64,000 nucleotides of DNA from Candidatus Sericytochromatia bacterium. Lineage in GTDB: Bacteria > Cyanobacteriota > Sericytochromatia > UBA7694. The position numbers and the translations under genes are program-made. Below, in pieces: positions 1 to 64,000 of the stretch (position 1 is the first letter of the stretch; each line of letters begins with the position of its first letter). The DNA lies in contig CAXRDE010000005.1 in assembly GCA_964229355.1 (NCBI GenBank), forward strand, positions 165,131 through 229,130, given 5' to 3'. The notes under the pieces are model-generated. The model did no database searches. It was given only the letters and a program-made list of their open reading frames with translations, and was not told the origin of the DNA.

Positions 1-306
1 CAGGTAAGGCATTGCCGTCAAACCGGCAATCACAATCCAGGCAAAGGTCACAATAAAACAGGCTTCACGCTGACGCAAAGCCCGGGGGTTAAAGTGGGGT
101 TTTAAGAGAAAGAAGAGTCCCAGCCCCACGGTCAGGCTGGTGGCAATGGTCGCCCCAAAGGCGATTTGCCCCTGTGTTTCGCCATACAAGAAAGCAGTCA
201 CCAGCGGCAGTAAAAGTCCAATGCTGGCACAGGCTAAAATCAAGCCCATGACATAAAACACACTGGCAAAATGTAAACTAGAGTGTCCCCGTCGTTGCTC
301 GTTCAC
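1..306 (-). CDS. TrkH/KtrB-family potassium uptake protein, N-terminal part (partial, runs off window start)
   Basis: Minus-strand frame with no stop translates to ...NEQRRGHSSLHFASVFYVMGLILACASIGLLLPLVTAFLYGETQGQIAFGATIATSLTVGLGLFFLLKPHFNPRALRQREACFIVTFAWIVIAGLTAMPYL, which matches the TrkH N-terminus pattern (MHFR..I..GLL...L...AL.Y). Likely GTG start at 306 with GGAAAGAAGG RBS; alternative ATG at 250. Not in the ORF track because it is truncated. Confidence 0.6.
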   Translation of the reverse strand, partial: MNEQRRGHSSLHFASVFYVMGLILACASIGLLLPLVTAFLYGETQGQIAFGATIATSLTVGLGLFFLLKPHFNPRALRQREACFIVTFAWIVIAGLTAMPYL

Positions 307-360
307 AGCATTTGCCTTCTTTCCAGGAGTTTTGCTCCCTCACACAAAATCAACTCAAAC

Positions 361-395
361 AAAAAAGCTCCCTTTCTGGGGGAGCTTTTTCAAAA
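361..395 (-). terminator. Rho-independent terminator hairpin downstream of the minus-strand tRNA-Ser/tRNA-Arg pair (bidirectional by sequence)
   Basis: aaaagctccc-tttctg-ggggagcttttt: 7-8 bp GC-rich stem flanked by A-run on one side and T-run on the other, directly 3' of tRNA-Arg. Confidence 0.45.
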
Positions 396-470
396 GGCGC
401 GCCTGGCAGGAGTCGAACCTACAACCAACTGATTCGTAGTCAGCTACTCTATCCATTGAGCTACAGGCGC
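396..470 (-). tRNA. tRNA-Arg (anticodon ACG)
   Basis: Reverse complement GCGCCTGTAGCTCAATGGATAGAGTAGCTGACTACGAATCAGTTGGTTGTAGGTTCGACTCCTGCCAGGCGCGCC. Cloverleaf with D-loop AGCTCAATGGATAGAG, anticodon loop CT-ACG-AA, T-loop GGTTCGACTCC. Only CC of CCA encoded. Confidence 0.85.
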
Positions 471-478
471 ATCTGAAG

Positions 479-568
479 CGGAGAGAGAGGGATTCGAACC
501 CTCGGTACCGCGATAAACGATACGTCTCTTTAGCAAAGAGGTGCTTTAAGCCACTCAGCCATCTCTCC
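479..568 (-). tRNA. tRNA-Ser (anticodon GCU)
   Basis: Reverse complement GGAGAGATGGCTGAGTGGCTTAAAGCACCTCTTTGCTAAAGAGACGTATCGTTTATCGCGGTACCGAGGGTTCGAATCCCTCTCTCTCCG. Long variable arm (class II), anticodon loop TT-GCT-AA, T-loop GGTTCGAATCC. Confidence 0.85.
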
Positions 569-595
569 TTGAGATTCAATCTCAATGTGGATTTC

Positions 596-624
596 ATTAT
601 AGCTCAGGGGCATGTGGGCCGCAA
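596..624 (-). promoter_or_regulatory. Candidate sigma70-type promoter for the tRNA-Ser/tRNA-Arg operon
   Basis: On the minus strand: TTGCGG, 17 nt spacer, TATAAT. The -10 element (plus coordinates 596-601) lies ~28 nt upstream of the tRNA-Ser 5' end. Confidence 0.3.
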
Positions 625-793
625 TAGGATTCAATGCAATTTGCTATACTGTTTTTCCAACAAGAAGGAGAAGGTATTTGCTTCGCTTACTTGCACACAT
701 TGTAACCCAGGAAGAACGTGTTGTCTACACATTATAAGACACTGATGCACCAGGCTTACCCAAAAAAAATCAAAGCTGAGACTCCCCTAAATT

Positions 794-1510
794 ATGTCCA
801 TCCGTCAGGAACTCCACTCTTTTTCTCAAGGACTTCACCGTAAAGAAGTCAGCATTTTTTTACTCAGTGCCGTTTTACTGACCTTACAACACTATCTGGC
901 CATGTACCCGGTATTGGCGAATTCTTTGAAACCCTGGGTACCCGCAGAGCAGTTAGAGATGTGGGGATCTTTGAGCTGGTGTGCCAGCATTTTTGTCTTA
1001 TACGCCCTTTTGCCTTCGCTGTGGATTCGCTTTTACGTTAAAGAGTCGCTATGGGATTATGGTTGGGGCTGGCAAAATTTGCATAAGCACCTGGGCCCCT
1101 ATTTGTTTTTTTTCGGCATCATGCTCGTGCCCATTGGTATTGCGGCCAACACCAGTGCGTTTCAAAGCACCTACCCCTTCTTTGATTATGTCAAAACCAG
1201 CTGGGCCCTTTTTGTACTCTGGCAGGCGGCCTATGCCTGCCAATTTATTGCCGTGGAGTTCTTTTTTCGGGGTTTTTTAACCTTTGGCTTGCACCCACGC
1301 TTTGGTAATTATGCCTATTTTATTAGCGCGGTGCCCTATTGCATGGTGCACTACAGTAAACCTTTAGGAGAGTCCTTAGGTGCAATTATCGCAGGCATTG
1401 TGTTGGGCCATTTGGCTTATAAAAATAAGTCCATTTGGGGTGGGGCTCTCTTACATTGGTTGATTGCATTAAGTATGGATCTTAGTGCACTGCTTTTGAG
1501 TCAACTTTAA
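794..1510 (+). CDS. CPBP-family (CAAX protease-like) intramembrane metalloprotease
   Basis: Multi-TM protein with the CPBP motifs AVEFFFRGFL (EExxxR) and later conserved His (HLAYKNKSIWGGALLHWLIA). Confidence 0.7.
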   Translation: MSIRQELHSFSQGLHRKEVSIFLLSAVLLTLQHYLAMYPVLANSLKPWVPAEQLEMWGSLSWCASIFVLYALLPSLWIRFYVKESLWDYGWGWQNLHKHLGPYLFFFGIMLVPIGIAANTSAFQSTYPFFDYVKTSWALFVLWQAAYACQFIAVEFFFRGFLTFGLHPRFGNYAYFISAVPYCMVHYSKPLGESLGAIIAGIVLGHLAYKNKSIWGGALLHWLIALSMDLSALLLSQL

Positions 1511-2930
1511 GCAACGCAAAAAAAACCTCAGGACGACTTATCCCAAATTTATCGCTGTAAAAAACGGGTTGCCAATAAACTTGCTCCCCGGCACGCAATG
1601 CCTGGAGCAAATCCTCCGGAAGCTCCGCCTCCCACCGGTAAGAAGTGACTCCAGCTTCCTGGGTTTCAGCAATGTGGGCCTTAATAGCCCACTGTCCATT
1701 GGGTAGCTGATAACGGGGGTTTTTCATGTTTGCTTGAAAAGGCAAATATTGCCGTCCTTTACGCTGATAAAACCCGACCACAATTTCAGGCGCCGAAAAA
1801 GGCGTGGCAAAGCGAACCGTTCCCGATAAGCGGTTCCCTGCGAACGCGTGCTGAAGCCAATCTCCCTGAGAAGACACAGAAGCCGCTTTGCGGCGTTCAA
1901 GCTGAGAAACGTCCACTTCAGACTCTGCCTGCTGCACCAGCGCTTCATCTTTTTTAAGTTTTTTCTCCTCGGTCACGGCATCATTTAAACGAGGAGACGC
2001 AGGAGCTGGCTTGGCCACCGGCGCCCCTGACCCAAACGCCTCAGTGGGTTCCGGTGATAGCCCCTGGGCTACGGGCGGCGTATTCCAGGCATCTTTGGCC
2101 ACATAAGCTTCGCGGGCAGCCCGGCGAAAATGCCGATAATTGACCCACCCAAACCCCTCTTCTCCCCATTGAGATCCCCAGGAGTTCATCACCTTAAAAG
2201 CCCGTTTGGCGTCATCATAGCCGACCACTACCACCGCATGCCCTGAACGGGGAGAGCCGTTAAATTGCTCCCAAACACCGGTTTGCAGTCCATAAAACCC
2301 CTTGTCAATCAACATGCCTACCATGACTGGATAACCCGCCTGCACCTGAGACTTGACTTCCAAAATATCTGCCACATTCACCTGACGCCAATAGGCAATA
2401 CGAAAGCGGCGCGCCTTTAACAGTTGAGCCTCAGAAGGCAATTGGGTAATATTGTCCGGTAAATAGGGCATATCGGCCCAGGACAACGCCCCCCGCTCAC
2501 GCAGGAGATTCAGAGCATCTACCAGGGTGGCCCCGCCATCTCGCCCCTGATGGATTTGATTATAAACAAAAGCAGGACTAAAAATATGCGACCAATGGGG
2601 CTTACCCTGAGACACGAGTGTATACCGCTGCTCCATTTTTTCTTGATAGGTTTTTACCGCGTACGCGCTGGCCCAGGCTGCACAAGAATTTTGCTGTTGT
2701 TGGTGACCCGGCGGGGGCATATGGCTGGCTAAATCCACGCGATGGGGTAACTCGTAACCGGCATAGGGCAATTCAGCCAGGGGAATGCCTCGCAGCTCTT
2801 CGGGGGGAACAAAGCGTAGCCCCTGCCCCCCGGGTGCCAGGGATGCGGACTGAATGCGCGGGGGAGTGGGTGGAATCTGAGAGGACAACAACAGACTCCC
2901 TAACCCCAATATCCAAAATCGGCTTCCCAT
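1482..2930 (-). CDS. Secreted papain-like (C1 family) cysteine peptidase with C-terminal extension
   Basis: N-terminal signal peptide (MGSRFWILGLGSLLLSS). Catalytic Cys context QQNSCAAWASAYAVKTY (QxxCxSCWAF-like) and His context GHAVVVVGYDD, followed by NSWGSQWGEEG (Asn/Trp region). Confidence 0.7.
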   Translation of the reverse strand: MGSRFWILGLGSLLLSSQIPPTPPRIQSASLAPGGQGLRFVPPEELRGIPLAELPYAGYELPHRVDLASHMPPPGHQQQQNSCAAWASAYAVKTYQEKMEQRYTLVSQGKPHWSHIFSPAFVYNQIHQGRDGGATLVDALNLLRERGALSWADMPYLPDNITQLPSEAQLLKARRFRIAYWRQVNVADILEVKSQVQAGYPVMVGMLIDKGFYGLQTGVWEQFNGSPRSGHAVVVVGYDDAKRAFKVMNSWGSQWGEEGFGWVNYRHFRRAAREAYVAKDAWNTPPVAQGLSPEPTEAFGSGAPVAKPAPASPRLNDAVTEEKKLKKDEALVQQAESEVDVSQLERRKAASVSSQGDWLQHAFAGNRLSGTVRFATPFSAPEIVVGFYQRKGRQYLPFQANMKNPRYQLPNGQWAIKAHIAETQEAGVTSYRWEAELPEDLLQALRAGEQVYWQPVFYSDKFGISRPEVFFALLKVDSKAVH

Positions 2931-2939
2931 GACGGCTCC

Positions 2940-4034
2940 TTAAGATTGTTGACTCACCCACATTTGATAGTTTTCAAACACAAAGGGCTGTCGCGCCTGA
3001 CGGAAAATCTGAATCGAGGTGCCGACAGGTACATGTTCATAGACCCAGTAAGCCCCGCCAATGTTCAACCATTCATTTTTTTCTTTTACCCATTTATTGC
3101 TTAAGCGCAAACAACCATGAGAGGCTGGCACGCCCAAATAATAAAGGTATGACTCTCCCGTCAGACCGTGATTACCGTATTCATAGCTATAACCCGGTAC
3201 CAAAATCGTTGTCCAAAAAGGCATCACCGACTCATACAGGGTGGATTTAGGAGACGCTGCCTTAACGCCCAATTTAAACGTTCCCGTGGGCGTAAGTTTA
3301 TCGGCGGTCGCGCTAGAGGTCAACAAGCGCTGTACCAGCTCACCTTTGTGCATAATTTGATAGTACTGACGTTGGGCACTCCCGCTGCGTACATCATGAT
3401 GTAAATTTACCAATACCGACCAATCATCTGGATTACGACTCCACTGACGCTGAAGCGGCCGCGGGAAAATCGTCGCTGGAAAAGGTTTGACATAGGCCAA
3501 CACATTGCGGGTAGGCAGCTCAGGGTTATCGGTTTCAATGCGAATGACCTTTTTGCCCGGCGCGCGAAAACGCAAATTAAAACGCTGGGATTGCGCGCCA
3601 TTGAGGGTAAAAGACAATTTTTGGGTCATCTTGTTCTTGCCCTGATAGTCCATATCTTCAAACACAATTTGTCCTTTGACAGGAAACTTACGCACAGCGC
3701 CCATGGCTTGCAAACGCAGCGAGGTATTTTGTCCTTCGACGGCCTCAGCCAGTGAAAAAGAGACCCTGGGTTTTCCTTTGCCCACAGGGGGCGTGGGACG
3801 TGGGCTGGGCGGAAGCGTGGGTGCAAAAGAAGGGGCCACAGTGGGTAAAGGTACAGGGGTTTCTTCAGGCACCGGGCGCGCTGAAGGGCTGCGCGCAGGC
3901 AAAGGGGTGACCGAAGGGAAATACTCAGGGGTCATTTCGGGTAAAATGGGTTCTTCATCGTTCTGAGCCAGAACAGGCAGGCTGACACACAACAAAGCGG
4001 TCAAAACAAAGGGTACAATGCAACGTGACATCAT
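2940..4034 (-). CDS. L,D-transpeptidase (YkuD domain) with Pro-rich N-terminal region
   Basis: Signal peptide MMSRCIVPFVLTALLCVSLPVLAQ. Pro-rich linker. YkuD catalytic motif YGNHGLTGESYLYYLGVPASHGCLRLSNKWV (H...GC[LI]R). Confidence 0.8.
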   Translation of the reverse strand: MMSRCIVPFVLTALLCVSLPVLAQNDEEPILPEMTPEYFPSVTPLPARSPSARPVPEETPVPLPTVAPSFAPTLPPSPRPTPPVGKGKPRVSFSLAEAVEGQNTSLRLQAMGAVRKFPVKGQIVFEDMDYQGKNKMTQKLSFTLNGAQSQRFNLRFRAPGKKVIRIETDNPELPTRNVLAYVKPFPATIFPRPLQRQWSRNPDDWSVLVNLHHDVRSGSAQRQYYQIMHKGELVQRLLTSSATADKLTPTGTFKLGVKAASPKSTLYESVMPFWTTILVPGYSYEYGNHGLTGESYLYYLGVPASHGCLRLSNKWVKEKNEWLNIGGAYWVYEHVPVGTSIQIFRQARQPFVFENYQMWVSQQS

Positions 4035-4117
4035 GAAAACAGGGCTCGCTTATCGTTAACTTTACATATCTTTAAGAGTCTTACATCATCTTATCAGAGA
4101 ATCAGGAGCAGACAGCA

Positions 4118-4342
4118 ATGGGATTAGGAATGGATACCGCCTATAAAATGGTGGGACCCGTCATCTTTGGCATGGTGCTGGGTTATTATTTGGATCAGGC
4201 CCTCGATACCCGGCCCTGGTGGATGCTCGGGCTTATTTTTCTGGGCATTGCCACCGGTTTTTGGAGCATTATTAAGCAGGTCTATTATCCAGAAGCTTAT
4301 GAAGAGGAATCCCCCAAAGATCCTCCCCCCCCAAAAGCGTAG
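4118..4342 (+). CDS. AtpZ/AtpI-like small membrane protein (ATPase_gene1 family)
   Basis: 74 aa, two TM helices. VLGYYLDQALDTRPWWMLGLIFLGIATGF matches the AtpZ consensus (lG..lD.wlgT.P.f.l.g...G). Confidence 0.45.
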   Translation: MGLGMDTAYKMVGPVIFGMVLGYYLDQALDTRPWWMLGLIFLGIATGFWSIIKQVYYPEAYEEESPKDPPPPKA

Positions 4343-4424
4343 CTTGTTAAGAAATATCCTTCGGCGAACTTGGATTTTTCAGGTTCTGTATTAGAATAGG
4401 TATAACAAAGCAGACGAGGCAATC

Positions 4425-7400
4425 ATGGCAAGATCAAAGATAACCAATGAAATTCTCCAGGAAGCTCTCATTGAGCGCCAACTGGTAGAAGCCAACGCCC
4501 TTCAAGAACTTCTTCAAAAACAAGCCCAGGATTTTCAAACCCACCAACATAAGGTCGCTGGCACCGCCTATGTCATCGATCTGGCAAAACAAACCTTGCG
4601 TCTTCAGCAACACCCATCAGGGGAAGTCCTTGAAACCTACGCCTTAAATGCTTCTCCCCAACGCTTCAACGTAGAAGACTGGGACAGCTGGGGCAGCCAC
4701 GTTTTATTGGCGGACACCGAAGAAGGACAGCGTCAAGAAGTCTTTGATCGTGAATTGGGCGCACCTTACGGTCTTGTGGTCACCGATAGCAAGGTATATC
4801 TCTATAATGAGGGCCGCTTAGACAGTGAGTATTTAGGCCTCTCTAAGCACGCTCTATTCGCAGGCGTCTACAAAGGGAAAACCGAACACGGCCCCTTTGA
4901 TCTTTACCTATCTCCCAATAAAAAATACCTCTGCTTGAGCAACCGGGGTGCGGGACAACTGCGCGTTTTTAATTTAGAGACACGAACCCTTTCTGAGCCC
5001 GTCGATATTCGTGCTGCAGGAAGCAACAGCACCCTCAACGTCGCCATTGATGAAACCAAAGGCCTCGCCTACATCACCGATAACCAAAGTGCAGGACTTT
5101 ATAAACTGCATTTAGAAACCCTTGAAGTAGAGCGACAACGGGTGGGTTTAGGCATCCTGGGCAATCTGGCCATGGCTCCCACGGGGGAACACATTTTCTT
5201 GCTGAGCATTAAGCCCAATGTAGGCCTGCATTATGTCAACACCACGTCCTGGAGCTCCGAAAAAGACATCAAGCTAAAAGGCGAGCTGTTTAAAGCCGAC
5301 AGCAGTGACGCCTGTGATCTGTTGAGCGTATCTCCTGGCGGCGAGTTTGTGATGGTCATGAGCTACTTAAACAGCCCGGACCCTTTTACCCCCGTGCTCA
5401 GCGTAATTGATGCCAAGCAGGTCAAAACCTTACGCCGTTACTCCTTAAAAGACGGTATCAAGCCTTATCAATTGGCCTATACGGCGACCAATGCCGTCGC
5501 ACCTTATACCCGCAGTTTAGAAGCCCTGGTTCTGGAAGCACAATTAATGGGTCCCCAGGCCATGTGGAATTTAAAACGTGATCTCAGAGCCCAATGGGGA
5601 GAGGACCCGGATATTGAAGAAGCTCCTCCTAGTCTTGAGACGGAAGAACCCGACGAAGATAGCACTGAAACCACTGACGAAGCCCCTGCCACAGAAGTCA
5701 CTGACGACAAGTCCGAAGAAGAGACTTTTCTGGAAGTGGAATATCAGATTATGGATATTGCCACCAGCACAGAGAACAACCCTGATGCGGACACCTTGAA
5801 TATCACCCCTAAAAAAACAGGGCACATTGTCTTGCCTCCCGAAGCCCGAGAAGAAATCTACGATATTTTACTCAGTACCTTTCAAAAGCAGGTGGATGAA
5901 GACATCAGCACCTATGAAGACGTCGTACAACGCCTGAGCGATGCCGCCGAAAAAGCGCGGGTAGAGCTTGAAGACTATGATTCCACCATCGTGCAATTGG
6001 ACGATCTGTTTGAGGGCCACGGCCTCAAAAGCGTCATTGTACGCGAAGCCATCGTCATGATGCTAGAACTCAAGGAATCGGTAAAGGATCAGGCCCGTCT
6101 GGTGCCCCACGAGTGCCCCAACTGTAACCAAAAGCTCCTGGGCAGCTGGGATTGTAATGTGTGCGGTTTTGAGCTTGAAAGCCCAGACCGCGCCAATAAA
6201 CGGCGCATTGCGTCTGCAGAACCCACCGCAAACTTGCCCCGAGGCCACGTGGTGGTGCCCGATCCTCAGGGGTTACGCATCTTACAGCTCAACCCCTATA
6301 AATACGTCAGCTGGAACTTAGATCCGGACCAGCTCTCCTGTGATTATCCTGTGGATACCCTCTGGATGCCCAACGACAATGTCATGGTGGTGGACAAAGA
6401 CGGCAACCAAATTCTTGAATTGGGCCTCCGAGGCAAGATCTTTTGGCGTTTTGATACCCATGCCAGCCCGTCACATCGCCTGGATGAGCCCGTTAAAATT
6501 ACGTACTTTTTTCCTGAAGACAGCGGCGATCGTCACTGGCTGATTGTAGACCAGGGGAACCACCGGGTCATCGAAGTCAATCGCCAACACGAAATCATTC
6601 GCGAATTCGGCGTACAGGGGATTCCGGGCAGTGAAGGCAGCAACTTACACAGTCCCAGTGATGTGCAGTTCACCCATAACGAAACCTATCTGATTACCGA
6701 CACCGGCAACCACCGGGTCATTGAGTATAAGAAAAATGGGGGCATTGAACAGATCTTCGGCAGTAAACTTGGGCTCAAATCGCCCACCGCGGCACTGCGT
6801 TTGTTCAATGAAAACACCCTGATTCTGGATGCCGGCAATTACCGTCTTTTAGAGATCAACCCCGGCGGTGAAATCGTATACGAATGCACCTACTACACCC
6901 CCGATATGGAAAAGGCCTTCCGGGTGGTATCCCCCATCAAAATGATTCGTTTGATCAACAAAGATATTTTGATCATGGACGAAGACAAGATGCTTCAGAT
7001 TATGCTGCCCGCTCAAAAGTTGGTGTGGCACAGCAAGATCGAAGATCTTGCCTTTCAGCCCAAGGTGGATGCCCCTGAAGTGGTCATTGACGCCGATGGT
7101 AACGAGCGTTTAGTGTATAAGGTGGTGGATCACGGTGAAATGCGCCCCGTACGCCTGGCCCAGAAAATTAACTTCAAGCGGATGCAAAAACTGATTGAAG
7201 CCCGCTTAAGGGGAGAAATTAACCCCGAAGAAAGCAGCGATGGCAAAAGCCACAATGCCGCCGACAAGCTGCGCGCCCTGATCGAAGATCGCAAATTAGA
7301 GTCCAAACGCACCCTGCGCCGTGAACTCACCCTGGACACCTTTCAGCCTTCAGAAATTTTCCAGGCAGAGGACACCGAGCTCAAAGGCTTGCGCCATTAC

Positions 7401-8570
7401 GCGATCGACAAACATCACAATGCGATTATTCGTATCAATCGCAAGGGAGAGGTCAAATGGCACTATGGTTTTGAAATGGGGCAAGCGCTGTCTCGCCCCT
7501 ACCACCTCACCGAAACCCGACGCACCCTGTTGGTGGCAGATACGGGCAATAACAGGGTGGTAGAAATTTCAAAAACCGACAAAGAAGTGATCGCCGAATT
7601 CAAAGGCCCCGAAGGAGACGCCCTGGGAGGCCCCCGTGCTGCCCAACGTTTGAGTTTTGGGCGCACCTTAATTGCTGACCAACGCAACAAACGTTTGGTA
7701 GAGCTCAACAACCGCGAAGAGATCACCTGGGAGTTTAAACGCATGGGGCAAATTTCATCGCCCCAATACGTCGAAGAGCTCGAAAACGGCAATATCCTCT
7801 TTGTGGACTCGATGCTCAACAGCGTTCGGGAAGTGGATCGCGAAGGCAATTTGCGTTGGTCCTACGGCAGTCGCCTCAAAGGCACAGGCCCGGGCCAACT
7901 GTTCGCTCCCGAGTTTGCCACCCGCCTCAGCAACGGCAATACCTTAATCGCCGACACCCGTAACCATCGCATTTTAGAAGTCACCCTGGATGGCAAAGAG
8001 GTGTGGCGCTATGAAGGCAATAAGACGTTGCGGCAAAAAATCCTCAACCCCACCCGCGCTGAGCGCTTAGACAACGGGAATACGTTTATTACCTATAACA
8101 ACGGGCGAGAGCTGGCGGAAATCTCGCCCAATGAAGAACGCGTCTGGTACTTCAAAATGGGCAACGATGTCTTTTTGCCACCCATTAGCAGCGAAAACCG
8201 GGGCAAAAAGCAAATGGTCGAAAAAGTTACGCCTTACTATAACCCCATCGAGAAACGCCTCATACGCTCTGCCGAAGAAAAAGCCATGTGGGGAATGGAA
8301 GCCCACATTACCCTGATGGAAAACTGTCTTATGAAGTCAGTACGTGCCTCATTGGTCCTTATGATGCTAGAAAAATCAGGAACGGTGGTGAAGACTTTCC
8401 CTTCCCCCGAAGAAATTTTGGCAGACAAATTTGGCAAAGAGATCATTATCTCTTTCATTATGGATCCCGGCAAAGATGCTGAAATCGTGGCCGAAGATAT
8501 CCGCTATATTGGCGAAGTGGAACAGGCGCAAATGGAACGCATTGTTTTTGAAGACACGGTTAAAGTTTGA
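4425..8570 (+). CDS. Large (1381 aa) cytoplasmic multi-beta-propeller protein with NHL repeats, acidic linker and zinc-ribbon
   Basis: No signal peptide. N-terminal coiled-coil. YVTN-like propeller region. Acidic low-complexity stretch (EEAPPSLETEEPDEDSTETTDEAPATEVTDDKSEEE). Cys4 ribbon CPNCNQKLLGSWDCNVCGF. At least 9 NHL-type repeats (DQGNHRVIEV, DTGNHRVIEY, DAGNYRLLEI, DTGNNRVVEI, DQRNKRLVEL, DTRNHRILEV ...). Confidence 0.8.
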   Translation: MARSKITNEILQEALIERQLVEANALQELLQKQAQDFQTHQHKVAGTAYVIDLAKQTLRLQQHPSGEVLETYALNASPQRFNVEDWDSWGSHVLLADTEEGQRQEVFDRELGAPYGLVVTDSKVYLYNEGRLDSEYLGLSKHALFAGVYKGKTEHGPFDLYLSPNKKYLCLSNRGAGQLRVFNLETRTLSEPVDIRAAGSNSTLNVAIDETKGLAYITDNQSAGLYKLHLETLEVERQRVGLGILGNLAMAPTGEHIFLLSIKPNVGLHYVNTTSWSSEKDIKLKGELFKADSSDACDLLSVSPGGEFVMVMSYLNSPDPFTPVLSVIDAKQVKTLRRYSLKDGIKPYQLAYTATNAVAPYTRSLEALVLEAQLMGPQAMWNLKRDLRAQWGEDPDIEEAPPSLETEEPDEDSTETTDEAPATEVTDDKSEEETFLEVEYQIMDIATSTENNPDADTLNITPKKTGHIVLPPEAREEIYDILLSTFQKQVDEDISTYEDVVQRLSDAAEKARVELEDYDSTIVQLDDLFEGHGLKSVIVREAIVMMLELKESVKDQARLVPHECPNCNQKLLGSWDCNVCGFELESPDRANKRRIASAEPTANLPRGHVVVPDPQGLRILQLNPYKYVSWNLDPDQLSCDYPVDTLWMPNDNVMVVDKDGNQILELGLRGKIFWRFDTHASPSHRLDEPVKITYFFPEDSGDRHWLIVDQGNHRVIEVNRQHEIIREFGVQGIPGSEGSNLHSPSDVQFTHNETYLITDTGNHRVIEYKKNGGIEQIFGSKLGLKSPTAALRLFNENTLILDAGNYRLLEINPGGEIVYECTYYTPDMEKAFRVVSPIKMIRLINKDILIMDEDKMLQIMLPAQKLVWHSKIEDLAFQPKVDAPEVVIDADGNERLVYKVVDHGEMRPVRLAQKINFKRMQKLIEARLRGEINPEESSDGKSHNAADKLRALIEDRKLESKRTLRRELTLDTFQPSEIFQAEDTELKGLRHYAIDKHHNAIIRINRKGEVKWHYGFEMGQALSRPYHLTETRRTLLVADTGNNRVVEISKTDKEVIAEFKGPEGDALGGPRAAQRLSFGRTLIADQRNKRLVELNNREEITWEFKRMGQISSPQYVEELENGNILFVDSMLNSVREVDREGNLRWSYGSRLKGTGPGQLFAPEFATRLSNGNTLIADTRNHRILEVTLDGKEVWRYEGNKTLRQKILNPTRAERLDNGNTFITYNNGRELAEISPNEERVWYFKMGNDVFLPPISSENRGKKQMVEKVTPYYNPIEKRLIRSAEEKAMWGMEAHITLMENCLMKSVRASLVLMMLEKSGTVVKTFPSPEEILADKFGKEIIISFIMDPGKDAEIVAEDIRYIGEVEQAQMERIVFEDTVKV

Positions 8571-8572
8571 GC

Positions 8573-9328
8573 TTAAGGGTGTTGGCCTGGGCGCAAGAAA
8601 TAGCGCCCAGCCAGCCGGTGACAGCCGTTGCGTTCAAATACGCGTTGCATCGCCACATTGGCGTGCCCGGTGGAGCCAATATAGCGCTTCACCTGCCGTT
8701 GTGCCAGGGAAGCCAATCCCCATTGATGCAATAAAGCACCGTAGCCTTGCTGGCGAAAGGCCGGCATCACGCCAAGATAAGACAGGGTGCCCTCTGTGGG
8801 CTTATCCTCAAAAATTTGTGGTAAAACAACGCCTACGGCCTGCTCTGTAGGGGTAAAAGCCACCCACCACTGCTCCGCGTCAAAGGCTGCTCCCGCATGA
8901 GCCAGCAGCTCTTCGAATTCTTGCTCTGGCTGGGTCGCGGCAGAGGCTTCAGGATCGTCACTGGCAGCCTCGGTTAAATAGGCGAGAAAGGCAGCCTCTC
9001 CCAACGTGGCCAGACTCTGCCAGTGCAAGGTATTGTCAGGAAAAGCCAAAGTCTCATCTAACTGGCGCTCATACAGATATTTGCACCGGGCGGTTTCAAA
9101 CCCCTGAGCAAAAAGCCATTGCAAAATAGCGGGGGCGCGGTGGTCATCGATCATCAGCGTTTTTTCTGAGCTCAGACAGGTGCGCAAAGCCGCTAAAAAC
9201 AAATCTTGCTGCACAGGATTTACATTCTCCACGCCCTGCCAGGTCTGAATGACCCAACACAAATCGGGCAAAGGGCACAGCACCACGTGTATGCCCTCAG
9301 CCCGATAAGACCATGGGGAAACCGTCAT
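8573..9328 (-). CDS. GNAT-family N-acetyltransferase
   Basis: C-terminal GNAT fold motifs (VGVVLPQIFEDK...LSYLGVMPAFRQQGYGALLHQW...ANVAMQRVFERNGC). Start placed at MTVSPW (ATG 9328), overlapping the ychF stop by 1 nt (TAATG), rather than the longer ORF-track start at 9400. Confidence 0.6.
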   Translation of the reverse strand: MTVSPWSYRAEGIHVVLCPLPDLCWVIQTWQGVENVNPVQQDLFLAALRTCLSSEKTLMIDDHRAPAILQWLFAQGFETARCKYLYERQLDETLAFPDNTLHWQSLATLGEAAFLAYLTEAASDDPEASAATQPEQEFEELLAHAGAAFDAEQWWVAFTPTEQAVGVVLPQIFEDKPTEGTLSYLGVMPAFRQQGYGALLHQWGLASLAQRQVKRYIGSTGHANVAMQRVFERNGCHRLAGRYFLRPGQHP

Positions 9329-10428
9329 TAAACGTTCGAAAGAATATTTAAGATGTCGCCATCCTGGACAATATACTCTTTGCCCTCGGTCCGCACCCAA
9401 CCTTTGGAACGGGCTTCGGCATAAGAGCCGGCTTCTAACAGTTGCTCTGTAGAAACCACTTCCGCGCGAATAAACCCGCGCTCAAAGTCTGAGTGAATTT
9501 TACCGGCTGCCACAGGAGCTTTGCTGTTTTCACGCACCGTCCAGGCATGGGTTTCTTTTTCACCCGCGGTGATAAAAGTGATCAGGCCTAAAATACGATA
9601 ACCTGTGCGAATCAAGAGATTAAGGCCGGGTTCTTCCACGCCCAATTCCGCCAGAAACTCAGCGGCTTCTGCAGCATCCAGGGTAGCCAGCTCCGATTCA
9701 ATTTGCGCCGAAATTTTAATGACATCGTGACCTTCTGTAGCCGCGTATTCACGCACCACACGCACCATATCGTTGTCTTCGAGCAGGTGCTCTTCGGCCA
9801 CATTGGCCACATAAATCACCGGCTTATCTGTCACCAGGCCAAAGTCTTTGGGGATGGGCATGTCGTAGTCTTGAGAACGCACGGGTTTGCCTTCACTCAG
9901 CACCTGATAAATGGTTTCAGCCAATTCAATTTTGGCCAGATCATCTTTGGATTTGGCGCCTTTGGTGTTTTTCTTCATGCGCTCTAAGCGCTTTTCTAAG
10001 GTCGCCAGGTCAGCGAGCACCAACTCTAAGTTAATGGTCTCAATGTCCCGAATAGGATCCACAGAGCCGTCCACATGCACCACCTGGCCATCGTCAAAGC
10101 AGCGCACTACATGGGCAATGGCGTCCACCTCACGAATATGGGACAAGAATTGGTTGCCCAGCCCTTCACCTTTGTGGGCACCACGCACGAGGCCTGCAAT
10201 ATCCACAAACTCTACGGTAGCGGGAATAATCGTGGGTGTGCGATCGCCTTTGGCATATAAAGCCTGTAGTTTAGGGAGGCGGTCATCGGGCACGGCAACC
10301 ATGCCTACATTTTTATCGATGGTGGCAAAAGGGAAGTTGGCGGCCACAGCACCTGCTTTTGTAATTGCGTTAAAAAGAGTGGATTTACCCACGTTGGGAA
10401 GGCCCACAATACCAATACCAAGACTCAT
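9328..10428 (-). CDS. ychF: Ribosome-binding ATPase YchF (Obg-family GTPase)
   Basis: [27 protein letters not shown]...[18 protein letters not shown] (G1-G3 motifs). C-terminal TGS domain ([17 protein letters not shown]). 366 aa, typical length. Confidence 0.95.
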
Positions 10429-10624
10429 ATAATACTGTTTTCCTAGCTAAATAAAATCATTCGTGGGCATTATACCGAGAAAGTCTCAGTTACAGACACC
10501 CAATAGCCCAATCACCCCTCATATTGTTAAATGTTCTTTAAAAAACAAGCGCCCCACACAAGAACAAAAGTTTAACCCCGATAAAATAGACGTCTACCCA
10601 TCTATCTTTAAGTAGGATACGTTT

Positions 10625-11413
10625 ATGATTTCACCCACCAATAACTTAGTTAAACTCGGTATCGGTGCCGCCCACCGCATGCGCCTGGAACTGGCTGATC
10701 AGTTATTTTTTCCTGTACTGGTAGATAAAAGCAACCCCTCTCAACCCATGCCCGGGGGCTACATCGGCAATCGCAGTGGTATTTCTACCCGTCTGACCGC
10801 CGACGGCATTGCCGGTAATACAGGAGCCTACGGAGCTGACTACAGCGCACTGGCGGGAGATCCTATCGCAGCAGTCAAAACCATGACCTCTGATGGCCCC
10901 ATCTACACCATGCAACGCTATGATGGCAAAGGCATTATTACCATTGAAGATGCGCGTCTCAACGGTGATCTAAACCCGTCTGCACCTCAATACGATTATT
11001 CTTCAACCCCACGGTATATCGTCAAAGCCGACGGTATTGTCTATGATATCTTAGCCCTCAAAGGTGTCGATCCAGACCCCGATGAAACCGCAGCAAACGG
11101 TCCCTATCAGCACTGGGCTTTTGCAGCCGAAGGACTTCCGAACCCTGCCGGAGGAACCTTTGGCACCGGCACCTATGCTGGTGCCAACAATGCTTACAGG
11201 CCCCATAACGACTTCTTGCCTGCCAATATCACCGAAGATATGTATGTGCGCCCTGTGGGCTTGATTTCATTCCGGGACAAGCAAGGTGCCTCTTCAGGTG
11301 CGATTCAGGAACAACTGCAACGGGCCCAAAGCACATTAGATACCATGAGCCGCCTCTTACGCAGCCTTCACCAGGAATCTCAAACCGCCTTTGCAAACTT
11401 CGTGGTGCGCTAG
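10625..11413 (+). CDS. Hypothetical protein (Gly/Ala/Pro/Tyr-rich, no signal peptide)
   Basis: 262-aa ORF with coding-like composition, an AGGA RBS, and a C-terminal predicted helical segment. No recognisable domain. Confidence 0.45.
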   Translation: MISPTNNLVKLGIGAAHRMRLELADQLFFPVLVDKSNPSQPMPGGYIGNRSGISTRLTADGIAGNTGAYGADYSALAGDPIAAVKTMTSDGPIYTMQRYDGKGIITIEDARLNGDLNPSAPQYDYSSTPRYIVKADGIVYDILALKGVDPDPDETAANGPYQHWAFAAEGLPNPAGGTFGTGTYAGANNAYRPHNDFLPANITEDMYVRPVGLISFRDKQGASSGAIQEQLQRAQSTLDTMSRLLRSLHQESQTAFANFVVR

Positions 11414-11418
11414 GTTTT

Positions 11419-11784
11419 TTAACCCACGCAAACCACGAGAACTTCAAAAATATCCTGGGACACCCGACGCAGATGTTTCACCTGAACACAACTGCCTTCC
11501 GGGTGTCCTTTTTGTGTCAGATGATCAATAAGTTGAGTTTGAATCGCTAAACGCAAGGCCTGCGGATCGTCTACCGCTTCAAAAACCAGTGTCACCTGTT
11601 GCAACCACTGTCCAGAAGCATCGTAGGTGAGACCTTTTTGCTCTGCATGAACAAAAGTGGAGGTCAAAAACGTGTCTGACGGGATCGAAGCCGTCGACGG
11701 AGCGGGTTCATGGCCACAACTTTGTATGGCTGCCAAAAGCAAACAAGACACAAATGCTTTCACCCGGTGTACCCCCTTAGTCAT
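11419..11784 (-). CDS. Small secreted protein or lipoprotein, hypothetical
   Basis: N-terminal signal peptide [24 protein letters not shown] (Cys after a hydrophobic core), 121 aa, convergent with the previous gene. Confidence 0.4.
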
Positions 11785-11863
11785 TTCTCATTGGGATCTG
11801 TGTTGCTGTACAATACTTCAAACATCATCTTACAGCAAGAGCCTGACCAAGAAAGAGATTCCC

Positions 11864-13417
11864 ATGAGTGATTCCACTGCTGAAAAAATTGAGCGCCTCA
11901 AACAAAAGCATGGAGAAATTTTAAAAGGCCAGCCTGCCGCCATTGAAAAACAACATGCGCGCGGTAAGAAAACAGCCCGTGAGCGTCTGGATATTTTATT
12001 GGATCCCGGCAGCTTCGTAGAGTTCGATAAATTTTCGGTGCACCGCTGCTCTCACTTTGGCATGGAGCACAAAAAAATTGAGGGCGATGGTGTCATCACC
12101 GGCTGGGGAAAAATCGAAGGCCAACCCGTGTACGTGTTTTCTCACGACTTCACGGCCTTTGGTGGATCTTTGGGCGAAGTCTTTGCGGAAAAAATCTGCA
12201 AGATTATGGATCTTGCCGTACAAAACGGCACCCCGCTTATTGGCATCAATGATTCTGGGGGCGCCCGCATTCAAGAAGGAGTCGTCTCGTTGGCGGGCTA
12301 TGCCGATATTTTTTACCGTAACGTTCAGGCCTCAGGGGTCATTCCCCAAATCTCAGTAATTATGGGTCCATGTGCCGGAGGCGCAGTGTATTCACCGGCA
12401 CTCACCGATTTCACCTTTATGGTAGAAAACACCAGTCATATGTTTATTACCGGACCCGATGTGGTCAAAACCGTTACCGGTGAAGAGATCAGCTTTGAGG
12501 ACTTAGGCGGTGCCCATACCCACGCCAGCATCAGCGGTGTGGCTCACCTGACTTATCCCGATGAAACCAGCTGTTTAGAGCATGTGCGTTATCTTATGAG
12601 CTTTTTGCCCGCCAATAATTTGAGCGGCAGCCCGCAAAGTCCAGCTCAAGACCCTATCGATCGCAGAGAAGATAGCTTAAACACCCTCATTCCAGACAAC
12701 CCCAACAAGCCCTACGATATGCACACCGTTGTGGAAACCCTTGTGGATGAAGGCGAGTTTTTCGAAATTCAGCCCGATTACGCACCCAACTTGCTTACAG
12801 GTTTTGCCCGCATGAATGGGCAGTCGGTAGGTATTGTGGCCAATCAACCCTTAGCCCTGGCCGGCGTGCTCGATATTAACGCCTCTGTCAAAGGAGGACG
12901 TTTTGTGCGCTTTTGCGACGCCTTCAATATTCCGCTGATCACCCTCGTGGACGTCCCTGGCTTTTTGCCCGGCAAAGATCAAGAGTACGGTGGCATTATT
13001 CGCCACGGTGCCAAGCTGCTTTATGCTTACGCGGAAGCCACCGTGCCCAAAATCACCCTCATTACCCGCAAGGCCTACGGCGGAGCTTACGACGTCATGT
13101 GCAGTAAACACCTACATGCCGACATGAACTTTGCCTGGCCCACCGCTGAGATTGCCGTTATGGGCCCCCAGGGAGCAGTACAGATTATTTCTCGCAAAGA
13201 AATTGCTGAAGCCGAAAATCCTGAAGCTGCCACGGCAGCACTTACCGAGACCTACAAAGAAACCTTTGCAAACCCCTATATTGCCGCCCAGCGGGGATAC
13301 ATTGACGATGTGATTGAGCCTGCCGAAACCCGTAAACACCTGATTCAAGCCCTGGCTATGAATCAGCGCAAACGGGAGCAAGCCCCGCGGCGCAAGCACG
13401 GAAACATTCCCCTGTGA
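11864..13417 (+). CDS. pccB: Acyl-CoA (propionyl/methylmalonyl-CoA) carboxylase carboxyltransferase beta subunit
   Basis: [57 protein letters not shown]...[18 protein letters not shown]: classic PccB/AccD5 carboxyltransferase N- and C-domains. Start moved from ORF-track 11657 to the internal ATG at 11864, where homology begins. Confidence 0.9.
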
Positions 13418-13614
13418 AGCGCATCGTCGTCTTAAAGGGCAACCCCACACCTGAAGAACTGGCCCTTATTGTGGCGCGGCTGCAAAGCACCCACAAGGCC
13501 CCTGAGCCCACGTCAGCAAACGCTGGCCCCCTTAGCCCCTGGCAACAGCAAGCCCACAGTGAGCAGCTAGACCGATGGCCCGCCCGCCTGGGAGATTCGC
13601 ACTGGCGCGTCTAA
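13414..13614 (+). CDS. Acyl-CoA carboxylase epsilon subunit (ACC_epsilon-like small protein)
   Basis: 66 aa, GTG start overlapping the pccB stop (GTGA). [24 protein letters not shown] matches the AccE/PccE signature (..VVRGNPT.EELAA.VAV). Confidence 0.5.
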
Positions 13615-13615
13615 C

Positions 13616-15451
13616 ATGGTAAAGCCCTACGAACTTCCTGTAGAAGACCCCCTTAGCGGTAATCAACGCCGTGTAGAGATTGCGGGCATTCTCTTGCAAA
13701 ACGGCTGGGATGTTCTGGTCCGGCGGCTGGGGTTGCTCGAAATTATTCCAGGCGGCTGGCGACAGCGCTTTCTCAAACAATCTCTGCTCGAAGAAGAAGA
13801 CACAGGTCCTCTCTTGCCCGTCCCCCAGGCCGTGCGCAAGACCCTTGAAGAGCTGGGTCCCACCTTTGTTAAACTGGGACAGGTCTTAAGCACCCGCGCC
13901 GATCTCTTGCCCGAAAGCTATATCACTGAGCTGAAGAAGCTTCAAGAAAACGTCACCCCCGTGCCCTGGGGACTGATGGAACCGGTCATTTTGCAAGAGT
14001 GGAATACCCGCCAGCGCCTCTTAAAACTGCAAAACCCGCAATACGATATGCGCTGGGCCGAGCGTGTTCACGATATTTTTGAAACCTTTGAGACCGTTCC
14101 TCTCGCTGCGGGCTCCCTGGGGCAAGCCTATAAAGCCAGCATTATCGAAGAGGGCACACCCGTTTCGGTAATTGTAAAGGTGCAGCGTCCGGGCTTACTG
14201 CCCGTGGTGGATGCCGACATCAAAATTTTGCGCGATATCGTCGGCCTGGTGGAGCGCACCCACTGGGGCAAAGACTATAACTTTATGGCCATGGTGGATG
14301 AATTCGCGACGGTGATTCGCAACGAATTGGATTTTGTGCAAGAAGCCGAAAATACCGAAGCCATTAAAGCCAATCTGCAAAATTTTTACTCTGAAAAAGA
14401 CATCAAGACCGCCGATATCTACTGGGAATATACCAGTCAGCGCATGATGACCATGGCCTTCATTGAAGGTGAAAAAATTGAGCTGTTTTTCATTCAAAAA
14501 ATAGACCAAATTTTGCAATACCAAAAGCGAAAGCCCGGGCAAGCCCGTGACGATATCAGCCGTGAACGGAAGCGTCTGGCCCAGATCATTACCAACGCCT
14601 TCTTGCATCAGGTGTTTATTGACGGCTTTTTTCATGCGGACCCCCACCCCGGCAATATGCTCTTGCAACCAGACTATGAAGCCGGGCATATGCAATTGGT
14701 GCTCCTGGACTTTGGCATGGTGGGGCGAATTGATCCACGCTCCCGCAGTCTTTTGATTGACTTTCTATTGGCCATTATTCAATTTGATTCCCGTCGGGCC
14801 ACTGACCGAATTTTAGAGTTTGGCAAAGCCCCCCCCACCATCGATCGCCACGCCTTCGCCCAGGACCTGGACCATATTTTACGCAGCACCCTGGGCAAAC
14901 CCATCAAAGAGGTGCAGGTGGGCAAAATCTTGCAAGACATCTTAGATATGACGCTGCGCTATCGGATTCAATTGCCCGGCATTTTTATTACCCTTATTCG
15001 CGTGCTGATCACCATTGAAGGCATTTGCCGTCAGTTGGATCAGGAGTATGTGCTGATCAAAGCCGCAGAACCCTTTGTGGTAGAAGCTATTAAAAATCAA
15101 TTTGTGCAAACCTTTACCCTGCGCGATATGGCACGGGTGGGCTTAGAGTTGACCCAATTGCTCAATAGTCTGCCCCGCCAACTGGACGATTTCTTTGTCA
15201 ATTTAAACTCAGGTCGCCTGCAAACCATCACCGAGCACCGCAACCTGGAGGGTTTAGAGTCGGGCCTACAACGTCTGGGTAACCAAATTGCTGCAGGTAT
15301 GATCGTCTGCGGCCTACTCATTGCCTCTGCGCTAAGTTTACAGGTCCATCGAGGGCCCAGTATTTTTGGAACCCCGCTGGTCAGCATCGGCTTTTTTGCC
15401 CTCACGATTATTTTGGGACTCTGGCTCTTAAACAAAATTAACCAGCGTTAA
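13616..15451 (+). CDS. ABC1/UbiB-family atypical protein kinase with C-terminal TM helices
   Basis: ABC1 motifs LGQVLSTRADLLPESYITELKKLQ, AAGSLGQAYKA, HADPHPGNMLL, LLDFGMVG. Two C-terminal TM segments. Confidence 0.9.
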   Translation: MVKPYELPVEDPLSGNQRRVEIAGILLQNGWDVLVRRLGLLEIIPGGWRQRFLKQSLLEEEDTGPLLPVPQAVRKTLEELGPTFVKLGQVLSTRADLLPESYITELKKLQENVTPVPWGLMEPVILQEWNTRQRLLKLQNPQYDMRWAERVHDIFETFETVPLAAGSLGQAYKASIIEEGTPVSVIVKVQRPGLLPVVDADIKILRDIVGLVERTHWGKDYNFMAMVDEFATVIRNELDFVQEAENTEAIKANLQNFYSEKDIKTADIYWEYTSQRMMTMAFIEGEKIELFFIQKIDQILQYQKRKPGQARDDISRERKRLAQIITNAFLHQVFIDGFFHADPHPGNMLLQPDYEAGHMQLVLLDFGMVGRIDPRSRSLLIDFLLAIIQFDSRRATDRILEFGKAPPTIDRHAFAQDLDHILRSTLGKPIKEVQVGKILQDILDMTLRYRIQLPGIFITLIRVLITIEGICRQLDQEYVLIKAAEPFVVEAIKNQFVQTFTLRDMARVGLELTQLLNSLPRQLDDFFVNLNSGRLQTITEHRNLEGLESGLQRLGNQIAAGMIVCGLLIASALSLQVHRGPSIFGTPLVSIGFFALTIILGLWLLNKINQR

Positions 15452-15545
15452 TTTCACAAAAACAATTCTCAATTTGTCACCGAAAAGCAAATCCACCTCC
15501 ATAAAAATGAGAGGTCTGTTATCATAAGGTAATGGAGTAAATACA

Positions 15546-17630
15546 GTGACGAGCACGCCTGAAAAGCAGCAAAAAAAATACTGTCTCAACTGCTTCCATA
15601 TCATGGAAGCAGAGCAAATGCTATGCGAAAACTGCAAATACCTTCAACCCAGCACCTATAACCCCACATATATACGCCCTCCCTATCGGATTCAACAATA
15701 TATTTTAGGTCGCGTTTTAGGCCATGGCGGTTTTGCCATTACCTATCTGGCTTATGACCGCAGTTTGGGCACGCGCGTCGCCATTAAAGAATATTTTCCC
15801 GCAGAGTTTGCCAACCGTGCACCGGACGGTGAAAACATCGTTCCCTACGAGGGAGAACGCGAAACCCTCTTTCAACTGGGGAAAGAAAAATTCATTGCCG
15901 AAGCCCGTTTATTGGCCACCCTGCGCAACCCCAATATTATTCGCATTCGACAATTTATTGAGAACGCCAACACCGCCTACTTTATTATGGAGTACTTAGA
16001 GGGCCATACGCTAAAAGAGTACATTATGCAAAAGGGGGGACAATTAAGCTGGGAAGAAACCAAAGCTTTATTGCTGCCCATTTTAGGGGCTTTAGAAGAA
16101 GTACACTCCAAGCAGTGCTACCACCGCGATATTAAACCCGAAAACATTTATATCTCTCAAAACAAAACCCCCATTCTGTTGGACTTTGGGGCTGCCCGCC
16201 AGCATATGTCAGGGGCTACTACAAATCTGCTGGCCTTTGTCACCCCCGGCTTTGCCCCTGCTGAGCAATACTCAGCAAACGGCGTCCAGGGTCCCTGGAC
16301 AGATATATATTCTCTAGCTGCCACCATGTATTACGCCTTAATGGGCGAAACGCCCCCTGTACCCCAGGATCGGGCCATGGGTGAAAGTGAATTGATTCGT
16401 CCCTCTGACAAAGGCATTGAGATTCCGCCTCGCGAAGAGGAGTGGTTGCTCAAAGGGCTCGAAGTCAAATGGAGCCACCGTCCTGAAAGTGTTGCCCAAT
16501 GGCGCATGATGCTAGAACGCAATTTCACCCAGACCGTGGAGCTCAAAGCCGAAGAGCTGCAAAAAGAAATGGGCATGGCCTTTTTACGCAGTGCCATTTT
16601 GCCCCGCTTAACCTTGCGCTTACTCACCCCTGAACAAGAACAAGAAATCCATGAAGCTGCGAAATTTATTGGTCTGAACACAGAACAGGTCAACGGGTTA
16701 ATTGAGCAGGCTTTATTAATGACCGGCTCTGAACGACGGGCGGCCATTCAAACTGAAACCGCACCCCTGCACAAGATCTCAAATACAGACGCCGTCAATT
16801 CCTCGTCTCGGGAACGGGTCGTTAAAGCCCGTATGGAGCAAGCCACACCCACCCCACCGCCTGCTCAGAGTCAGCCGCCAAAGTCAGCGCCCGGCCCCCA
16901 AATTCAAGCTGAAGACAGCAATGCCCTGGCCCCTCGCATTCGCAACTCGTTGGGCATGGAATTTGTACTGGTTAAACCCTTTCAGCTCAAAGAAGGCAAA
17001 GCCGAATACACCACCTTTAATCTGGGCACAGAACACCGACCTTATCAGATTCAGCTCACCCGCCCCTATTATTTGCAAACCACGCAAATCACCCAGGGTC
17101 AATGGCGGGTGGTCATGGGCAGCAATCCCTCTCATTTTCAGGGTGACGACTGGCAACCCGTGGAAAACATTTCCTGGGACGACACCGCTAATTTTATTCA
17201 GCGGCTGAATATGCTCAACGAGGGCTTTTACCGCTTACCCACCGAAGCCGAATGGTTTTTTGCCTGTTCAGGCCAGGGTGCTGAAGACCGTTATAGTTTT
17301 GGGAGCGATGAAAACCGCTTGCAGGACTATGCCTGGTATGACGCCAACGCGCAGGGACGTCCTCACGCCGTGGGCCTTAAGCGCCCCAATCGCTTTGGCC
17401 TCTATGATATGCACGGCAACGTTTGGGAATGGATCGCCGATCGCTTTGGCCCGTTTCCGGTCGGCGAATTTAAAAATCCCAAAGGCCCTGACCGGGGCAA
17501 CTCACGGGTCATGCGCGGCGGCAGCTGGAATTTAGGCGCCAATTACTGCACCGTCAAAAGCCGCAATTATGAGGCATCTCATTACAAAGCCTCGAATCTG
17601 GGTGTACGATTACTGCTAGAGCCCAAATAG
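15546..17630 (+). CDS. Ser/Thr protein kinase (N-terminal zinc ribbon) fused to a C-terminal FGE-sulfatase domain
   Basis: Cys4 ribbon CLNCFHIMEAEQMLCENCKY. Hanks kinase motifs GHGGFAITYLAYD, VAIKEY, YHRDIKPENI, LLDFGAAR, TPGFAPAEQ. Pro/Gln-rich linker. FGE-sulfatase motifs (NISWDDTANFIQRLN, YRLPTEAEW, GLYDMHGNVWEW, RVMRGGSWN). Confidence 0.9.
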   Translation: MTSTPEKQQKKYCLNCFHIMEAEQMLCENCKYLQPSTYNPTYIRPPYRIQQYILGRVLGHGGFAITYLAYDRSLGTRVAIKEYFPAEFANRAPDGENIVPYEGERETLFQLGKEKFIAEARLLATLRNPNIIRIRQFIENANTAYFIMEYLEGHTLKEYIMQKGGQLSWEETKALLLPILGALEEVHSKQCYHRDIKPENIYISQNKTPILLDFGAARQHMSGATTNLLAFVTPGFAPAEQYSANGVQGPWTDIYSLAATMYYALMGETPPVPQDRAMGESELIRPSDKGIEIPPREEEWLLKGLEVKWSHRPESVAQWRMMLERNFTQTVELKAEELQKEMGMAFLRSAILPRLTLRLLTPEQEQEIHEAAKFIGLNTEQVNGLIEQALLMTGSERRAAIQTETAPLHKISNTDAVNSSSRERVVKARMEQATPTPPPAQSQPPKSAPGPQIQAEDSNALAPRIRNSLGMEFVLVKPFQLKEGKAEYTTFNLGTEHRPYQIQLTRPYYLQTTQITQGQWRVVMGSNPSHFQGDDWQPVENISWDDTANFIQRLNMLNEGFYRLPTEAEWFFACSGQGAEDRYSFGSDENRLQDYAWYDANAQGRPHAVGLKRPNRFGLYDMHGNVWEWIADRFGPFPVGEFKNPKGPDRGNSRVMRGGSWNLGANYCTVKSRNYEASHYKASNLGVRLLLEPK

Positions 17631-17644
17631 CCCCAGGAGGCCCC

Positions 17645-18397
17645 ATGTACCGACACGACAACGCCTTTCAAGAAGAATATATTCCTGAACGCCGGGGGTT
17701 TCGCAATATTGCCTGGCTCTTAACGGCCGCGCTGCTGACCGTCTTTATTTGGCAAATTCCCTTTGGCGATTATCTGCTGTACCCCTTTAGTATTTTGGCC
17801 ACCTGGTTTCATGAGATGGGACACGGGGTCACCGCCATGTTGTTGGGGCAAAAATTTCGTCAGCTGCTCATTTTTCCGAATGGCTCAGGTATTGCCTACC
17901 ACACGGCCGGTGGCGCCCTCAGCAGCGCCCTGGTGGCCGCAGGCGGTCTTTTAGGCCCTCCCATTGCAGGCGCTGTGTTCATTTTAAACAGCACCTCTGC
18001 CAAACGCAGTCAGCTCTTATTGCGTTTACTGGGTATTGTACTACTGGTGTCTACGGTCATTTGGGTACGCACCGCCTTTGGCTGGGTGATTTTACCGCTA
18101 ATGGGCTTAAGTCTATTGGCCGTGGCTGGCAAAGGCCCCCTGTGGTTACAGCAGGTGGTCATTCAGTTTTTGGGTGTACAGGCCTGTATTAGCACCTATC
18201 GCCAGCTTGACTATTTGTTTATGGAGAGTGCCAATGTGGGAGGCAAGCAAATGCTGTCCGACACCGGCCACATTGCAGAAGCTCTGCTTTTGCCCTACTG
18301 GATCTGGGGCAGTGCCATCGCGGTGACGTCTTTTGGATTACTGGCCATGAGCCTGTGGCACGTGGCGCGTACGCCCGTTAAAAACACACGGCTTTAA
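17645..18397 (+). CDS. Peptidase M50B-like integral membrane metalloprotease
   Basis: TM helices with ILATWFHEMGHGVTAMLLG (HExxH within a helix), typical of the M50B-like family. 14 nt downstream of the kinase gene. Confidence 0.6.
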   Translation: MYRHDNAFQEEYIPERRGFRNIAWLLTAALLTVFIWQIPFGDYLLYPFSILATWFHEMGHGVTAMLLGQKFRQLLIFPNGSGIAYHTAGGALSSALVAAGGLLGPPIAGAVFILNSTSAKRSQLLLRLLGIVLLVSTVIWVRTAFGWVILPLMGLSLLAVAGKGPLWLQQVVIQFLGVQACISTYRQLDYLFMESANVGGKQMLSDTGHIAEALLLPYWIWGSAIAVTSFGLLAMSLWHVARTPVKNTRL

Positions 18398-18399
18398 GC

Positions 18400-18657
18400 A
18401 TGAATGATGTAGATCAAATACAGCTTCAAATTTTTCAGCGCATGTCTCCGGAGCGTCGACTCAAAATGGGGTTAGAAATGACTACAGATGGACTTCGCAT
18501 TATGGACTTACGCCTCTGTCAGCAGATGCCTGAAAGTAGCCAGGGAGAGAGAATGGCAGCACGCTTTGAAGCGCTTTATAAAAACGACCTGCCTCCAGAT
18601 GTGCTTCAAGCTTGCCTTAAAGGCCTTCGAAAGCACTGGAGAGAGCGTTCACATTAA
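18400..18657 (+). CDS. Hypothetical small protein (85 aa)
   Basis: ORF starting 2 nt after the M50B-like gene stop. No recognisable domain. Confidence 0.3.
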   Translation: MNDVDQIQLQIFQRMSPERRLKMGLEMTTDGLRIMDLRLCQQMPESSQGERMAARFEALYKNDLPPDVLQACLKGLRKHWRERSH

Positions 18658-18885
18658 CCGGTTATAGGGCGATTTCATAAATACGATGGGTCTGTGTAAG
18701 CGAGCCTGTCCTCGACTGACTCTTGCGGTAATGCTCCATTGGCTTGATCATCTAAGAGTGGGAATAATTTTTGCATGGCGGCAGGGTTGCACCACAGGTA
18801 GCTTTTCGCACAGTGATTATGCTCGCTCCAGTAGCAAAACGTACGCCGCTTCATTTTTAACAATTAAACAGGCACTTAAACGCAC

Positions 18886-20646
18886 TTAATCAAACAGTGG
18901 ATCGACAGTGTTGGCGTTGTAATCATCCTGAGGGGGTACCGGAATCGGTGTAGAAGCCGTTTGCGTACGCTCGACTTTGCCTGCACGGGCGGTTTCAGGC
19001 AGGGTCGGTTCTATGCCCATTTCTTCGATATCGCGAGCCAGGTTACGCTTTTGCACCCCGGCCAGGGCCGATGGTTGTTGCACGGGCTTTTGCTGTGCCT
19101 GACGGGTTGACGTCGGCTGTTGAGGCTGTGTTACCGCAGTACGACTGGGTTTAACGTAGCGCTGGGGCTGACGGCGGGTAGTCTCTTGCATCAACACCCC
19201 ATTCGATAAGCGCTGATTGGCGGAACGTTTCCAGTCTTCATCACTCAGCACCGCATGATAATGCTTCACCAAATCGGGGCCAATGAGCACCGTAAAGTCG
19301 GTGTTCAGCTCACCCACACTGGCATTCACAAACTCGCCCTTAAAGCCCAATTGCTGTTGAAGCTGAGGCAAAATCTGAGACTCTCCATTTTGCGCAATCA
19401 ATTTGGTTACCGGCGTGTCGTGAGGCGCACGGCGTACACTCACCACACTGTAACCCGCTTCCTGCAGACGGCGAGAAACTTCCCGTACCGTTTGCAAATC
19501 CTTGGTGGCATTCCAAATGGCCACGCGATACTGGCGATTGCTATTTTCACTGGCCGCTAAACCATCAGTGGAACTTTCGTTGGGGTCCGGTAAAGAGGCA
19601 AAGCTAGAATCAGGAAACATTTGGTTGATCACTTTGCGCATCTGGTAAGGGTTGGGCTCCCAATAGCTGATACCACTGATATTGGCAAAGGTACCGGGCA
19701 ACATCACCATACGCACTTTGTCACGATCGATGCCCCGGCCAAATTTTGCCAGTTTTACAATTTCGTCACTGGGCAGATCGGTTTCAATGTTTTCATTGAG
19801 GTGAGCCAGGAGCTCAGGCACTTTCAGCAGGGTTTGAGGCTGCAAAAGTTTGTCCATGACTGCGCGAATAAATTTTTGTTGACGCTGTACCCGACCAATA
19901 TCGCCCAGTTCGTCTTTACGAAAACGAATATACTGGTGCGCCTGTTCGCCATTCATGCGTTCTTTCCAGCCCTTGTGAATATTAATGCCCAAATGAGCGG
20001 TTTCATCCACATAATACATGTCTTTTTCCACATAAATACGAATGCCCCCCAAAATATCGATGGTGTTCACCAGGCCATCCACTTTCAGGGCCATATAATA
20101 ATCGATGGGCACCCCCACCAGATCCGAGACGGTGCTTTTGACCAAATCAACGCCGCCATAGGTCATGGCGGCGTTGATTTTATCGTAGTGGTGTCCCGTC
20201 AACAGGGTCCGGGTATCACGGGGAATCGAAAGAATATTGACTTCCTGCGTTGCGGGATCCAAACTGGCCAACATAATGGTGTCGGTACGGCTGCGCACAC
20301 CGGCGACTTTATCGTCCACCCGTTTACCGTAGCTATAATTGTAGTCGCTGCCTAAAATTAAAATGTTGGTACGACGCTGCAGATTACCCGCACTAAACCA
20401 ACCGGGAATGAGTTCCAGTGGGTTTAAAGCCTGCGTCGTGGTGCCCCCCCCTGAAGAGCCTTTGCTTTCAAGGGTAAAGGGATTCATGGAGAGCCGGGTA
20501 TCACCCGAAATATTAAAGGTCTGGGCCATGACCCCCACAATGCTTCCAATGGACAGGGCACCGCACACAAAGAGCGTGGCGATGAGGATGCGAAATGCTT
20601 TTTGCATTTTCTTTTCTTGCGTTGACACAAATTTAGGCTTTGACAT
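18886..20646 (-). CDS. LytR-CpsA-Psr (LCP) family protein with LytR_C domain and Gln/Pro-rich C-terminal tail
   Basis: N-terminal TM anchor. LCP core (NILILGSDYNYSYGKRVDDK...RTDTIMLASLD...NILSIPRDT). LytR_C-like segment (YRVAIWNATKDLQTVREVSRRLQEAGYSVVSV). Low-complexity Q/P tail. Confidence 0.85.
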   Translation of the reverse strand: MSKPKFVSTQEKKMQKAFRILIATLFVCGALSIGSIVGVMAQTFNISGDTRLSMNPFTLESKGSSGGGTTTQALNPLELIPGWFSAGNLQRRTNILILGSDYNYSYGKRVDDKVAGVRSRTDTIMLASLDPATQEVNILSIPRDTRTLLTGHHYDKINAAMTYGGVDLVKSTVSDLVGVPIDYYMALKVDGLVNTIDILGGIRIYVEKDMYYVDETAHLGINIHKGWKERMNGEQAHQYIRFRKDELGDIGRVQRQQKFIRAVMDKLLQPQTLLKVPELLAHLNENIETDLPSDEIVKLAKFGRGIDRDKVRMVMLPGTFANISGISYWEPNPYQMRKVINQMFPDSSFASLPDPNESSTDGLAASENSNRQYRVAIWNATKDLQTVREVSRRLQEAGYSVVSVRRAPHDTPVTKLIAQNGESQILPQLQQQLGFKGEFVNASVGELNTDFTVLIGPDLVKHYHAVLSDEDWKRSANQRLSNGVLMQETTRRQPQRYVKPSRTAVTQPQQPTSTRQAQQKPVQQPSALAGVQKRNLARDIEEMGIEPTLPETARAGKVERTQTASTPIPVPPQDDYNANTVDPLFD

Positions 20647-20731
20647 ATGCTAATTATCCCGTAAACTTCCCTCAAAGCATAGCATAATCCGCGGGTTTCA
20701 TATCAGGGGAAAGCAACGAAAAGAGAAAACG

Positions 20732-22399
20732 ATGCAACAACTTCATCTGGCCTTTATTTGGCACATGCACCAACCCATGTACCGCAAGCCCCATAGCCAT
20801 CACTATATGATGCCCTGGGTGCGCCTTCACGGCACCAAAGACTATCTGGACATGCTGCTGCTGGTGCAGAAGTACCCCCGCCTCAAGCACACCTTCAATT
20901 TTGTACCTTCCTTATTGGAGCAACTCGAAGACTATGCCGCTGGCCTGGCCACCGATGACTATCTAATCCTCAGTCAAAAGCCCGTCAAAAATCTTACCGC
21001 CCAGGATAAAGCCGATATTTTGGCTTCGTTTTTTGATCTGAACTGGCAACACATGCTATTCCCCTTTAAACGCTACAAGGCCCTGGCTGCTCAGCGCGAA
21101 GAAGCGCCTGAAAGCTATCGTGAGCAAGATTTTCTGGATCTGACCACCTGGTTTAACCTGGCCTGGATTGACCCCATTCATCGCGAACAGCGGCCCACCC
21201 TGCAGGCCCTGGTGCAAAAAGGTGAGAACTTCACCGAAGCGGAGCGCGCAGAGGTCCTTCATCAGCAGCGGCTGATTATTCAAGACACCCTACCAATTTA
21301 CCGAAAAGCCTTACAGAATCAACACATTGAACTGACCACAACCCCTTATTACCACCCCATTTTGCCCCTGTTACAAGACACCCACAACGCACGCCGCAGC
21401 AGGCCTGAATCCAGCATGCCCCAACAGCGATTGCAAGCCCCCGAAGATGTCCAGCGCCATCTTCACAAAGCGAAAAACTTTCATCACAAAACCTTTGGCC
21501 AGGTCCCTCAGGGACTTTGGCCCTCAGAGCAATCCATGAGCCCGGATATCCTGAAGACGGTGGCAGAGGAAGGCTTTACCTGGTTTGCGAGTAGCGAAGG
21601 GATTCTTTGGCACTCCCTGGGCATTTGGGGACAGCGGGAGCAAGGCCTACACCCCCATTGCGAGAAACTTTACCGTCCCTACCGCGTTCAGGCGGGAGAA
21701 CGCTGGCTGACCGTGGTCTTCCGCGACATTTATCTTTCTGACTGGTTGGGCTTTAACGCCTGGAAAGGCGACAACAAAGCACAGGCTCACATCTTTTATG
21801 AGGAGCTTAAAAAGCTACAGCGTCACTTGCAGCAAAGCCCGCAAAAACAGCCTTATTTAATCACCATTGCTTTAGATGGTGAAAACTGCTGGGAGTATTA
21901 CCAGGAAGACGGCAGAATCTTTTTAGAAACCCTTTACGAACTGCTCAATGCCGACGAGAGCATTAACAGCACCACCGTGAGTGATTATTTAAAGCAATAC
22001 CCCGCACAGGACACCCTTGATCGTCTGTTTCCAGGCTCCTGGATCAACTCAGATTTTAGCACCTGGATCGGTGAGCCCACCAAGAACAAAGCCTGGGATT
22101 TGCTGATCGAAACCCGTCAGCTTCTGACACAAGCGGAACACACGCTTAGTCCCGAAGATCGCGCCGCCGCCTGGGAAATGCTGGACACCGCTGAGGGCAG
22201 CGATTGGTTTTGGTGGTTTGGCGTGGGACACAGTAGCCGCCATGACGCCCACTTTGATCTGGCGTTTCGCACCTATCTCAAAGGGGTCTATGAGCTGCTC
22301 AAGCAAGAAGTGCCGTTGAGTTTGCGCTGCCCCTTAGAGTCTCATGAAGGCAGTGCCCATGGTTTAAGCACCATGCAAGCCTCTCAAGAAGGTTATTAA
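20732..22399 (+). CDS. Glycoside hydrolase family 57 alpha-glucan-active enzyme
   Basis: LAFIWHMHQPMYRK...WVRLHGTKDYLDM (GH57 HQP motif region), IALDGENCWEYY (catalytic Glu region), WFWWFG. Confidence 0.8.
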   Translation: MQQLHLAFIWHMHQPMYRKPHSHHYMMPWVRLHGTKDYLDMLLLVQKYPRLKHTFNFVPSLLEQLEDYAAGLATDDYLILSQKPVKNLTAQDKADILASFFDLNWQHMLFPFKRYKALAAQREEAPESYREQDFLDLTTWFNLAWIDPIHREQRPTLQALVQKGENFTEAERAEVLHQQRLIIQDTLPIYRKALQNQHIELTTTPYYHPILPLLQDTHNARRSRPESSMPQQRLQAPEDVQRHLHKAKNFHHKTFGQVPQGLWPSEQSMSPDILKTVAEEGFTWFASSEGILWHSLGIWGQREQGLHPHCEKLYRPYRVQAGERWLTVVFRDIYLSDWLGFNAWKGDNKAQAHIFYEELKKLQRHLQQSPQKQPYLITIALDGENCWEYYQEDGRIFLETLYELLNADESINSTTVSDYLKQYPAQDTLDRLFPGSWINSDFSTWIGEPTKNKAWDLLIETRQLLTQAEHTLSPEDRAAAWEMLDTAEGSDWFWWFGVGHSSRHDAHFDLAFRTYLKGVYELLKQEVPLSLRCPLESHEGSAHGLSTMQASQEGY

Positions 22400-22403
22400 G
22401 CCA

Positions 22404-22443
22404 AAAAGAAGCCCCTGCGTGAGTACAGGGGCTTCTTTTTTTC
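22404..22443. terminator. Bidirectional rho-independent terminator between the GH57 gene (+) and rpsT (-)
   Basis: aaaaagaagcccctg-cgtgagta-caggggcttcttttttt: 10-bp perfect stem flanked by A-run and T-run. Confidence 0.65.
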
Positions 22444-22464
22444 TAGCGAGATGAAACTTAGCGC

Positions 22465-22731
22465 TTAGTTAGCAGCGGTCGTATTCACTTTCGCCATCAA
22501 ACGGCTTTTGTAACGGGCGACTGTGTTTTTGTGCAGTACGCCTTTAGACTGGGCTTTGTCTAATTGGCTGATGGCCAATTTAGCCAGATCTTCTACATTT
22601 TCACCACCGGCTTCAGCAGCACGGAGGGTTTTTTTCATGGCGGTGCGCACGCGAGACTTAACCAGCATGTTGCGCAGGCGGTTGCGCTCAGCAACCTGGA
22701 TACGTTTTTTGGCGGATTTATAATTAGCCAT
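22465..22731 (-). CDS. rpsT: 30S ribosomal protein S20
   Basis: MANYKSAKKRIQVAERNRLRNMLVKSRVRTAMKK..., 88 aa, canonical S20. Confidence 0.95.
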   Translation of the reverse strand: MANYKSAKKRIQVAERNRLRNMLVKSRVRTAMKKTLRAAEAGGENVEDLAKLAISQLDKAQSKGVLHKNTVARYKSRLMAKVNTTAAN

Positions 22732-22929
22732 TGGTTTAATAACCTCTATAATGTCTTTTGTTAGTTTGCGTAATTTAAAGTTCAGTCTTTAAAAGTTAAA
22801 CGAGGATTTAGGGCGGACTAACGCAACCTTATTTTAACACAAGTCTATCACGAAGGGAAACGGATCATCACACATCTTTTCTGGTCAGCCCCATCACTTC
22901 AACCCCTGAGCGTCTTTTGGATAAAAACA

Positions 22930-23379
22930 ATGGCCGCCATGCACATCCCCTGTCGTTACCTTCTACCCGATAAAAACCAGTGGCCCCACCAGCTAAGCTT
23001 TCAAGAATCACCTATTCCCCTGGCTCTTTATGGACAGGCCGATCCCCCCACTTATGAAGATCTGATGTTTCTCTTTGATCAGATCACCCGACTTGCCCCC
23101 CAGAGTTTAAACCTTCACATCAAAGGTCAACGCTCAGATGATCCAGATCTCTTTTTTTACCATTACCTGTCCCGCTACCTGGACATTCCTTTCACCCTTT
23201 TTGACGTTTTTTTTCACGCCCAGCCTCCCGTATTAACCCCGGAGTCCACCCATGTTCCCGGTAACGCCACCTCAGAAAAACCCGAAAAATTCAGACATTT
23301 TCGCCTGTATTTAGAAAAAAACCGTTCACCACCTCAAGGTCAGGTAAAGCCATGGATAAGAGAACTTTACCTCTCCTGA
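22930..23379 (+). CDS. Hypothetical protein (149 aa), weakly supported
   Basis: ORF only. No motif and no obvious RBS inspected. Lies in an otherwise empty region upstream of the tRNA-Lys/Glu pair. Confidence 0.25.
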   Translation: MAAMHIPCRYLLPDKNQWPHQLSFQESPIPLALYGQADPPTYEDLMFLFDQITRLAPQSLNLHIKGQRSDDPDLFFYHYLSRYLDIPFTLFDVFFHAQPPVLTPESTHVPGNATSEKPEKFRHFRLYLEKNRSPPQGQVKPWIRELYLS

Positions 23380-23422
23380 ATTTTTTTTCGCAAGAAAAAC
23401 GAAAAAAGTGCATTGTATTATG

Positions 23423-23451
23423 TTGCCACTCCAGGGGGGCTAAGCTATACT
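23423..23451 (+). promoter_or_regulatory. Candidate sigma70-type promoter for the tRNA-Lys/tRNA-Glu operon
   Basis: TTGCCA, 17 nt, TATACT, ending ~60 nt upstream of tRNA-Lys. Confidence 0.35.
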
Positions 23452-23511
23452 AAGGAATGTCTGAAGCACGCGATTCGAAACTGATTCAAAATCGTCTGTT
23501 TTAACAAGTGA

Positions 23512-23587
23512 GAGCCGTTAGCTCAGTTGGTAGAGCATCTGACTTTTAATCAGACGGTCCCGCGTTCGAGTCGCGGACGGCTCACCA
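23512..23587 (+). tRNA. tRNA-Lys (anticodon UUU)
   Basis: GAGCCGTTAGCTCAGTTGGTAGAGCATCTGACTTTTAATCAGACGGTCCCGCGTTCGAGTCGCGGACGGCTCACCA: full cloverleaf, anticodon loop CT-TTT-AA, encoded CCA. Confidence 0.9.
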
Positions 23588-23590
23588 TTT

Positions 23591-23665
23591 GCCCCGTTCG
23601 TCTAGAGGCCTAGGACACCGCCCTTTCACGGCGGCGACAGGGGTTCGACTCCCCTACGGGGTACC
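23591..23665 (+). tRNA. tRNA-Glu (anticodon UUC)
   Basis: GCCCCGTTCGTCTAGAGGCCTAGGACACCGCCCTTTCACGGCGGCGACAGGGGTTCGACTCCCCTACGGGGTACC. Near-identical architecture to E. coli tRNA-Glu. Anticodon loop CT-TTC-AC. Confidence 0.9.
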
Positions 23666-23672
23666 TATAGAA

Positions 23673-23703
23673 AAAGCCACCTTTAACCGGGTGGCTTTTT
23701 TCA
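23673..23703 (+). terminator. Rho-independent terminator after the tRNA-Lys/Glu pair
   Basis: aaaaagccacc-tttaacc-gggtggctttttttc: stem plus T-run. Confidence 0.6.
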
Positions 23704-23818
23704 TGGAAAAATTATGCAGCAAAACACGCTAAACCCAGAGAAAGCACGCCCAGAAGCCGCTTTTATTTCGTTTTTTTTGCTATGATAACTTCAAACACCT
23801 TCAGGGAGTAATCGCACT

Positions 23819-25072
23819 GTGAACGCATCAGATATCAGCAACCTTGACGCAGCACCCATGGGCCTTAAAAAAATCGCCTGGGCCCAGCAACAAATGCCCG
23901 TTTTGCGCCAGCTTCAAGAGCAAGTCAGCCAGGAGCAACCCCTGAAAGGCCTGCGGGTGGGTGCAAGTCTTCATATCACCTCTGAAACCGCTCACCTGGC
24001 ACAGGTTCTCAAGGCCGCTGGCGCAGAGGTGGCGCTGTGCGCCTGCAACCCCCTGAGCACACAGGATGAAGTCGCTGCCGCCCTGGTGACCCAGGACGTT
24101 CAGGTGTTTGCTCGCCGGGGTGAAGACAATGCCACTTATTACCGTCATATTGACGCTGTCTTAGACACCGCTCCCCATATCTTGTTAGACAACGGTGCCG
24201 ATTTAATCACCGAAATGCACAAACAACGCAAAGATCTGGTACCTGAAGTCATTGGCGCCACCGAAGAAACCACCACAGGCATTGCGCGCTTAAACAGCAT
24301 GGCCCGCAGCAATTTACTTCAATTTCCCGTGATTTCTGTCAACAATGCCAAAAGCAAATACCTGTTCGACAACCGCTACGGTACTGGCCAGTCGACCTTA
24401 GATGCCATTATGCGTTCCACCAATGCACTGATGGCCGGAAAAAACATCGTGGTCGCCGGTTATGGCTGGTGTGGCAAGGGCATTGCCGCCCGGGCCCGTG
24501 GCCTGGGGGCCATTGTTACAGTTGTGGAAATTAACCCCATGCAGGCCCTCGAAGCCGCCATGGACGGATTTCACGTGACCCCCATGGAAAAGGCCGCCAC
24601 CTTTGGCGAGATTTTCATTACCGCCACAGGAGACATTAACGTCATTCGGGCAGAGCACTTCGAAAAAATGAAGCCGGGTGCTGTCTTGTGCAACGCTGGC
24701 CATTTTAACTCAGAAATCGAAGTGCCCGCTTTAGAGTCTCTGGCCAAAGACAAACAAGAAATGCGCCCCTATTTGTGGCGCTACGACCTGGGGGATAAAG
24801 ACGTACTCCTGCTCGCAGAAGGCCGTCTGGTCAACCTGACCTGTGGCGAGGGGCACCCTGCCGCCGTGATGGACATGAGCTTTGCCAACCAGGTGCTCAG
24901 CGTCTTACACCTGGCCCGCTTTCACCGCAGTCTTGGGCAACGGGTATATCCCGTACCCCAGGACATTGATGAACGGGTGGCCCTTTTAAAACTACAGGCC
25001 ATGGGTATTGAGCTCGGCAAACGCACCCAGGAACAAGAGAATTACCAGATGAGCTGGGAAAGCGGCACCTAA
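23819..25072 (+). CDS. ahcY: Adenosylhomocysteinase (S-adenosyl-L-homocysteine hydrolase), short (~417 aa) form
   Basis: GTG start with AGGGAG RBS. NAD-binding GYGWCGKGIAARARGLGAIVTVVEINP, HFNSEIEV, catalytic-domain motifs throughout. Confidence 0.95.
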   Translation: MNASDISNLDAAPMGLKKIAWAQQQMPVLRQLQEQVSQEQPLKGLRVGASLHITSETAHLAQVLKAAGAEVALCACNPLSTQDEVAAALVTQDVQVFARRGEDNATYYRHIDAVLDTAPHILLDNGADLITEMHKQRKDLVPEVIGATEETTTGIARLNSMARSNLLQFPVISVNNAKSKYLFDNRYGTGQSTLDAIMRSTNALMAGKNIVVAGYGWCGKGIAARARGLGAIVTVVEINPMQALEAAMDGFHVTPMEKAATFGEIFITATGDINVIRAEHFEKMKPGAVLCNAGHFNSEIEVPALESLAKDKQEMRPYLWRYDLGDKDVLLLAEGRLVNLTCGEGHPAAVMDMSFANQVLSVLHLARFHRSLGQRVYPVPQDIDERVALLKLQAMGIELGKRTQEQENYQMSWESGT

Positions 25073-25087
25073 ATCATCAGCGCAGGC

Positions 25088-25933
25088 TTAACCTGCGCTG
25101 GTATTCTCGGTATCAAACTCTTCAAAGTTGATCTGATCCAGATTAATCACGCTTTCGTCATGACGGGATTGAATAAAATCGGCTTCGTAGGGATAACTGA
25201 TTTTAGAGTGGTAACGTTGAAAACGAAAATCGCGTCCCAGATAATAACGACGAGCCAAATCATTCTCAGCGACAGCCTCGGAAGGCGCGCTTACAATCAC
25301 GTTACCGCGGGTCATAATATAGGCCCAGTCCGTAATCCCCAGGGTTTCTTGCACGTTGTGGTCGGTAATTAAAATACCAATGCCCCGCTTTTGCAGATGC
25401 ACAATCATTTCTTTGATCCCGGCCACCGCAATGGGGTCGATACCGCTAAAGGGCTCGTCTAATAAGAGGTACTCGGGGTTGGTTGCCACAGCGCGGGCAA
25501 TTTCCACACGGCGCCGTTCTCCCCCGGAGAGCTGATCGCCACGAGACTTTCGCACGTGGTTTAAGCGAAACTCCTCTAAAAGATCGTCTAAACGGGTTTT
25601 TTGCTCTTTGCGAGGGACCCCCAACAATTGCCAGACCGCACGAATATTATCTTCGACACTCAACTTACGAAACACAGAAGCTTCCTGGGGCAAATAGCTA
25701 ATACCCAGGCGCGCGCGTTTGTGCATGGGCAATTTTGAAATACGGCGCTGATCAAAGAACACGTCGCCTTTTTCGGGCACCACAAGCCCCACCACCATAT
25801 AAAAGGTAGTGGTTTTACCTGCGCCGTTAGGGCCCAGTAAGCCCACCACTTCGCCACGTCCCACTTGCAAGTTGACGCCATTCACCACCCGGCGACGGCG
25901 ATAGGTTTTTATCAAACCAGAGGTTCGGATCAT
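25088..25933 (-). CDS. lptB: LPS export ABC transporter ATP-binding protein LptB (with ~45-aa C-terminal extension)
   Basis: Near-canonical LptB sequence (GLLGPNGAGKTTTFYMVVGLV, LSGGERRRVEIARA, LLLDEPFSGIDP, ILITDHNVQETL), then an extra acidic tail. Confidence 0.8.
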   Translation of the reverse strand: MIRTSGLIKTYRRRRVVNGVNLQVGRGEVVGLLGPNGAGKTTTFYMVVGLVVPEKGDVFFDQRRISKLPMHKRARLGISYLPQEASVFRKLSVEDNIRAVWQLLGVPRKEQKTRLDDLLEEFRLNHVRKSRGDQLSGGERRRVEIARAVATNPEYLLLDEPFSGIDPIAVAGIKEMIVHLQKRGIGILITDHNVQETLGITDWAYIMTRGNVIVSAPSEAVAENDLARRYYLGRDFRFQRYHSKISYPYEADFIQSRHDESVINLDQINFEEFDTENTSAG

Positions 25934-27069
25934 AGTAGTTCCTGAGCTGTACTCATCATGCGTTTTTCGCTGGTGGGGTCAAAAAGATGCACATGGGAGG
26001 TGTTAAACCAGACGGTAATTTGGGTATTGCCTTTTAAATGCATCACCTTAATCGTGTCGGCTTCTGAAATCACGTTCTGCCCGCCGATAGTCATATGCAC
26101 AAAGGTGCGAGAGCCGGAAGGCTCCACCACATCTACCATCGCATCCAGCGGCTGCCAGTTTCCTTTCTGGGCACGGGTATCTTCTTCCACCAGCGCAATA
26201 GACTCAGGACGCACGCCCAGAATCATGTCCTGGCCTTTGAAGCCATCCATCTCTTGAGCCCCGGCAGGACGTTTTAAAGTCAACGAGAGGTTTTGCCCCG
26301 ACACCTTGACCTGCTCAGCGTCTAACTCAGTGATATTCACGGGGATAAAGTTCATGGCAGGACTTCCAATGAAGCCAGCCACAAAGAGATTGGCGGGAAA
26401 CTCATAGGCCACGGCAGGGGTGGCCAATTGTTGGATAATACCGTCTTTCATGACCGCCATACGATCGCCCATGGTCATGGCTTCTACCTGATCGTGGGTC
26501 ACATAGACCGTGGTAATGCCCAGTTTTTTTTGCAAGCGTTTAATTTCCGTACGGGTTTGCATCCGCAATTTGGCATCCAGGTTAGACAGAGGCTCATCCA
26601 TCAAAAAGACCTGGGCATCGCGCACAATGGCACGCCCCAGCGCCACCCGTTGCCGTTGTCCCCCCGATAACTCTTTGGGTTTACGGTGCAAGTAAGGTTT
26701 AATATCCAGCATTTCTGCGGCTTCTTCGACTTTTTGTTTGATCTGCGCTTTGGGCATTTTGCGCAGCTTTAAACCAAAAGCAATATTATCATACACGGTC
26801 ATATGTGGATACAAGGCATAGTTTTGAAACACCATGGCAATATCTCGTCCCTTGGGAGGCACATCGGTCACATCATGATCCCCAATCAAAATTTGCCCTT
26901 CAGTGGCGGTTTCTAAACCGGCGATTAGACGTAGCGTGGTGGATTTACCGCAACCACTACCGCCCACCAGCACCAAAAACTCACCGTCTTTAATATGTAA
27001 CGAGAGGTTCTTAATCACCTCTGTATTGCCAAAACGCTTAATAATATTCGTGAGTTTCACTTCGCCCAT
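25930..27069 (-). CDS. ABC transporter ATP-binding protein, MalK/UgpC-like with C-terminal TOBE domain
   Basis: Walker A (GGSGCGKST), signature (LSGGQRQRVALGRA), Walker B (FLMDEPLSNLD), ~130-aa C-terminal regulatory domain. Start overlaps lptB by 4 nt. Confidence 0.8.
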   Translation of the reverse strand: MGEVKLTNIIKRFGNTEVIKNLSLHIKDGEFLVLVGGSGCGKSTTLRLIAGLETATEGQILIGDHDVTDVPPKGRDIAMVFQNYALYPHMTVYDNIAFGLKLRKMPKAQIKQKVEEAAEMLDIKPYLHRKPKELSGGQRQRVALGRAIVRDAQVFLMDEPLSNLDAKLRMQTRTEIKRLQKKLGITTVYVTHDQVEAMTMGDRMAVMKDGIIQQLATPAVAYEFPANLFVAGFIGSPAMNFIPVNITELDAEQVKVSGQNLSLTLKRPAGAQEMDGFKGQDMILGVRPESIALVEEDTRAQKGNWQPLDAMVDVVEPSGSRTFVHMTIGGQNVISEADTIKVMHLKGNTQITVWFNTSHVHLFDPTSEKRMMSTAQELL

Positions 27070-27086
27070 GGTGTGTTCATCCTTTA

Positions 27087-28103
27087 CTATTTGCCTGCAT
27101 GAATCCGTCGAATCGCAGCCAGATGCTCAGGATAAGTGGCAGAAAACGTGTGGGACCCGTCTCCTCTGGCTACAAAATAGAGATAAGGGGTTTCTTTGGG
27201 GTAAAGCACCGCTTGAATCGCTGCTTTGCCTGGATTGCCAATGGGAGTTGGCATGAGCCCTTTATATCTGTAGGTATTATACGGTGAATCGATTTTTATG
27301 TCTTCTAAGGACAAACCCTTTTCATCCTGGTGCCATCCCAGCGCGTACTCGGTGGTGGGATCCGACTGTAAAGGCATGCCAATACGCAGCCGGTGCAAAA
27401 AGACCCCGGCAATAATGGGGAGCTCACGGTCTAAAAGCCCCTCCAGCTCCACCACTGAAGCCAGCTTAATCGTATCATTCAAATTCAAAGGGTGCCCTGC
27501 AGGGCGTTGCTCCCAGAGAGGCATAACCACCTGAGCAAAGCGCTGTAATTGAGCCTCAATCAGTTCTTCTTCAGAGCCACCCAAATGATAAGTATCCGGG
27601 AACAGATACCCTTCAAGCCGCTGTTCTGCAGAGGTGCCTTTTAAAAAAGGAAAGCGCTCAAAAAGCGTGGCCTCTGGCTGATTGGCCAAATTAATGTAAC
27701 GCTGTGAAGACAGATTGTATTGATCAAGATTTTTCGCCGCCTGCTCCACACGGTAGCCTTCGGGAATGGTATAGGGAATTTGTGTGGTTTTACCCATCGC
27801 AATTTTTTCGAGGACGGCGCTGGCTGACTGTTCTTTGTCAAAGCGGTAGTAGCCGGTTTTAAGCTGATTATGCCATTGGCGCAAACGGGCATAAAGCCGT
27901 GCGGCCTGGGCATTCCGAATAACGCCCTGGGCTTCAAGATCGGCGACCACTTGCCCCAGACCGGTGCCTGGGCGAATCAAATAAACCGCCGCTTTACTTT
28001 CCAAAGGAGGTGCCAATTGAAAGTAGAAATAGGCACCTGCTGCCCCAAGAGCCATTATGGCCAGGCCAACAAAGAGCGCAAATGCTCGAAACAACTTGTT
28101 CAT
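27087..28103 (-). CDS. mltG: Endolytic murein transglycosylase MltG (YceG family)
   Basis: N-terminal TM anchor, YceG-like domain with LYFVARGDGSHTFSATYPEH and PIIAGVFLHRLRIGMPLQSDPT motifs. Confidence 0.85.
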   Translation of the reverse strand: MNKLFRAFALFVGLAIMALGAAGAYFYFQLAPPLESKAAVYLIRPGTGLGQVVADLEAQGVIRNAQAARLYARLRQWHNQLKTGYYRFDKEQSASAVLEKIAMGKTTQIPYTIPEGYRVEQAAKNLDQYNLSSQRYINLANQPEATLFERFPFLKGTSAEQRLEGYLFPDTYHLGGSEEELIEAQLQRFAQVVMPLWEQRPAGHPLNLNDTIKLASVVELEGLLDRELPIIAGVFLHRLRIGMPLQSDPTTEYALGWHQDEKGLSLEDIKIDSPYNTYRYKGLMPTPIGNPGKAAIQAVLYPKETPYLYFVARGDGSHTFSATYPEHLAAIRRIHAGK

Positions 28104-28109
28104 AAGGGT

Positions 28110-28619
28110 TTAGTCGAGATAAAAAGCAGTAACCATTTTATTCTGTTCATGGGCGTATTGAATGGTTTGCTTAAGGGTTAAACTGGTGTGATACAAAAAA
28201 GCCACCAGTTGCTGACATTGACCGATAATTTCAGAATAACAGAGTTCAGACGCCTGAGATAGGGTCATATTTACCCGTTCAGGGTGTTCATGCACGGTTT
28301 TTAAGGTCACCAATTGCTCGCGACTCTCATCGGGTTGCTCTTCAATGGTTTGGGGCAAAATAACGGTTAAGCGATCCGGATTTGCACGTTGTACACCTTT
28401 GATCACTGCAAAGTTTGTTCCGGGTGCACCACTGGTAATAATCTGGTGTCCTTCTAAAGCCAGCGCGTAAGCCAGGGTTTCAATAAACTGTTGGTGCGCA
28501 AAGGAGACGTGGCGACTGCCAATCAGTGCAATTTTTTTGGTGCCCTGTCCCTGAATAAGCTGAAGTTCTTCTAAATAGGTGTCTACTTTGTTTTCTGTGA
28601 GAGTCTTAGAGTCAGACAT
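28110..28619 (-). CDS. DprA/Smf-like Rossmann-fold (SLOG) domain protein, 169 aa
   Basis: KIALIGSRHVSFAHQQFIETLAYALALEGHQIITSGAPGTNFAVIKG...TVILPQ resembles the DprA Rossmann core (IAIVGSR...VSGLARGID...TIAVL). Lacks the DprA SAM and winged-helix domains. Confidence 0.4.
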   Translation of the reverse strand: MSDSKTLTENKVDTYLEELQLIQGQGTKKIALIGSRHVSFAHQQFIETLAYALALEGHQIITSGAPGTNFAVIKGVQRANPDRLTVILPQTIEEQPDESREQLVTLKTVHEHPERVNMTLSQASELCYSEIIGQCQQLVAFLYHTSLTLKQTIQYAHEQNKMVTAFYLD

Positions 28620-28713
28620 TTGCTACTTTCCGCCGTCATTCTTGAATATTTGGACTCAATTGTAGCACACTGCCTTACTGAGGCATCAGCCTTTCTAGTG
28701 CTATAATAAGCCC

Positions 28714-29100
28714 ATGAGCAATACATATCACTATGGTTACACCACCGACACACAGAAGTCACTGATGCATCACCTGATTTTTCCGGTTGATGCCTGGAGC
28801 AAACATAGCCCGAACCCAAACTTTGAATCGCTCAAAGCCCAGGAGCTTCAACCCATTTTGGTCTGGCTGATCCCCATTTTGGTGCTGGTCGCAGGATTTA
28901 CCCTGGGTCTGGGCTTTTTCTCAAGCTTGTTTTTCTATGGTATTGAGGCCACTATTCTTGCCATCATGGCAAAGCTTTACCTCAAATTAGAAACCGGGCA
29001 AGCCATTGAGCTTTTTTTCAACTTCTGGGTCTCCTTTCTCTGCATTGCCTTTATGTTTATGTTCGCCTTTGCTTTGCTTTCTATTTTCATTGATTTTTAA
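28714..29100 (+). CDS. Small integral membrane protein, hypothetical
   Basis: 128 aa with 3-4 hydrophobic helices. First gene of a co-directional cluster. Confidence 0.4.
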   Translation: MSNTYHYGYTTDTQKSLMHHLIFPVDAWSKHSPNPNFESLKAQELQPILVWLIPILVLVAGFTLGLGFFSSLFFYGIEATILAIMAKLYLKLETGQAIELFFNFWVSFLCIAFMFMFAFALLSIFIDF

Positions 29101-29112
29101 CAACACGCCAGG

Positions 29113-30489
29113 ATGGTCTTTTCTATGAAACCCATACATAGCCTCGCCGCTTTTTGTTTTTTAACAGCCCCTCTCTTGAGTGGGTCACTCCCGGCCCAGG
29201 CCGATACCCCCGAGCAAGTGAAAACCCTTAAAAACATTCAAATTCACCCATTGCCTGGTCAACTCGACAATCATCCTATGCTGAACAGCAACAGTCCTGA
29301 AATTGTTGAAGAATCGGGAATTCTGGTCTCTTCAATCCCCGGAAAATCCCCCGCCTATTTGAGTTACCCCTTTAAAGGAAAATTTGGCCTGTTTTCGCAT
29401 CATATTGCCAAAGATACCACTCCCGGTGAGCGCTTACTTTACCTGGGGACACTCGTGAGCAATCCCGGCGCGACACCGGTTACACTAGAACTCACAGCAG
29501 GCGCATCATACCTGAGCCAACCCGACGCGCTGTTTAAGCCCCTTCCGGCCCTTACTGACAATCCCCAGGGGAAAATTTTTGCGGGCCCAGGGGATCGGGT
29601 GACCACAGAATTGCTCGCCGGTACCAGTCCCCTCAAAAAACAGATTTTCACCATTCCAGCCCGCTCAACCCAACTGATTGCCAGTTTGCCCGTACCCACC
29701 AATGTAAAAATCCTACCGCCCATTAACGGACGCTCGACGCTGATGTACTTCAACGCTTCTGACAATCTCTACGTCTCACATCTGGCCTTTTTTGCAGAAA
29801 AAAAAGGCGGGCAATTTGTGGCCCCCACCCTTGAGGATTACCGAGAACTTCTGAACAGCGGAAAAATGGCAGGCAAGCGCGAACAAGCCCCCACAAACTA
29901 TATGCGCGAAAAGCCCCAGGGTGGCTTTCGCTATGGTCGCGTCGCTGGCATTAGCCAGGGCTTAACCTGGCAAAGCAAACTCTTTCAGGGTGACCAACTT
30001 TTACAGCGACCTGGAGTAGGCGAAACCGTAGGGTACCCCATCTCGGCGGTGTATCTCAAGCGGATGGGTACCGATCAAAATCAAAGTGGGGAGCTGTTGC
30101 GCCGTTACCCCGACACAGCCTACCAAAACCATGCTAATTATGGAGTGCGCTACGATATTGAAATCCCCTTACACAACCGCACGCCGAGTTATCAAACCTA
30201 TCGGATTGGCTTATCTCACCCCGCTGCACAAAACAAGGATGAATTCACCTATTTGTTCCCCCCCAATAAACCCGTCATGTACCGGGGCAGCACCCGTCTA
30301 AGCTGGACCGACGAATTTAATCAGAAGCAGGAGCGGCTCAAGCATGTGGTCTTACAGCATGGCCAGGAAGCACAGCCCCTGCACATGTTCACCCTGGCTC
30401 CCGGAGTAGACTATGATGTTCGTCTGAGCCTGTACTATCCTGCAGACAGCACGCCGCCCCAACTCTTAACGGTTGAACGTGTTGAGTAG
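29113..30489 (+). CDS. Secreted hypothetical protein (458 aa)
   Basis: Signal peptide MKPIHSLAAFCFLTAPLLSGSLPAQA. No catalytic motif recognised. Possibly related to cyanobacterial-type DUF3370 secreted proteins (memory only, unverified). Confidence 0.55.
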   Translation: MVFSMKPIHSLAAFCFLTAPLLSGSLPAQADTPEQVKTLKNIQIHPLPGQLDNHPMLNSNSPEIVEESGILVSSIPGKSPAYLSYPFKGKFGLFSHHIAKDTTPGERLLYLGTLVSNPGATPVTLELTAGASYLSQPDALFKPLPALTDNPQGKIFAGPGDRVTTELLAGTSPLKKQIFTIPARSTQLIASLPVPTNVKILPPINGRSTLMYFNASDNLYVSHLAFFAEKKGGQFVAPTLEDYRELLNSGKMAGKREQAPTNYMREKPQGGFRYGRVAGISQGLTWQSKLFQGDQLLQRPGVGETVGYPISAVYLKRMGTDQNQSGELLRRYPDTAYQNHANYGVRYDIEIPLHNRTPSYQTYRIGLSHPAAQNKDEFTYLFPPNKPVMYRGSTRLSWTDEFNQKQERLKHVVLQHGQEAQPLHMFTLAPGVDYDVRLSLYYPADSTPPQLLTVERVE

Positions 30490-30494
30490 CTTCC

Positions 30495-31739
30495 ATGCGC
30501 CCACTGTTTCAAGCCGAGCGTCATCAGCCTTTAAGCGAGGCTGATGACTGGTGCCCTGATACCGTCCGACAGTGGCTCACAACCTGGGGAGAAAAAGCGT
30601 TCGCACTAGGCCAACGCAACCCCGTTGGTTTCCCGCTGCATCCGCAAGACGCCACAGATGTGGAATGTAGCCATCCCAGCAGTCTCTATTGTGGCTCACT
30701 GGGCGTTTGGCTGGCCCTTGAACGGCTGATGCGTGCGGACTTACTTCCGTCCCAGCCCATGACAGACATTTATGAAAACATTCATACCCACTACCTCCGA
30801 GAACCCGACACCGGAGAAGTGGTGCCCTCATGGTTTTTAGGCGAAAGCGCAATTTTAACCCAGTGGTGCTTAAGTCATCGGGCTCCACGGGCACTGCAAG
30901 ACCGGCTGTATACCTGCCTTGAAAGCAACCTTCAAAATCCGACACAAGAAATTTTGTGGGGAACACCGGGCACCTTCCTGGGCGCCTTGTTCATGTGGGA
31001 AGCCACCGCTGAAACACGCTGGCGAACGCTTTGCCAGCAGCATATTGACATACTCTGGCAACAGTGGCAGTGGTTTGATCAGCACGGAGCCTGGCTCTGG
31101 GAACAAGATCTGTATGGAAAAACACGTATTTTCATGGGAGCCGGACACGGTTGGGCCAGCAATATTTATGGGCTCTGGCGTGCCGAAACCCTTTTGAGCG
31201 ATACCCAATACAATCAATTGCGTGAACGCACCCTCAGCGCCTTAAAAACCCAGGCCATCAGTCATGCTGAACACACCGGCCAAACCCATGCCGGGGCCAT
31301 CAATTGGCCCCCGTTGGCCGATCAAGAAACAGACCTGTTAATGCAATGGTGCCATGGCGCTCCCGGCATCATTTGCGCACTCCAACGGGCAGACTTACCT
31401 GAGCTCGATGCCTGGCTTTACAAAGGCGGGCTTAGCATTCTTGAAGCTGGCCCTCTGGTGAAAGGCCCTGGCTTGTGTCACGGCACTGCAGGTAACGGCT
31501 ACGCTTTACTCTATTTGCACATGCGACTTCAGCGTCGCTTACCCGCTCACCTTCCCCCGGTGCACTGGCTTCATAAGGCCCGACAATTTGCCATGCATGC
31601 CCTTCGACAGAGCCAAGAGAATGCGCGGCAGCATCAAATGGAGCGCTACAGTTTATGGACGGGCGATGCAGGCGTAGCCTGCTTTTTATTGGACTGTCTT
31701 ACGGAAATGCCTCGCTTACCAGGAATCGAAAAATTTTAA
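30495..31739 (+). CDS. Stand-alone LanC-like (lanthionine synthetase C-like) protein
   Basis: LanC signature motifs: SLYCGSLGV, GAGHGWASNIYGLW, WCHGAPGI, CHGTAGNGYALLYLH, SLWTGDAGVACFL. No dehydratase or kinase domain in the same protein. Confidence 0.8.
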   Translation: MRPLFQAERHQPLSEADDWCPDTVRQWLTTWGEKAFALGQRNPVGFPLHPQDATDVECSHPSSLYCGSLGVWLALERLMRADLLPSQPMTDIYENIHTHYLREPDTGEVVPSWFLGESAILTQWCLSHRAPRALQDRLYTCLESNLQNPTQEILWGTPGTFLGALFMWEATAETRWRTLCQQHIDILWQQWQWFDQHGAWLWEQDLYGKTRIFMGAGHGWASNIYGLWRAETLLSDTQYNQLRERTLSALKTQAISHAEHTGQTHAGAINWPPLADQETDLLMQWCHGAPGIICALQRADLPELDAWLYKGGLSILEAGPLVKGPGLCHGTAGNGYALLYLHMRLQRRLPAHLPPVHWLHKARQFAMHALRQSQENARQHQMERYSLWTGDAGVACFLLDCLTEMPRLPGIEKF

Positions 31740-33806
31740 ATGAATAACCTCAATGAACACATGCAACGGGCCGTTCACCACCATCAGCAAGGCGCATATT
31801 CTCAAGCAGAAGAGCTCTATCGCGAGGCCTTAAAGCACTACCCAAAACATGACGCGATTTTAAACCTCATGGCAACCCTGTATGCTGAACAAGCCCGTTA
31901 CGACAAAGCCATTCCCTATTTTAAAAAGGCCATCCGCTATAGCAAAAACCCCGCACCTTACCAATTTAACCTGGGGGAAGCTTTCTGTCGCAACCAGCAG
32001 TTTCAACGCGGAGTGGAACAGTTTCAAAAACTTTTATCGACTCCCCAGGAACCTCAGGCCCGATACGCCCTCGCCAAAGCCTTAAGTCATCTCGAACGCT
32101 ATGATGAAGCCTGTCTCCACTATGCAGAATGCCTAAATATTCACCTTTCAGAAACAGAACGCGCAGAGCGCCATTTTCGCTACGGTTCTTGCCTTGAAAA
32201 AGCCCAACGCTACCGTTCTGCTATCCAGATCTATCGCCAGGGGCTCGTGTACAACCCTCAACATGGGGAGATGCACTTTGCTCTGGCCGAACTGCTGTTT
32301 GCCGACAAACAGTTTGCCATCGCAGTGTCTCACTACGAAAAAACCCTGGCCTTAGACCCCCACCACGGAGACGCGAATTTTAAACTGTGGCGTTTATATA
32401 CCCAGTATGATCAACGCAGCGTGGCCGATAGCTACAGAAACGTTCTTTTAAACCAATATCCCCAACATGCCCAGGGCATCAAATGGCAACAAAACCTGGA
32501 TTTACCCATTATTCCCCAAAGCATCTCAGAAAAGCAAACCCATCTCGAGCGCCTTCAGGAAACACTGGAGACCCAGGCCTTTGAAATAAGCGATTTGGAC
32601 ACACTGACGCGCTTTGATATTTTCCCTCCTTATATTCTGGCTTACTACGGCCTCGAAGATCGAAGCCTGCGCGAACGCTTTGCTCAGCGGATCATAGAAA
32701 CAGGAACAATTCCACAGTTTTTGCCTGCCGGCAAGTCGCGACCTGTGCCCCGGGTGGGTTTTTTGGTGACCTCGGGCCATGAGGGTGTGTTTATGAAATG
32801 CATGACGGGACTCATTAAACAATTGCAATCCAAACTGGATCTAACCGTGGTTTGCGTTGCACCACTGGGCAAAACCATTTTAAGCCGCGCTTTACCCCAC
32901 TGTACTTATCTGGAACTACCCAAAGATATTTTGCAAGCCGCAAAGGCTTTGCAAAAGCAAGACTTCGATTTACTCTATTACTGGGAGATAGGTACAGATG
33001 CTCACAATTATTTTCTGCCCTTCTTTCAGACGGCACGCAAACAGGTAGCCAGCTGGGGATGGCCAGTGACCAGTGGAATCCCATATGTGGACGCATTCTT
33101 TTCCTGTGAGTTCCTGGAGCCCTCCTCAGGAGACTTGCATTATAGCGAACGCTTATACACAGCAGAGCGTTTGCTTACGTTCTATACCCCGCCACATTTC
33201 CCGCCACCGATGTCCCGTGAAACCCTGGGGGTAAATCCCGAAACACACCTTTACCTGTGTACCCAAAACCTTCGCAAAATTCAGCCTGAGATGGACCCTT
33301 TACTGACAGGCATTCTTAAAAGCGATCCACAAGCCCAGCTATTTTTTATTGGTGATAAACTCAGTCCGTTAAAGGATCGCCTGGCACATCGCTGGTCTCA
33401 AGCCGGCTTAGACCTGACCAGAATTCATTTCTTGTCGCGTATGGAAGAGGACACCTATTTGCAATGGGTGCAAAACGCAGACGTCATTTTAGATACCCCT
33501 TGCTATACCGGTGGTGCCAACACCAATTATGATGCTTTTCAAGCGGGCACCCCAGTGGTTACCCGAGAGGGCAGCTTACATCGTGCGCGTTATACCGCAG
33601 GAGCCTACCGACAAATGGGAGAGACCACCTGCATTACCCACGATGACGAAAGCTATATTCAAAAAGCAACGCAACTGGCACGAGATCCCGAGTACCGTCA
33701 CACCGTTTCTGAAAGTATTGCACACCATCGGCATCAACTGTTTGAAGACCCACTGGCAGTAAAGGCTTGCATGGGGTTGATTGATCGGATTTTGGAAGCA
33801 CGTTAA
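31740..33806 (+). CDS. TPR-repeat protein fused to a GT41 (O-GlcNAc transferase/SPINDLY-like) glycosyltransferase domain
   Basis: N-terminal TPRs (AYSQAEELYREALKHYPKHDAILNLMATLYAEQARYDKAIPYFKKAI...). C-terminal GT41 C-cat motifs (DLLYYWEIGTDAHNYFLPFFQTARKQVASWGWPVTSGIPYVDAFFS, ADVILDTPCYTGGANTNYDAFQAGTPVVT). Start ATG overlaps the LanC-like stop (TAAATG). Confidence 0.8.
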   Translation: MNNLNEHMQRAVHHHQQGAYSQAEELYREALKHYPKHDAILNLMATLYAEQARYDKAIPYFKKAIRYSKNPAPYQFNLGEAFCRNQQFQRGVEQFQKLLSTPQEPQARYALAKALSHLERYDEACLHYAECLNIHLSETERAERHFRYGSCLEKAQRYRSAIQIYRQGLVYNPQHGEMHFALAELLFADKQFAIAVSHYEKTLALDPHHGDANFKLWRLYTQYDQRSVADSYRNVLLNQYPQHAQGIKWQQNLDLPIIPQSISEKQTHLERLQETLETQAFEISDLDTLTRFDIFPPYILAYYGLEDRSLRERFAQRIIETGTIPQFLPAGKSRPVPRVGFLVTSGHEGVFMKCMTGLIKQLQSKLDLTVVCVAPLGKTILSRALPHCTYLELPKDILQAAKALQKQDFDLLYYWEIGTDAHNYFLPFFQTARKQVASWGWPVTSGIPYVDAFFSCEFLEPSSGDLHYSERLYTAERLLTFYTPPHFPPPMSRETLGVNPETHLYLCTQNLRKIQPEMDPLLTGILKSDPQAQLFFIGDKLSPLKDRLAHRWSQAGLDLTRIHFLSRMEEDTYLQWVQNADVILDTPCYTGGANTNYDAFQAGTPVVTREGSLHRARYTAGAYRQMGETTCITHDDESYIQKATQLARDPEYRHTVSESIAHHRHQLFEDPLAVKACMGLIDRILEAR

Positions 33807-33865
33807 TATCAATGCCCAGCTCTCGTCACTTCCACGATTTTGCGGTATGCTAAGACAAAGAAATT

Positions 33866-34606
33866 ATGGCAAAATCACAACAAAAAGAAGAAACGGCACA
33901 ACTTTCTCCAGAGCAAGTCGTTCGGGACTATGCCCCCCTGGTGTATAAAATTGCCCACAATTTATCTCGCCGCACCGTAGATCCCGTAGAGGATCTTATT
34001 CAAGTGGGAATGATTGGCCTGTTGGAGTCTCATCGACGCTTTGATCCCACCCAGGCTGCTTCTTTTAAAACCTACGCCACCCATTTTGTCAACGGCCATA
34101 TTCGTCATTATTTGCGCGACCGTCAGCAATTGCTCAAAGGCCCCCGCTCCCTACAGGAACTCACCTATCGCGTGCAAATGGCCCAAAAAGAGTTAAAGCA
34201 AAAATACAAGCGTAATATCAGCACCGAAGATATTGCCGCCTACCTGGGGATTGAACACGCACAGGTCGATGACGCCCTGAACTATGCTCGCAAGGCCAAA
34301 ATGCTCTGGCTTGACCAGCAGTACAGCAGCAGCAATGGCGAAGACGAAGCCCGCACCTTGATGGACACCCTTCCCGACGAACAAGGGGGCATGGATCAGC
34401 GCATGGACACCCGCATCTTTATTGAAGAGGGGCTCCGCCAGCTGTCAGAGCTTGACCAAAACCTCTTGCGCTTGCGCTACTTCGAAGATCTTACCCAGGC
34501 CAATATTGCACGCCAGCTCGACATGTCACAAATGGATGTTTGCCGCAAATTGAAACAGGCCGAAAAGCGCCTGCGCAAACTCTTGTATAGCCCCTCTGAA
34601 TCTTAA
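33866..34606 (+). CDS. RNA polymerase sigma factor, group 3 (FliA/SigF/SigB-like)
   Basis: Region 2 (LIQVGMIGLLESHRRFDP...FKTYATHFVNGHIRHYLRD) and region 4 HTH (LSELDQNLLRLRYFEDLTQANIARQLDMSQMDVCRKLKQAEKRL). Confidence 0.85.
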   Translation: MAKSQQKEETAQLSPEQVVRDYAPLVYKIAHNLSRRTVDPVEDLIQVGMIGLLESHRRFDPTQAASFKTYATHFVNGHIRHYLRDRQQLLKGPRSLQELTYRVQMAQKELKQKYKRNISTEDIAAYLGIEHAQVDDALNYARKAKMLWLDQQYSSSNGEDEARTLMDTLPDEQGGMDQRMDTRIFIEEGLRQLSELDQNLLRLRYFEDLTQANIARQLDMSQMDVCRKLKQAEKRLRKLLYSPSES

Positions 34607-34633
34607 ATTTCATCATTCCCAAGGAGTACACTT

Positions 34634-35845
34634 ATGTCTGGACATATGAATGAATGGCTCAATCTGATCATCCGTTGGATGCACTTGATTGCGGGCATTT
34701 CCTGGATCGGCAGTTCCTTCTTTTTCATGTGGTTAGACAGTCATCTGGAAGCACCGCCTCCAGAAAAAAAAGACGTCAGTGGCGAACTGTGGATGGTGCA
34801 CAGCGGGGGCTTTTATCAGGTAGAAAAATACATGATTAAGCCGGGCTGGGTGCCTGATAACCTGCACTGGTTCAAGTGGGAAGCGACCTTTACCTGGATT
34901 ACCGGGTTCTTTTTGCTGGGCGTTGTGTACTATATGGGCGGAGCCCTGTACCTGATTAACCCTGAATCCACCGTTCCCAAAGGCATGATTATGGCTGCGG
35001 GGTTATTGCTCTTGCCCGTGGCCTGGATTATTTACGACGTACTGTGGAATACCCTGTTTAAAAACCAGGCCAAAGTAGGAGCTGCGGTATCTTTTGTGCT
35101 CACCATGGCCGCTGCCTATGGCCTGAGTTCTATCCTCAGTGGTCGCGCCCTGTTCATTCATATTGGCGCCATGTTTGGCACCCTGATGGTGACGAACGTG
35201 TGGATGCGCATTTTACCGGCCCAGCAGCAAATGATTGACGCCACCCTCAAGGGAGAAATCCCCGATTACTCCAAAGGGGAGCGGGCCAAACAACGCTCGG
35301 TACACAACAACTATATGACGCTGCCCGTGTTGTTCATGATGATCAGCAACCACTTTCCCAGCACGTACGGTAACACCTACAACTGGGCTGTATTGGGTGG
35401 CATGATTCTAGTAGGCGCAGGCATTCGACACTTTATGAACGTGAAAACCCCCTTCAGCCGTTTTACCCTGAGCGCAGCCATTGCAGGGGCTTTTGGTCTT
35501 TTCTTTTATACCTCGCCTCCCACGGCAAATTCACAGGCAAATTCTTCGGCCCAATCCTCAGCTCAGGCCGTAGATGACAAAGCGGTGAGTTTTACTGAGG
35601 TACAAACCGTCATCCAAAACCGTTGCGTGAGCTGCCACTCGCAAACCCCCACCGATGACGTCTTTAAAGTGGCGCCGCTGGGGGCCATGTATGACACACC
35701 AGAGCAAATCAAAGGCTATGCCGATAAGATCAAAGCCCGTGCTGTGGACGCCAAGACCATGCCCCTGGGCAACAAAACCCAAATGACCGACGAAGAACGG
35801 GCCTTATTGGGGCGCTGGATTGACCAGGGAGCCTCTATTGACTAG
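34634..35845 (+). CDS. puuD: Urate hydroxylase PuuD-like membrane cytochrome c
   Basis: N-terminus EWLNLIIRWMHLIAGISWIGSSFFFMWLD...GELWMVHSGGFYQVEKY...NLHWFKWEATFTWITG matches the PuuD family. C-terminal CVSCH heme c site. AAGGAG RBS. Confidence 0.65.
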   Translation: MSGHMNEWLNLIIRWMHLIAGISWIGSSFFFMWLDSHLEAPPPEKKDVSGELWMVHSGGFYQVEKYMIKPGWVPDNLHWFKWEATFTWITGFFLLGVVYYMGGALYLINPESTVPKGMIMAAGLLLLPVAWIIYDVLWNTLFKNQAKVGAAVSFVLTMAAAYGLSSILSGRALFIHIGAMFGTLMVTNVWMRILPAQQQMIDATLKGEIPDYSKGERAKQRSVHNNYMTLPVLFMMISNHFPSTYGNTYNWAVLGGMILVGAGIRHFMNVKTPFSRFTLSAAIAGAFGLFFYTSPPTANSQANSSAQSSAQAVDDKAVSFTEVQTVIQNRCVSCHSQTPTDDVFKVAPLGAMYDTPEQIKGYADKIKARAVDAKTMPLGNKTQMTDEERALLGRWIDQGASID

Positions 35846-35857
35846 CGCACCAGGTGA

Positions 35858-37303
35858 CTAGGGCGTCGTCGCCAGGAGTTCGCATAAGCGCTGCTGGGTC
35901 TGTATGGCTGCCCCATAACTTGTGAAGTGATTCATCAAAAACGAAAAGATGATCACTTCATTTTTTTGGGTATAAACATAACCTGACAGGGAAGATACCC
36001 CGTTAATAAAGCCCGTTTTTGCACGCACACGACGCTTCAACAAAGGCGTGTTCATACGTTTTTTCAGGGTGCCATCGACACCGGAAATAGCCAGGGATCC
36101 CATAAAGTCTACACTGACGTCAAATTGTTGAAACATGTATTCTAAGACCCGGCTCAGGGTCGTGGCGGTCAAGCGGTTTAAAGGCGACAGACCTGAGCCA
36201 TCCGCAATCACCAGGGGGGTGTTGGGGTCAATGCCCACCTGGCTGAGCAAAAAGCGGTCCTTAATGACCTGCGCCCCTTTTTCAGCGGTGCCCGGCGCAC
36301 CGATAAAATTAGCGCCCATAAACTTCAATAGATTTTCTGCAATCAAGTTCACACTGTCTTTGTTAAGACGGGTCACAATATCTTTAAGGGGCGGTGACAG
36401 GGTAGAAGCCAAAATCGTAGCTCCGGCAGGCGTTTGCCCCTTTACCACTTTGCCCTGCAATTGAATTCCTTCTTGCTTCAACATGGACTGAGCCACATTG
36501 CCCACATACAAACCTGGTTTATCTAAGTTGATGTTTTCGCTTTCCGTACGGCCCCGTAGGTTCACCTGACCTGAAACGATAATTTGATTGCGGTTATTGA
36601 CCCACTGACGGGAGATTTTAAGCCGTGTGGCTCCGGTGGTCGTTCGGGTTTGATTGACGATATCAAAGAAAGTGTTTTCAGGTTTAAGACGGACGTTTGC
36701 CGCTTGTCCCAGTTGTCCGGGCTTGACTTGCACAGCCACCGTATTCAGATTTAAAGACAGCGCTGAAATACGGGCACTGTAGGCCGCTGCGCCATAGGTG
36801 TCCTTCCACCCCTTACCCCGGGTTTCCTGATCAAAAAAAGTATCGTCCACGTACAGATTACCGGTGATGCTCTCCACCCCAGCAAAGCGCAGCTCTTGTA
36901 CGAGTTCACTTAAGCGCTCGTCATCCAATACCGGATCGCCATAGCCTTTGAGGTAAATATCCCCATTTAACACACCGCCCCGCAAGCGGGCATTGCTATA
37001 CAGCGTGGTCTTGAAGCGAAATTCAGGCTTCAGCAAGTGCAAAGCTGCGGCAGAGGTAATCACTTTCATGTTCGAGGCTGGAATTAAGGCCTTGTCCGCG
37101 TTTTTTTCAAACAGCACTTGCCCGGTTTTCATGGACACCATACGTACCGCTGTATTTTGAGGGGAAAGCCCCGCCTGATTCAAAATACTTTGCGCAGTAC
37201 TGGCCTGAAAAGCCTGGACAGGTAGAGGCCCAATAAAAGTTAGGGAGCAGACCAGTGCGCACAGGGAAGTCATTAAAGGGTTTTTCTTAAAGAAATGTAA
37301 CAC
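35858..37303 (-). CDS. dacB: D-alanyl-D-alanine carboxypeptidase/endopeptidase (PBP4, peptidase S13 family)
   Basis: Signal peptide. SNMK active-site motif (PASNMKVITSAAAL). Overall PBP4 architecture (~480 aa). Confidence 0.8.
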   Translation of the reverse strand: MLHFFKKNPLMTSLCALVCSLTFIGPLPVQAFQASTAQSILNQAGLSPQNTAVRMVSMKTGQVLFEKNADKALIPASNMKVITSAAALHLLKPEFRFKTTLYSNARLRGGVLNGDIYLKGYGDPVLDDERLSELVQELRFAGVESITGNLYVDDTFFDQETRGKGWKDTYGAAAYSARISALSLNLNTVAVQVKPGQLGQAANVRLKPENTFFDIVNQTRTTTGATRLKISRQWVNNRNQIIVSGQVNLRGRTESENINLDKPGLYVGNVAQSMLKQEGIQLQGKVVKGQTPAGATILASTLSPPLKDIVTRLNKDSVNLIAENLLKFMGANFIGAPGTAEKGAQVIKDRFLLSQVGIDPNTPLVIADGSGLSPLNRLTATTLSRVLEYMFQQFDVSVDFMGSLAISGVDGTLKKRMNTPLLKRRVRAKTGFINGVSSLSGYVYTQKNEVIIFSFLMNHFTSYGAAIQTQQRLCELLATTP

Positions 37304-37435
37304 GGAGCCTCCACTGAGCCGTCAAGATTGTTAGAATTATATGTCAAATTCGTTGTGTTGCGTTGATATGTGATTCTTTTACGCGGAAAAAACACAGGTT
37401 TAACGTATGATAAATGAGACCTGCTTATCAAAAGT

Positions 37436-37464
37436 TTGTTAAACTTGCGATTTGATGTTAAATT
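37436..37464 (+). promoter_or_regulatory. Candidate sigma70-type promoter upstream of the flagellar switch/export operon
   Basis: TTGTTA, 17 nt, TAAATT in the 217-nt intergenic leader before the TTG-start fliM-like gene. Confidence 0.3.
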
Positions 37465-37520
37465 GTAGAACAGCAGGTTTTTTGTAACCTAAGCACCTGT
37501 TGATGGCGAGGTAAATTCAT

Positions 37521-38417
37521 TTGGCTAAGGATAATCCGCTGCAATCGTTACGGTTTTCCAGCGCGCGTCCTCTGACTTCAGAGGACCTTAAAGCCCTTTA
37601 TTATATTCATGACCGTGTTGCGCAAACGTTAACGGAGATCTTGTCTGCTGAGCCGACTTCTGCGGCCACCTGGCAAGTGATCAGTATCGAGCAAAACCCG
37701 TTTCAAAAGATTTTGAGAAAGTATCCGCGAGACTCCGTCTGGTCCTTACTGGGCTTTGGCGAATCTCTGGTAGGGGGCGTTGCCCTCGTTATTGAAAAAG
37801 AGTCGGTCATCTCAATGGTGCGTCAGGCAGGAGCAGACCTGGCTCCTGAGTCTGAAGATGAAATCACCGAGTTTGAGTTGGGACAAATTGACAATCGCAT
37901 TCAACAGTTTTCGGAAGCGTTTTCAACCATTTGGGGTGAGTATCACCCACTCAGCTTACAGCTGGCCACCTTCCCCAACACACCAACCATTGATGAGTTC
38001 CGCAATCTGCTCATGGGTCTCAACACAGAAACCCCCTGTATCACCATTACCTTCCAGGTGAGCATGATTGCCCGAGAAGTTCAAAAGGCATCACTCATCT
38101 TCCCACAACCTTATCTTGCCCCGCTGTACCATGTACTGCAATCGGTCAATGAGACCATGGTTGAAGAAGGCGACTTTGAACAGGTTCAAGAACGTATCGG
38201 TATGGTAGACGATATTACAACACCTGTGGTGGTCGAGCTCGGAAAAACCCGCATGAGCTTTTCTGATATTCAGAATATGGAATTCAATGACTTTATTATT
38301 TTGGATCAGACCATTGATGCGCCACTTCGTGTCAAAATCGGCAAGGACACCCAAATGAAAGGCTCTCCTGGCACCACTCCAGATGGCCGTTACCTTGCCG
38401 TACAAATAATTGAATAA
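37521..38417 (+). CDS. fliM: Flagellar motor switch protein FliM-like (short form, 298 aa)
   Basis: TTG start. N-terminal LTSEDLKALY resembles the CheY-P-binding LSQxEIDALL peptide. YYIHDRVAQTLTEIL aligns with the FliM IINERFARHF region. C-terminal SpoA/FliN-like domain (VVVELGKTRMSFSDIQNMEFNDFIILDQTIDAPLRVKIG). Confidence 0.65.
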   Translation: MAKDNPLQSLRFSSARPLTSEDLKALYYIHDRVAQTLTEILSAEPTSAATWQVISIEQNPFQKILRKYPRDSVWSLLGFGESLVGGVALVIEKESVISMVRQAGADLAPESEDEITEFELGQIDNRIQQFSEAFSTIWGEYHPLSLQLATFPNTPTIDEFRNLLMGLNTETPCITITFQVSMIAREVQKASLIFPQPYLAPLYHVLQSVNETMVEEGDFEQVQERIGMVDDITTPVVVELGKTRMSFSDIQNMEFNDFIILDQTIDAPLRVKIGKDTQMKGSPGTTPDGRYLAVQIIE

Positions 38418-38444
38418 AACAAGAGAGAAAAGAGTTGTTGACCT

Positions 38445-40412
38445 ATGTACCAGCATGACTCGTCCCTGGACGACTTGTTGCGTCGGCCCATGCTAATGGC
38501 CACAAACGACGACGAATACGAGTACGAATACGAAGATGATGAGTTTGATGACGAAGAGGATGATCTCTTCGGTTCAGACGTTTTGGCGGCTGCACAAGCC
38601 GAAAAAGAAGCTGAAGAACAGGCCGCAGAAGCTTTTGCAGCATCTCTGTTGGGAGGACATCCCGAAAATGAGGTTGTTGAAGAAGAAGCTGCCCCTGAAC
38701 CACCCCCTGAACAAAGCAAACTTTTCTTAAGAAGCGGTGTTCGCCGCAACTTTTTAGGTTATGGTGCCGTTATTTTAGCGGGCTTTGGTCTGCTCCTTCT
38801 ACTGGTGCTCTTCGCCGTGCGCGCAGGACTCAGCTCTGTCATGATGCTTTTCACTCTGGGCCTAGTGGTCGGCCTGGTTCTCTCTGTTTATCAATTGGTC
38901 TTCATCTATAACAACTTCGATCAGTTCACCGTGAGCCTCAATGTTCGCCGCTTTTTCCGCTTCTTTCCCGAATTGGTCGTGGTGTCTCTTGTACTGCTCG
39001 GTCTGGGCTTTTGGAATATCTCAGGTATGGCGAATGGCACCCCCTTTACCTTATCTGGCAAACCTTTAAACGCCCCCCAAACCGCTTCTCTGTTTGAAGA
39101 GAACCAGGAGGAGACCGTATACTCTTCTTTTAAAACTGCACAATTAAACAAAGAAGAGGCCCTGAATACGCTGGGCGGTTCTGTGGCTGCTGCCGGTGCT
39201 CAAAATGGTAAAGCCCCCGGTGAATATGTGGAGCAACCTGTGGCGGGCGCAGCCGTCGCCGGTCTTGTAAAAGACCTGCCAGCCGATGCCATTCCTAACG
39301 TCCCCACCGAAAACACCGGCGAAAGCCCTCTGCGCAACGATGATCCTTTGATCAACAGTGTATTTTTAGGAGGAGCACTCTGTGCTGCCCTGGGCTATGC
39401 GTTCGTGCTGGGATTGGCGGGTATGATTTTTGGTCTTATCCGTTCTTTTGACACACCCTTTTCTGAAACCAAGCAAGAGATTTTCAACATTGAAACCGGT
39501 GAAGTGACCACAAACACCCAACCTAAAGCCCCTATTATGAAGCCCCTGGATTACATCTACCGGGGATTCATTGGACTGGGTTATGGTGCGTCCCTGGGCT
39601 TTTTGCTGGGCGCAGCGGTTATTTTACCCTTAAACCTGCTTTTCAAAGGTCTGCTGGCAAACGACAATGTTCGTCCCCTGTTGCAAACCTTTGGTCTGTC
39701 TAATGTTCCTGATATGGCCTTTAGTAACGGTTTAACCCTGGCGGCAATTATGGTTCCCCTGGTGTTACTCGTGGTGGCTAAAATGTCTCCTCAAGGTAAG
39801 TCCATGAGCGAGTCCGTCATTTTGGATCAGTATGTTATTAAGCCTACAGGACGTTTTGTAGCCCCCGATCAACTGGTGGGAGGCAACCTGCCGAATCCAG
39901 CCATCGTGAACTTCGGTGGTGCAGGTATGTTAATTCCTGACGATGAGTTAGAAACCGAGCTAGCCAACGATCGCCTGATGGACGAACTGGCCATGGAAGA
40001 TGACAACCTCACTTCAGAAATTATTGAGGAGTTTGGACGCGACTTTGAAAGTGTCTTTGGCATCGATACCCGTGAGCTGATTACACAGCCCAAGGGACGT
40101 CAGAGCAGCTTCGTGGATCGCAAGCAGCTTTCTACCGCCCTGGACGAGTCCTTCGGCGAATTGGGCAATGTCCCTGTAGAAGTCTCTGCAGAACTGGGCC
40201 AGGCTACCCTGGATATTACCGAGTGGCTCAACCTCAAAGAAGGAACCCTCGTTTTGCTGGATAAGCCCGCAGACGAAGAAATCGATATCCTGTTCAACGG
40301 GGTTCGCAAAGGCAAAGGTCAACTGATTGTGTCAGAAGACGCATTGGCTGTCCAAGTATCTAACACCAACTTTCAGCGCCAGAACGGCAATGGAAGTGGA
40401 GCAATTATTTAG
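38445..40412 (+). CDS. Polytopic membrane protein with C-terminal FliN/SpoA (surface presentation of antigens) domain, 655 aa
   Basis: Acidic N-terminus (DDEYEYEYEDDEFDDEEDD). At least 6 hydrophobic helices. C-terminal FliN-type domain (VEVSAELGQATLDITEWLNLKEGTLVLLDKPADEEIDILFNGVRKGKGQLIVSEDALAVQV). Good RBS. Confidence 0.75.
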   Translation: MYQHDSSLDDLLRRPMLMATNDDEYEYEYEDDEFDDEEDDLFGSDVLAAAQAEKEAEEQAAEAFAASLLGGHPENEVVEEEAAPEPPPEQSKLFLRSGVRRNFLGYGAVILAGFGLLLLLVLFAVRAGLSSVMMLFTLGLVVGLVLSVYQLVFIYNNFDQFTVSLNVRRFFRFFPELVVVSLVLLGLGFWNISGMANGTPFTLSGKPLNAPQTASLFEENQEETVYSSFKTAQLNKEEALNTLGGSVAAAGAQNGKAPGEYVEQPVAGAAVAGLVKDLPADAIPNVPTENTGESPLRNDDPLINSVFLGGALCAALGYAFVLGLAGMIFGLIRSFDTPFSETKQEIFNIETGEVTTNTQPKAPIMKPLDYIYRGFIGLGYGASLGFLLGAAVILPLNLLFKGLLANDNVRPLLQTFGLSNVPDMAFSNGLTLAAIMVPLVLLVVAKMSPQGKSMSESVILDQYVIKPTGRFVAPDQLVGGNLPNPAIVNFGGAGMLIPDDELETELANDRLMDELAMEDDNLTSEIIEEFGRDFESVFGIDTRELITQPKGRQSSFVDRKQLSTALDESFGELGNVPVEVSAELGQATLDITEWLNLKEGTLVLLDKPADEEIDILFNGVRKGKGQLIVSEDALAVQVSNTNFQRQNGNGSGAII

Positions 40413-40446
40413 TATCGCGTGATCCATTAAGAGGAGGCATTCACCC

Positions 40447-40863
40447 GTGGGAGATTTACAAACCCCTAAAGCCAGCCGCAAAATGACGGTTAGCCCTGTA
40501 AAATTTGCCCCGCTTGTGCGGGACTTACCAACGTCAGCTGTAACCGGCGTTCTGGGTAATCTAGAACTGGTTAAAGACGTTAAGATGGACGTGACCGTAG
40601 AACTCGGCCGCACCAACTTACCTTTAAAAGAAGTTCTTCAGCTCGAAGACGCTTCTGTTATTAAACTGGATCGTCTGGCCGGAGAGCCCGTTGATCTTCT
40701 CGTCAATGGCCGTCTGATTGCACAGGGTGAGGTCGTGGTTATTGGTAATAATTTCGGCGTCAAAATCACCCGCGTCCATAAACCCCAGGGCGCTCAAGCT
40801 GCCGGGGCAGGAATGGGCGATGATATGATGATGGACGCCGGCTTTGACGACGGCGGCTATTAA
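40447..40863 (+). CDS. fliN: Flagellar motor switch protein FliN
   Basis: GTG start with GAGGAGG RBS. VTVELGRTNLPLKEVLQLEDASVIKLDRLAGEPVDLLVNGRLIAQGEVVVIGNNFGVKITRV is canonical FliN/SpoA. Confidence 0.85.
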   Translation: MGDLQTPKASRKMTVSPVKFAPLVRDLPTSAVTGVLGNLELVKDVKMDVTVELGRTNLPLKEVLQLEDASVIKLDRLAGEPVDLLVNGRLIAQGEVVVIGNNFGVKITRVHKPQGAQAAGAGMGDDMMMDAGFDDGGY

Positions 40864-40871
40864 CGCCTGAA

Positions 40872-41276
40872 ATGGAACCTTTTCAATTTGACTACCTGGG
40901 CTATATGAAAAATATGGTCTTCCTGATTATTTTGATGGGAGTCCTGGCCTATGTTCTCGTAAAATTGAAAACCCGTGATGGCATTTCTGGGAGTAATCCA
41001 CTTTCTCTTGGATTGCGCAACCTCTTCGCTGCACCCACCCAGCGGAGCCAGACCAACCACATTGAGGTGCTTGAAAAAAAGTCTCTTGAACCTCGCAAAA
41101 ACATTTATCTGATAAGGATATTTGGAGAACAGTATTGGTTGGTGGGTACCACTGATACACACATCGAATCACTGGCACAGCTCAAGGCCCCGGGACATCA
41201 CCCAGAAACCCTGAGCCAAACCCAAGAACAAGCAAACGCGTTTGCGGATTATTTGACACAAAATGAAGCATCTTAA
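40872..41276 (+). CDS. fliO: Flagellar biosynthesis protein FliO-like
   Basis: Single N-terminal TM helix (VFLIILMGVLAYVLVKL), then a segment resembling the FliO consensus (IEVLEKKSLEPRKNIYLIRIFGEQYWLVGTTDTHIESLAQL). Position between fliN and fliP. Confidence 0.6.
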   Translation: MEPFQFDYLGYMKNMVFLIILMGVLAYVLVKLKTRDGISGSNPLSLGLRNLFAAPTQRSQTNHIEVLEKKSLEPRKNIYLIRIFGEQYWLVGTTDTHIESLAQLKAPGHHPETLSQTQEQANAFADYLTQNEAS

Positions 41277-42084
41277 ATGGATTAAAATCAGCACCCTTGT
41301 AGCAGTGTTTGCACTGCTACTTTGGGGTGCTATCGACGTTATGCCTGCACTGGCGCAAAGTACAGCTGGGCCCTTACCCACGACACCGGTTCCGCCGATT
41401 AACCCCACGGGCCTTCTGGATACGATTGATTTGCGCGAGCCTTTAAAACTCAATGAACTGGGATCTCCCTTACAGCTCATTGTCTTTATGGCCATGTTAA
41501 CGGTTTTGCCTTTTCTCTTTATCATGACCACGTCTTTTATCCGCACGGTGATTGTTTTGAGTTTTTTGAGAACCGCCATGGGGACCCAAACCAACCCCCC
41601 AAACCAGGTGGTCGTAGGTGTCGCCATTTTCTTAACCCTGTACACCATGTCACCGGTGTGGGATAAGATCAACAATGACGCGATTGTGCCCTACTTAGAC
41701 AATAAAATCACTCAATCCGTGGCCGTTGAGCGGGCCATTACCCCGCTAAAGACCTTTATGCTCAAACACACCAGCAAGCAAGAATTGGGCTTTTTTATTC
41801 GCCTGGCGAACCAAAAGCAGCCCCAACGGCCTTCAGACGTTCCCTTGCAAGTGGTGGTTCCCGCGTTTATGGTGTCAGAGTTAACCACAGGCTTTAAAAT
41901 GGGCTTCGTGCTCTTTTTACCTTTCTTGATTATTGACCTTGTGGTCGCCAACACCCTCCTGGCGCTGGGGATGATGATGTTGTCTCCTGTTACCATTTCA
42001 TTGCCCTTTAAAATTCTGGTATTTACCCTGGCAGACGGATGGTTCTTGATTCTTCAGGCCATTGTCACCAGTTTCAGGATATAA
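41263..42084 (+). CDS. fliP: Flagellar export apparatus protein FliP
   Basis: Signal peptide plus canonical FliP/SctR core (LQLIVFMAMLTVLPFLFIMTTSFIRTVIVLSFLRTAMGTQ...PAFMVSELTTGFKMGFVLFLPFLIIDLVVAN). Confidence 0.95.
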   Translation: MKHLKWIKISTLVAVFALLLWGAIDVMPALAQSTAGPLPTTPVPPINPTGLLDTIDLREPLKLNELGSPLQLIVFMAMLTVLPFLFIMTTSFIRTVIVLSFLRTAMGTQTNPPNQVVVGVAIFLTLYTMSPVWDKINNDAIVPYLDNKITQSVAVERAITPLKTFMLKHTSKQELGFFIRLANQKQPQRPSDVPLQVVVPAFMVSELTTGFKMGFVLFLPFLIIDLVVANTLLALGMMMLSPVTISLPFKILVFTLADGWFLILQAIVTSFRI

Positions 42085-42087
42085 GCT

Positions 42088-42360
42088 ATGTCACAATCCC
42101 TTATCCTCACCCTGGGCCAAGAAGCGGTCACCTTAATTGTACTGATGTCTTTACCCATGATTTTAACGGCCATGTTGGTGGGTCTGACGGTCAGTATTTT
42201 ACAAGCCGTTACCCAGGTTCAAGAACAGACCCTCAGCTTTGTACCCAAAACCATCTGCGTATTTACCATGCTGCTCCTGGTTAGCCCCTGGCACCTGACA
42301 ACCCTGGATCAGTATATGCGACATCTGTTAAATAATTTACCCGCCTATTTGGGGCGCTAA
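42088..42360 (+). CDS. fliQ: Flagellar export apparatus protein FliQ
   Basis: 90 aa, two TM helices, conserved LVGLTVSILQAVTQVQEQTLSFVPK. Confidence 0.9.
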   Translation: MSQSLILTLGQEAVTLIVLMSLPMILTAMLVGLTVSILQAVTQVQEQTLSFVPKTICVFTMLLLVSPWHLTTLDQYMRHLLNNLPAYLGR

Positions 42361-42363
42361 TTC

Positions 42364-43314
42364 GTGGATAATATCGTACTCTCTCTGGCGCATTATGTGC
42401 CAATCTTCATGTTGGTGGTGGCGCGCACCATGGCGCTCACGATACAGGCTCCCTATTTAGGCACCCAGACCGTTCCCGGCATGGTGAGAGTTGCAATTGC
42501 CTTATCGCTTTCCTTTTTCTACTTACTGGGCAACCCCAATCTGCCGACCGAATTACCAGCAACCCTCTTGCCTTATATTCTTTTATTGATTCAAGAATTT
42601 TTGGTGGGGATGTTGTTTGGCTTTTGTGCCAATATTATTTTGCTCGCTATTCAAGCGGGGGGCGAAATCATCGACGTGCAAGTGGGCTTAAGTATGGTGT
42701 CGCAATTTAACCCGCAAACCAAAGCCCAAACCACCGTTATCGGTAAACTCATGTATCAGCTGGCCCTGATCGTTTTGATTTCTTCGTATGCCCACCTCTT
42801 TATGCTGCGGGCTTATTTCAAAACCTTTGAAATTATGCCCATTGGTACCTTTTCCTTTGCCTCCAATATGGCCGTGGCAGAATTGGTTAAAATTACCTCT
42901 CAGCTCTTTGATCTGGGGGTACAAATTGCCCTGCCCATTATTATCGTTATCTTTGTAGTGGACTTTGGACTGGGGATGATGAACCGTGTTGCCCCCCAGA
43001 TCAACATTCTGGAACTCAACTTCGCCATGAAGCCCACTACCGGAGCCATGCTCCTTACCGTTATTTTTGCCACCCTGTTATCGGTCATGGAAGATTTTTC
43101 CTACCGCATGTCTGCCAACGCCCAAAATGCAGTAACCGCTGCGGCAGAAGGTATCCGATACCGCCAACAGAACGAAAACGCCCGCTTCCAAGCCCAGCTT
43201 GAGAACGAAGGGGTGCCCGAAGATTTTATTATTTTCAAAGGATTGCCCGATCGCGGTCCAGTAACTCCCCCGGCAGGCACCCTTGAGCCCATGGCTCCGG
43301 GCCTTGATGAGTAA
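42364..43314 (+). CDS. fliR: Flagellar export apparatus protein FliR (with ~55-aa C-terminal extension)
   Basis: GTG start. Six TM helices with FliR/SctT motifs (LLIQEFLVGMLFGF, AGGEIIDVQVGLSMVSQFNP). 316 aa versus ~260 typical. Confidence 0.9.
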   Translation: MDNIVLSLAHYVPIFMLVVARTMALTIQAPYLGTQTVPGMVRVAIALSLSFFYLLGNPNLPTELPATLLPYILLLIQEFLVGMLFGFCANIILLAIQAGGEIIDVQVGLSMVSQFNPQTKAQTTVIGKLMYQLALIVLISSYAHLFMLRAYFKTFEIMPIGTFSFASNMAVAELVKITSQLFDLGVQIALPIIIVIFVVDFGLGMMNRVAPQINILELNFAMKPTTGAMLLTVIFATLLSVMEDFSYRMSANAQNAVTAAAEGIRYRQQNENARFQAQLENEGVPEDFIIFKGLPDRGPVTPPAGTLEPMAPGLDE

Positions 43315-43581
43315 ATGCGCTACCGCTTACCCGATGACCAATATCCTCAAAATCGTTTTAGCAAAGCCAAGTTGATGGGCTCAAAATGGACAGCCTTGCC
43401 CTTGCAGCAGCAAAAGTCAGGGGTCCCCTATAAACATTTTTTGGTATTGGGATGGCTTGAGCGCCAGCTGGGCAAGCCACAAGAGATACTTGAACTCGAA
43501 GCAGTGCTTACCCGAGAAGTGTATGAAATTCCCTATCAGGCTTTAAAAAACGCTGAGCACTGGAAAATGGGCTGGCACTAA
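43315..43581 (+). CDS. Tryptophan-rich small protein (TIGR02450-like)
   Basis: LMGSKWTALPLQQQKSGVPYKHFLVLGWLE...LELEAVLTREVYEIPYQALKNAEHWKMGWH follows the SKWTA...KHFLV...LEAVLS...W..GW pattern of the Trp-rich hypothetical family. Start abuts the fliR stop (TAAATG). Confidence 0.5.
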   Translation: MRYRLPDDQYPQNRFSKAKLMGSKWTALPLQQQKSGVPYKHFLVLGWLERQLGKPQEILELEAVLTREVYEIPYQALKNAEHWKMGWH

Positions 43582-43618
43582 GACGCAGCATAAGCCTCAC
43601 TCACCTGAAAATAGACGT

Positions 43619-43645
43619 AAAAAAACCTCCGAGTATTCGGAGGTC
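43619..43645 (-). terminator. Rho-independent terminator downstream of minus-strand tRNA-Leu
   Basis: Minus strand reads cctccgaatactcggagg then ttttttt. 7-bp stem plus T-run 20 nt 3' of the tRNA. Confidence 0.5.
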
Positions 43646-43667
43646 AAGGGGGGGAATTTAATACAAG

Positions 43668-43752
43668 TGCCGTAGGAGGGACTTGAACCCTCACGTTCGC
43701 AATGAACACTAGAACCTGAATCTAGCGCGTCTGCCAATTCCGCCACCACGGC
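43668..43752 (-). tRNA. tRNA-Leu (anticodon CAG)
   Basis: Reverse complement GCCGTGGTGGCGGAATTGGCAGACGCGCTAGATTCAGGTTCTAGTGTTCATTGCGAACGTGAGGGTTCAAGTCCCTCCTACGGCA. Class II long variable arm, anticodon loop TT-CAG-GT, T-loop GGTTCAAGTCC. Confidence 0.85.
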
Positions 43753-43882
43753 AGCTGAAAGCAGTATATCAGGAGTATTTCTACAGTGTAAATCCTATAG
43801 AAATCCTTTTTTAGCATTTTTTTAATTTTGCTTTTGCAATTTTTTGAAACACAATGCTTACAATGCCTTTGGAGGTTTGCTC

Positions 43883-44896
43883 ATGTGCCCCTTATTCTGT
43901 CCCCCCGCCCTGGGTCGGGTCTTTTATCCTTTGCTCCCAGGTTTATTGGCTCCCCGGGCCTTGTCTGTTCGCTTAGACATCTATAACACCTACAGTACCC
44001 CCCATTGCCTTGTGGTCAAAGGCAGAGCCCTGGAACGCAAATCCACGGACGTGCCCCTCACCATTGCGGACAGTTGGTGGACCAACCTGAAGCGCACCTG
44101 GCACGCCCTGGAAAGCGACGAAATCACAGATCTGGATCTCTTAATCACTTGCGAAGGCATGGAAACCGCCGTCACCACGGACAGTGAAGGGCTCTTTCGC
44201 GCAGAAATCAAACCCCACACGCCCCTCTCTCCGGGATGTTACCCGGTTTCGGTTCGTTTACGCCCGCCGAGTTTTCACCAGAGCAGCGCTGCTGAAGGAC
44301 ACATTTTCGTATACCCCGTAGACGAAACAACCTGGGGCGTCGTTTCTGATATTGACGATACCATTCTAGAAACCCAGGTGACCCGCAGACGCAACATGCT
44401 CAAAGGTCTCTTGTTCAGTAACGGTTTGACGGCCCGACCTATTCCGGGCATGGCGGCGGTTTATCAGGCCCTGGCTCAGCAAGGCTTCGGTTTTCACTAT
44501 CTCTCCGGGAGCCCTATCAATTTGCATCAACGTCTTCGCGCCTTTTTAAAGCATCAAGCCTTCCCTGACGGGTCCATGGATCTTCGACACTGGGGTTTAG
44601 GACCTGACACGGACGCGATTCTCTCTTCAAGCACTTATAAACTCAAGCGCTTACAAAAACTATTTCAGTGTTTTCCCCACCGTCAATTTTTATTGATCGG
44701 TGATAGCGGAGAAAAGGACAGCGAGATTTATCTCACACTACAACAGGCCTTCCCTCGTCAGGTTCTGGGTATCGCCATTCACTGGGTCGGAGATCTCGCA
44801 CCGCCCCAAAACACAGAGATCTTTTATTTCCGCCAGGCAGCTGAGCTACAAGACTTTATCAAAACCCTGAACATCCGCCAAAAGCACCCGGCTTAA
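43883..44896 (+). CDS. App1-like (DUF2183) putative lipid phosphate phosphatase
   Basis: WGVVSDIDDTILETQV (DIDDT motif of the App1 phosphatidate phosphatase family), LIGDSGEKDSEIY. Start set at ATG 43883 with GGAGG RBS rather than ORF-track 43844. Confidence 0.55.
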   Translation: MCPLFCPPALGRVFYPLLPGLLAPRALSVRLDIYNTYSTPHCLVVKGRALERKSTDVPLTIADSWWTNLKRTWHALESDEITDLDLLITCEGMETAVTTDSEGLFRAEIKPHTPLSPGCYPVSVRLRPPSFHQSSAAEGHIFVYPVDETTWGVVSDIDDTILETQVTRRRNMLKGLLFSNGLTARPIPGMAAVYQALAQQGFGFHYLSGSPINLHQRLRAFLKHQAFPDGSMDLRHWGLGPDTDAILSSSTYKLKRLQKLFQCFPHRQFLLIGDSGEKDSEIYLTLQQAFPRQVLGIAIHWVGDLAPPQNTEIFYFRQAAELQDFIKTLNIRQKHPA

Positions 44897-44902
44897 CCGA
44901 TA

Positions 44903-45688
44903 CTAAGGCTTAACGTAAGGCCGCAGAAGATCGGTCACTGAATTCTTTTGTTGCTGGTACTCCGCATCGCAGTTACGGCCACTCACCACCGTTTCACGAT
45001 ACAGAGCGGCAATCGTACGGTTGTTTAAGACCCCTGCTTCCCCGCCAGCTCCCCAACACACCAGGTTAAACATACGTTGAGGACCCACTGCGTGTTCATC
45101 AGCCCAGCTATTTGACAAACCCGAGCGGTAAAGATCAAAGAAATTAATGCCGGCCAAAATCGCGGCCCGAGATGGCGCTCCCCCTTCAATCAGCAAAACC
45201 GTTGCCAGGGCATCAGCAGCATCCTCTTCGCCCCCCAAAATGGGCAAGTCAAACTGATCAATAAGCGCATGGCCCAGTTCATGCAGAAAAATAAAGCGAA
45301 AAACCTCAAGAGCGTCCTGGGCACTGAATTTTTCTTGCAAGCTGCGGTACATTTCGTAACATAAGCCAATGGTCGAAGTGCCCGGACGATAATAGGCATT
45401 GGCAAAGCCGCAGTCTTCAAAAACCAGATTCACATCACCTTTGGGCAAGATGTACTGGGCGTTCAAGGCCTGAGCCAGGGTTTTACCCATGGTTTCGAGT
45501 TCAAAAGTCATTTCGGCTCCAAATTGAGACGGCTGCATTTGCACGCGAAAGCTCCCCGTATCTTGCAAGGCCAACACCCGACGCCCGGTGGTGGCATCAA
45601 ATTGTGCAGGCAAAAGGTTTTGACAAGCCGTTAGCGTCATCCATCCCCCACCCAGGCAGAAAAGGAAAATTAACTTGAATATACGCAC
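44903..45688 (-). CDS. Putative lipoprotein metallopeptidase (DUF4344-like, HExxH)
   Basis: GTG start with AAGAAAGGG RBS, then lipoprotein signal VRIFKLIFLFCLGGGWMTLTAC. FLHELGHALIDQFDLPILGGEEDAADALATVLLI matches the DUF4344 putative-peptidase signature. The first ~187 aa of ORF-track 44903..46201 overlap the neighbouring membrane-protein gene and were rejected as an artefact. Confidence 0.55.
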   Translation of the reverse strand: MRIFKLIFLFCLGGGWMTLTACQNLLPAQFDATTGRRVLALQDTGSFRVQMQPSQFGAEMTFELETMGKTLAQALNAQYILPKGDVNLVFEDCGFANAYYRPGTSTIGLCYEMYRSLQEKFSAQDALEVFRFIFLHELGHALIDQFDLPILGGEEDAADALATVLLIEGGAPSRAAILAGINFFDLYRSGLSNSWADEHAVGPQRMFNLVCWGAGGEAGVLNNRTIAALYRETVVSGRNCDAEYQQQKNSVTDLLRPYVKP

Positions 45689-45702
45689 TGAATGACCCTT
45701 TC

Positions 45703-46593
45703 TTACAGATAGATTTCGGCGTGGGGCTGCACAGTCCAGACCCACAGCATGGCTAAACTTAAGCATAACCCTGTCACCAGGGCTACCGTCAAGTATCGAG
45801 AAAACCCTTTTAAGGCAGTAACCGGAGGCAGGTAAAGCACAAGCGGTGCCAAAAGGGCTGTCCAAGCCAGCCAGGCCACCGGCGACAGACTGGCAAATAG
45901 GGTCACATTGATCCAGAGCATGGCCAAAAGCCAAACCTGTGAGCACACCAGTCCGGTAGAAAGCGCGGGGTGTTCCCGGAAATGACGGGTTTGAAAAATA
46001 AGTGCTGTGACCCCCTGAATTCCCGCCAGAGAAAAAGCGGCCTGGGCATATACTGCGCTGCTTCCCATTAAAAAGAGAACCCCACTGCCCACACTCATCA
46101 GTCCCATCACCAGGGGCCAGACTCCGGCATGGGCAGATACCCGCGCAGACGCAAAGGCGACTCCCACGAGCAGGGGCAGGCTTATTAACACACAGCCCCA
46201 TAACCCGATATAGAGCACTGCCGTCGACGTATCTTGCCAGGCATATTGACGCAAAGGTGCGCTGAGAAGAAACACGTAGATTAAGCTAAGCCCTAATCCA
46301 GCCATAAGACGTCCTGCGGAAAACAAACCCTGGCGAGAGTGAGGAGCAAAGAGAGCCAGCAAAGGCAGCGCATAAATCCACCAGGCCGAGGGATCGGTAG
46401 GTGGGAAACCCGGAAAGGCCCTTTGATACAGCAACATATCTCCACACCAAAAGCCAAGCAAGGCGGCCAGTCGCAGGCATACAACAGGCTCCAGAAAGCG
46501 CAGCAGTAAAAAATAACAAAGGCCACAGCTTATCAGGGTGCCGCCAAAAGGCAGGAACAGTGGATAAACCGTGGCCATTGCTTCAAAGCGCAA
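45703..46593 (-). CDS. Polytopic integral membrane protein, hypothetical (~8 TM)
   Basis: 296 aa, almost entirely hydrophobic helices. 15 nt upstream of the DUF4344 gene on the same strand. Confidence 0.5.
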   Translation of the reverse strand: MRFEAMATVYPLFLPFGGTLISCGLCYFLLLRFLEPVVCLRLAALLGFWCGDMLLYQRAFPGFPPTDPSAWWIYALPLLALFAPHSRQGLFSAGRLMAGLGLSLIYVFLLSAPLRQYAWQDTSTAVLYIGLWGCVLISLPLLVGVAFASARVSAHAGVWPLVMGLMSVGSGVLFLMGSSAVYAQAAFSLAGIQGVTALIFQTRHFREHPALSTGLVCSQVWLLAMLWINVTLFASLSPVAWLAWTALLAPLVLYLPPVTALKGFSRYLTVALVTGLCLSLAMLWVWTVQPHAEIYL

Positions 46594-46598
46594 AAAGC

Positions 46599-47183
46599 TT
46601 ATTGCTTAACGCCTTCAAAGGCCAACATAATATCTACCCGATCGCTTAAACCGTTGGGCAGCATATATTTCATGCCAAAATCGCTGCGATTAATGGTGAG
46701 TGTGGCTTCACCCCCCAGGCGGTATTCGCCCTGCATGCCTTTGCCTTCACCGGTCTTTGTGAACTTGAACTTAACGGGCTTGGTCACGCCATGCAAAGTC
46801 AAATTGCCCAATACTTCATAGGTGGTGGCAGAAAGTTTTTTCACCTGGGTACTTTTAAAGGTCAAGGTGGGGTATTTGGTGGCATCAAAAAAGTCAGGAC
46901 TTTTTAAGTGCTCATCACGCTTGGGATGATTAGAGTCAATACTTGCGGTGGGGATTACCACTTCGACTTTGCTATTGGCAGGGGTTTTATCGTCGACCAC
47001 CACCATGCCTTTCATATCTTTAAAGCGGCCATATTGATAACCCACATTGAGATGTTTAATTTTATACAACGCGTGGGAGTGTACTGCGTCAATTTCATAG
47101 GTGTCTGCGGCAAAAGCTGCGGCAGGAGAGAGAACGGCTGCCAACATAGCGGTTTGCAAAAAGGTTTTGATTTGTTTTTTCAT
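46599..47183 (-). CDS. YceI-family periplasmic protein
   Basis: Start at MKKQIKTF (AGGAGA RBS) with signal peptide. YEIDAVHSHALYKIKHLNVGYQYGRFKD...TLHGVTKPVKFKF is typical YceI. Upstream ORF-track extension rejected. Confidence 0.8.
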   Translation of the reverse strand: MKKQIKTFLQTAMLAAVLSPAAAFAADTYEIDAVHSHALYKIKHLNVGYQYGRFKDMKGMVVVDDKTPANSKVEVVIPTASIDSNHPKRDEHLKSPDFFDATKYPTLTFKSTQVKKLSATTYEVLGNLTLHGVTKPVKFKFTKTGEGKGMQGEYRLGGEATLTINRSDFGMKYMLPNGLSDRVDIMLAFEGVKQ

Positions 47184-47250
47184 AAAGAGAATCTCCTGGT
47201 TATTTATTTTAACATCAAAATAATTCAACATTCTTACTATCATACGCGCT

Positions 47251-48549
47251 TCATGGCACTTCGTCAATAAGAGAAAGCGCCAGTTTCCGCCCCGCTTGCA
47301 AAGCCCCCTGGATCGAGGCTGTTTCGGTATAATCACCGCCTACAAAAATCCCCGGTGCAGGTCCCAGCGGGGTACGCGAAGGGCGCTGTAAGCGGGGAGG
47401 CCTTTGTTGAGGCAAGCTCTCTGGTAAAAACATATCCGATAGAAAATGCCATTGCCCATTGCCACCAAACCACTGCCCCATTTGGGTCTGAATCGCCGCC
47501 AACAGCGGTGTCAAGGGCAGTGTCTGATAAGGTCCCAAAACACTCACACTGATAAGATGCTTCCCCTGGGGTGCGTAAGCGGGTGACACCTGACTCAGGT
47601 TTACCAAATGATTCACAGGCCCTGTGCCCATACCGTTCAACACCAAAATCGGCGAGGCCACCGGCTCCTCTTCTGCAACAAAATACAGGGTACGACTGCC
47701 CTGAAAGGGAACGGGAGGCACGCGATTGCCTAAAATATCCTGAGCCTGCCGGGCATCGGTCGCGATAACAAGCTGTCTTGCCTGAACAGTAATGGCCTGG
47801 CCTTCCCGTTGCAGAGTTAACGTATGCCACTGTTGTCGACCATCGCCCTGGGCAGTAAGCTGCTGTAAAGCACAGTGGTACCATAACTGCTCAGCAGGAA
47901 TCCATCGGGCCATTTGCTCAGGAATTTGCTGCATGCCTTTAGCGGGCAACACAGCACGGCCTTCGGCAAACATTTTCATCACAAAATAAAACATGGAGGC
48001 GCTGGTCGACAATTCAGGGTCTAAGAAGACCCCGCCTAAAAAAGGTTGAAAAAACTGTTGAATAAATGGCTCAGAGAACCCCCAGCTTCGGAGTGCCAGC
48101 GCGGTGGAAAGATCGGCCTGTTGGGAGAGGGAGTGCATCAAAGAATCGAGGGAGTGCTGTTGCACATAGCGACGCAGGTTCAAAATTTTAAGTTTGTCCA
48201 AAGGGGTGCCCACCTGAGCTAGCACGGTGGCAAAAATATCCTGGGGTTTGCGCAAGGGATCGCCAAGCAAGCAAGGGCCCTCTGGCAACATGATTTGCGC
48301 CCCGGGATAAAAGGCCTGGAAGTCCAGGGCTTCATAATCAAGCCAACGCCGTCCTTCAGGATAGGCCTCTAAATAAAGTTGAAAACCCCGATCCAGTAAA
48401 AAACCGTCCTGTTGGAAGGTACGAACACGGCCGCCGGGGGCATCGTTGGCTTCTATAAGTAAAAAATCGCGGCCCTGCTCTTGCAAGGTTCGTGCGCAGG
48501 CCAACCCGGTCATGCCAGCGCCTACGATCAGGGTGTCTGTTTTAAACAT
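47251..48549 (-). CDS. NAD(P)/FAD-dependent oxidoreductase (amine oxidase / phytoene desaturase-like fold)
   Basis: Start at MFKTDTLIVGAGMTGLACARTL (GxGxxG dinucleotide motif; AGGAGAAA RBS) ...LIEANDAPGGRVRT. C-terminal FAD-binding segment GIFVGGDYTETASIQGA. Confidence 0.8.
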   Translation of the reverse strand: MFKTDTLIVGAGMTGLACARTLQEQGRDFLLIEANDAPGGRVRTFQQDGFLLDRGFQLYLEAYPEGRRWLDYEALDFQAFYPGAQIMLPEGPCLLGDPLRKPQDIFATVLAQVGTPLDKLKILNLRRYVQQHSLDSLMHSLSQQADLSTALALRSWGFSEPFIQQFFQPFLGGVFLDPELSTSASMFYFVMKMFAEGRAVLPAKGMQQIPEQMARWIPAEQLWYHCALQQLTAQGDGRQQWHTLTLQREGQAITVQARQLVIATDARQAQDILGNRVPPVPFQGSRTLYFVAEEEPVASPILVLNGMGTGPVNHLVNLSQVSPAYAPQGKHLISVSVLGPYQTLPLTPLLAAIQTQMGQWFGGNGQWHFLSDMFLPESLPQQRPPRLQRPSRTPLGPAPGIFVGGDYTETASIQGALQAGRKLALSLIDEVP

Positions 48550-48607
48550 GCTGTTTCTCCTGAGAAATTCTAACGCAAGATCCAAGTTCCTTTGCTATGC
48601 TGACCAC

Positions 48608-49396
48608 ATGCTTATTCGTATTTCAAAGGCTCACCATATCTACCACGGTGATGTGATGGAAATGTTGCATCAGATTCCTGATCACAGCATCGACCTTATT
48701 TTTTTGGACCCGCCGTATAATCTGGGCAAAGATTTTGGTCAATGCAAAGATCAGTGGCAGTCTCCAGAGGAATATATGCAATGGTGTTATCAATGGCTGG
48801 CCCTCTGTCTGCAAAAACTAAGTCCCACGGGCAGTATCTATTGCATGGCCGCCACCCAGTTTATGCCCTATTTTGATCTTTATCTGCGCGAGCATGTGCA
48901 TATTCTGTCGCGCATTGTGTGGCGTTACGACAGCTCAGGTCGCCAGGCGAAAAAATACTTTGGCTCCCTTTATGAACCCATTCTCTATGGGGTTAAAAAT
49001 CACAGGAAATACGTGTTTAACGCCCACCAGATTCAAGTACCCGCCAAAACCGGTGCCGAGCGCAAGCTGATGGATTATCGCGCCAATCCCCCCCGTACCT
49101 ATAACGCCACCAAAGTGCCGGGAAACGTGTGGGAATTTTCACGGGTGCGCTTTCGCATGAAAGAATACAGTCCCCACCCTTCTCAAAAGCCAGAGGCCCT
49201 GCTGGAGCGTATTGTTTTGGCCAGCAGCCATCCTGGTCAGACTGTTTTGGACCCTTTTGCAGGGACCTTTACCACTGCTGCGGTATGCGCCCGCCTGGAT
49301 CGTTGCTCCATTAGCATCGAACAGGAGGCTGAGTATGTCCATCGCGGCCAGCAGAGAATCACAGAAATTTTAAACAAAAAACGCAAAAACGCTTAA
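48608..49396 (+). CDS. Beta-class (CcrM/M.HinfI-like) DNA N6-adenine or N4-cytosine methyltransferase, apparently orphan
   Basis: HHIYHGDVMEMLHQIPDHSIDLIFLDPPYNLGK (DPPY motif IV near the N-terminus, the beta-class order). C-terminal SAM motif I region VLDPFAGTFTTAAV. No adjacent restriction endonuclease candidate. Confidence 0.85.
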   Translation: MLIRISKAHHIYHGDVMEMLHQIPDHSIDLIFLDPPYNLGKDFGQCKDQWQSPEEYMQWCYQWLALCLQKLSPTGSIYCMAATQFMPYFDLYLREHVHILSRIVWRYDSSGRQAKKYFGSLYEPILYGVKNHRKYVFNAHQIQVPAKTGAERKLMDYRANPPRTYNATKVPGNVWEFSRVRFRMKEYSPHPSQKPEALLERIVLASSHPGQTVLDPFAGTFTTAAVCARLDRCSISIEQEAEYVHRGQQRITEILNKKRKNA

Positions 49397-49407
49397 AAAC
49401 GCACACA

Positions 49408-51465
49408 ATGGGTATAATAAAAGTATCCCATTCATTTTATAGGAAAGCGTGCCTCTGCTCCATGAACATTAACACCCGCCCCAACACCCCTCAGGCGCCG
49501 CTCTCTTCTCAAGCTTCTGGAGAGGCTGCCGCCACCCCAACACCACCTCCCACAAATCCGTCAGCAAAAACGGGCACAGAGAATGCAACCCCGTCTTCTA
49601 CCCCCGTGGATCAACTGCTCGTTGAACTTCCGCTGAAGCCTGCCACAGCCGCTTCCACCGTTGCAAAGGGTTTACTGTTTGACGATACTGCTCCAACCCC
49701 TGAAATTTCAGAACGCCTCAGTTACGGAGGCTTTGCCCTTGACAACCCCGATTTGGGAGGGCGCTTAATCAGTCTGCGCCAGGCTTTTGCTCCGGGTGAA
49801 AATAACACCCTGAACCCCAACAATTATAAGGTGATTACCCAGGCTCCCAAAAATGTGGCCCGCATGAACGTGTACGGTGAAACCTCACGTCACATTCAAA
49901 GTTTCTCAGATATCAAAACCTTAAACCAGGAAACCATTAACCAGCATCTCAGCCAAACCCTTGGGCGTGCGCCTACCGAAGCAGAAGTCAAAGCCTATCT
50001 GCAAGAAAATGGCAACGCCATGGCACAGATGCTCGGCGATGATCTCAGCGATAAATACAGCAGCTTTACCAGCGTGGGACTCACCGGCGATGTGAACACC
50101 CTGGATCCCTTTCGCTCCGCAGGCTCTGATGATAATAGCATCGTGGTGTGTACCAATATCCACGCCTCAGTGGCCGCTTACCGGCAAGAAGTATTGGGGC
50201 AAGAAGCGTATGTGATGACCACCAATGGTAACGATCAGGCCCATATCGTCACTGTCTATTTTGACCCGGCCAAAGAAAGCTGGAACATCCAAAATTATGG
50301 CACCATCGTCGAAACCCAGGCCAAAGACCTGCGTCAGCTTTTTGAAGAGTATCTGCCCGATCAACGCTACATCACCCTGGGCAGTGTCAACGAAGACAAA
50401 ATTGGCTTAACCCGCGACACCCGCACCCCCCTGGGTGAAAGAGAATACCGTTTTCGTTCCCAATTGGGCGCCGGTCAAGCTCCGCTGAACACCCAGAGCG
50501 GCAGTTTTGTCGAGGTGGGCAACCGAGAATTGTCAGCCGGACTGGGCGGGCTCAAGGTATCCTTTGATCCCACGACGACCACCGCGGCTCTGAATTATCA
50601 TCAACGCACTGTGGACGGAAAGCAGGAGCACATTCGGGGCCTGGGGGTAGAAGCTCAGGATCACACCAATGACTTTGGCTTTCAGCGTCAACGCATTGAC
50701 GCCAAGTACGAAAGCCAAAAAACCACCCATGAACACCATAGCCCCGGTCACGAAAAATATACCCGCAGTTACCTTAACGTACACGCAGGTATTGAAGATA
50801 CCAGTGAAGCAGGGCCTATTTACTGGGCCAACAACAGCGACACAGGCCCTGCTGCACGGGTTGGAGCCTTTTATTCGCACACCCAAAACAATCTGTACGG
50901 TACCCAGCCCTTACGTTTTGAATGGGGCACCCAGTTCAATGCAGGACTCACCGCCACGGTGGGAACCCAGGGCGACGATTTTTATAGTCAGTACGTGACC
51001 CGCACTTTAGGGGACGCCGTCTTAGAAGGGCAAACCAATGTGGGGCTACGCTATGACAACAAAGGATTCAGCGCGAGAGCGGGACTTACGCCACGCCTTG
51101 ATCTGGCCAATATCAACGGTATACAAAATGTGGGGCAACAACTCAACAACACCTTTGAGTTAGAGGCCTACGGCGAAATCAGTTACCGGGGAGATCGGGG
51201 ACAAATCGCGCTGATGACCCAGGCTGATTTACGACACGCAGGGGTTTTTGAGGTGGGCGCCATGAGCCAGTTGAACCTGACAGAAAAGCTCTCCTGGGGC
51301 AATAGCTTTAGCCATCAAAACGATCCTGTATTGGGCAATCGTACCGGTTGGCGCACAGGCTTACAGTACGAACCGTTGGAACGCCTAAACATTTATGGTA
51401 ATGTAGGAACAAATCTGAAAGGTCAAGGTCAGTTTGGTATCGGAGCTGCCTGGCGTTTTGACTAA
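49408..51465 (+). CDS. Large hypothetical protein (685 aa), no signal peptide, Pro/Thr-rich N-terminus, Gly/Asn/Thr-rich beta-rich C-terminal half
   Basis: Long clean ORF. Alternative start at MNINTRP (49462) has an AGGAAAG RBS. Contains a C/H/N arrangement (VVCTNIH, 31 aa to QAHIVTV, then ESWNIQNYG) and ends ...GIGAAWRFD. Confidence 0.55.
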   Translation: MGIIKVSHSFYRKACLCSMNINTRPNTPQAPLSSQASGEAAATPTPPPTNPSAKTGTENATPSSTPVDQLLVELPLKPATAASTVAKGLLFDDTAPTPEISERLSYGGFALDNPDLGGRLISLRQAFAPGENNTLNPNNYKVITQAPKNVARMNVYGETSRHIQSFSDIKTLNQETINQHLSQTLGRAPTEAEVKAYLQENGNAMAQMLGDDLSDKYSSFTSVGLTGDVNTLDPFRSAGSDDNSIVVCTNIHASVAAYRQEVLGQEAYVMTTNGNDQAHIVTVYFDPAKESWNIQNYGTIVETQAKDLRQLFEEYLPDQRYITLGSVNEDKIGLTRDTRTPLGEREYRFRSQLGAGQAPLNTQSGSFVEVGNRELSAGLGGLKVSFDPTTTTAALNYHQRTVDGKQEHIRGLGVEAQDHTNDFGFQRQRIDAKYESQKTTHEHHSPGHEKYTRSYLNVHAGIEDTSEAGPIYWANNSDTGPAARVGAFYSHTQNNLYGTQPLRFEWGTQFNAGLTATVGTQGDDFYSQYVTRTLGDAVLEGQTNVGLRYDNKGFSARAGLTPRLDLANINGIQNVGQQLNNTFELEAYGEISYRGDRGQIALMTQADLRHAGVFEVGAMSQLNLTEKLSWGNSFSHQNDPVLGNRTGWRTGLQYEPLERLNIYGNVGTNLKGQGQFGIGAAWRFD

Positions 51466-51495
51466 GGAATCACTGCCCCACTGAAGGATCCACCG

Positions 51496-52824
51496 ATGAC
51501 TCAGGCCGAATTGGAACCCGAATTTTTGCTTGCGATGCAAGCCTACCTCTCGGGAAGACTTGCAGAAGCTGAACAGCACTTTAACCAGATTACCCTACGC
51601 TGGCCCCATTGTATTGAAGCCTGGTTCCAGCGGGCAGATATTGCCGAACAACAGCAGAACTTTGAAGCTGCCATCTCCCATTACGAAAAAGTTTTAGCCC
51701 ACAATCCCGAAGTTCAAGAGGTATGGTTCCGCCTGGGCAGTATTGCCGCCCACCAAAACATGCCCGAATTGGCCATCAACTACTGGAATCAAGCGCTGAA
51801 AATCAATCCTCAATACGCAGAACCGCACCTGCATTTGGGTTTGCTTTATGCCCGCTCAGAACATCCGTTGGCACAGCAGCACCTCGAGCAAGCCAGTCAG
51901 TTAAGCGAGAGCCCTCTGCCCTTGATTGCTTTGGCCCGCACCCTATTATGGCAAAACCAGCATCGCACCGCAGCTCAGGTTATTGCCGCTATTTTAAACG
52001 CACTGACCCAGGCTGAGACGCTCTCCCCGGTATATCCCCATGCCCTGGCCATTGCGGTACAAATTGCCCATGAACAGCAGGATGATGAACGCGCCCTGAG
52101 CTTGCTCAGTGAATCGCAGCTTTTTCCAGAACAGCAGCTCACGCTCAAAAACCTCTACCTTTCTCTTAAGGCTCCTGCAGAAGCGATCGCAGACTTTCTA
52201 GACAAGCTGAAGCAGCTTCCACCGCCTTCTCTACCTCCAGAAGCCATTCCAAACCTTCTGGCCTGGGATAAACACCACGTACAACAACAAGTTCGCCACT
52301 ATCTTTTTGCAGACAAACCTCGGGCATCATCGGTATTGCACACCGCTCCAACAGCACCCTTTCGCCTGATTTGCTTGATTCACGAAAGCGCTATCCCCCT
52401 GTGGCCCACGTATCTCGCTTACTTGAAAACTTTACCACGACAGTATTGGGACCTTCAGCTCCTGGTTCTACATCAACATCCCCTGCCCATAGATACACTC
52501 AAAGCCACCGTTCATCAGCTTAAACCCGAAAAAGCCCATGGGTGGCTGGAGCAGCATTCCTTTAATCTTTTGCTCCATACCGGTGTGGATCGTCAGGCAG
52601 ATGCGCTGGCCCTGGCTCAGGCCTGTCGCAGCTTTAGGATACCGTCTTTAAAATGGACCCCTTACAGTGTGGATGCTTTTGATTACAAGGCCCTTGAAGA
52701 CCCTTGCTTTTCTGGCGAGTTAAGCTGTCAATCACTTCATGACTCCCCTCCCGATCCGTTACACTTACACCGTTGGAGTGTTTCTCTCCAGCACCATTTA
52801 CGTCAATCATTCTCCACGTTTTAA
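51496..52824 (+). CDS. TPR-repeat protein
   Basis: Multiple TPR-like units (AEAEQHFNQITLRWPHCIEAWFQRADIAEQQQNFEAAISHYEKVLAHNPEVQEVWFRLGSIAAHQNMPELAINYWNQALKINPQYAEPHLHLGLLYA). Confidence 0.7.
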   Translation: MTQAELEPEFLLAMQAYLSGRLAEAEQHFNQITLRWPHCIEAWFQRADIAEQQQNFEAAISHYEKVLAHNPEVQEVWFRLGSIAAHQNMPELAINYWNQALKINPQYAEPHLHLGLLYARSEHPLAQQHLEQASQLSESPLPLIALARTLLWQNQHRTAAQVIAAILNALTQAETLSPVYPHALAIAVQIAHEQQDDERALSLLSESQLFPEQQLTLKNLYLSLKAPAEAIADFLDKLKQLPPPSLPPEAIPNLLAWDKHHVQQQVRHYLFADKPRASSVLHTAPTAPFRLICLIHESAIPLWPTYLAYLKTLPRQYWDLQLLVLHQHPLPIDTLKATVHQLKPEKAHGWLEQHSFNLLLHTGVDRQADALALAQACRSFRIPSLKWTPYSVDAFDYKALEDPCFSGELSCQSLHDSPPDPLHLHRWSVSLQHHLRQSFSTF

Positions 52825-52830
52825 AGGAAT

Positions 52831-53226
52831 TTGTTCTTCATGATAACGCCTCCTGCTCGCGTCCCCCTTGCGTTTTTTCAGTCCTTACAAAGCAACGACC
52901 CCATTGCCACCTGGCAAAGCCTGTCTTTACGGAGTCAACGCGTCATTGTCCGTTTGCTGGCCCAGCAACTCCCTTACGATACGATCAGCAGCCTCGATAA
53001 GGCCTTTGCGGAAGGTAAAGAACCTGCCATTACCTATTGGCAAAGCTTTCGCCAGAGTCTCGATCTGAACCAGTGGTTACAGCAACAGTACCAGGCATTA
53101 GGAGAATCCAATGGAGAAGTCCTGGTCAAATGCCTTCCTTCAGGGATTCATTTGCGGGTTCTGCTAGAAAATCAGCAATGGAAGTTCGGCTACATTGAGA
53201 CGTTTATGGACGGTTTAGTGGACTAA
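52831..53226 (+). CDS. Hypothetical protein (131 aa)
   Basis: ORF 6 nt after the TPR gene on the same strand. No motif. Confidence 0.35.
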   Translation: MFFMITPPARVPLAFFQSLQSNDPIATWQSLSLRSQRVIVRLLAQQLPYDTISSLDKAFAEGKEPAITYWQSFRQSLDLNQWLQQQYQALGESNGEVLVKCLPSGIHLRVLLENQQWKFGYIETFMDGLVD

Positions 53227-53354
53227 ACCCCGCTGTAAAAGGAGCCTTAAATCAGAGAAAGAGAAGTATAAAAAGAGGGTTTACCTTCTTTTTTTTCAAA
53301 CCGAAAGGTTTTACGCTAAATAAAACCAAATCAATACAAAGTAGGTCTTTTCTT

Positions 53355-53879
53355 ATGAACGCTTCTCGCTTCACCCTCTATTTGGGTCTTATGACATTCC
53401 TTTTAAGCCCCCAGGCCATGGCCAACGCTCCGACTGCTGCACCTCCGCCTGCGCCCAGTCAGATGGTAAAATTGTCTTCCATGGGCCATCTGGTAAACCA
53501 TGATAAGCGCATTAGCACCTTTAAAACCCTACTTCATCAAGCCAAACTTGAGTCTGTGCTTAACGCTCATGGTGCAATGACCCTGTTTGCACCAAGTAAC
53601 GAAGCCTTAGGAGAACTTCCCAAATCCATCACCCATAAGCTGGAACACGATGCCAAATTTCGCAAAGCGTTTATTATGTCCCACGTGTTCGCTGGAAAAA
53701 TGAGCACGGATTTTCTCAGAAAAACCGATACCATTCGCGCGTTGACTGCCCGCGAGTATATGATTCGCAAAGAAAACAATACCCTGCTTGTGGATAATCA
53801 AAGTTTTCTTGCCCAGGATATTAACGCCAGTAACGGCATGCTCCACATTGTTAACGGTCCCCTTATACAGGCCGATTAA
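53355..53879 (+). CDS. Fasciclin (FAS1) domain secreted protein
   Basis: Signal peptide. HGAMTLFAPSNEALGEL and NGMLHIVNGPLI are canonical FAS1 H1/H2 motifs. Confidence 0.8.
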   Translation: MNASRFTLYLGLMTFLLSPQAMANAPTAAPPPAPSQMVKLSSMGHLVNHDKRISTFKTLLHQAKLESVLNAHGAMTLFAPSNEALGELPKSITHKLEHDAKFRKAFIMSHVFAGKMSTDFLRKTDTIRALTAREYMIRKENNTLLVDNQSFLAQDINASNGMLHIVNGPLIQAD

Positions 53880-53937
53880 GCACAAGAGAGAATGCTATAC
53901 TGGCCTTATGTTCTACATCAAGCACAAAGGATTTTAC

Positions 53938-54504
53938 ATGCGACAGCGTTCTCTTCTCAAACAAGGCCTCTTCAGCACGCTGTGTTGGGGCGCCATGACT
54001 TCCCCACTGTGGAGCTGCCCGCTTCCCACTGAAGCAGTGCAGCGGGTTTTTGAAAACACGCCGGCCCTTGAACAGCGCAGTCAACTGCCAGGACGCTGTG
54101 ATTACTCCTGGGCCCGGGCAGAGCAGGCCCAGATTGCAGAGCAAAATGCAGAACGACTAAAACAAGGCGCCGGCTCAAACCCCACCCAGGCTCCGCTTTG
54201 GCATCGTCTTCAGTTGGAGGTTTACGCCCAGCTGGAGTCCGTGAGCCAGGCCAAAAGTCAATTTCAAACGCTTCTGAACGAAGGCCCTCCTCAGCGTTAC
54301 GGGAGCCCAGACCCCTTGCAAAAACTCCAATTCACCCAAATACGGCCCTATACCGCGTGGGACAAGCAGCAATCGGCCCTGCTTTTTGTAAAAGACAATG
54401 CGATTTATCGCCTGCATCTGCAAGTGCCTGGCTTAACGCCCGAAAAAACCCTCGAAAAAGCGCTCGCTCTGAGTGAAGCGGTAAGCTCTCCGAAAGCCCC
54501 TTAA
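53938..54504 (+). CDS. Hypothetical secreted protein
   Basis: Start chosen at MRQRSLLKQGLFSTLCWGAMTSPLWSC (AAGGA RBS, signal-like). Ala/Gln-rich helical protein. Confidence 0.35.
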   Translation: MRQRSLLKQGLFSTLCWGAMTSPLWSCPLPTEAVQRVFENTPALEQRSQLPGRCDYSWARAEQAQIAEQNAERLKQGAGSNPTQAPLWHRLQLEVYAQLESVSQAKSQFQTLLNEGPPQRYGSPDPLQKLQFTQIRPYTAWDKQQSALLFVKDNAIYRLHLQVPGLTPEKTLEKALALSEAVSSPKAP

Positions 54505-54507
54505 GCA

Positions 54508-54969
54508 TTGGGCGCATTTCTGCTCTTTTTAATTTATGGCAGCATGGTCTTTTTTGAAGGGGTCTTGCTTTACCAGATTCTTGAGGATCACGAAAAAAAG
54601 AGTTTTAATCAAACCCTGGGCGATGTCGTTGCCGTCAATCTGTGCACTTTGGTGTGCATTGTCTTTATTTTTGGCCCCGTGCTTTCACGGCTACAGCGTA
54701 CGGGCACTATGACCCAGTTCTTTCAAACCATGCTGGTCACCTGGCCCCAGGAAATTGTCAAAATCTGTTTTTTCTCTATTGTCGTAGACGCCCTGTTTCT
54801 GGCTATTTGGTTTGCTTATCGTTACCCGGAACAAAAGCCTGACTTTTTTATGTCTGCGCTACGGGGAGCCCTGATGAATGTACCGGCATTTATTGTCTTA
54901 AGTATTTCCTGGGCTTTTACAGAAATCATGCGTGCCTTCTTTCAATTTTTAGGGGGCGGACGCGTCTAA
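54508..54969 (+). CDS. Small integral membrane protein, hypothetical
   Basis: 153 aa with ~4 TM helices. Confidence 0.4.
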   Translation: MGAFLLFLIYGSMVFFEGVLLYQILEDHEKKSFNQTLGDVVAVNLCTLVCIVFIFGPVLSRLQRTGTMTQFFQTMLVTWPQEIVKICFFSIVVDALFLAIWFAYRYPEQKPDFFMSALRGALMNVPAFIVLSISWAFTEIMRAFFQFLGGGRV

Positions 54970-55008
54970 ACATAAGGTACACTGTAAAAAAATGGGAAGG
55001 TAAAACCT

Positions 55009-56199
55009 ATGTCTCAAGATGTTGTTATTGTCAAGGCGCTCAGAACGCCCTTTGGAAAATTTGGAGGTTCTCTGGCCAGTCTTAGCGCTGTGGAACTGGG
55101 GGCTCACGCTATTCATTCGGTACTTCAAGATACCCCTGTAACCAGCGAGCTTATTGATGAAGTCATTATGGGGATTGTGGTCAATGCTGGCGTGGGACAA
55201 ATCCCCTCCCGTCAGGCCGCCGCGAAAGCCGGTCTGGGCACCCAGGTCAAATCCACCACCATTAACAAAGTCTGCGCCTCAGGCATGAAGGCCGTTGGCT
55301 TAGCGGCTCAGGGCATTCGTGCCGGAGATCGGCAGATTGTGGTGGCCGGGGGTATGGAAAGCATGAGTAACACCCCTTATCTCATGCCCAAAGCCCGCTG
55401 GGGCATGCGCATGGGAGATGCAGAACTGGTAGATTCGATGATTCATGATGGTCTCTGGTGTGCCTTTCATGACGTCCATATGATTATTCATGGTTCCAAT
55501 GTGGCCAAAGAATACGGCATTAGCCGAGAAGCCCAGGATGAATGGGCCTTGCGCAGCCATGAGTTAGCAGCCAAAGCCATTGCCTCAGGACGTCTGGCCA
55601 AAGAAATTGCAGCCCTGGAGATTGCCCAACGCAAAGGTGAGCCCATCAAGGTACAGGACGATGAGTCCGTCAGAGCTGACACTTCTCTCGAAAAACTCGC
55701 TCAACTCCGCCCTGTGTTTGATAAAGAAGGTAGCATCACAGCAGGTAACGCCCCTGGCATTAACGATGGTGCGGGCGCACTGCTGGTGATGTCAGCAGAG
55801 AAAGCCCAGGAGCTGGGACTCCAACCGCTGGCACGTATCGTTGCCTACGGAGAAGTCGCTGATGATTACCCTTATTTGGCGCGCACGCCCGCCAATGCCA
55901 TCAAAGTAGCCCTGCAACAGGCACAGATGACCACCGATCAACTTGACCTTATCGAAATCAACGAAGCCTTTGCTGCGGTGACCTTATTGAGTACGCAAAT
56001 GCTCGAGGTGAGCCCTGACATTGTAAATGTCAACGGAGGAGCCATTGCTATGGGTCATCCCGTGGGAGCAAGTGGAGCACGCCTGGTAGCCACCCTTGCT
56101 CATGAGCTCATGCATCAGGGCAAACGTTTTGGCGCAGCAGGAATTTGCAGTGGCGCAGCCCAGGGCGATGCCATTATTTTAGAAAACTTGACCCTCTAA
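55009..56199 (+). CDS. Acetyl-CoA C-acetyltransferase (thiolase II)
   Basis: VVIVKALRTPFGKFGGSL, NKVCASGMKAV (active Cys), GGMESMS, NGGAIAMGHPVGASGARL, GAAGICSGAAQGDAIILE: complete thiolase signatures. Confidence 0.95.
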   Translation: MSQDVVIVKALRTPFGKFGGSLASLSAVELGAHAIHSVLQDTPVTSELIDEVIMGIVVNAGVGQIPSRQAAAKAGLGTQVKSTTINKVCASGMKAVGLAAQGIRAGDRQIVVAGGMESMSNTPYLMPKARWGMRMGDAELVDSMIHDGLWCAFHDVHMIIHGSNVAKEYGISREAQDEWALRSHELAAKAIASGRLAKEIAALEIAQRKGEPIKVQDDESVRADTSLEKLAQLRPVFDKEGSITAGNAPGINDGAGALLVMSAEKAQELGLQPLARIVAYGEVADDYPYLARTPANAIKVALQQAQMTTDQLDLIEINEAFAAVTLLSTQMLEVSPDIVNVNGGAIAMGHPVGASGARLVATLAHELMHQGKRFGAAGICSGAAQGDAIILENLTL

Positions 56200-56200
56200 C

Positions 56201-56542
56201 ATGTCAGATAACGCATTGAATGTGCTGACCCTGGCTACTGAGTTGGAAAGTCAGCTCATTCAGTCGTTATCAGTAACCGCTTCAGGTTCACAGCTTGTGC
56301 TGGCACCGCAACTGCTGTCACGCTTTTTTGAAGTCTTAAAAGAGGCCACCCGCTATGCCCAACAGGAAGGGTTTCAGCGGGTGGCCTTATTGTGTGATCC
56401 ACGCATTCGTAGAGAGCTTCGCCTCTTGGTCGAGAGGGCTTATCCTCAGATGCCCGTTTTATCGTATGCAGAAATAGCGCCAGGGTTTTTCGTGCAAAAT
56501 GTTCGAACCCTGAATCTGGAAAGTTCTATTTTACCAGAATAA
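56201..56542 (+). CDS. Hypothetical protein (113 aa) downstream of thiolase
   Basis: ORF starting 2 nt after the thiolase stop. Confidence 0.35.
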   Translation: MSDNALNVLTLATELESQLIQSLSVTASGSQLVLAPQLLSRFFEVLKEATRYAQQEGFQRVALLCDPRIRRELRLLVERAYPQMPVLSYAEIAPGFFVQNVRTLNLESSILPE

Positions 56543-57413
56543 CTCGGGCCTCACGCAGCAGTCCGTTGCTAACATTCAATCCCAGCAGGCGACGGACGTC
56601 TTCCTTGGCAATAATAACATCGGTGCGAAAGCTTCCCGTAGCGCTCAGGCCTTTAATGATCAAAGGGTTTGCACCCACCCGAATGTTTTGTCTGGCCTGA
56701 GCCAGGGAGTGAGCGTAGCCCACAATCCCCTGGGTAATCACAAAGTCAGGCTCTACCGCCACAGATCCCAGGTAGAGTTCACCACCGGTTTGACTCATGA
56801 CGGCAGGACTCATGGCAGGTGCAAGGCCTAATCCGCGGCAATCAATAATGACACCCGTATAATTTCCAGGATTGGGATCCGCTTGCTCTTCTACAGGCAA
56901 CGGGGGAGAAATATGTTTTTGGGGCTGCAAAATACCGCTTAAGCCTTTGCTGGCATAGAGTTTAACGGCCATTTCCACTTCAATGGTGCCATCATCTAAG
57001 TAACGCTGATCAATTTTCTGAGCTCCCTTGACCAGGGCTTGTAAATAGCTGTCGAGGGTCTCGCTTTCCATGGCATAATCTCTCACCACGGTTTCAGAAT
57101 TCACACGCACTTTGTAAATCGCATCCATCAGCTGACGATAGGCGTCTGCAGTGGCTGAGCGTTCAGCCATCAGCTGTTTCTGAGAAAGCGTACCGCGATC
57201 AGGGGGAGCACCCACGCCCACCACACGAATCACACCTTCGGACCAATCCACGGTGATATTGCCGTCAATCTCAGTCACCCGTTGCACTTTCATGTCTGCA
57301 GCATGTACCAAAGCGCTCTGGGACGACAGGGCACACAGCCCCACACAAGTAAGGCTAAGAAAAAAACGGGTGGTGGACTTAAACATGGAAAACTCCTGTA
57401 AATTTGTAGACAA
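56526..57413 (-). CDS. Secreted protein with LPP20/FlgP-like lipoprotein-family domain (putative)
   Basis: Signal peptide (FFLSLTCVGLCALSSQSALVHA). Segment GVIRVVGVGAPPDRGTLSQKQLMAERSATADAYRQLMDAIYKVRV resembles the LPP20/FlgP family. Second similar half. Confidence 0.4.
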   Translation of the reverse strand: MSTNLQEFSMFKSTTRFFLSLTCVGLCALSSQSALVHAADMKVQRVTEIDGNITVDWSEGVIRVVGVGAPPDRGTLSQKQLMAERSATADAYRQLMDAIYKVRVNSETVVRDYAMESETLDSYLQALVKGAQKIDQRYLDDGTIEVEMAVKLYASKGLSGILQPQKHISPPLPVEEQADPNPGNYTGVIIDCRGLGLAPAMSPAVMSQTGGELYLGSVAVEPDFVITQGIVGYAHSLAQARQNIRVGANPLIIKGLSATGSFRTDVIIAKEDVRRLLGLNVSNGLLREARVILVK

Positions 57414-57438
57414 ATTATAGCATGCTAAACTAAAGCTT

Positions 57439-59274
57439 ATGAATGCATTACCGCCTGAGGAGCCCCCGAGCGATCTCCCTTCCCTGCAAGAGGCTTATAA
57501 GACCCTAAAAGCTGAGCAAAGGCACTTGCACGCAGCCTATCAAGCCCTTGAAAATCGCCTCAAAACCCTGGAAAACGCACGCCAGGAGAAGCGCGCCACA
57601 TTCCGCTCTAAAAAAACCTCAGCGCAGACCCCTGGGCCTCCGTTATTAAAAAAACATGGGGGTTGGGAACATCTTCTGGGCATTCAGGGCTTTGCCTGGT
57701 TGGGGGTTTTTGCTTTTCTGAGTGGCGTGGGTTTATTTATTCGCTATGCCTATACCGAAGGCTGGCTGGGGCCCTGGGCTGTGCTGGTCAGTGGACTGCT
57801 GCTTTCGGTGACTTTATTGCTGTCAGGGCTCTGGGTGGCCGACCACCACCAGAAATACAGAAGTTGGGCCCACGCCCTGATGGGGGCAGGCGTGGCTCTG
57901 GTTTACTTTTTGGCCTACGCGAGCTACCATTTTGCATACTTTCAGGCCGTCACCCACTTAAATGCCTTTATGGATGCACTGTTGCTGATGGGCATTGTGG
58001 CCGTTGCCATTGCCCTTTCCCTCTGGCGTCAGTCTCAAAGCCTGGCCAGTCGTGCCTTCGTATTGGGCTTCTTTACCTCTGTGCTGAGCACTTCTTTTTA
58101 TGAGCTGACCCTTTTTTACAATCTCTTTTTGTCACTCGGGCTTGTGTTTGTGGTGCATCGAACCCGGTGGCAGCTTCTGTTGCGCATGGGCGTCGTGGGT
58201 TCATGGGTACTGCATGGCATATGGTGTTATAGTAATCCCCAGTTGAATTGGGGCACCCATAGCCTGCTCGTGGTCTATGTGCTGATTTATAGCATCACCA
58301 GCTTAAGTATCTCGCCGGTGACTTTACCGGAACGCCCTTTACCCCACGAGAACCTGACGGGAATACTTAACACCCTGGGTTACTTAAGCGTCTTTATTTA
58401 CCTCAGTTATCTCAACGCCCCTTATCTTTGGGCCATTCACACCCTTTATACAGGGCTCATGCTGGGTCTGCTTTTTATCACCCAAAAGAAACAACCCTTA
58501 CATCTCTTTTACCATGGTCTGGTAGGTGCAAGTCTTCCGGTGGGTTTCTATTTTTGCTTGCTTGAATACAACGCCTTCACGCAGGGCTGGTTTTTCGCCG
58601 TCCTGGCGCTGGGCTTATACGCCATGGCTCGCCTTGTTCAACCCCACGGGCACAACCCTCCCCTGCTTTATAAAAGCTACGATAGTCTAAGTGCCGCTTG
58701 TCTTTTAAACAGTGTTTACTTTTTCGAGCACACCCCGTTTACCGCTTATGTGCTCATTGTCCTGAGTGGGTTCTATTTAAGCCATGCTCCCAAACGCCAT
58801 CACTTCTGGAACCTTGCCTGGGTGTTTCACTTTAATGCCTTGCTCGTGCTCTGTATCAGACACTACAAAAACATCTATCCTTTTCAGGATGGTCTTCTCA
58901 GCGCACTGTTGTTTGTGGGCTTCTTTTGGCAGCGAAAAGCCATGAATGCATCTTTGAAACACCTCTGGCTATGGCCCGGCACCCTGGCCGGGTTGATTTA
59001 CACACAATCGGTTTTACCAGAAGCCAGCCTGAGCAGTTGTTGGGCGCTCCTGGGCGCTGTTTTCGTGATATCAGGTTTCTGGCAATCAGAATCAGTGGTA
59101 CGCTATCAAGGGTTCGCTTTTTTAGCCTGTGCCGGTCTTAAGCTTTTGCTCTCAGATCTACAGCATTTGAGCATGGGATTGAGAATCATCTCACTCATGG
59201 CTATCGGAAGTATCCTTATGGCATTGGCCTGGGTTTACATTCGCTACGAAGAACAGTTAAAGGAACGCCTATGA
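57439..59274 (+). CDS. Large polytopic membrane protein with N-terminal coiled-coil (DUF2339-like)
   Basis: N-terminal cytoplasmic coiled-coil (LQEAYKTLKAEQRHLHAAYQALENRLKTLENARQEK), then ~14 predicted TM helices. Confidence 0.5.
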   Translation: MNALPPEEPPSDLPSLQEAYKTLKAEQRHLHAAYQALENRLKTLENARQEKRATFRSKKTSAQTPGPPLLKKHGGWEHLLGIQGFAWLGVFAFLSGVGLFIRYAYTEGWLGPWAVLVSGLLLSVTLLLSGLWVADHHQKYRSWAHALMGAGVALVYFLAYASYHFAYFQAVTHLNAFMDALLLMGIVAVAIALSLWRQSQSLASRAFVLGFFTSVLSTSFYELTLFYNLFLSLGLVFVVHRTRWQLLLRMGVVGSWVLHGIWCYSNPQLNWGTHSLLVVYVLIYSITSLSISPVTLPERPLPHENLTGILNTLGYLSVFIYLSYLNAPYLWAIHTLYTGLMLGLLFITQKKQPLHLFYHGLVGASLPVGFYFCLLEYNAFTQGWFFAVLALGLYAMARLVQPHGHNPPLLYKSYDSLSAACLLNSVYFFEHTPFTAYVLIVLSGFYLSHAPKRHHFWNLAWVFHFNALLVLCIRHYKNIYPFQDGLLSALLFVGFFWQRKAMNASLKHLWLWPGTLAGLIYTQSVLPEASLSSCWALLGAVFVISGFWQSESVVRYQGFAFLACAGLKLLLSDLQHLSMGLRIISLMAIGSILMALAWVYIRYEEQLKERL

Positions 59275-60392
59275 AATACCCCCTCTTTAATCTCATTCTT
59301 TTGGTGTCGTTTCTCCATGGCGTCTTTGCCAGTGGGTTTATTCCCATTTTGCATGACAAACTCGGAGATCAAGCCAGTTGGCCTTTTGCCTTGTATTTTG
59401 TGGGTTTATTGCTGGGACAATTAATGATCTATTGGGTAGGCCGTTTGAGCCAACACCGGGCTCTCTTTGCGGTCTATGAAATTTTGTTTGGGGCTTCTTT
59501 AATTTATATGGGCTTCTTTTCAGGCACCTGGGTTCTCACCCTGGGAAGAGGATGGGAAGGGATTGCAGCAGGTTTGGCCACACCTTTGCTCTTTACCCAT
59601 TTGATCTTAGCGCCCAATAATATTGAGAACAAAGCCAAAATTGTACGCTATAACGCGGTTTATGCCCTGGGTTATGTCATGGGGCCGGTCCTGGTCAAGC
59701 TCACCTTATTGCGTTTCGAAATCCAAACCTTCTTGCTCTTTTCAGGGCTTCTTTTTATGGTGGTCAATGCAGCCATGATTCCTTTACTGCCACACTTTGA
59801 GCCGGTACCCAAAGCGGATCTTAAACTCAGTAAATTGTTTGGAAATATCAACTGGTTTGACAAGTTCTACTCTTTGTTTTACGGTAAGTGTTTTTACGGG
59901 TTTTTACTGACCTTTTTAACCAGTTATGCGACCGTTTATTTTCACTGGCAAATCGGGAAAATAGATACCATTACGCTGCTGACACTGGTGCTGGCTTTTA
60001 TTTTTGCAGGGGGACAACAACTGGGGGCAAAAACCATCAAGTACTTTAATCCCCGCAGCTTAGAAATTATTATCCCTTTGACCATGGCCATTACCCTGGT
60101 CCTGTTTTTCGCCCTGCAGTGGGGTCCTCTGCTGATTTTCTCAGCAGTGCTCCAGGCTTACTTGCTCTTTATTGCCTTCTTAAATTTCACACAAAAAATT
60201 CGTTCTGGCAGAGAGTTTGCACTGTTTAACAGCCTTTCGGATCCCGGTATGGTGATTGGTGCGCTATGCGCTGGCCTGGGTCTCAAGGGTGCGATTATCG
60301 TCGCTGCCCTGGGCGTTTTGCCTTTGCTCTACTGGCGGCATCTGCCCCACGTGTTGAGCAAAAATATTGCTTTACACTCCACCCGTTCTTAG
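59271..60392 (+). CDS. MFS-type transporter
   Basis: 12-TM-like profile. Start overlaps the previous stop by 4 nt. MFS-like loop motif GRLSQHRALF between TM2 and TM3. Confidence 0.6.
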   Translation: MKYPLFNLILLVSFLHGVFASGFIPILHDKLGDQASWPFALYFVGLLLGQLMIYWVGRLSQHRALFAVYEILFGASLIYMGFFSGTWVLTLGRGWEGIAAGLATPLLFTHLILAPNNIENKAKIVRYNAVYALGYVMGPVLVKLTLLRFEIQTFLLFSGLLFMVVNAAMIPLLPHFEPVPKADLKLSKLFGNINWFDKFYSLFYGKCFYGFLLTFLTSYATVYFHWQIGKIDTITLLTLVLAFIFAGGQQLGAKTIKYFNPRSLEIIIPLTMAITLVLFFALQWGPLLIFSAVLQAYLLFIAFLNFTQKIRSGREFALFNSLSDPGMVIGALCAGLGLKGAIIVAALGVLPLLYWRHLPHVLSKNIALHSTRS

Positions 60393-60411
60393 ACCAGCAC
60401 ACAGATTGCCA

Positions 60412-61446
60412 TTATTTTTTCAGATGGTAGTCCTGCAGTTGCAGAGCCTGGTTTAAAAAGTAGGCTGCGCCATTGGTGTCGCCCTGTTGTTTAAGCAAGG
60501 TTCCCATGTTGTAACAGGTGTCTGGATTATTGGGATTGAGCTCGTGAGCCTGTTTAAAATACCCCAGGGCTTCATCCAGTTTATTTTTTTGCGCGGCGCG
60601 CTCAGCTAAAATCAGGTAAAGCTCTTCTCGCGGCTGTTGGGCTAAAATTTCTTTATAGAGATCTTCAGCCCCTTGTGGGTTACCTTCATAATCAAGAATT
60701 TGTGCCAACTGCAAACTGGCCTCGATCAAATGGGGGTGATGGGTTCTGACCTGTTCGTACAAAGCTTTTGCACCGTTCAGGTCGCGTTGTTCACGCTTCA
60801 AATTGGCCAGATTAAAGAGAACTGCCACAAAATCAGGGGCCAACTCGAGGGCGCGCTCATAATAGTGGGTGGCTTTTTCAAGTTGCCCCTGTTGATGATA
60901 AATACTGCCCAGATTATTAAGCGCCTCTAAACGCTTGGGCGCAATCTCTAAGGCCTTTTCATAAAAATCAATGGCCTGGGGATAGCGTTTCATATCGAAG
61001 AAAAGACTGGCCATATGAAGATGAATGTCTGCGTTTTTGGGATCAATACGCAATCCCTTCTGATAATGGAAAACAGCCTGCTCGGGTTGCTGCTGAGCAC
61101 GATACATATTGCCCAAATTGCCATAGACAGCGGCCATGGAAGGGTCTTGACGCAAGGCGCTCTGGTAAGCAGCTTTGGCTTTTGCAAATTGTCGCAGGTC
61201 AGCATACACATTGCCCAAATTGCTGTAAAACGAGGGCTTTGGAGTGAGCTCTAAGGAGCGCTGCATGTATTTCAAAGCGTCTTCATAATTGCGTGCCTGA
61301 TAAGCCATAATCCCCTGCACATGAACGGCTTCACCATCATTGGGGTTTTTTGCCACCAGGGCATCCAAGGCCTTTTTTGCCTCATCATGTTGTCCGGCCC
61401 GTTGCAAATCTAAGACCGCTTGAATTTCTGGACTGTTTTCTTTCAT
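60412..61446 (-). CDS. TPR-repeat protein
   Basis: Eight or more canonical TPR units (AYQARNYEDALKYMQRSLELTPKPSFYSNLGNVYADLRQFAKAKAAYQSALRQDP...). Confidence 0.8.
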   Translation of the reverse strand: MKENSPEIQAVLDLQRAGQHDEAKKALDALVAKNPNDGEAVHVQGIMAYQARNYEDALKYMQRSLELTPKPSFYSNLGNVYADLRQFAKAKAAYQSALRQDPSMAAVYGNLGNMYRAQQQPEQAVFHYQKGLRIDPKNADIHLHMASLFFDMKRYPQAIDFYEKALEIAPKRLEALNNLGSIYHQQGQLEKATHYYERALELAPDFVAVLFNLANLKREQRDLNGAKALYEQVRTHHPHLIEASLQLAQILDYEGNPQGAEDLYKEILAQQPREELYLILAERAAQKNKLDEALGYFKQAHELNPNNPDTCYNMGTLLKQQGDTNGAAYFLNQALQLQDYHLKK

Positions 61447-63338
61447 AAGGAATCTTCCAATGACAATAAAATAGTGTCCCAGACCGCCAGTTTTTGATGC
61501 TCTGGCGCTGGAAAGTTTGTGTGTTCAAGTCTAACATGTCCAGCAGAGGCTGTTAGAAAGTTTGCCAAAGAAAAAATATCCTCGTGTAGGTAATGTCCTG
61601 CATGCTGAGCCAATGCTGCAGCAAAAGGCGTCACAGGTTGGGCCTTATGACGAAGATATCCCATTCTTTTGCTCTGGTTTAAAGCCTGCGCCGCCATAAA
61701 TTCACTTTCAGGACGCGCCACGGCCACCACCGCATCCATAAGCGGTATCGCTTCAACAGGATTATCTAACGCAATCCAACGCACCCGTTGGGGGCGACTT
61801 AATACCTGATCAAGGCGCTGTTGAACCCGCAAATGCCAGGTGCTTTCTCCGTGAATAAAGCCCACAATAAAGGCCTTGCGATCCTGCTGCAAAATCGCTT
61901 CTGCCAGCAGATCCATCTCGGGCGTCCAACCAAAAGGATCAAAAGCAAAGCAATACAAATGCCCCAGGGTGGGCAAGCGCAACGCCGAACGGGTTAGGCC
62001 AGAAGAAATGACGGGGTCTGTGTGCCAATACAGCGCGGACGCCACCTGGGCATTGACCAGCGCCTGACTCAGTTGGGGCAAACCACTGGCGTATTGGTAC
62101 AAGGGGTAAAGATACTGTTGAAGACCCCTTGGCGGGGTCATGGCCAACCGATATAACATTCCCCGAAGCGAAGCGTAGAGTAAACCCGTAACCTTGGCCC
62201 ACTGAAAAACCGCTAAAGCAGCCTGATGTTGCACTGGCAAGGGATAAAGATGTGCAGCATACTCCATAAGGGCAGGAGGGATCTCATCTCCCACCAGGTA
62301 AAAAACCGTCAATTGATAAGCCGGAGAGGCCTCTCGGTAATGTCGTAGCCAGGGCAAGAGAAAGGCACACGCCAGCATATCAAAGCCATCCAGCACCACG
62401 CCAATATGCACCGGGTTGACAACAGAGGGAGCCACTTGGGATCCTTTCTCAGGAAAATGACGCTGATACCATTGTCCCCAATGTTCCAGACGCGCCTGCT
62501 CGGTGAGCTGATGGGTCAAAACAAAGTCAAAGGGGTTAAACAGCGTGTGCCCCTCGTTCGCTGCCAACACAGGTCGCTCTGCAAACAATTGGGCGGCACC
62601 CGCCAGGTACTCTTGCCATTTGAGCGCATCGGCCTCACTCTGCATCACAGGGGGGCCCAGGAAATGCAAAGCGCCAAAGGCTTCTTCATCAAAGGTTTGG
62701 GAAAGAATCTCGCGCCAGGCTTCACGGGCTTGCACAAAGTTTCCCCCATGGTACGCCACGCGAGCCCGATAACGCTGCACCCGCTGAGCAGTCTGTAAAT
62801 CCCGCGGCAGTTGCAGCAGCAACTGCTCTGCCCGCTGATAACGTCTTTTGTACAGCAAAACTTCAAGAATATAGCAAATGGCAGCCACCGCATCGGGACC
62901 CTCAGTCGGATCATGCAATTGACGTGTCAATACCTCAGAGAAAGCCAATAGGGCGTCTTGCCATTTGCCCATCATAAAAAAGGTTTTTCCCAGACGCCAC
63001 AGCACTTCACAGCCAAGGGGTTCGATCAGTGTATTTGACAGCAAATCCTGTAAATACACCAGCGCGTTGGCCGTTTCTGCGGTACGCAAATAGTCATCAA
63101 TTAAGCGAAGCGTATAAGCGGTATTCTCTGGAGCATAGGCGCGGGCAGCTTCATAATGTAAGCGAGCCTGTGTAAAAAAGTGTTGCTCCTGATAAAGCTG
63201 TGCCAGTATGGCATGGAGAGGCGCCGCCTGAGGAAAGTGCAATAATCCTTCTTCAGCATACAATACAGCCTGGTCCCAGTGCCCCTGCGCCTGGGAAGAC
63301 TGGGTCTGCTTGAGCCAATGTGCGATGTCAGACGACAC
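61443..63338 (-). CDS. TPR-repeat protein with C-terminal GT41 (O-GlcNAc transferase-like) region
   Basis: N-terminal TPRs. C-terminal segment PVHIGVVLDGFDMLACAFLLPWLRHYREASPAYQLTVFY resembles the GT41 N-cat start. Start overlaps the downstream TPR gene by 4 nt and the stop abuts the thioesterase start. Confidence 0.6.
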   Translation of the reverse strand: MSSDIAHWLKQTQSSQAQGHWDQAVLYAEEGLLHFPQAAPLHAILAQLYQEQHFFTQARLHYEAARAYAPENTAYTLRLIDDYLRTAETANALVYLQDLLSNTLIEPLGCEVLWRLGKTFFMMGKWQDALLAFSEVLTRQLHDPTEGPDAVAAICYILEVLLYKRRYQRAEQLLLQLPRDLQTAQRVQRYRARVAYHGGNFVQAREAWREILSQTFDEEAFGALHFLGPPVMQSEADALKWQEYLAGAAQLFAERPVLAANEGHTLFNPFDFVLTHQLTEQARLEHWGQWYQRHFPEKGSQVAPSVVNPVHIGVVLDGFDMLACAFLLPWLRHYREASPAYQLTVFYLVGDEIPPALMEYAAHLYPLPVQHQAALAVFQWAKVTGLLYASLRGMLYRLAMTPPRGLQQYLYPLYQYASGLPQLSQALVNAQVASALYWHTDPVISSGLTRSALRLPTLGHLYCFAFDPFGWTPEMDLLAEAILQQDRKAFIVGFIHGESTWHLRVQQRLDQVLSRPQRVRWIALDNPVEAIPLMDAVVAVARPESEFMAAQALNQSKRMGYLRHKAQPVTPFAAALAQHAGHYLHEDIFSLANFLTASAGHVRLEHTNFPAPEHQKLAVWDTILLSLEDSL

Positions 63339-63799
63339 TAAATCAATTCAGGCAGATCATCCGGCAAAGGACGATCCCACTCAATGCGAATGGGTTGTTT
63401 TTCCGAGTTGATGGCCACAAAGGTAAAAACACCACTAATGGCCTTCTCACGGTTATCGTGGTCCCGCAACTCCTTATACACATTGACCCGCACTTTCATA
63501 CTGGTGCGACCCACCTCAATAACGCGAGCCACCAGTTCCACAATACACCCGGAAGGTATCGGGTTTTGAAAATCAATTTTATCTAAAGACACCGTTACCG
63601 TTTGCTGGCGGGAAAAACGAATGGACGCAATGGCTGCCACTTCATCCATCCATTGTAAAGCGGTACCGCCAAATAAGGTATCGTAATGATTGGTCACACT
63701 GGGAAAGACAATTTTAACCACCCGTGTGGTGGCGCTACGAATCCGCGCTTGAAAAACAGGATGTTCTTCTTTAGGGACAGGATTTTCAGATTTACACAT
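63338..63799 (-). CDS. Acyl-CoA thioesterase (hotdog fold, YciA-like)
   Basis: VKIVFPSVTNHYDTLFGGTALQWMDEVAAIAS...VELVARVIEVGRTSMKVRVNVY is a typical hotdog thioesterase. Confidence 0.8.
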   Translation of the reverse strand: MCKSENPVPKEEHPVFQARIRSATTRVVKIVFPSVTNHYDTLFGGTALQWMDEVAAIASIRFSRQQTVTVSLDKIDFQNPIPSGCIVELVARVIEVGRTSMKVRVNVYKELRDHDNREKAISGVFTFVAINSEKQPIRIEWDRPLPDDLPELI

Positions 63800-64000
63800 G
63801 CTGCGCTTTGGCTTTCTTCAGGGTCTTCAATTGTTGAAGATCCCACACGGGTCCCGCCACAAACGACAAAGGATCTTCAGTAAAGGCCGGACGGTTTTTT
63901 TCGTATTTTCCGTGGCCGACAATATTGGTGGCCCATCCCAGTGCAAAGGCAGAGGCCGAGAACCACCAGGGCTTTGTATAGGGTTTGGTGAGCAACAATC
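63792..64000 (-). CDS. DUF962 (Mpo1-like) family membrane protein, C-terminal part (partial, starts beyond window end)
   Basis: ...NIVGHGKYEKNRPAFTEDPLSFVAGPVWDL matches the conserved GH.fEkNkPA motif of DUF962. Frame open to the window edge. Confidence 0.4.
   Translation of the reverse strand, partial: LLLTKPYTKPWWFSASAFALGWATNIVGHGKYEKNRPAFTEDPLSFVAGPVWDLQQLKTLKKAKAQHV

Follow-up and report, generated by a model that had tools for sequence, protein, structure and literature searches.

The stretch of DNA analysed (64 kb, hereafter the window) was derived from Candidatus Sericytochromatia, a non-photosynthetic sister lineage of cyanobacteria. Six co-directional ORFs were located on the plus strand at 11864-18657, with gaps of -4, 1, 94, 14, and 2 nt (Table 1), exactly as described in a preceding sequence-only reading, whose domain calls were each backed by Pfam except that the zinc ribbon was recognized as a motif only. 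Runs of at least five ORFs on one strand also occur elsewhere in the window (e.g., 29113-35845 and 48446-56199), and packing this tight on one strand is not unusual for it. A consensus scan of the region returned 14 terminators against 13.4 expected, i.e., no excess, and no terminator-like structure stood out after the UbiB gene. Promoter-like sites numbered 16 against 10.3 expected, and the site upstream of pccB was not significant by itself.

Table 1. Features of the six-gene row and its flanks (positions in the window)
Feature	Position	Strand	Remarks
Promoter-like site TTCTCA-18-TACAAT	11785..11814	+	~50 nt upstream of pccB; weak consensus match only
pccB, acyl-CoA carboxyltransferase beta subunit (PccB/AccD5-like), 517 aa	11864..13417	+	PF01039 Carboxyl_trans, E 1.9e-210
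accE-like, epsilon-subunit-like ORF, 66 aa	13414..13614	+	PF13822 ACC_epsilon, 33.8 bits (cut-off 25)
ABC1/UbiB-family atypical kinase or ATPase, 611 aa	13616..15451	+	PF03109 ABC1, E 3.2e-55
94-nt intergenic gap, junction of units A and B	15452..15545	+	Extended -10-like TGTTATCAT at 15517-15525
Zn-ribbon Ser/Thr kinase with FGE-like domain, 694 aa	15546..17630	+	Pkinase, E 2e-33; FGE-sulfatase PF03781, E 3.1e-33
M50B-like polytopic membrane metalloprotease, 250 aa	17645..18397	+	Peptidase_M50B PF13398, E 2.5e-43
Accessory ORF, antitoxin-like, 85 aa	18400..18657	+	Own Pfam match absent; 6 of 14 family members match PF18993
LytR-CpsA-Psr (LCP) family gene, convergent with M50B	18886..20646	-	PF03816, E 8.1e-42
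GH57 glycoside hydrolase gene, end of conserved block B	20732..22399	+	PF03065, E 2.4e-60

The comparison drew on 8 loci orthologous for the kinase and about 12 loci with UbiB, a small sample consisting entirely of metagenome assemblies. The first three genes (pccB, accE-like, and UbiB) are referred to as unit A. The best NCBIfam match of pccB was mmdA (814.9 bits, under the cut-off of 998.8), and its dN/dS was 0.02-0.03. The GTG start of the accE-like ORF overlapped the TGA of pccB by 4 nt, and the ORF ended 1 nt before the ATG of UbiB. ORFs at this position with the same 4-nt overlap were found in five lineages, with the N-terminal motif xLxGxP(T/S)xEE in common. The epsilon ORF is fast-evolving (dN/dS ~0.33-0.38), being 41-50% identical between genomes with beta subunits 89-93% identical. 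The exact 66-aa ORF was not in the protein collection, where it was either uncalled or called with another start, and in L002 it was left uncalled in the annotation. As in the tri-subunit acyl-CoA carboxylases of Actinobacteria (S. coelicolor PccB-PccE and AccB-AccE, and M. tuberculosis AccD5-AccE5), a PF01039 gene was followed at once by a PF13822 gene, and a small epsilon gene straight after the beta subunit gene is typical of Actinobacteria (PMC13118682). Unit A differed from these systems in its Sericytochromatia host, in its third translationally coupled gene (ABC1/UbiB), and in that no alpha (BC-BCCP) subunit was encoded within the window. No report of ABC1/UbiB coupled behind beta/epsilon carboxylase genes was found in the literature.

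The UbiB protein carried the motifs of the UbiB/ABC1/COQ8 family (E. coli UbiB, yeast Coq8, and plant ABC1K), namely KxGQ (KLGQ86), the Ala-rich loop (AAGSLGQ164), HxDxHPGN (HADPHPGN340), and DFG (DFG365), and, like E. coli UbiB, two C-terminal membrane helices (hydrophobic segments 554-578 and 581-609). Unlike that family, it scored under the cut-offs of the NCBIfam UbiB equivalogs (342.9 bits for TIGR01982, cut-off 487.55; 258.5 bits for the other model, cut-off 667) and was linked to a carboxyltransferase rather than to ubi genes. All UbiB orthologues at least 69% identical had pccB directly upstream, and none at 52% or below did; the latter may be paralogues, which makes the phyletic depth of unit A uncertain. 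The accE-UbiB pair was preceded by pccB in L002, L087, L090, and L091/92. In L090 (UbiB 74% identical), pccB, a 78-aa ACC_epsilon-like ORF, and UbiB were followed by NDH-2 on the opposite strand, and in L091/L092/L096/L102 (69%), pccB, a 79-aa ORF, and UbiB were followed by a GAF histidine kinase gene; the gene overlaps in these trios were 4 nt and 13 nt. This conserved trio is the most novel part of the gene row.

In the gap between UbiB and the kinase gene, GGAG at 15534-15537 lay ahead of the kinase GTG at 15546, and about 45 nt differed hardly at all between the window and L002 despite a dS above 1.5 (synonymous sites saturated). An extended -10-like sequence, TGnTAnnnT, was present upstream of the kinase gene in every one of the 8 orthologous loci. 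By shuffling, the probability of this for a single locus is 0.05-0.35; the joint chance of ~1e-7 assumes independent loci, and as the eight loci are homologous, this figure overstates significance. From the short motif and its conservation, the element is a putative promoter.

The kinase/FGE protein consisted of a zinc ribbon (CxxC-x10-CxxC, residues 13-30; conserved in 22 of the 24 orthologues), a Hanks-type kinase domain (~53-330) with intact kinase motifs, a low-complexity linker, and an FGE-like domain (~480-689). No hydrophobic (membrane) segment was found in this protein, and therefore both domains are cytoplasmic. The N-terminal Hanks kinase and C-terminal PF03781 architecture is widespread across phyla, corresponds to the NCBI 'bifunctional serine/threonine-protein kinase/formylglycine-generating enzyme family', and has been recorded in the bacterial STK atlas (bioRxiv 10.1101/2025.01.12.632604). 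The orthologue group of the window departs from that family in its added zinc ribbon, in retaining the second FGE Cys only, and in having no membrane segment.

Both RGGSW and GNVWEW, pointed out in the sequence-only reading, were present in the FGE-like domain. When aligned with S. coelicolor FGE (2q17) and human SUMF1 (chain 2aii), RGGSW-N-L-G-A-N-Y-C corresponded to GGSY-L-C-H-D-S-Y-C of the former; the equivalent of SUMF1 C336, the first catalytic Cys, was Leu in the window protein and its 24 closest orthologues (P0001-P0024), and only the C341 equivalent was left. The best solved relative was T. denticola variable protein 1 (2y3c, E 7.5e-36; true FGEs, 2e-14), which shares the GGSW-x-x-x-A-x-Y-C pattern and likewise lacks the first Cys but is a stand-alone 294-residue chain, whereas the domain in the window is joined to a kinase. 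A search for sulfatase domains in the window's ORFs of at least 150 aa found none. Because Leu takes the place of the first catalytic Cys, no membrane segment is present, and the closest relative is the Treponema FGE-like protein, the domain is judged from its sequence not to be a sulfatase maturase, which supports the binding or regulatory role proposed earlier.

The M50B protein had several hydrophobic segments and an intact HExxH (HEMGH at residue 56). Its gene directly followed the kinase gene in the window, L002, L087, and L001, an AlkZ-like gene was placed between the two in L006 and L088, and no M50B gene was found beside the kinase gene in L004 and L089; in 6 of the 8 orthologous loci, then, the two genes are neighbours or close to it (gaps 8-39 nt). 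By tblastn, M50B was not found near any of the 80 kinase/FGE or FGE loci of other phyla. The LCP gene, in the same position and orientation, and GH57 after it were shared by six loci (window, L002, L087, L001, L006, and L088). Beyond GH57 the genes differed, with S20 in the clade of the window versus sigma-70 and DnaG in the L001/L088 type.

The 85-aa protein had no Pfam match at threshold, and 6 of 14 members of its family alignment matched PF18993 (best E 8.3e-9), the family related to the Rv0078B antitoxin that is paired with the Rv0078A (MenT1) toxin in M. tuberculosis MenAT1. In L002, a 54%-identical homologue overlapped by 8 nt an upstream gene matching AbiEii and DUF6036 nucleotidyltransferases, which relates the pair to AbiE-type systems. 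MenT toxins are described as DUF1814-family nucleotidyltransferases, a superfamily including AbiEii. The gene order in L002 is unlike that in M. tuberculosis, in which menA1 precedes menT1 (PMC10435456), and the window further differs from MenAT1 in that its own 85-aa protein is under all Pfam thresholds and the nucleotidyltransferase toxin gene is missing altogether. The 85-aa gene was also missing from L087, L001, L006, and L088. By homology, it is probably a solo Rv0078B/MenA1-related antitoxin-like accessory gene.

Units A and B (B being the kinase and M50B genes) were adjacent in three loci only, namely the window, L002 (88% kinase identity), and L087 (81%), in which the order from pccB to M50B was kept although synonymous sites were saturated among the three. 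The proposal of a single functional operon joining the acyl-CoA carboxylase, two kinases, and protease was not supported. At 66-69% kinase identity (L001, 69%; L006, 67%; L088, 66%) the synteny across UbiB and the kinase was lost, the order being TyrRS, kinase/FGE, (AlkZ-like), M50B, LCP on the minus strand, and GH57, with no unit A; TyrRS likewise preceded the kinase in L004 and L089. From the other side, UbiB orthologues 69-74% identical had NDH-2 or the GAF histidine kinase next. In the JACYMC01 MAG, unit A was on contig NODE_392 and unit B on NODE_2501. Among loci of other phyla, L010 had a UbiB homologue ~6 kb from kinase/FGE on the opposite strand, and otherwise none of these neighbours was found beside kinase/FGE. 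Of the observations that would speak against one operon according to the sequence-only reading, loss of synteny and signs of an independent promoter were each found in part, the former in relatives outside the three loci and the latter as a promoter-like element in the 94-nt gap, and internal terminators did not stand out.

We consider it probable that the row arose by juxtaposition of three evolutionary units in this lineage and is not a dedicated operon. The link between carboxylase, kinases, and protease is probably an accident of rearrangement, because relatives show two separately conserved modules and a leftover antitoxin gene. Unit A would be a translationally coupled trio in which actinobacterial-style carboxyltransferase beta/epsilon subunits are co-expressed with a membrane-anchored ABC1/UbiB protein. 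It may supply carboxylated acyl-CoA and have a role connected with a membrane lipid or with quinone handling. Transcription of unit B would start at its own extended -10 promoter inside the 94-nt gap. Its product would be a soluble cytoplasmic Hanks kinase with a C-terminal FGE-fold domain, which, since the catalytic cysteine pair is not intact, may serve as a binding or sensor module; a putative polytopic M50B metalloprotease follows the kinase, and the unit travels with the convergent LCP cell-wall ligase gene and GH57. Unit C would be an antitoxin-like gene that remains from a toxin-antitoxin module with a MenT/AbiEii-type nucleotidyltransferase. By parsimony, tyrS is the likely ancestral upstream neighbour of unit B, and a rearrangement would have brought units A and B together in the common ancestor of the clade to which the window belongs, in which the kinase is at least 81% identical.

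A functional operon in this clade, transcribed from the pccB promoter and coupling carboxylation and UbiB lipid-quinone handling to phosphorylation and proteolysis, is rather unlikely. All six genes lie on one strand, no gap between them exceeding 94 nt, and with no conspicuous terminator-like structure behind UbiB, read-through from the pccB promoter into the kinase gene could occur; since the three genomes keeping the junction are well diverged, the junction has long been stable and co-regulation could have arisen. Against this operon stand the break of the junction in every lineage sampled outside the clade, on both the kinase and UbiB sides, the conserved extended -10-like element within it, the accessory nature of the sixth gene, which L087 lacks, and the absence of these neighbours, apart from the distant UbiB of L010, in other phyla. 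That the FGE-like domain is an active formylglycine-generating enzyme maturing sulfatases under control of the kinase is scarcely credible: the PF03781 match and the retained motifs would fit, but the Leu at the C336 position, the nearest solved relative, which is no true FGE, and the failure to find a sulfatase domain among the window's ORFs of at least 150 aa argue otherwise.

Assignment of the kinase/FGE protein to anti-phage defence (PD-T4-6 or MADS mad6 type), with the antitoxin-like gene marking a defence island, is highly improbable. PADLOC matched mad6 (E 7.7e-48) and PD-T4-6 models (down to 3e-45), NCBIfam antiphage_MADS6 gave E 1.7e-33, and a MenT/AbiEii-like toxin-antitoxin pair adjoins the block in L002, but the matches span only the generic Hanks kinase domain (NCBIfam 116 bits versus a 460-bit cut-off), further MADS or BREX components are lacking in the vicinity, and the stable place beside tyrS across diverged Sericytochromatia is unlike that of a mobile defence gene. 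A tentative possibility is that unit B works as a module of proteolysis or of the cell envelope under the control of phosphorylation, with ligand sensing by the FGE-like domain, the kinase regulating M50B or vice versa. The pairing of kinase and M50B in six of the eight loci, the convergent LCP gene retained in the same six, and the intact HExxH and kinase motifs are consistent with such a module; the unrelated AlkZ-like insertion in L006 and L088, the lack of M50B beside the kinase in L004 and L089, the pairing unseen in the 80 loci of other phyla, and a literature search on the family name that gave no experimental precedent for PF13398 proteins weigh against it. The module is compatible with the juxtaposition of three units and would narrow the function of unit B, and its output would act on the pathway of the neighbouring LCP cell-wall glycopolymer ligase.

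The six co-directional genes and the gaps between them described by the sequence-only reading were reproduced by the ORF table and the translations, and the domain identities proposed there were confirmed by Pfam (coordinates in the following table). Intergenic distances along the row were -4, 1, 94, 14 and 2 nt. Such tight packing is unremarkable taken alone; runs of at least five same-strand ORFs were common within the window, and consensus scans gave no excess of terminators in the region. An Rfam scan detected no RNA family in or near the region and, in the rest of the window, yielded tRNAs only (two adjacent gene pairs and a single gene). Among named homologues, those closest to the kinase and to UbiB came from MAGs of Candidatus Sericytochromatia, Blackallbacteria and 'Melainabacteria'.

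Features of the window, with coordinates, strand and the domain evidence for each
Feature	Position	Strand	Evidence
pccB	11864-13417	+	PF01039 Carboxyl_trans, E 1.9e-210, full model length
accE-like ORF	13414-13614	+	PF13822 ACC_epsilon, 33.8 bits (cut-off 25)
ABC1/UbiB	13616-15451	+	ABC1 PF03109, E 3.2e-55
Ser/Thr kinase + FGE	15546-17630	+	Pkinase, E 2e-33; FGE-sulfatase, E 3.1e-33
M50B	17645-18397	+	Peptidase_M50B PF13398, E 2.5e-43
85-aa ORF	18400-18657	+	no Pfam match
Two ORFs between ychF and pccB	10625-11784	262 aa (+), 121 aa (-)	no Pfam matches
1381-aa protein	4425-8570	+	PF07194, E 2.9e-14
DUF3370, LanC-like, TPR + GT41 row	29113-33806	+	
Sigma-70-family factor	33866-34606		
Flagellar/type III export genes	37521-43314	+	
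DNA methylase gene and 685-aa ORF	48446-51465	+	no Pfam match for the 685-aa ORF
tRNA gene pair	398-568	-	
tRNA gene pair	23512-23663	+	
Single tRNA gene	43668-43752		

Gene contexts of kinase/FGE homologues were taken at falling identity among the loci fetched for comparison (L numbers), and the neighbours were checked by tblastn. As listed below, the order of the window was retained in two close relatives, and the more diverged orthologous loci placed the kinase gene behind a TyrRS gene. No neighbour of the kinase was conserved more deeply than this TyrRS gene, which lies directly upstream on the same strand at about 8560-9920 in L001, L004, L006, L088 and L089 (five diverged Sericytochromatia loci); no tyrS was found in the 64-kb window. 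Since it is present in two separate deeper clades, the TyrRS-kinase order is ancestral by parsimony.

Gene order around kinase/FGE homologues and the TGnTAnnnT element upstream of the kinase gene
Locus	Kinase identity	Gene order	Element
Window	100%	YchF(-) ... pccB-accE-UbiB-kinase/FGE-M50B-85 aa-LCP(-)-GH57-S20(-)	TGTTATCAT
L002	88%	window order, plus AbiEii/DUF6036 gene before an 84-aa gene	TGTTATCAT
L087 (TARA scaffold)	81%	window order without the 85-aa gene	TGCTATCAT
L001	69%	TyrRS-kinase/FGE-M50B-LCP(-)-GH57	TGATAAGAT
L006	67%	TyrRS-kinase/FGE-AlkZ-like-M50B-LCP(-)-GH57	TGCTAAGAT
L088	66%	as L006	TGTTAAGAT
L004	53%	TyrRS-kinase/FGE, then unrelated ~150-aa ORF; no M50B	TGGTAAAAT
L089	64% (kinase half)	as L004	TGGTAAAAT
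L005 (paralogue)	48%	unrelated context	

On the UbiB side, a single UbiB query gave 0 matches among metagenome contigs, and 13 loci were recovered when the query was an alignment restricted to the clade-specific C-terminal region. In L090 (UbiB 74%), YchF(-) was followed, further on, by pccB, a 78-aa ORF with a weak ACC_epsilon match, UbiB, and then NDH-2 on the opposite strand; in L091, L092, L096 and L102 (UbiB 69%; L092 from the Blackallbacteria assembly GCA_002781665.1), pccB, a 79-aa ORF and UbiB preceded a GAF histidine kinase. Where the flanks were long enough to judge, UbiB homologues of 41-52% identity (L093, L094/L101, L098-L100 and L104) showed no pccB in the vicinity; they may be paralogues. 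The flank upstream of pccB-accE-UbiB is also conserved, because ORFs similar in size and orientation to the two between ychF and pccB in the window occupied this interval in L002, L087 and L090. L090 and L088 belong to one MAG (JACYMC01) and lie on different contigs, so the trio and the kinase group are unlinked there. The L005 paralogue lies on the same contig as L090 (JACYMC01 NODE_392), about 18 kb from pccB-accE-UbiB on the opposite strand, and the 66% orthologue lies on another contig; the closeness of the paralogue to the trio is probably a coincidence.

Together, the synteny on the two sides defines two conserved blocks, A (pccB-accE-UbiB) and B (kinase/FGE-M50B-LCP-GH57), whose depth across Sericytochromatia is a rough bound within the limited set of contexts looked up; the locus sample was small and entirely metagenome-derived. 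The two blocks adjoin, at the 94-nt gap between UbiB and the kinase, only in the clade of the window (kinase identity at least 81%). The proposal of a single operon running from the carboxylase through two kinases to the protease is therefore not upheld: the order is lost beyond close relatives. A conserved extended -10-like motif, a candidate internal promoter, lies within the junction, at 15517-15525. This motif corresponds to the extended -10 consensus and is followed by GGAG at 15534-15537 and the GTG start at 15546. Although synonymous sites were saturated among the window, L002 and L087 (dS > 1.5), about 45 nt directly 5' of the kinase start were nearly identical between the window and L002, and each of the eight orthologous loci had TGnTAnnnT ahead of the kinase gene. 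Its chance occurrence estimated by shuffling was 0.05-0.35 per locus, with a product of about 1e-7 that overstates the significance because the loci are related. The element, a predicted promoter, is probably block B's own and was carried along with the block. A consensus terminator scan showed no enrichment and weighs neither for nor against a terminator after UbiB. The best explanation of the six-gene row is that two modules, each conserved on its own, recently came to lie side by side, together with a toxin-antitoxin remnant. The value of this result is mainly corrective: a compact co-directional row in a little-studied lineage mimics a new signalling-metabolism operon, the comparative context identifies a rearrangement product, and the row gives no ground for proposing a carboxylase-kinase-protease pathway. 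The remaining interest lies in the pccB-accE-UbiB trio of a cyanobacterial sister lineage and in a cytoplasmic kinase whose FGE-fold domain is non-catalytic.

In block A, PccB carries the carboxyltransferase domain of the beta subunit of tri-subunit acyl-CoA carboxylases, and the PF13822 ORF lies directly downstream, as for an epsilon subunit, its GTG start overlapping the pccB TGA; no BC or BCCP domain (alpha subunit) was found among the ORFs of the window. The position and coupling of the accE-like ORF were kept in five lineages, with a 4-nt overlap with the pccB stop in each, and in the window and L002 it stopped 1 nt short of the UbiB start, which it overlapped by 7 nt in L087 and by 13 nt in L090 and L091/L092. 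The accE-like ORFs of block A loci have the N-terminal motif xLxGxP(T/S)xEE in common, along with two Trp residues, and evolve fast (41-50% identity where neighbours show 80-93%; dN/dS about 0.33-0.38 versus 0.02-0.09 for neighbours). Gene callers skipped this ORF or called it differently: the exact sequence was absent from the protein collection, and the ORF was uncalled in L002 (7859-8101) and L087 (4027-4227). Annotation may systematically miss small ACC_epsilon genes outside Actinobacteria. A beta gene with an epsilon gene directly downstream is described as typical of Actinobacteria (PMC13118682); a pair of this kind is found here in Sericytochromatia, where it differs in being tightly coupled to an ABC1/UbiB gene.

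The product of that gene contains, in addition to the ABC1 domain, KxGQ, an Ala-rich loop, HxDxHPGN and DFG, as in the ABC1/UbiB superfamily, and two C-terminal membrane helices. Its scores fell below the NCBIfam equivalog cut-offs for UbiB (TIGR01982, 342.9 versus 487.55; NF003404, 258.5 versus 667), and it is accordingly regarded as an ABC1-family member and not as a demonstrated UbiB orthologue. The literature searched contained no link between ABC1/UbiB and acyl-CoA carboxylase. The functional meaning of the trio is an inference. Tentatively, this conserved and translationally coupled trio might be a real and so far undescribed functional unit in which a beta/epsilon carboxyltransferase of actinobacterial type, here outside Actinobacteria, cooperates with a membrane-anchored ABC1/UbiB ATPase/kinase or comes under its control; one example would be the coupling of carboxylated acyl-CoA supply to the handling of membrane lipids or polyketide-type quinones in non-photosynthetic cyanobacterial relatives. 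If true, the unit would open a genetic route to what the UbiB family does biochemically. The tight coupling of an epsilon-type carboxylase gene pair to an ABC1/UbiB gene in Sericytochromatia could help to probe UbiB-family function.

In block B, the kinase/FGE protein and its 24 closest orthologues (P0001-P0024) contained the Gly-rich loop, VAIK Lys, HRDxKPxN and DFG of Hanks-type kinases. An N-terminal CxxC-x10-CxxC was conserved, and no hydrophobic segment was found, so the whole protein is taken to be cytoplasmic. A defence-kinase reading was rejected, as the similarity was confined to the generic kinase domain. The C-terminal domain belongs to the PF03781 superfamily (116 bits; gathering threshold, 23.3). 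Catalytic FGE of the SUMF1 type has two active-site Cys residues (C336 and C341 in human) that bind copper. In residue-level alignments with S. coelicolor FGE (2q17) and the human SUMF1 chain (2aii), the C341 equivalent was kept and the C336 equivalent was Leu, as in 24/24 nearest orthologues; on this basis the domain is not expected to act as a canonical FGE, in agreement with the suggestion of the sequence-only reading that it may not be a sulfatase maturase. Active FGE with sulfatase maturation was rejected, given the missing Cys and the lack of a sulfatase domain among the larger ORFs of the window. Among solved structures the closest relative was 2y3c, the T. denticola variable protein 1 (E 7.5e-36), which shows the same Cys pattern. 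A conserved cytoplasmic kinase with an FGE-fold domain lacking the catalytic Cys is a clear case of a fold reused as a non-enzymatic module. Fusions of kinase and FGE-sulfatase domains have already been catalogued (bioRxiv 10.1101/2025.01.12.632604) and are likewise reflected in NCBI protein names.

The M50B-like protein has HEMGH at residue 56 and several hydrophobic segments, and its protease function is predicted. The kinase-M50B pairing is specific to this clade, M50B being absent in two loci and separated from the kinase by an AlkZ-like gene in two others. This gene (PF06224, a family that includes DNA glycosylases; L006 12154-13338, L088 12077-13219) overlaps or abuts both neighbours. 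No M50B was found near kinase/FGE in 80 loci from other phyla, a set obtained by a kinase/FGE scan of genome contigs, dominated by the generic FGE peptide MHGNVWEW and containing no Sericytochromatia orthologues, which served as a negative control only, for M50B, pccB and UbiB neighbours. The term 'Peptidase_M50B' retrieved no paper in the literature searched.

The 85-aa protein gave only three close homologues in a word-indexed search, and a profile search gave 13 representatives of the family, 11 of which were about 86-116 aa long. PF18993 (Rv0078B-related antitoxin) was matched by 6 of 14 aligned family members (best E 8.3e-9), not by the window protein itself, and by the L002 homologue at 19 bits, below the cut-off of 27.1; the family profile reached only E 0.29 against PDB 8an5_C. 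An AlphaFold model from a 3-sequence alignment had a pLDDT of 72.7, and with Foldseek its top PDB match, to globins, was not significant at E 1.4, so the model was uninformative. In L002, whose kinase is 88% identical, a 178-aa AbiEii/DUF6036 nucleotidyltransferase gene and the 84-aa gene (54% identity to the window ORF) lie between M50B and LCP (12842-13625), the nucleotidyltransferase gene being upstream with an 8-nt overlap. This partner toxin gene was present in L002 only: both genes were missing from L087 and the deeper loci, and in the window no adjacent nucleotidyltransferase gene was found, the 2 nt after M50B leaving no room. In the characterised pair MenA1/MenT1 (Rv0078B/Rv0078A), an antitoxin with its nucleotidyltransferase toxin, the antitoxin gene comes before the toxin gene (PMC10435456); the L002 pair resembles this MenT/MenA type with the gene order reversed, and the window keeps the small gene only. 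From the PF18993 matches of the family and the L002 partner, the 85-aa gene is, with moderate confidence, probably a solo antitoxin-like remnant.

Elsewhere in the window, the 1381-aa protein combines NHL/beta-propeller-like repeats with a C-terminal CheA-type P2 response-regulator-binding domain, an odd combination that is conserved in L002. A tight same-strand row encodes DUF3370 and LanC-like proteins and a TPR + GT41 glycosyltransferase. Flagellar/type III export genes (FliM, FliN-like, FliP and FliR family), present along with a gene for a sigma-70-family factor, suggest that this Sericytochromatia genome carries genes for motility. The gene for an N6/N4 DNA methylase, followed after 12 nt by the 685-aa ORF, may form with it a restriction-modification or defence pair.

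Follow-up and report, generated by a model that had tools for sequence, protein, structure and literature searches.

A gene between fliM and fliN of Sericytochromatia encodes a six-helix membrane protein with a FliN-type SPOA domain

The flagellar switch operon of a Candidatus Sericytochromatia bacterium encodes, between fliM and fliN, a protein (hereafter X) that joins six transmembrane (TM) helices to a C-terminal FliN-type SPOA domain. This architecture is undescribed in the literature we searched, in keeping with the original prediction, which had put forward a membrane-integrated FliN-domain protein as a novelty. To our knowledge, the SPOA proteins of the C-ring (FliN, FliY, the C-terminal domain of FliM, and SctQ) are all regarded as soluble, and the ring is taken to spin beneath the membrane. 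The existence of a class-wide conserved membrane-integral SPOA paralogue raises the question of how a membrane protein could couple to the rotor or to the export platform, and points to a flagellar motor design, as yet unexplored, among the nearest relatives of cyanobacteria that do not photosynthesise.

Genomic setting and conservation of gene X

The DNA analysed was a stretch of 64,000 nucleotides (the window), to which all coordinates refer. The genes of the switch operon discussed here are the following:

37521 to 38417, forward strand: fliM, 298 aa (PF02154 and PF01052)
38445 to 40412, forward strand: gene X, membrane-anchored SPOA-domain protein, 655 aa (ORF listing; stop codon included)
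40447 to 40863, forward strand: canonical fliN, 138 aa (PF01052, 86 bits; TIGR02480, 100.9 bits against a cutoff of 84.05)
40872 to 43314, forward strand: fliO, fliP, fliQ and fliR, export-gate genes (Pfam FliO, FliP, Bac_export_3 and Bac_export_1)

The ORF listing for the window, in which X opens with an ATG, and the Pfam assignments of its neighbours thus agreed with the predicted placement of a 655-aa ORF between a fliM-like gene and a bona fide fliN, the operon running fliM, X, fliN and then fliO-fliP-fliQ-fliR at its end. Gaps of 27 and 34 nt flank X within fliM-X-fliN, and scans for promoter-like and terminator-like sites inside the cluster found them not above shuffled sequence; the short gaps and the level of terminator-like sites fit co-expression. 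The setting of X is flagellar (FliO, hook genes, flagellin), and the window yielded no che or mot genes, apart from one giant NHL protein that bears a P2 domain.

The combination of TM helices and SPOA domain was common to about 60 protein clusters, drawn from numerous separately assembled datasets of varied origin. Where a source is named, it is nearly always a member of the Sericytochromatia or a non-photosynthetic MAG left unclassified as "Cyanobacteria bacterium", and databases label X merely as a "FliM/FliN family flagellar motor switch protein". The family comprises a long clade of 26 sequences, intermediate members and a short clade of roughly 460 aa. The last two groups surfaced through an exhaustive representative search and a search seeded with protein P0037; a word-indexed profile search widened nothing and returned the same 26 proteins. 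Conservation of the fliM, X, fliN order had been proposed as a check, and in the relatives X followed fliM wherever enough flanking sequence was available, an order that persisted among relatives whose identity ranged between 98% and about 25% (at locus L019, the 3' end of fliM alone was recovered before X). The fliN gene lay 3' of X in every sufficiently flanked locus except L022, and one X locus adjoined flgD/flgE and flagellin.

Every region of X is under purifying selection: synonymous sites were saturated (pS 0.54-0.78) and pN ranged from 0.01 to 0.20 in every region. With pN so far below saturated pS, a chance ORF was ruled out. A fusion produced by assembly or frameshift error was rejected because X is a single uninterrupted ORF in ~60 clusters, has a separate fliN downstream and is under purifying selection, so that the reading of X as a fusion artefact is effectively refuted. 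We also rejected an internal-start product of the SctQc type, since the candidate Met residues are not conserved and a separate fliN exists.

The membrane domain

The TM assignment combined hydropathy, the positive-inside pattern and an AlphaFold2 (AF2) model, and delimited three regions:

38751 to 39035, forward strand: TM helices 1 to 3, aa 103-127, 131-156 and 174-197 (hydropathy; AF2 pLDDT above 90)
39036 to 39362, forward strand: hypervariable TM3-TM4 loop, aa 198-306, predicted periplasmic (length variation, low pLDDT, highest pN)
39363 to 39785, forward strand: TM helices 4 to 6, aa 307-332, 375-405 and 422-447 (family-wide invariant columns; AF2)

A polytopic protein with at least six long hydrophobic helices had been predicted, and hydropathy, charge bias and a confident AF2 bundle all supported membrane integration, with a conserved count of exactly six. 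Kyte-Doolittle analysis placed hydrophobic segments at about residues 105-127, 133-156, 177-196, 307-331, 375-400 and 429-446, with peaks of 1.7-2.8 in 19-residue windows, and each of these 18-26-residue segments carried at most one charged residue across the 26 homologues. The AF2 model arranged the six helices in a bundle (pLDDT 91-98; 80.7 for the membrane-domain model overall, with a pTM of 0.77). Counts of lysine plus arginine were 10.8 for the 77 residues predicted to face the cytoplasm and 3.0 for the 63 residues facing the other way, a positive-inside bias from which we infer an N-in, C-in topology; with an even number of helices, the SPOA domain shares its side of the membrane with the N-terminus. 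The alternative that the hydrophobic stretches are buried helices of a soluble protein is likewise effectively refuted by the charge-poor segments, the positive-inside bias and the AF2 bundle.

A short, R-rich loop, predicted to be cytoplasmic, joins TM2 to TM3, and the TM3-TM4 loop varies from 103 to 235 aa among homologues through Ala/Pro-rich insertions. The TM4-TM5 loop (aa 333-374) contains a conserved cytoplasmic beta-hairpin, modelled by AF2 at residues 342-359, and the TM4-6 region includes the invariant residues R333 and E345. TM5 carries an invariant glycine zipper (G377/G381/G385/G389), which suggests tight helix packing or oligomerisation.

The membrane domain of X is a previously unseen orphan fold. 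Among 12 divergent members of the family, Pfam searches at E<=1 matched FliMN_C alone and left the membrane region without a family; a PDB sequence-profile search with the non-SPOA part of X found no relative, and Foldseek with the full-length model returned weak SPOA matches and no fold relative for the membrane domain. When 1.84 billion proteins were searched with a profile, the matches were confined to the X family. The six-TM domain showed no sequence or fold similarity to MotA/ExbB, FliO, FliL, FliPQR or FlhA/B, and kinship of X with FliO, FliL or MotA was rejected.

The cytoplasmic segments and the readings they allow

Four further regions of X are predicted or expected on the cytoplasmic side:

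38445 to 38501, forward strand: peptide conserved at the N-terminus, aa 1-19 (MYQHDSSLDDLLRRPMLMA), predicted to lie in the cytoplasm (almost no variation among 26 long-clade sequences)
38502 to 38714, forward strand: acidic low-complexity tract, aa 20-90, with a DDLFG..D.L motif (composition; low AF2 confidence)
39786 to 40157, forward strand: acidic conserved cytoplasmic linker between TM6 and SPOA, aa 448-571 (many invariant residues; pN 0.04)
40158 to 40364, forward strand: C-terminal FliN-type SPOA domain, aa 572-640 (PF01052, E 3.5e-18; PDB FliN matches)

The clear C-terminal FliN-type SPOA domain claimed at the outset was confirmed both by PF01052 (FliMN_C; 65.7 bits against a cutoff of 23.8), which was matched in 12 of the 12 divergent members, and by PDB FliN chains, which matched at 2e-9 to 9e-9. 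The domain aligned without gaps to residues 57-124 of Salmonella FliN and shared 31% identity with the FliN of its own cell. No match to the FliM middle domain (PF02154) was found in X, and the score against the SctQ/YscQ model TIGR02551 was 37.6 bits for a cutoff of 100.8. Against TIGR02480, the FliN equivalog model, X reached 58 bits, below the cutoff of 84.05; given this score, its SPOA domain may have diverged away from ring incorporation.

In Salmonella FliN, residues L68, A93, V111, V113 and Y118 form the FliH-binding patch (PMC7505661). The equivalents in X (L584, A609, L627, V629 and L634) are hydrophobic and invariant or nearly so, which suggests that X can also offer a docking site for the export-ATPase complex. 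It is conceivable, though in our judgement rather unlikely, that X is not part of the rotor but a stationary dock or assembly factor of the export apparatus: a membrane-tethered X-FliN SPOA dimer beside the FliPQR/FlhAB gate would recruit FliH-FliI or nucleate the C-ring or sorting platform, a role comparable to that of the SctK-SctD tether of SctQ pods in injectisomes. SPOA dimers do bind FliH/OrgB in flagellar and injectisome systems (PDB 4yxc, 4yx7; PMC6946799), and such a role would fit the conserved FliH-patch residues and would require no membrane protein bound to a spinning ring. X also lies directly 5' of fliN-fliOPQR; however, fliMN-fliOPQR is the common flagellar gene order, so that lying close to the gate genes counts for little, and FliH or FliI genes were not seen near X.

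The linker of ~125 aa that precedes the SPOA domain holds conserved stretches such as DNLTxEIxEEFGRDFExVFGIDTREL, and residues 448-571 matched neither a family nor a PDB entry. At the other end of X, the cytoplasmic N-terminus (~100 aa in total) is acidic, with a mean of 30.7 D+E. The predicted strongly acidic stretch (DDEYEYEYEDDEFDDEEDD) is present and conserved across the long clade, and D40, F42, D45 and L47 are invariant in the acidic tract. The SLDDLL peptide of the original prediction is likewise present and conserved within the long clade, where MYQHDPxLDDLLRRPMQMA is nearly invariant; it shrinks to L..(L)RRP in intermediate members (P0028-P0031) and is missing from the ~460-aa short clade. 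The proposed likeness of SLDDLL to CheY-P-binding peptides remained unsubstantiated: comparison of residues 1-60 with FliM and FliY models gave no hit, even at E<=10. The invariant core of the peptide is L..LRRP, which is not EIDAL-like, neither RRP nor Met/Ala being EIDAL residues.

The FliM of this operon bears on the same question. Its TIGR01397 match begins only at profile position 36 and a stop codon lies immediately 5' of its start codon, leaving no room for an N-terminal CheY-docking peptide. The FliM orthologues (298-323 aa) all lacked the CheY-docking motif as well; the peptide was missing from FliM in every clade, and a FliM regaining it where X has none was not seen. Given the orphan membrane domain and a FliM without this peptide, the signal input of the motor may be rewired too.

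X could be imagined as a FliY-like signal input or brake, in which the LDDLLRRP peptide would stand in for the missing FliM peptide and capture a regulator, be it CheY-P or some other, and membrane anchoring would change rotor bias or stop the rotor. We hold this to be improbable. In its favour, FliM here cannot carry a CheY-docking peptide of the EIDAL type (motif described in PMC6946799), X occupies the fliY position after fliM, and its almost invariant N-terminal peptide with [L]DDLL is, by AF2 and sequence, helix-forming and followed by an acidic tether; CheA-P2 (CheY-binding) domains also occur in proteins near X, both in the window and at locus L022. However, the failure of the N-terminal 60 aa to match FliM or FliY models and the non-EIDAL residues of the peptide tell against it, as does the phylogenetic pattern: the peptide is degenerate or absent outside the long clade while FliM is motif-less there, so that no complementary pattern emerges. 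X also has no CheC domain, and no cheY was found in the window.

Proposed role and comparison with known SPOA proteins

The reading to which we incline, by a narrow preference over its being wrong, is that X serves the switch complex or sorting platform as a third SPOA subunit, specific to this lineage, and tethers the FliM/FliN assembly to the membrane. The SPOA domain of X would pair with that of FliN and/or FliM, as does that of FliY in Epsilonproteobacteria, and X would in this way join the spiral that forms the base of the C-ring, or dock onto it. The linker, for which we estimate a length of 19 nm as a continuous helix and more than 40 nm when extended, would be long enough to span the distance from the membrane to the C-ring base, the membrane domain would surround the MS ring within the inner membrane, and the FliH-type patch might also dock the export ATPase complex; as a net effect, X would physically tie the FliM/FliN assembly to the cytoplasmic membrane. 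A precedent exists in the FliY of Campylobacter and Helicobacter, an extra SPOA paralogue whose gene comes directly after fliM and which forms heterodimers with FliN and FliM (PMC6946799).

It is mechanically awkward for a rotating C-ring to have a partner fixed in the membrane: the TM domains would have to co-rotate inside the stator ring. Two further observations stand against this reading, namely the lack of fliN after X at L022 and the score of X below the FliN equivalog cutoff. A bolder version, which strikes us as quite doubtful, is that the glycine-zipper helices polymerise X into a ring embedded in the membrane, which would encircle the MS ring and be wired to the spiral of FliM and FliN. 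Such a ring would be either a new rotor substructure turning within the bilayer or a static platform, in which case the SPOA assembly of Sericytochromatia would not rotate with FliG. Were either to exist, the C-ring of Sericytochromatia would not be the purely cytoplasmic, freely rotating drum of the canonical picture.

Like FliN (PF01052/TIGR02480), X has the SPOA fold at its C-terminus, but FliN, a soluble component of the C-ring, measures about 100-140 aa and consists essentially of SPOA alone, whereas X has 655 aa and six TM helices. With the FliY of Bacillus and Thermotoga, a CheY-P phosphatase, X shares a short N-terminal peptide followed by a middle domain and a C-terminal SPOA domain, as well as the gene position after fliM. 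Unlike this FliY, it has no phosphatase domain of the CheC type and none of the active-site motifs that go with it, its peptide is not recognisably of the EIDAL type, and it coexists with FliN, which the Bacillus/Thermotoga FliY replaces. X occupies the place of fliY after fliM, but the suggestion that it might replace a FliY-type phosphatase failed in its enzymatic sense: the CheC family gave no match at E<=1 in 12 X members, the FliY model NF005995 scored 40.3 bits (cutoff 218) over the SPOA region only, and the FliY model NF006272 was not among the matches of X at E<=0.01.

Closer is the non-phosphatase FliY of Epsilonproteobacteria and Leptospira, which coexists with FliN and whose SPOA domain, besides forming heterodimers with FliN and FliM, is able to bind FliH (PMC6946799). 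X likewise follows fliM, coexists with FliN and ends in a SPOA domain with a conserved hydrophobic patch; it differs in having an orphan six-TM domain and an acidic N-terminus where that FliY is soluble and has a CheC-like middle domain. Finally, in the injectisome the SctQ pods are tethered via SctK to the membrane ring protein SctD. By analogy, X would join a SPOA assembly to an inner-membrane component as SctQ-SctK-SctD does, but whereas the injectisome tether is built of separate proteins, the link provided by X would be a single polypeptide.

Gene context and C-terminal SPOA domain

The ORF at 38445-40412 (+), here called X, begins with ATG, encodes 655 aa and lies, as originally predicted, between a FliM-like ORF and a canonical 138-aa FliN, from which it is separated by 27 nt (upstream side) and 34 nt (downstream side). 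Its ATG is preceded by a purine-rich stretch, and Pfam/NCBIfam scanning of the window placed fliO, fliP, fliQ and fliR after fliN, with fliO and fliP as separate, overlapping genes. In consensus scans, promoter-like and terminator-like sites were no more frequent within the cluster than in shuffled sequence, which is compatible with a single operon.

X and its surroundings in the window
33866-34606, +, group-3 sigma factor of SigB/F/G type, 3 kb upstream of fliM; TIGR02980 177 bits
35858-37303, -, Peptidase_S13 gene (PBP4-type D-Ala-D-Ala carboxypeptidase), divergent from fliM
37521-38417, +, FliM-like ORF, 298 aa, TTG start; PF02154 and PF01052; TIGR01397 69 bits
downstream of X, fliN, 138 aa; PF01052 86 bits; TIGR02480 100.9 bits, above the model cutoff
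43315-43581, +, tryptophan-rich DUF2389 protein, directly after fliR
10625-11413 (+), 45703-46593 (-), 49408-51465 (+), 53788-54504 (+), 54508-54969 (+) and 56526-57413 (-), six ORFs of 153-685 aa without a Pfam match at E<=1e-5

Several neighbours recur in homologous loci of other assemblies. The Peptidase_S13/fliM divergent pairing is kept in L001, L003, L005 and L022 and may represent a peptidoglycan-remodelling link to flagellar assembly. DUF2389 occupies the same place in L001, is found nearby in L003 and may be an accessory of the fliM-X-fliN operon. The sigma factor, whose similarity to FliA/WhiG stayed below cutoff (127 vs 189.6 bits), forms a pair with Urate_ox_N that is kept in L001 and L002, not in L003 or L005.

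The FliN-type SpoA domain proposed for the C-terminus of X was recovered at aa 572-640 (FliMN_C, PF01052, E 3.5e-18; hereafter SPOA) as the sole Pfam/NCBIfam signal in the protein, and this region matches solved FliN chains. It scored under the fliN, FliY and SctQ equivalog cutoffs and shares just 31% identity with FliN and 23% with FliM-C of the same cell, values that mark it, at the sequence level, as a distinct third paralogue beside FliN and FliM. The alignment with Salmonella FliN residues 57-124 is ungapped (FliN residue n corresponding to X residue n+516), so the hydrophobic FliH-binding patch of FliN, L68/A93/V111/V113/Y118 (PMC7505661), has its counterparts in L584/A609/L627/V629/L634 of X. 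All five are hydrophobic and invariant or nearly invariant, a pattern compatible with FliH binding by this patch.

Distribution and gene order

A word-indexed protein search with X retrieved 26 clusters (637-775 aa, 49-98% identity; the long clade), all 26 carrying PF01052, with source names that include Candidatus Sericytochromatia and, once, Candidatus Obscuribacterales. Among GTDB species representatives, the 11 loci with X all belonged to Sericytochromatia, Blackallbacteria or UBA7694 MAGs. A profile built from the region outside SPOA, run against all 1.84 billion representatives, returned only 14 proteins, among them divergent intermediates and short forms of ~460 aa (the short clade); P0027-P0031, P0036, P0037 and the fragment P0039 again showed TM segments and a C-terminal SPOA domain where complete. 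A search seeded with one of the short forms, P0037, added 36 clusters, with names such as 'Cyanobacteria bacterium UBA8530' and 'REEB65'.

Wherever flanking DNA sufficed, the order fliM - X - fliN - fliO(P) - fliQ - fliR was kept in related loci, with one exception. In the short-clade locus L025 the block sits between flgD-flgE and a flagellin gene, neighbours which place it in the context of a bona fide flagellum. The exception, L022 (10767-13033), is the sole locus without fliN after X, the next gene encoding a Response_reg/ANTAR protein, plus an epimerase; a standalone 174-aa CheA-P2 protein is encoded 1.7 kb downstream of X. The short clade and the lineage of the intermediate P0030 have fliO and fliP fused into one gene of 385-425 aa.

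Fused fliO-fliP genes (PF04347 + PF00813)
L021, 3513-4670
L023, 6603-7880
L025, 11731-12912

The membrane domain and the conserved core

Kyte-Doolittle analysis located six hydrophobic segments, where 'at least six' helices were initially claimed, at ~105-127, 133-156, 177-196, 307-331, 375-400 and 429-446, with a mean hydropathy of 1.65-2.1 and no more than one charged residue in each across the 26 homologues. Lysine and arginine near the membrane were unevenly distributed (10.8 per 77 residues on one side vs 3.0 per 63 on the other), which predicts an N-in, C-in topology. In such an arrangement the cytoplasm would hold the acidic N-terminus, the conserved loops (157-176 and 333-374), the linker and SPOA, with the hypervariable loop 198-306 in the periplasm. 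AlphaFold2 gave a low overall pLDDT of 56 for full-length X, with 75-91 in the six helices; for aa 88-470 alone, with a 52-sequence alignment, pLDDT reached 80.7 and pTM 0.77, with helix blocks at 91-98 pLDDT and a beta-hairpin at aa 342-359. Hydropathy, charge bias and these models, on which our TM assignment is based, together predict a six-TM protein. In one subclade (P0016, P0020-P0025) the predicted periplasmic TM3-TM4 loop (aa 198-306, window 39036-39362) carries Ala/Pro/Lys-rich low-complexity insertions of ~100-130 aa, which bring these proteins up to 726-775 aa.

No recurrent Pfam family emerged for the membrane domain at E<=1 in 12 divergent members, the non-SPOA profile found no relative among PDB sequences (top match adenylate kinase, E 0.9), and Foldseek gave at best E 3.1 and TM-score <=0.15. 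These searches likewise detected no similarity to MotA/ExbB, FliO, FliL, FliPQR or FlhA/B. By sequence and fold searches alike, the six-TM part is an orphan membrane domain.

The SLDDLL peptide and acidic tract described in the original prediction are both present in X. Nearly invariant in the long clade are the first 19 residues (MYQHDPxLDDLLRRPMQMA), a DDLFGxDxL motif, the predicted cytoplasmic loop 333-374 (RxFETPFSQKxVEIINIETGEVT) and the linker (aa 448-571). The N-terminal peptide is reduced to L..(L)RRP in intermediates, and the short clade lacks both it and the acidic tract; the ancestral core is thus made up of the six-TM domain, linker and SPOA domain. Outside SPOA, residues G317, R333, E345, G381, G385, G389 and G417 are invariant in the whole family, short clade included. 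TM5 bears a glycine zipper, GxxxGxxxGxxxG (G377/G381/G385/G389), of a type characteristic of closely packed helices and of homo-oligomeric assemblies in membranes. Codon comparison with L001 indicates purifying selection over the entire ORF: synonymous differences were saturated (pS 0.54-0.78), and pN rose from 0.01 in SPOA and 0.04 in the linker to 0.075 at the N-terminus, 0.13-0.17 over the TM blocks and a maximum of 0.20 for the variable loop.

In databases, X-type proteins bear no label other than 'FliM/FliN family flagellar motor switch protein'. As first supposed, a search of the full-text literature turned up neither a report of a membrane-integral FliN or FliY nor one on Sericytochromatia flagellar components, an absence that is not proof given that many subscription-journal papers lie outside its coverage. 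We class X as a SPOA switch protein whose architecture is unprecedented and whose membrane domain is an orphan; it is conserved across a bacterial class.

Proposed place of X in the flagellar switch

The FliM frame of the window cannot extend upstream, as a stop codon immediately precedes its TTG start, and its TIGR01397 alignment starts at profile position 36; being 298 aa long, this FliM lacks an N-terminal CheY-docking (EIDAL) peptide, as do the orthologues (298-323 aa) in all clades examined. So bare an N-terminus made it attractive to suppose, as originally proposed, that X supplies the docking peptide. This idea found no support: none of the FliM and FliY models was hit by the X N-terminus at E<=10, its best-conserved residues (RRP) differ from EIDAL peptides, and members without this peptide have a FliM that is just as bare, so that no complementary pattern exists. 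No cheY, cheA or mot gene was found within the 64-kb window, which does encode a protein with a P2 domain, a type that binds response regulators.

P2-domain gene of the window
4425-8570, +, NHL-repeat protein, 1381 aa, with CheA-type P2 (PF07194) at aa 1292-1370, E 2.9e-14

Neither a kinase nor an Hpt domain was detected in this protein. A similar 1400-aa protein (NHL + cNMP_binding) is encoded near the flagellar operon of L003.

We lean, by a modest degree, towards X being a membrane-tethered SPOA subunit of the switch/sorting platform. Its SPOA domain would pair with FliN or FliM at the C-ring base, the conserved 125-aa linker would bridge this base to the membrane, and the six-TM domain would be embedded there, around the MS ring. 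Three versions can be envisaged, which the sequence cannot separate. X may co-rotate with the rotor, as the TM helices of FliF do; it may act as a regulated input or brake; or, the strongest specific rival, it may stay fixed beside the export gate as a dock for FliH-FliI or for assembly.

The closest precedent for X is found in Epsilonproteobacteria and Leptospira, whose FliY is an additional SPOA paralogue with its gene immediately behind fliM. FliY occurs alongside FliN, forms heterodimers with FliN and FliM and binds FliH (PMC6946799). SPOA paralogues have been stressed to have arisen repeatedly (PMC6946799), and on the FliY precedent X can be read as a lineage-specific third SPOA subunit with a membrane anchor.
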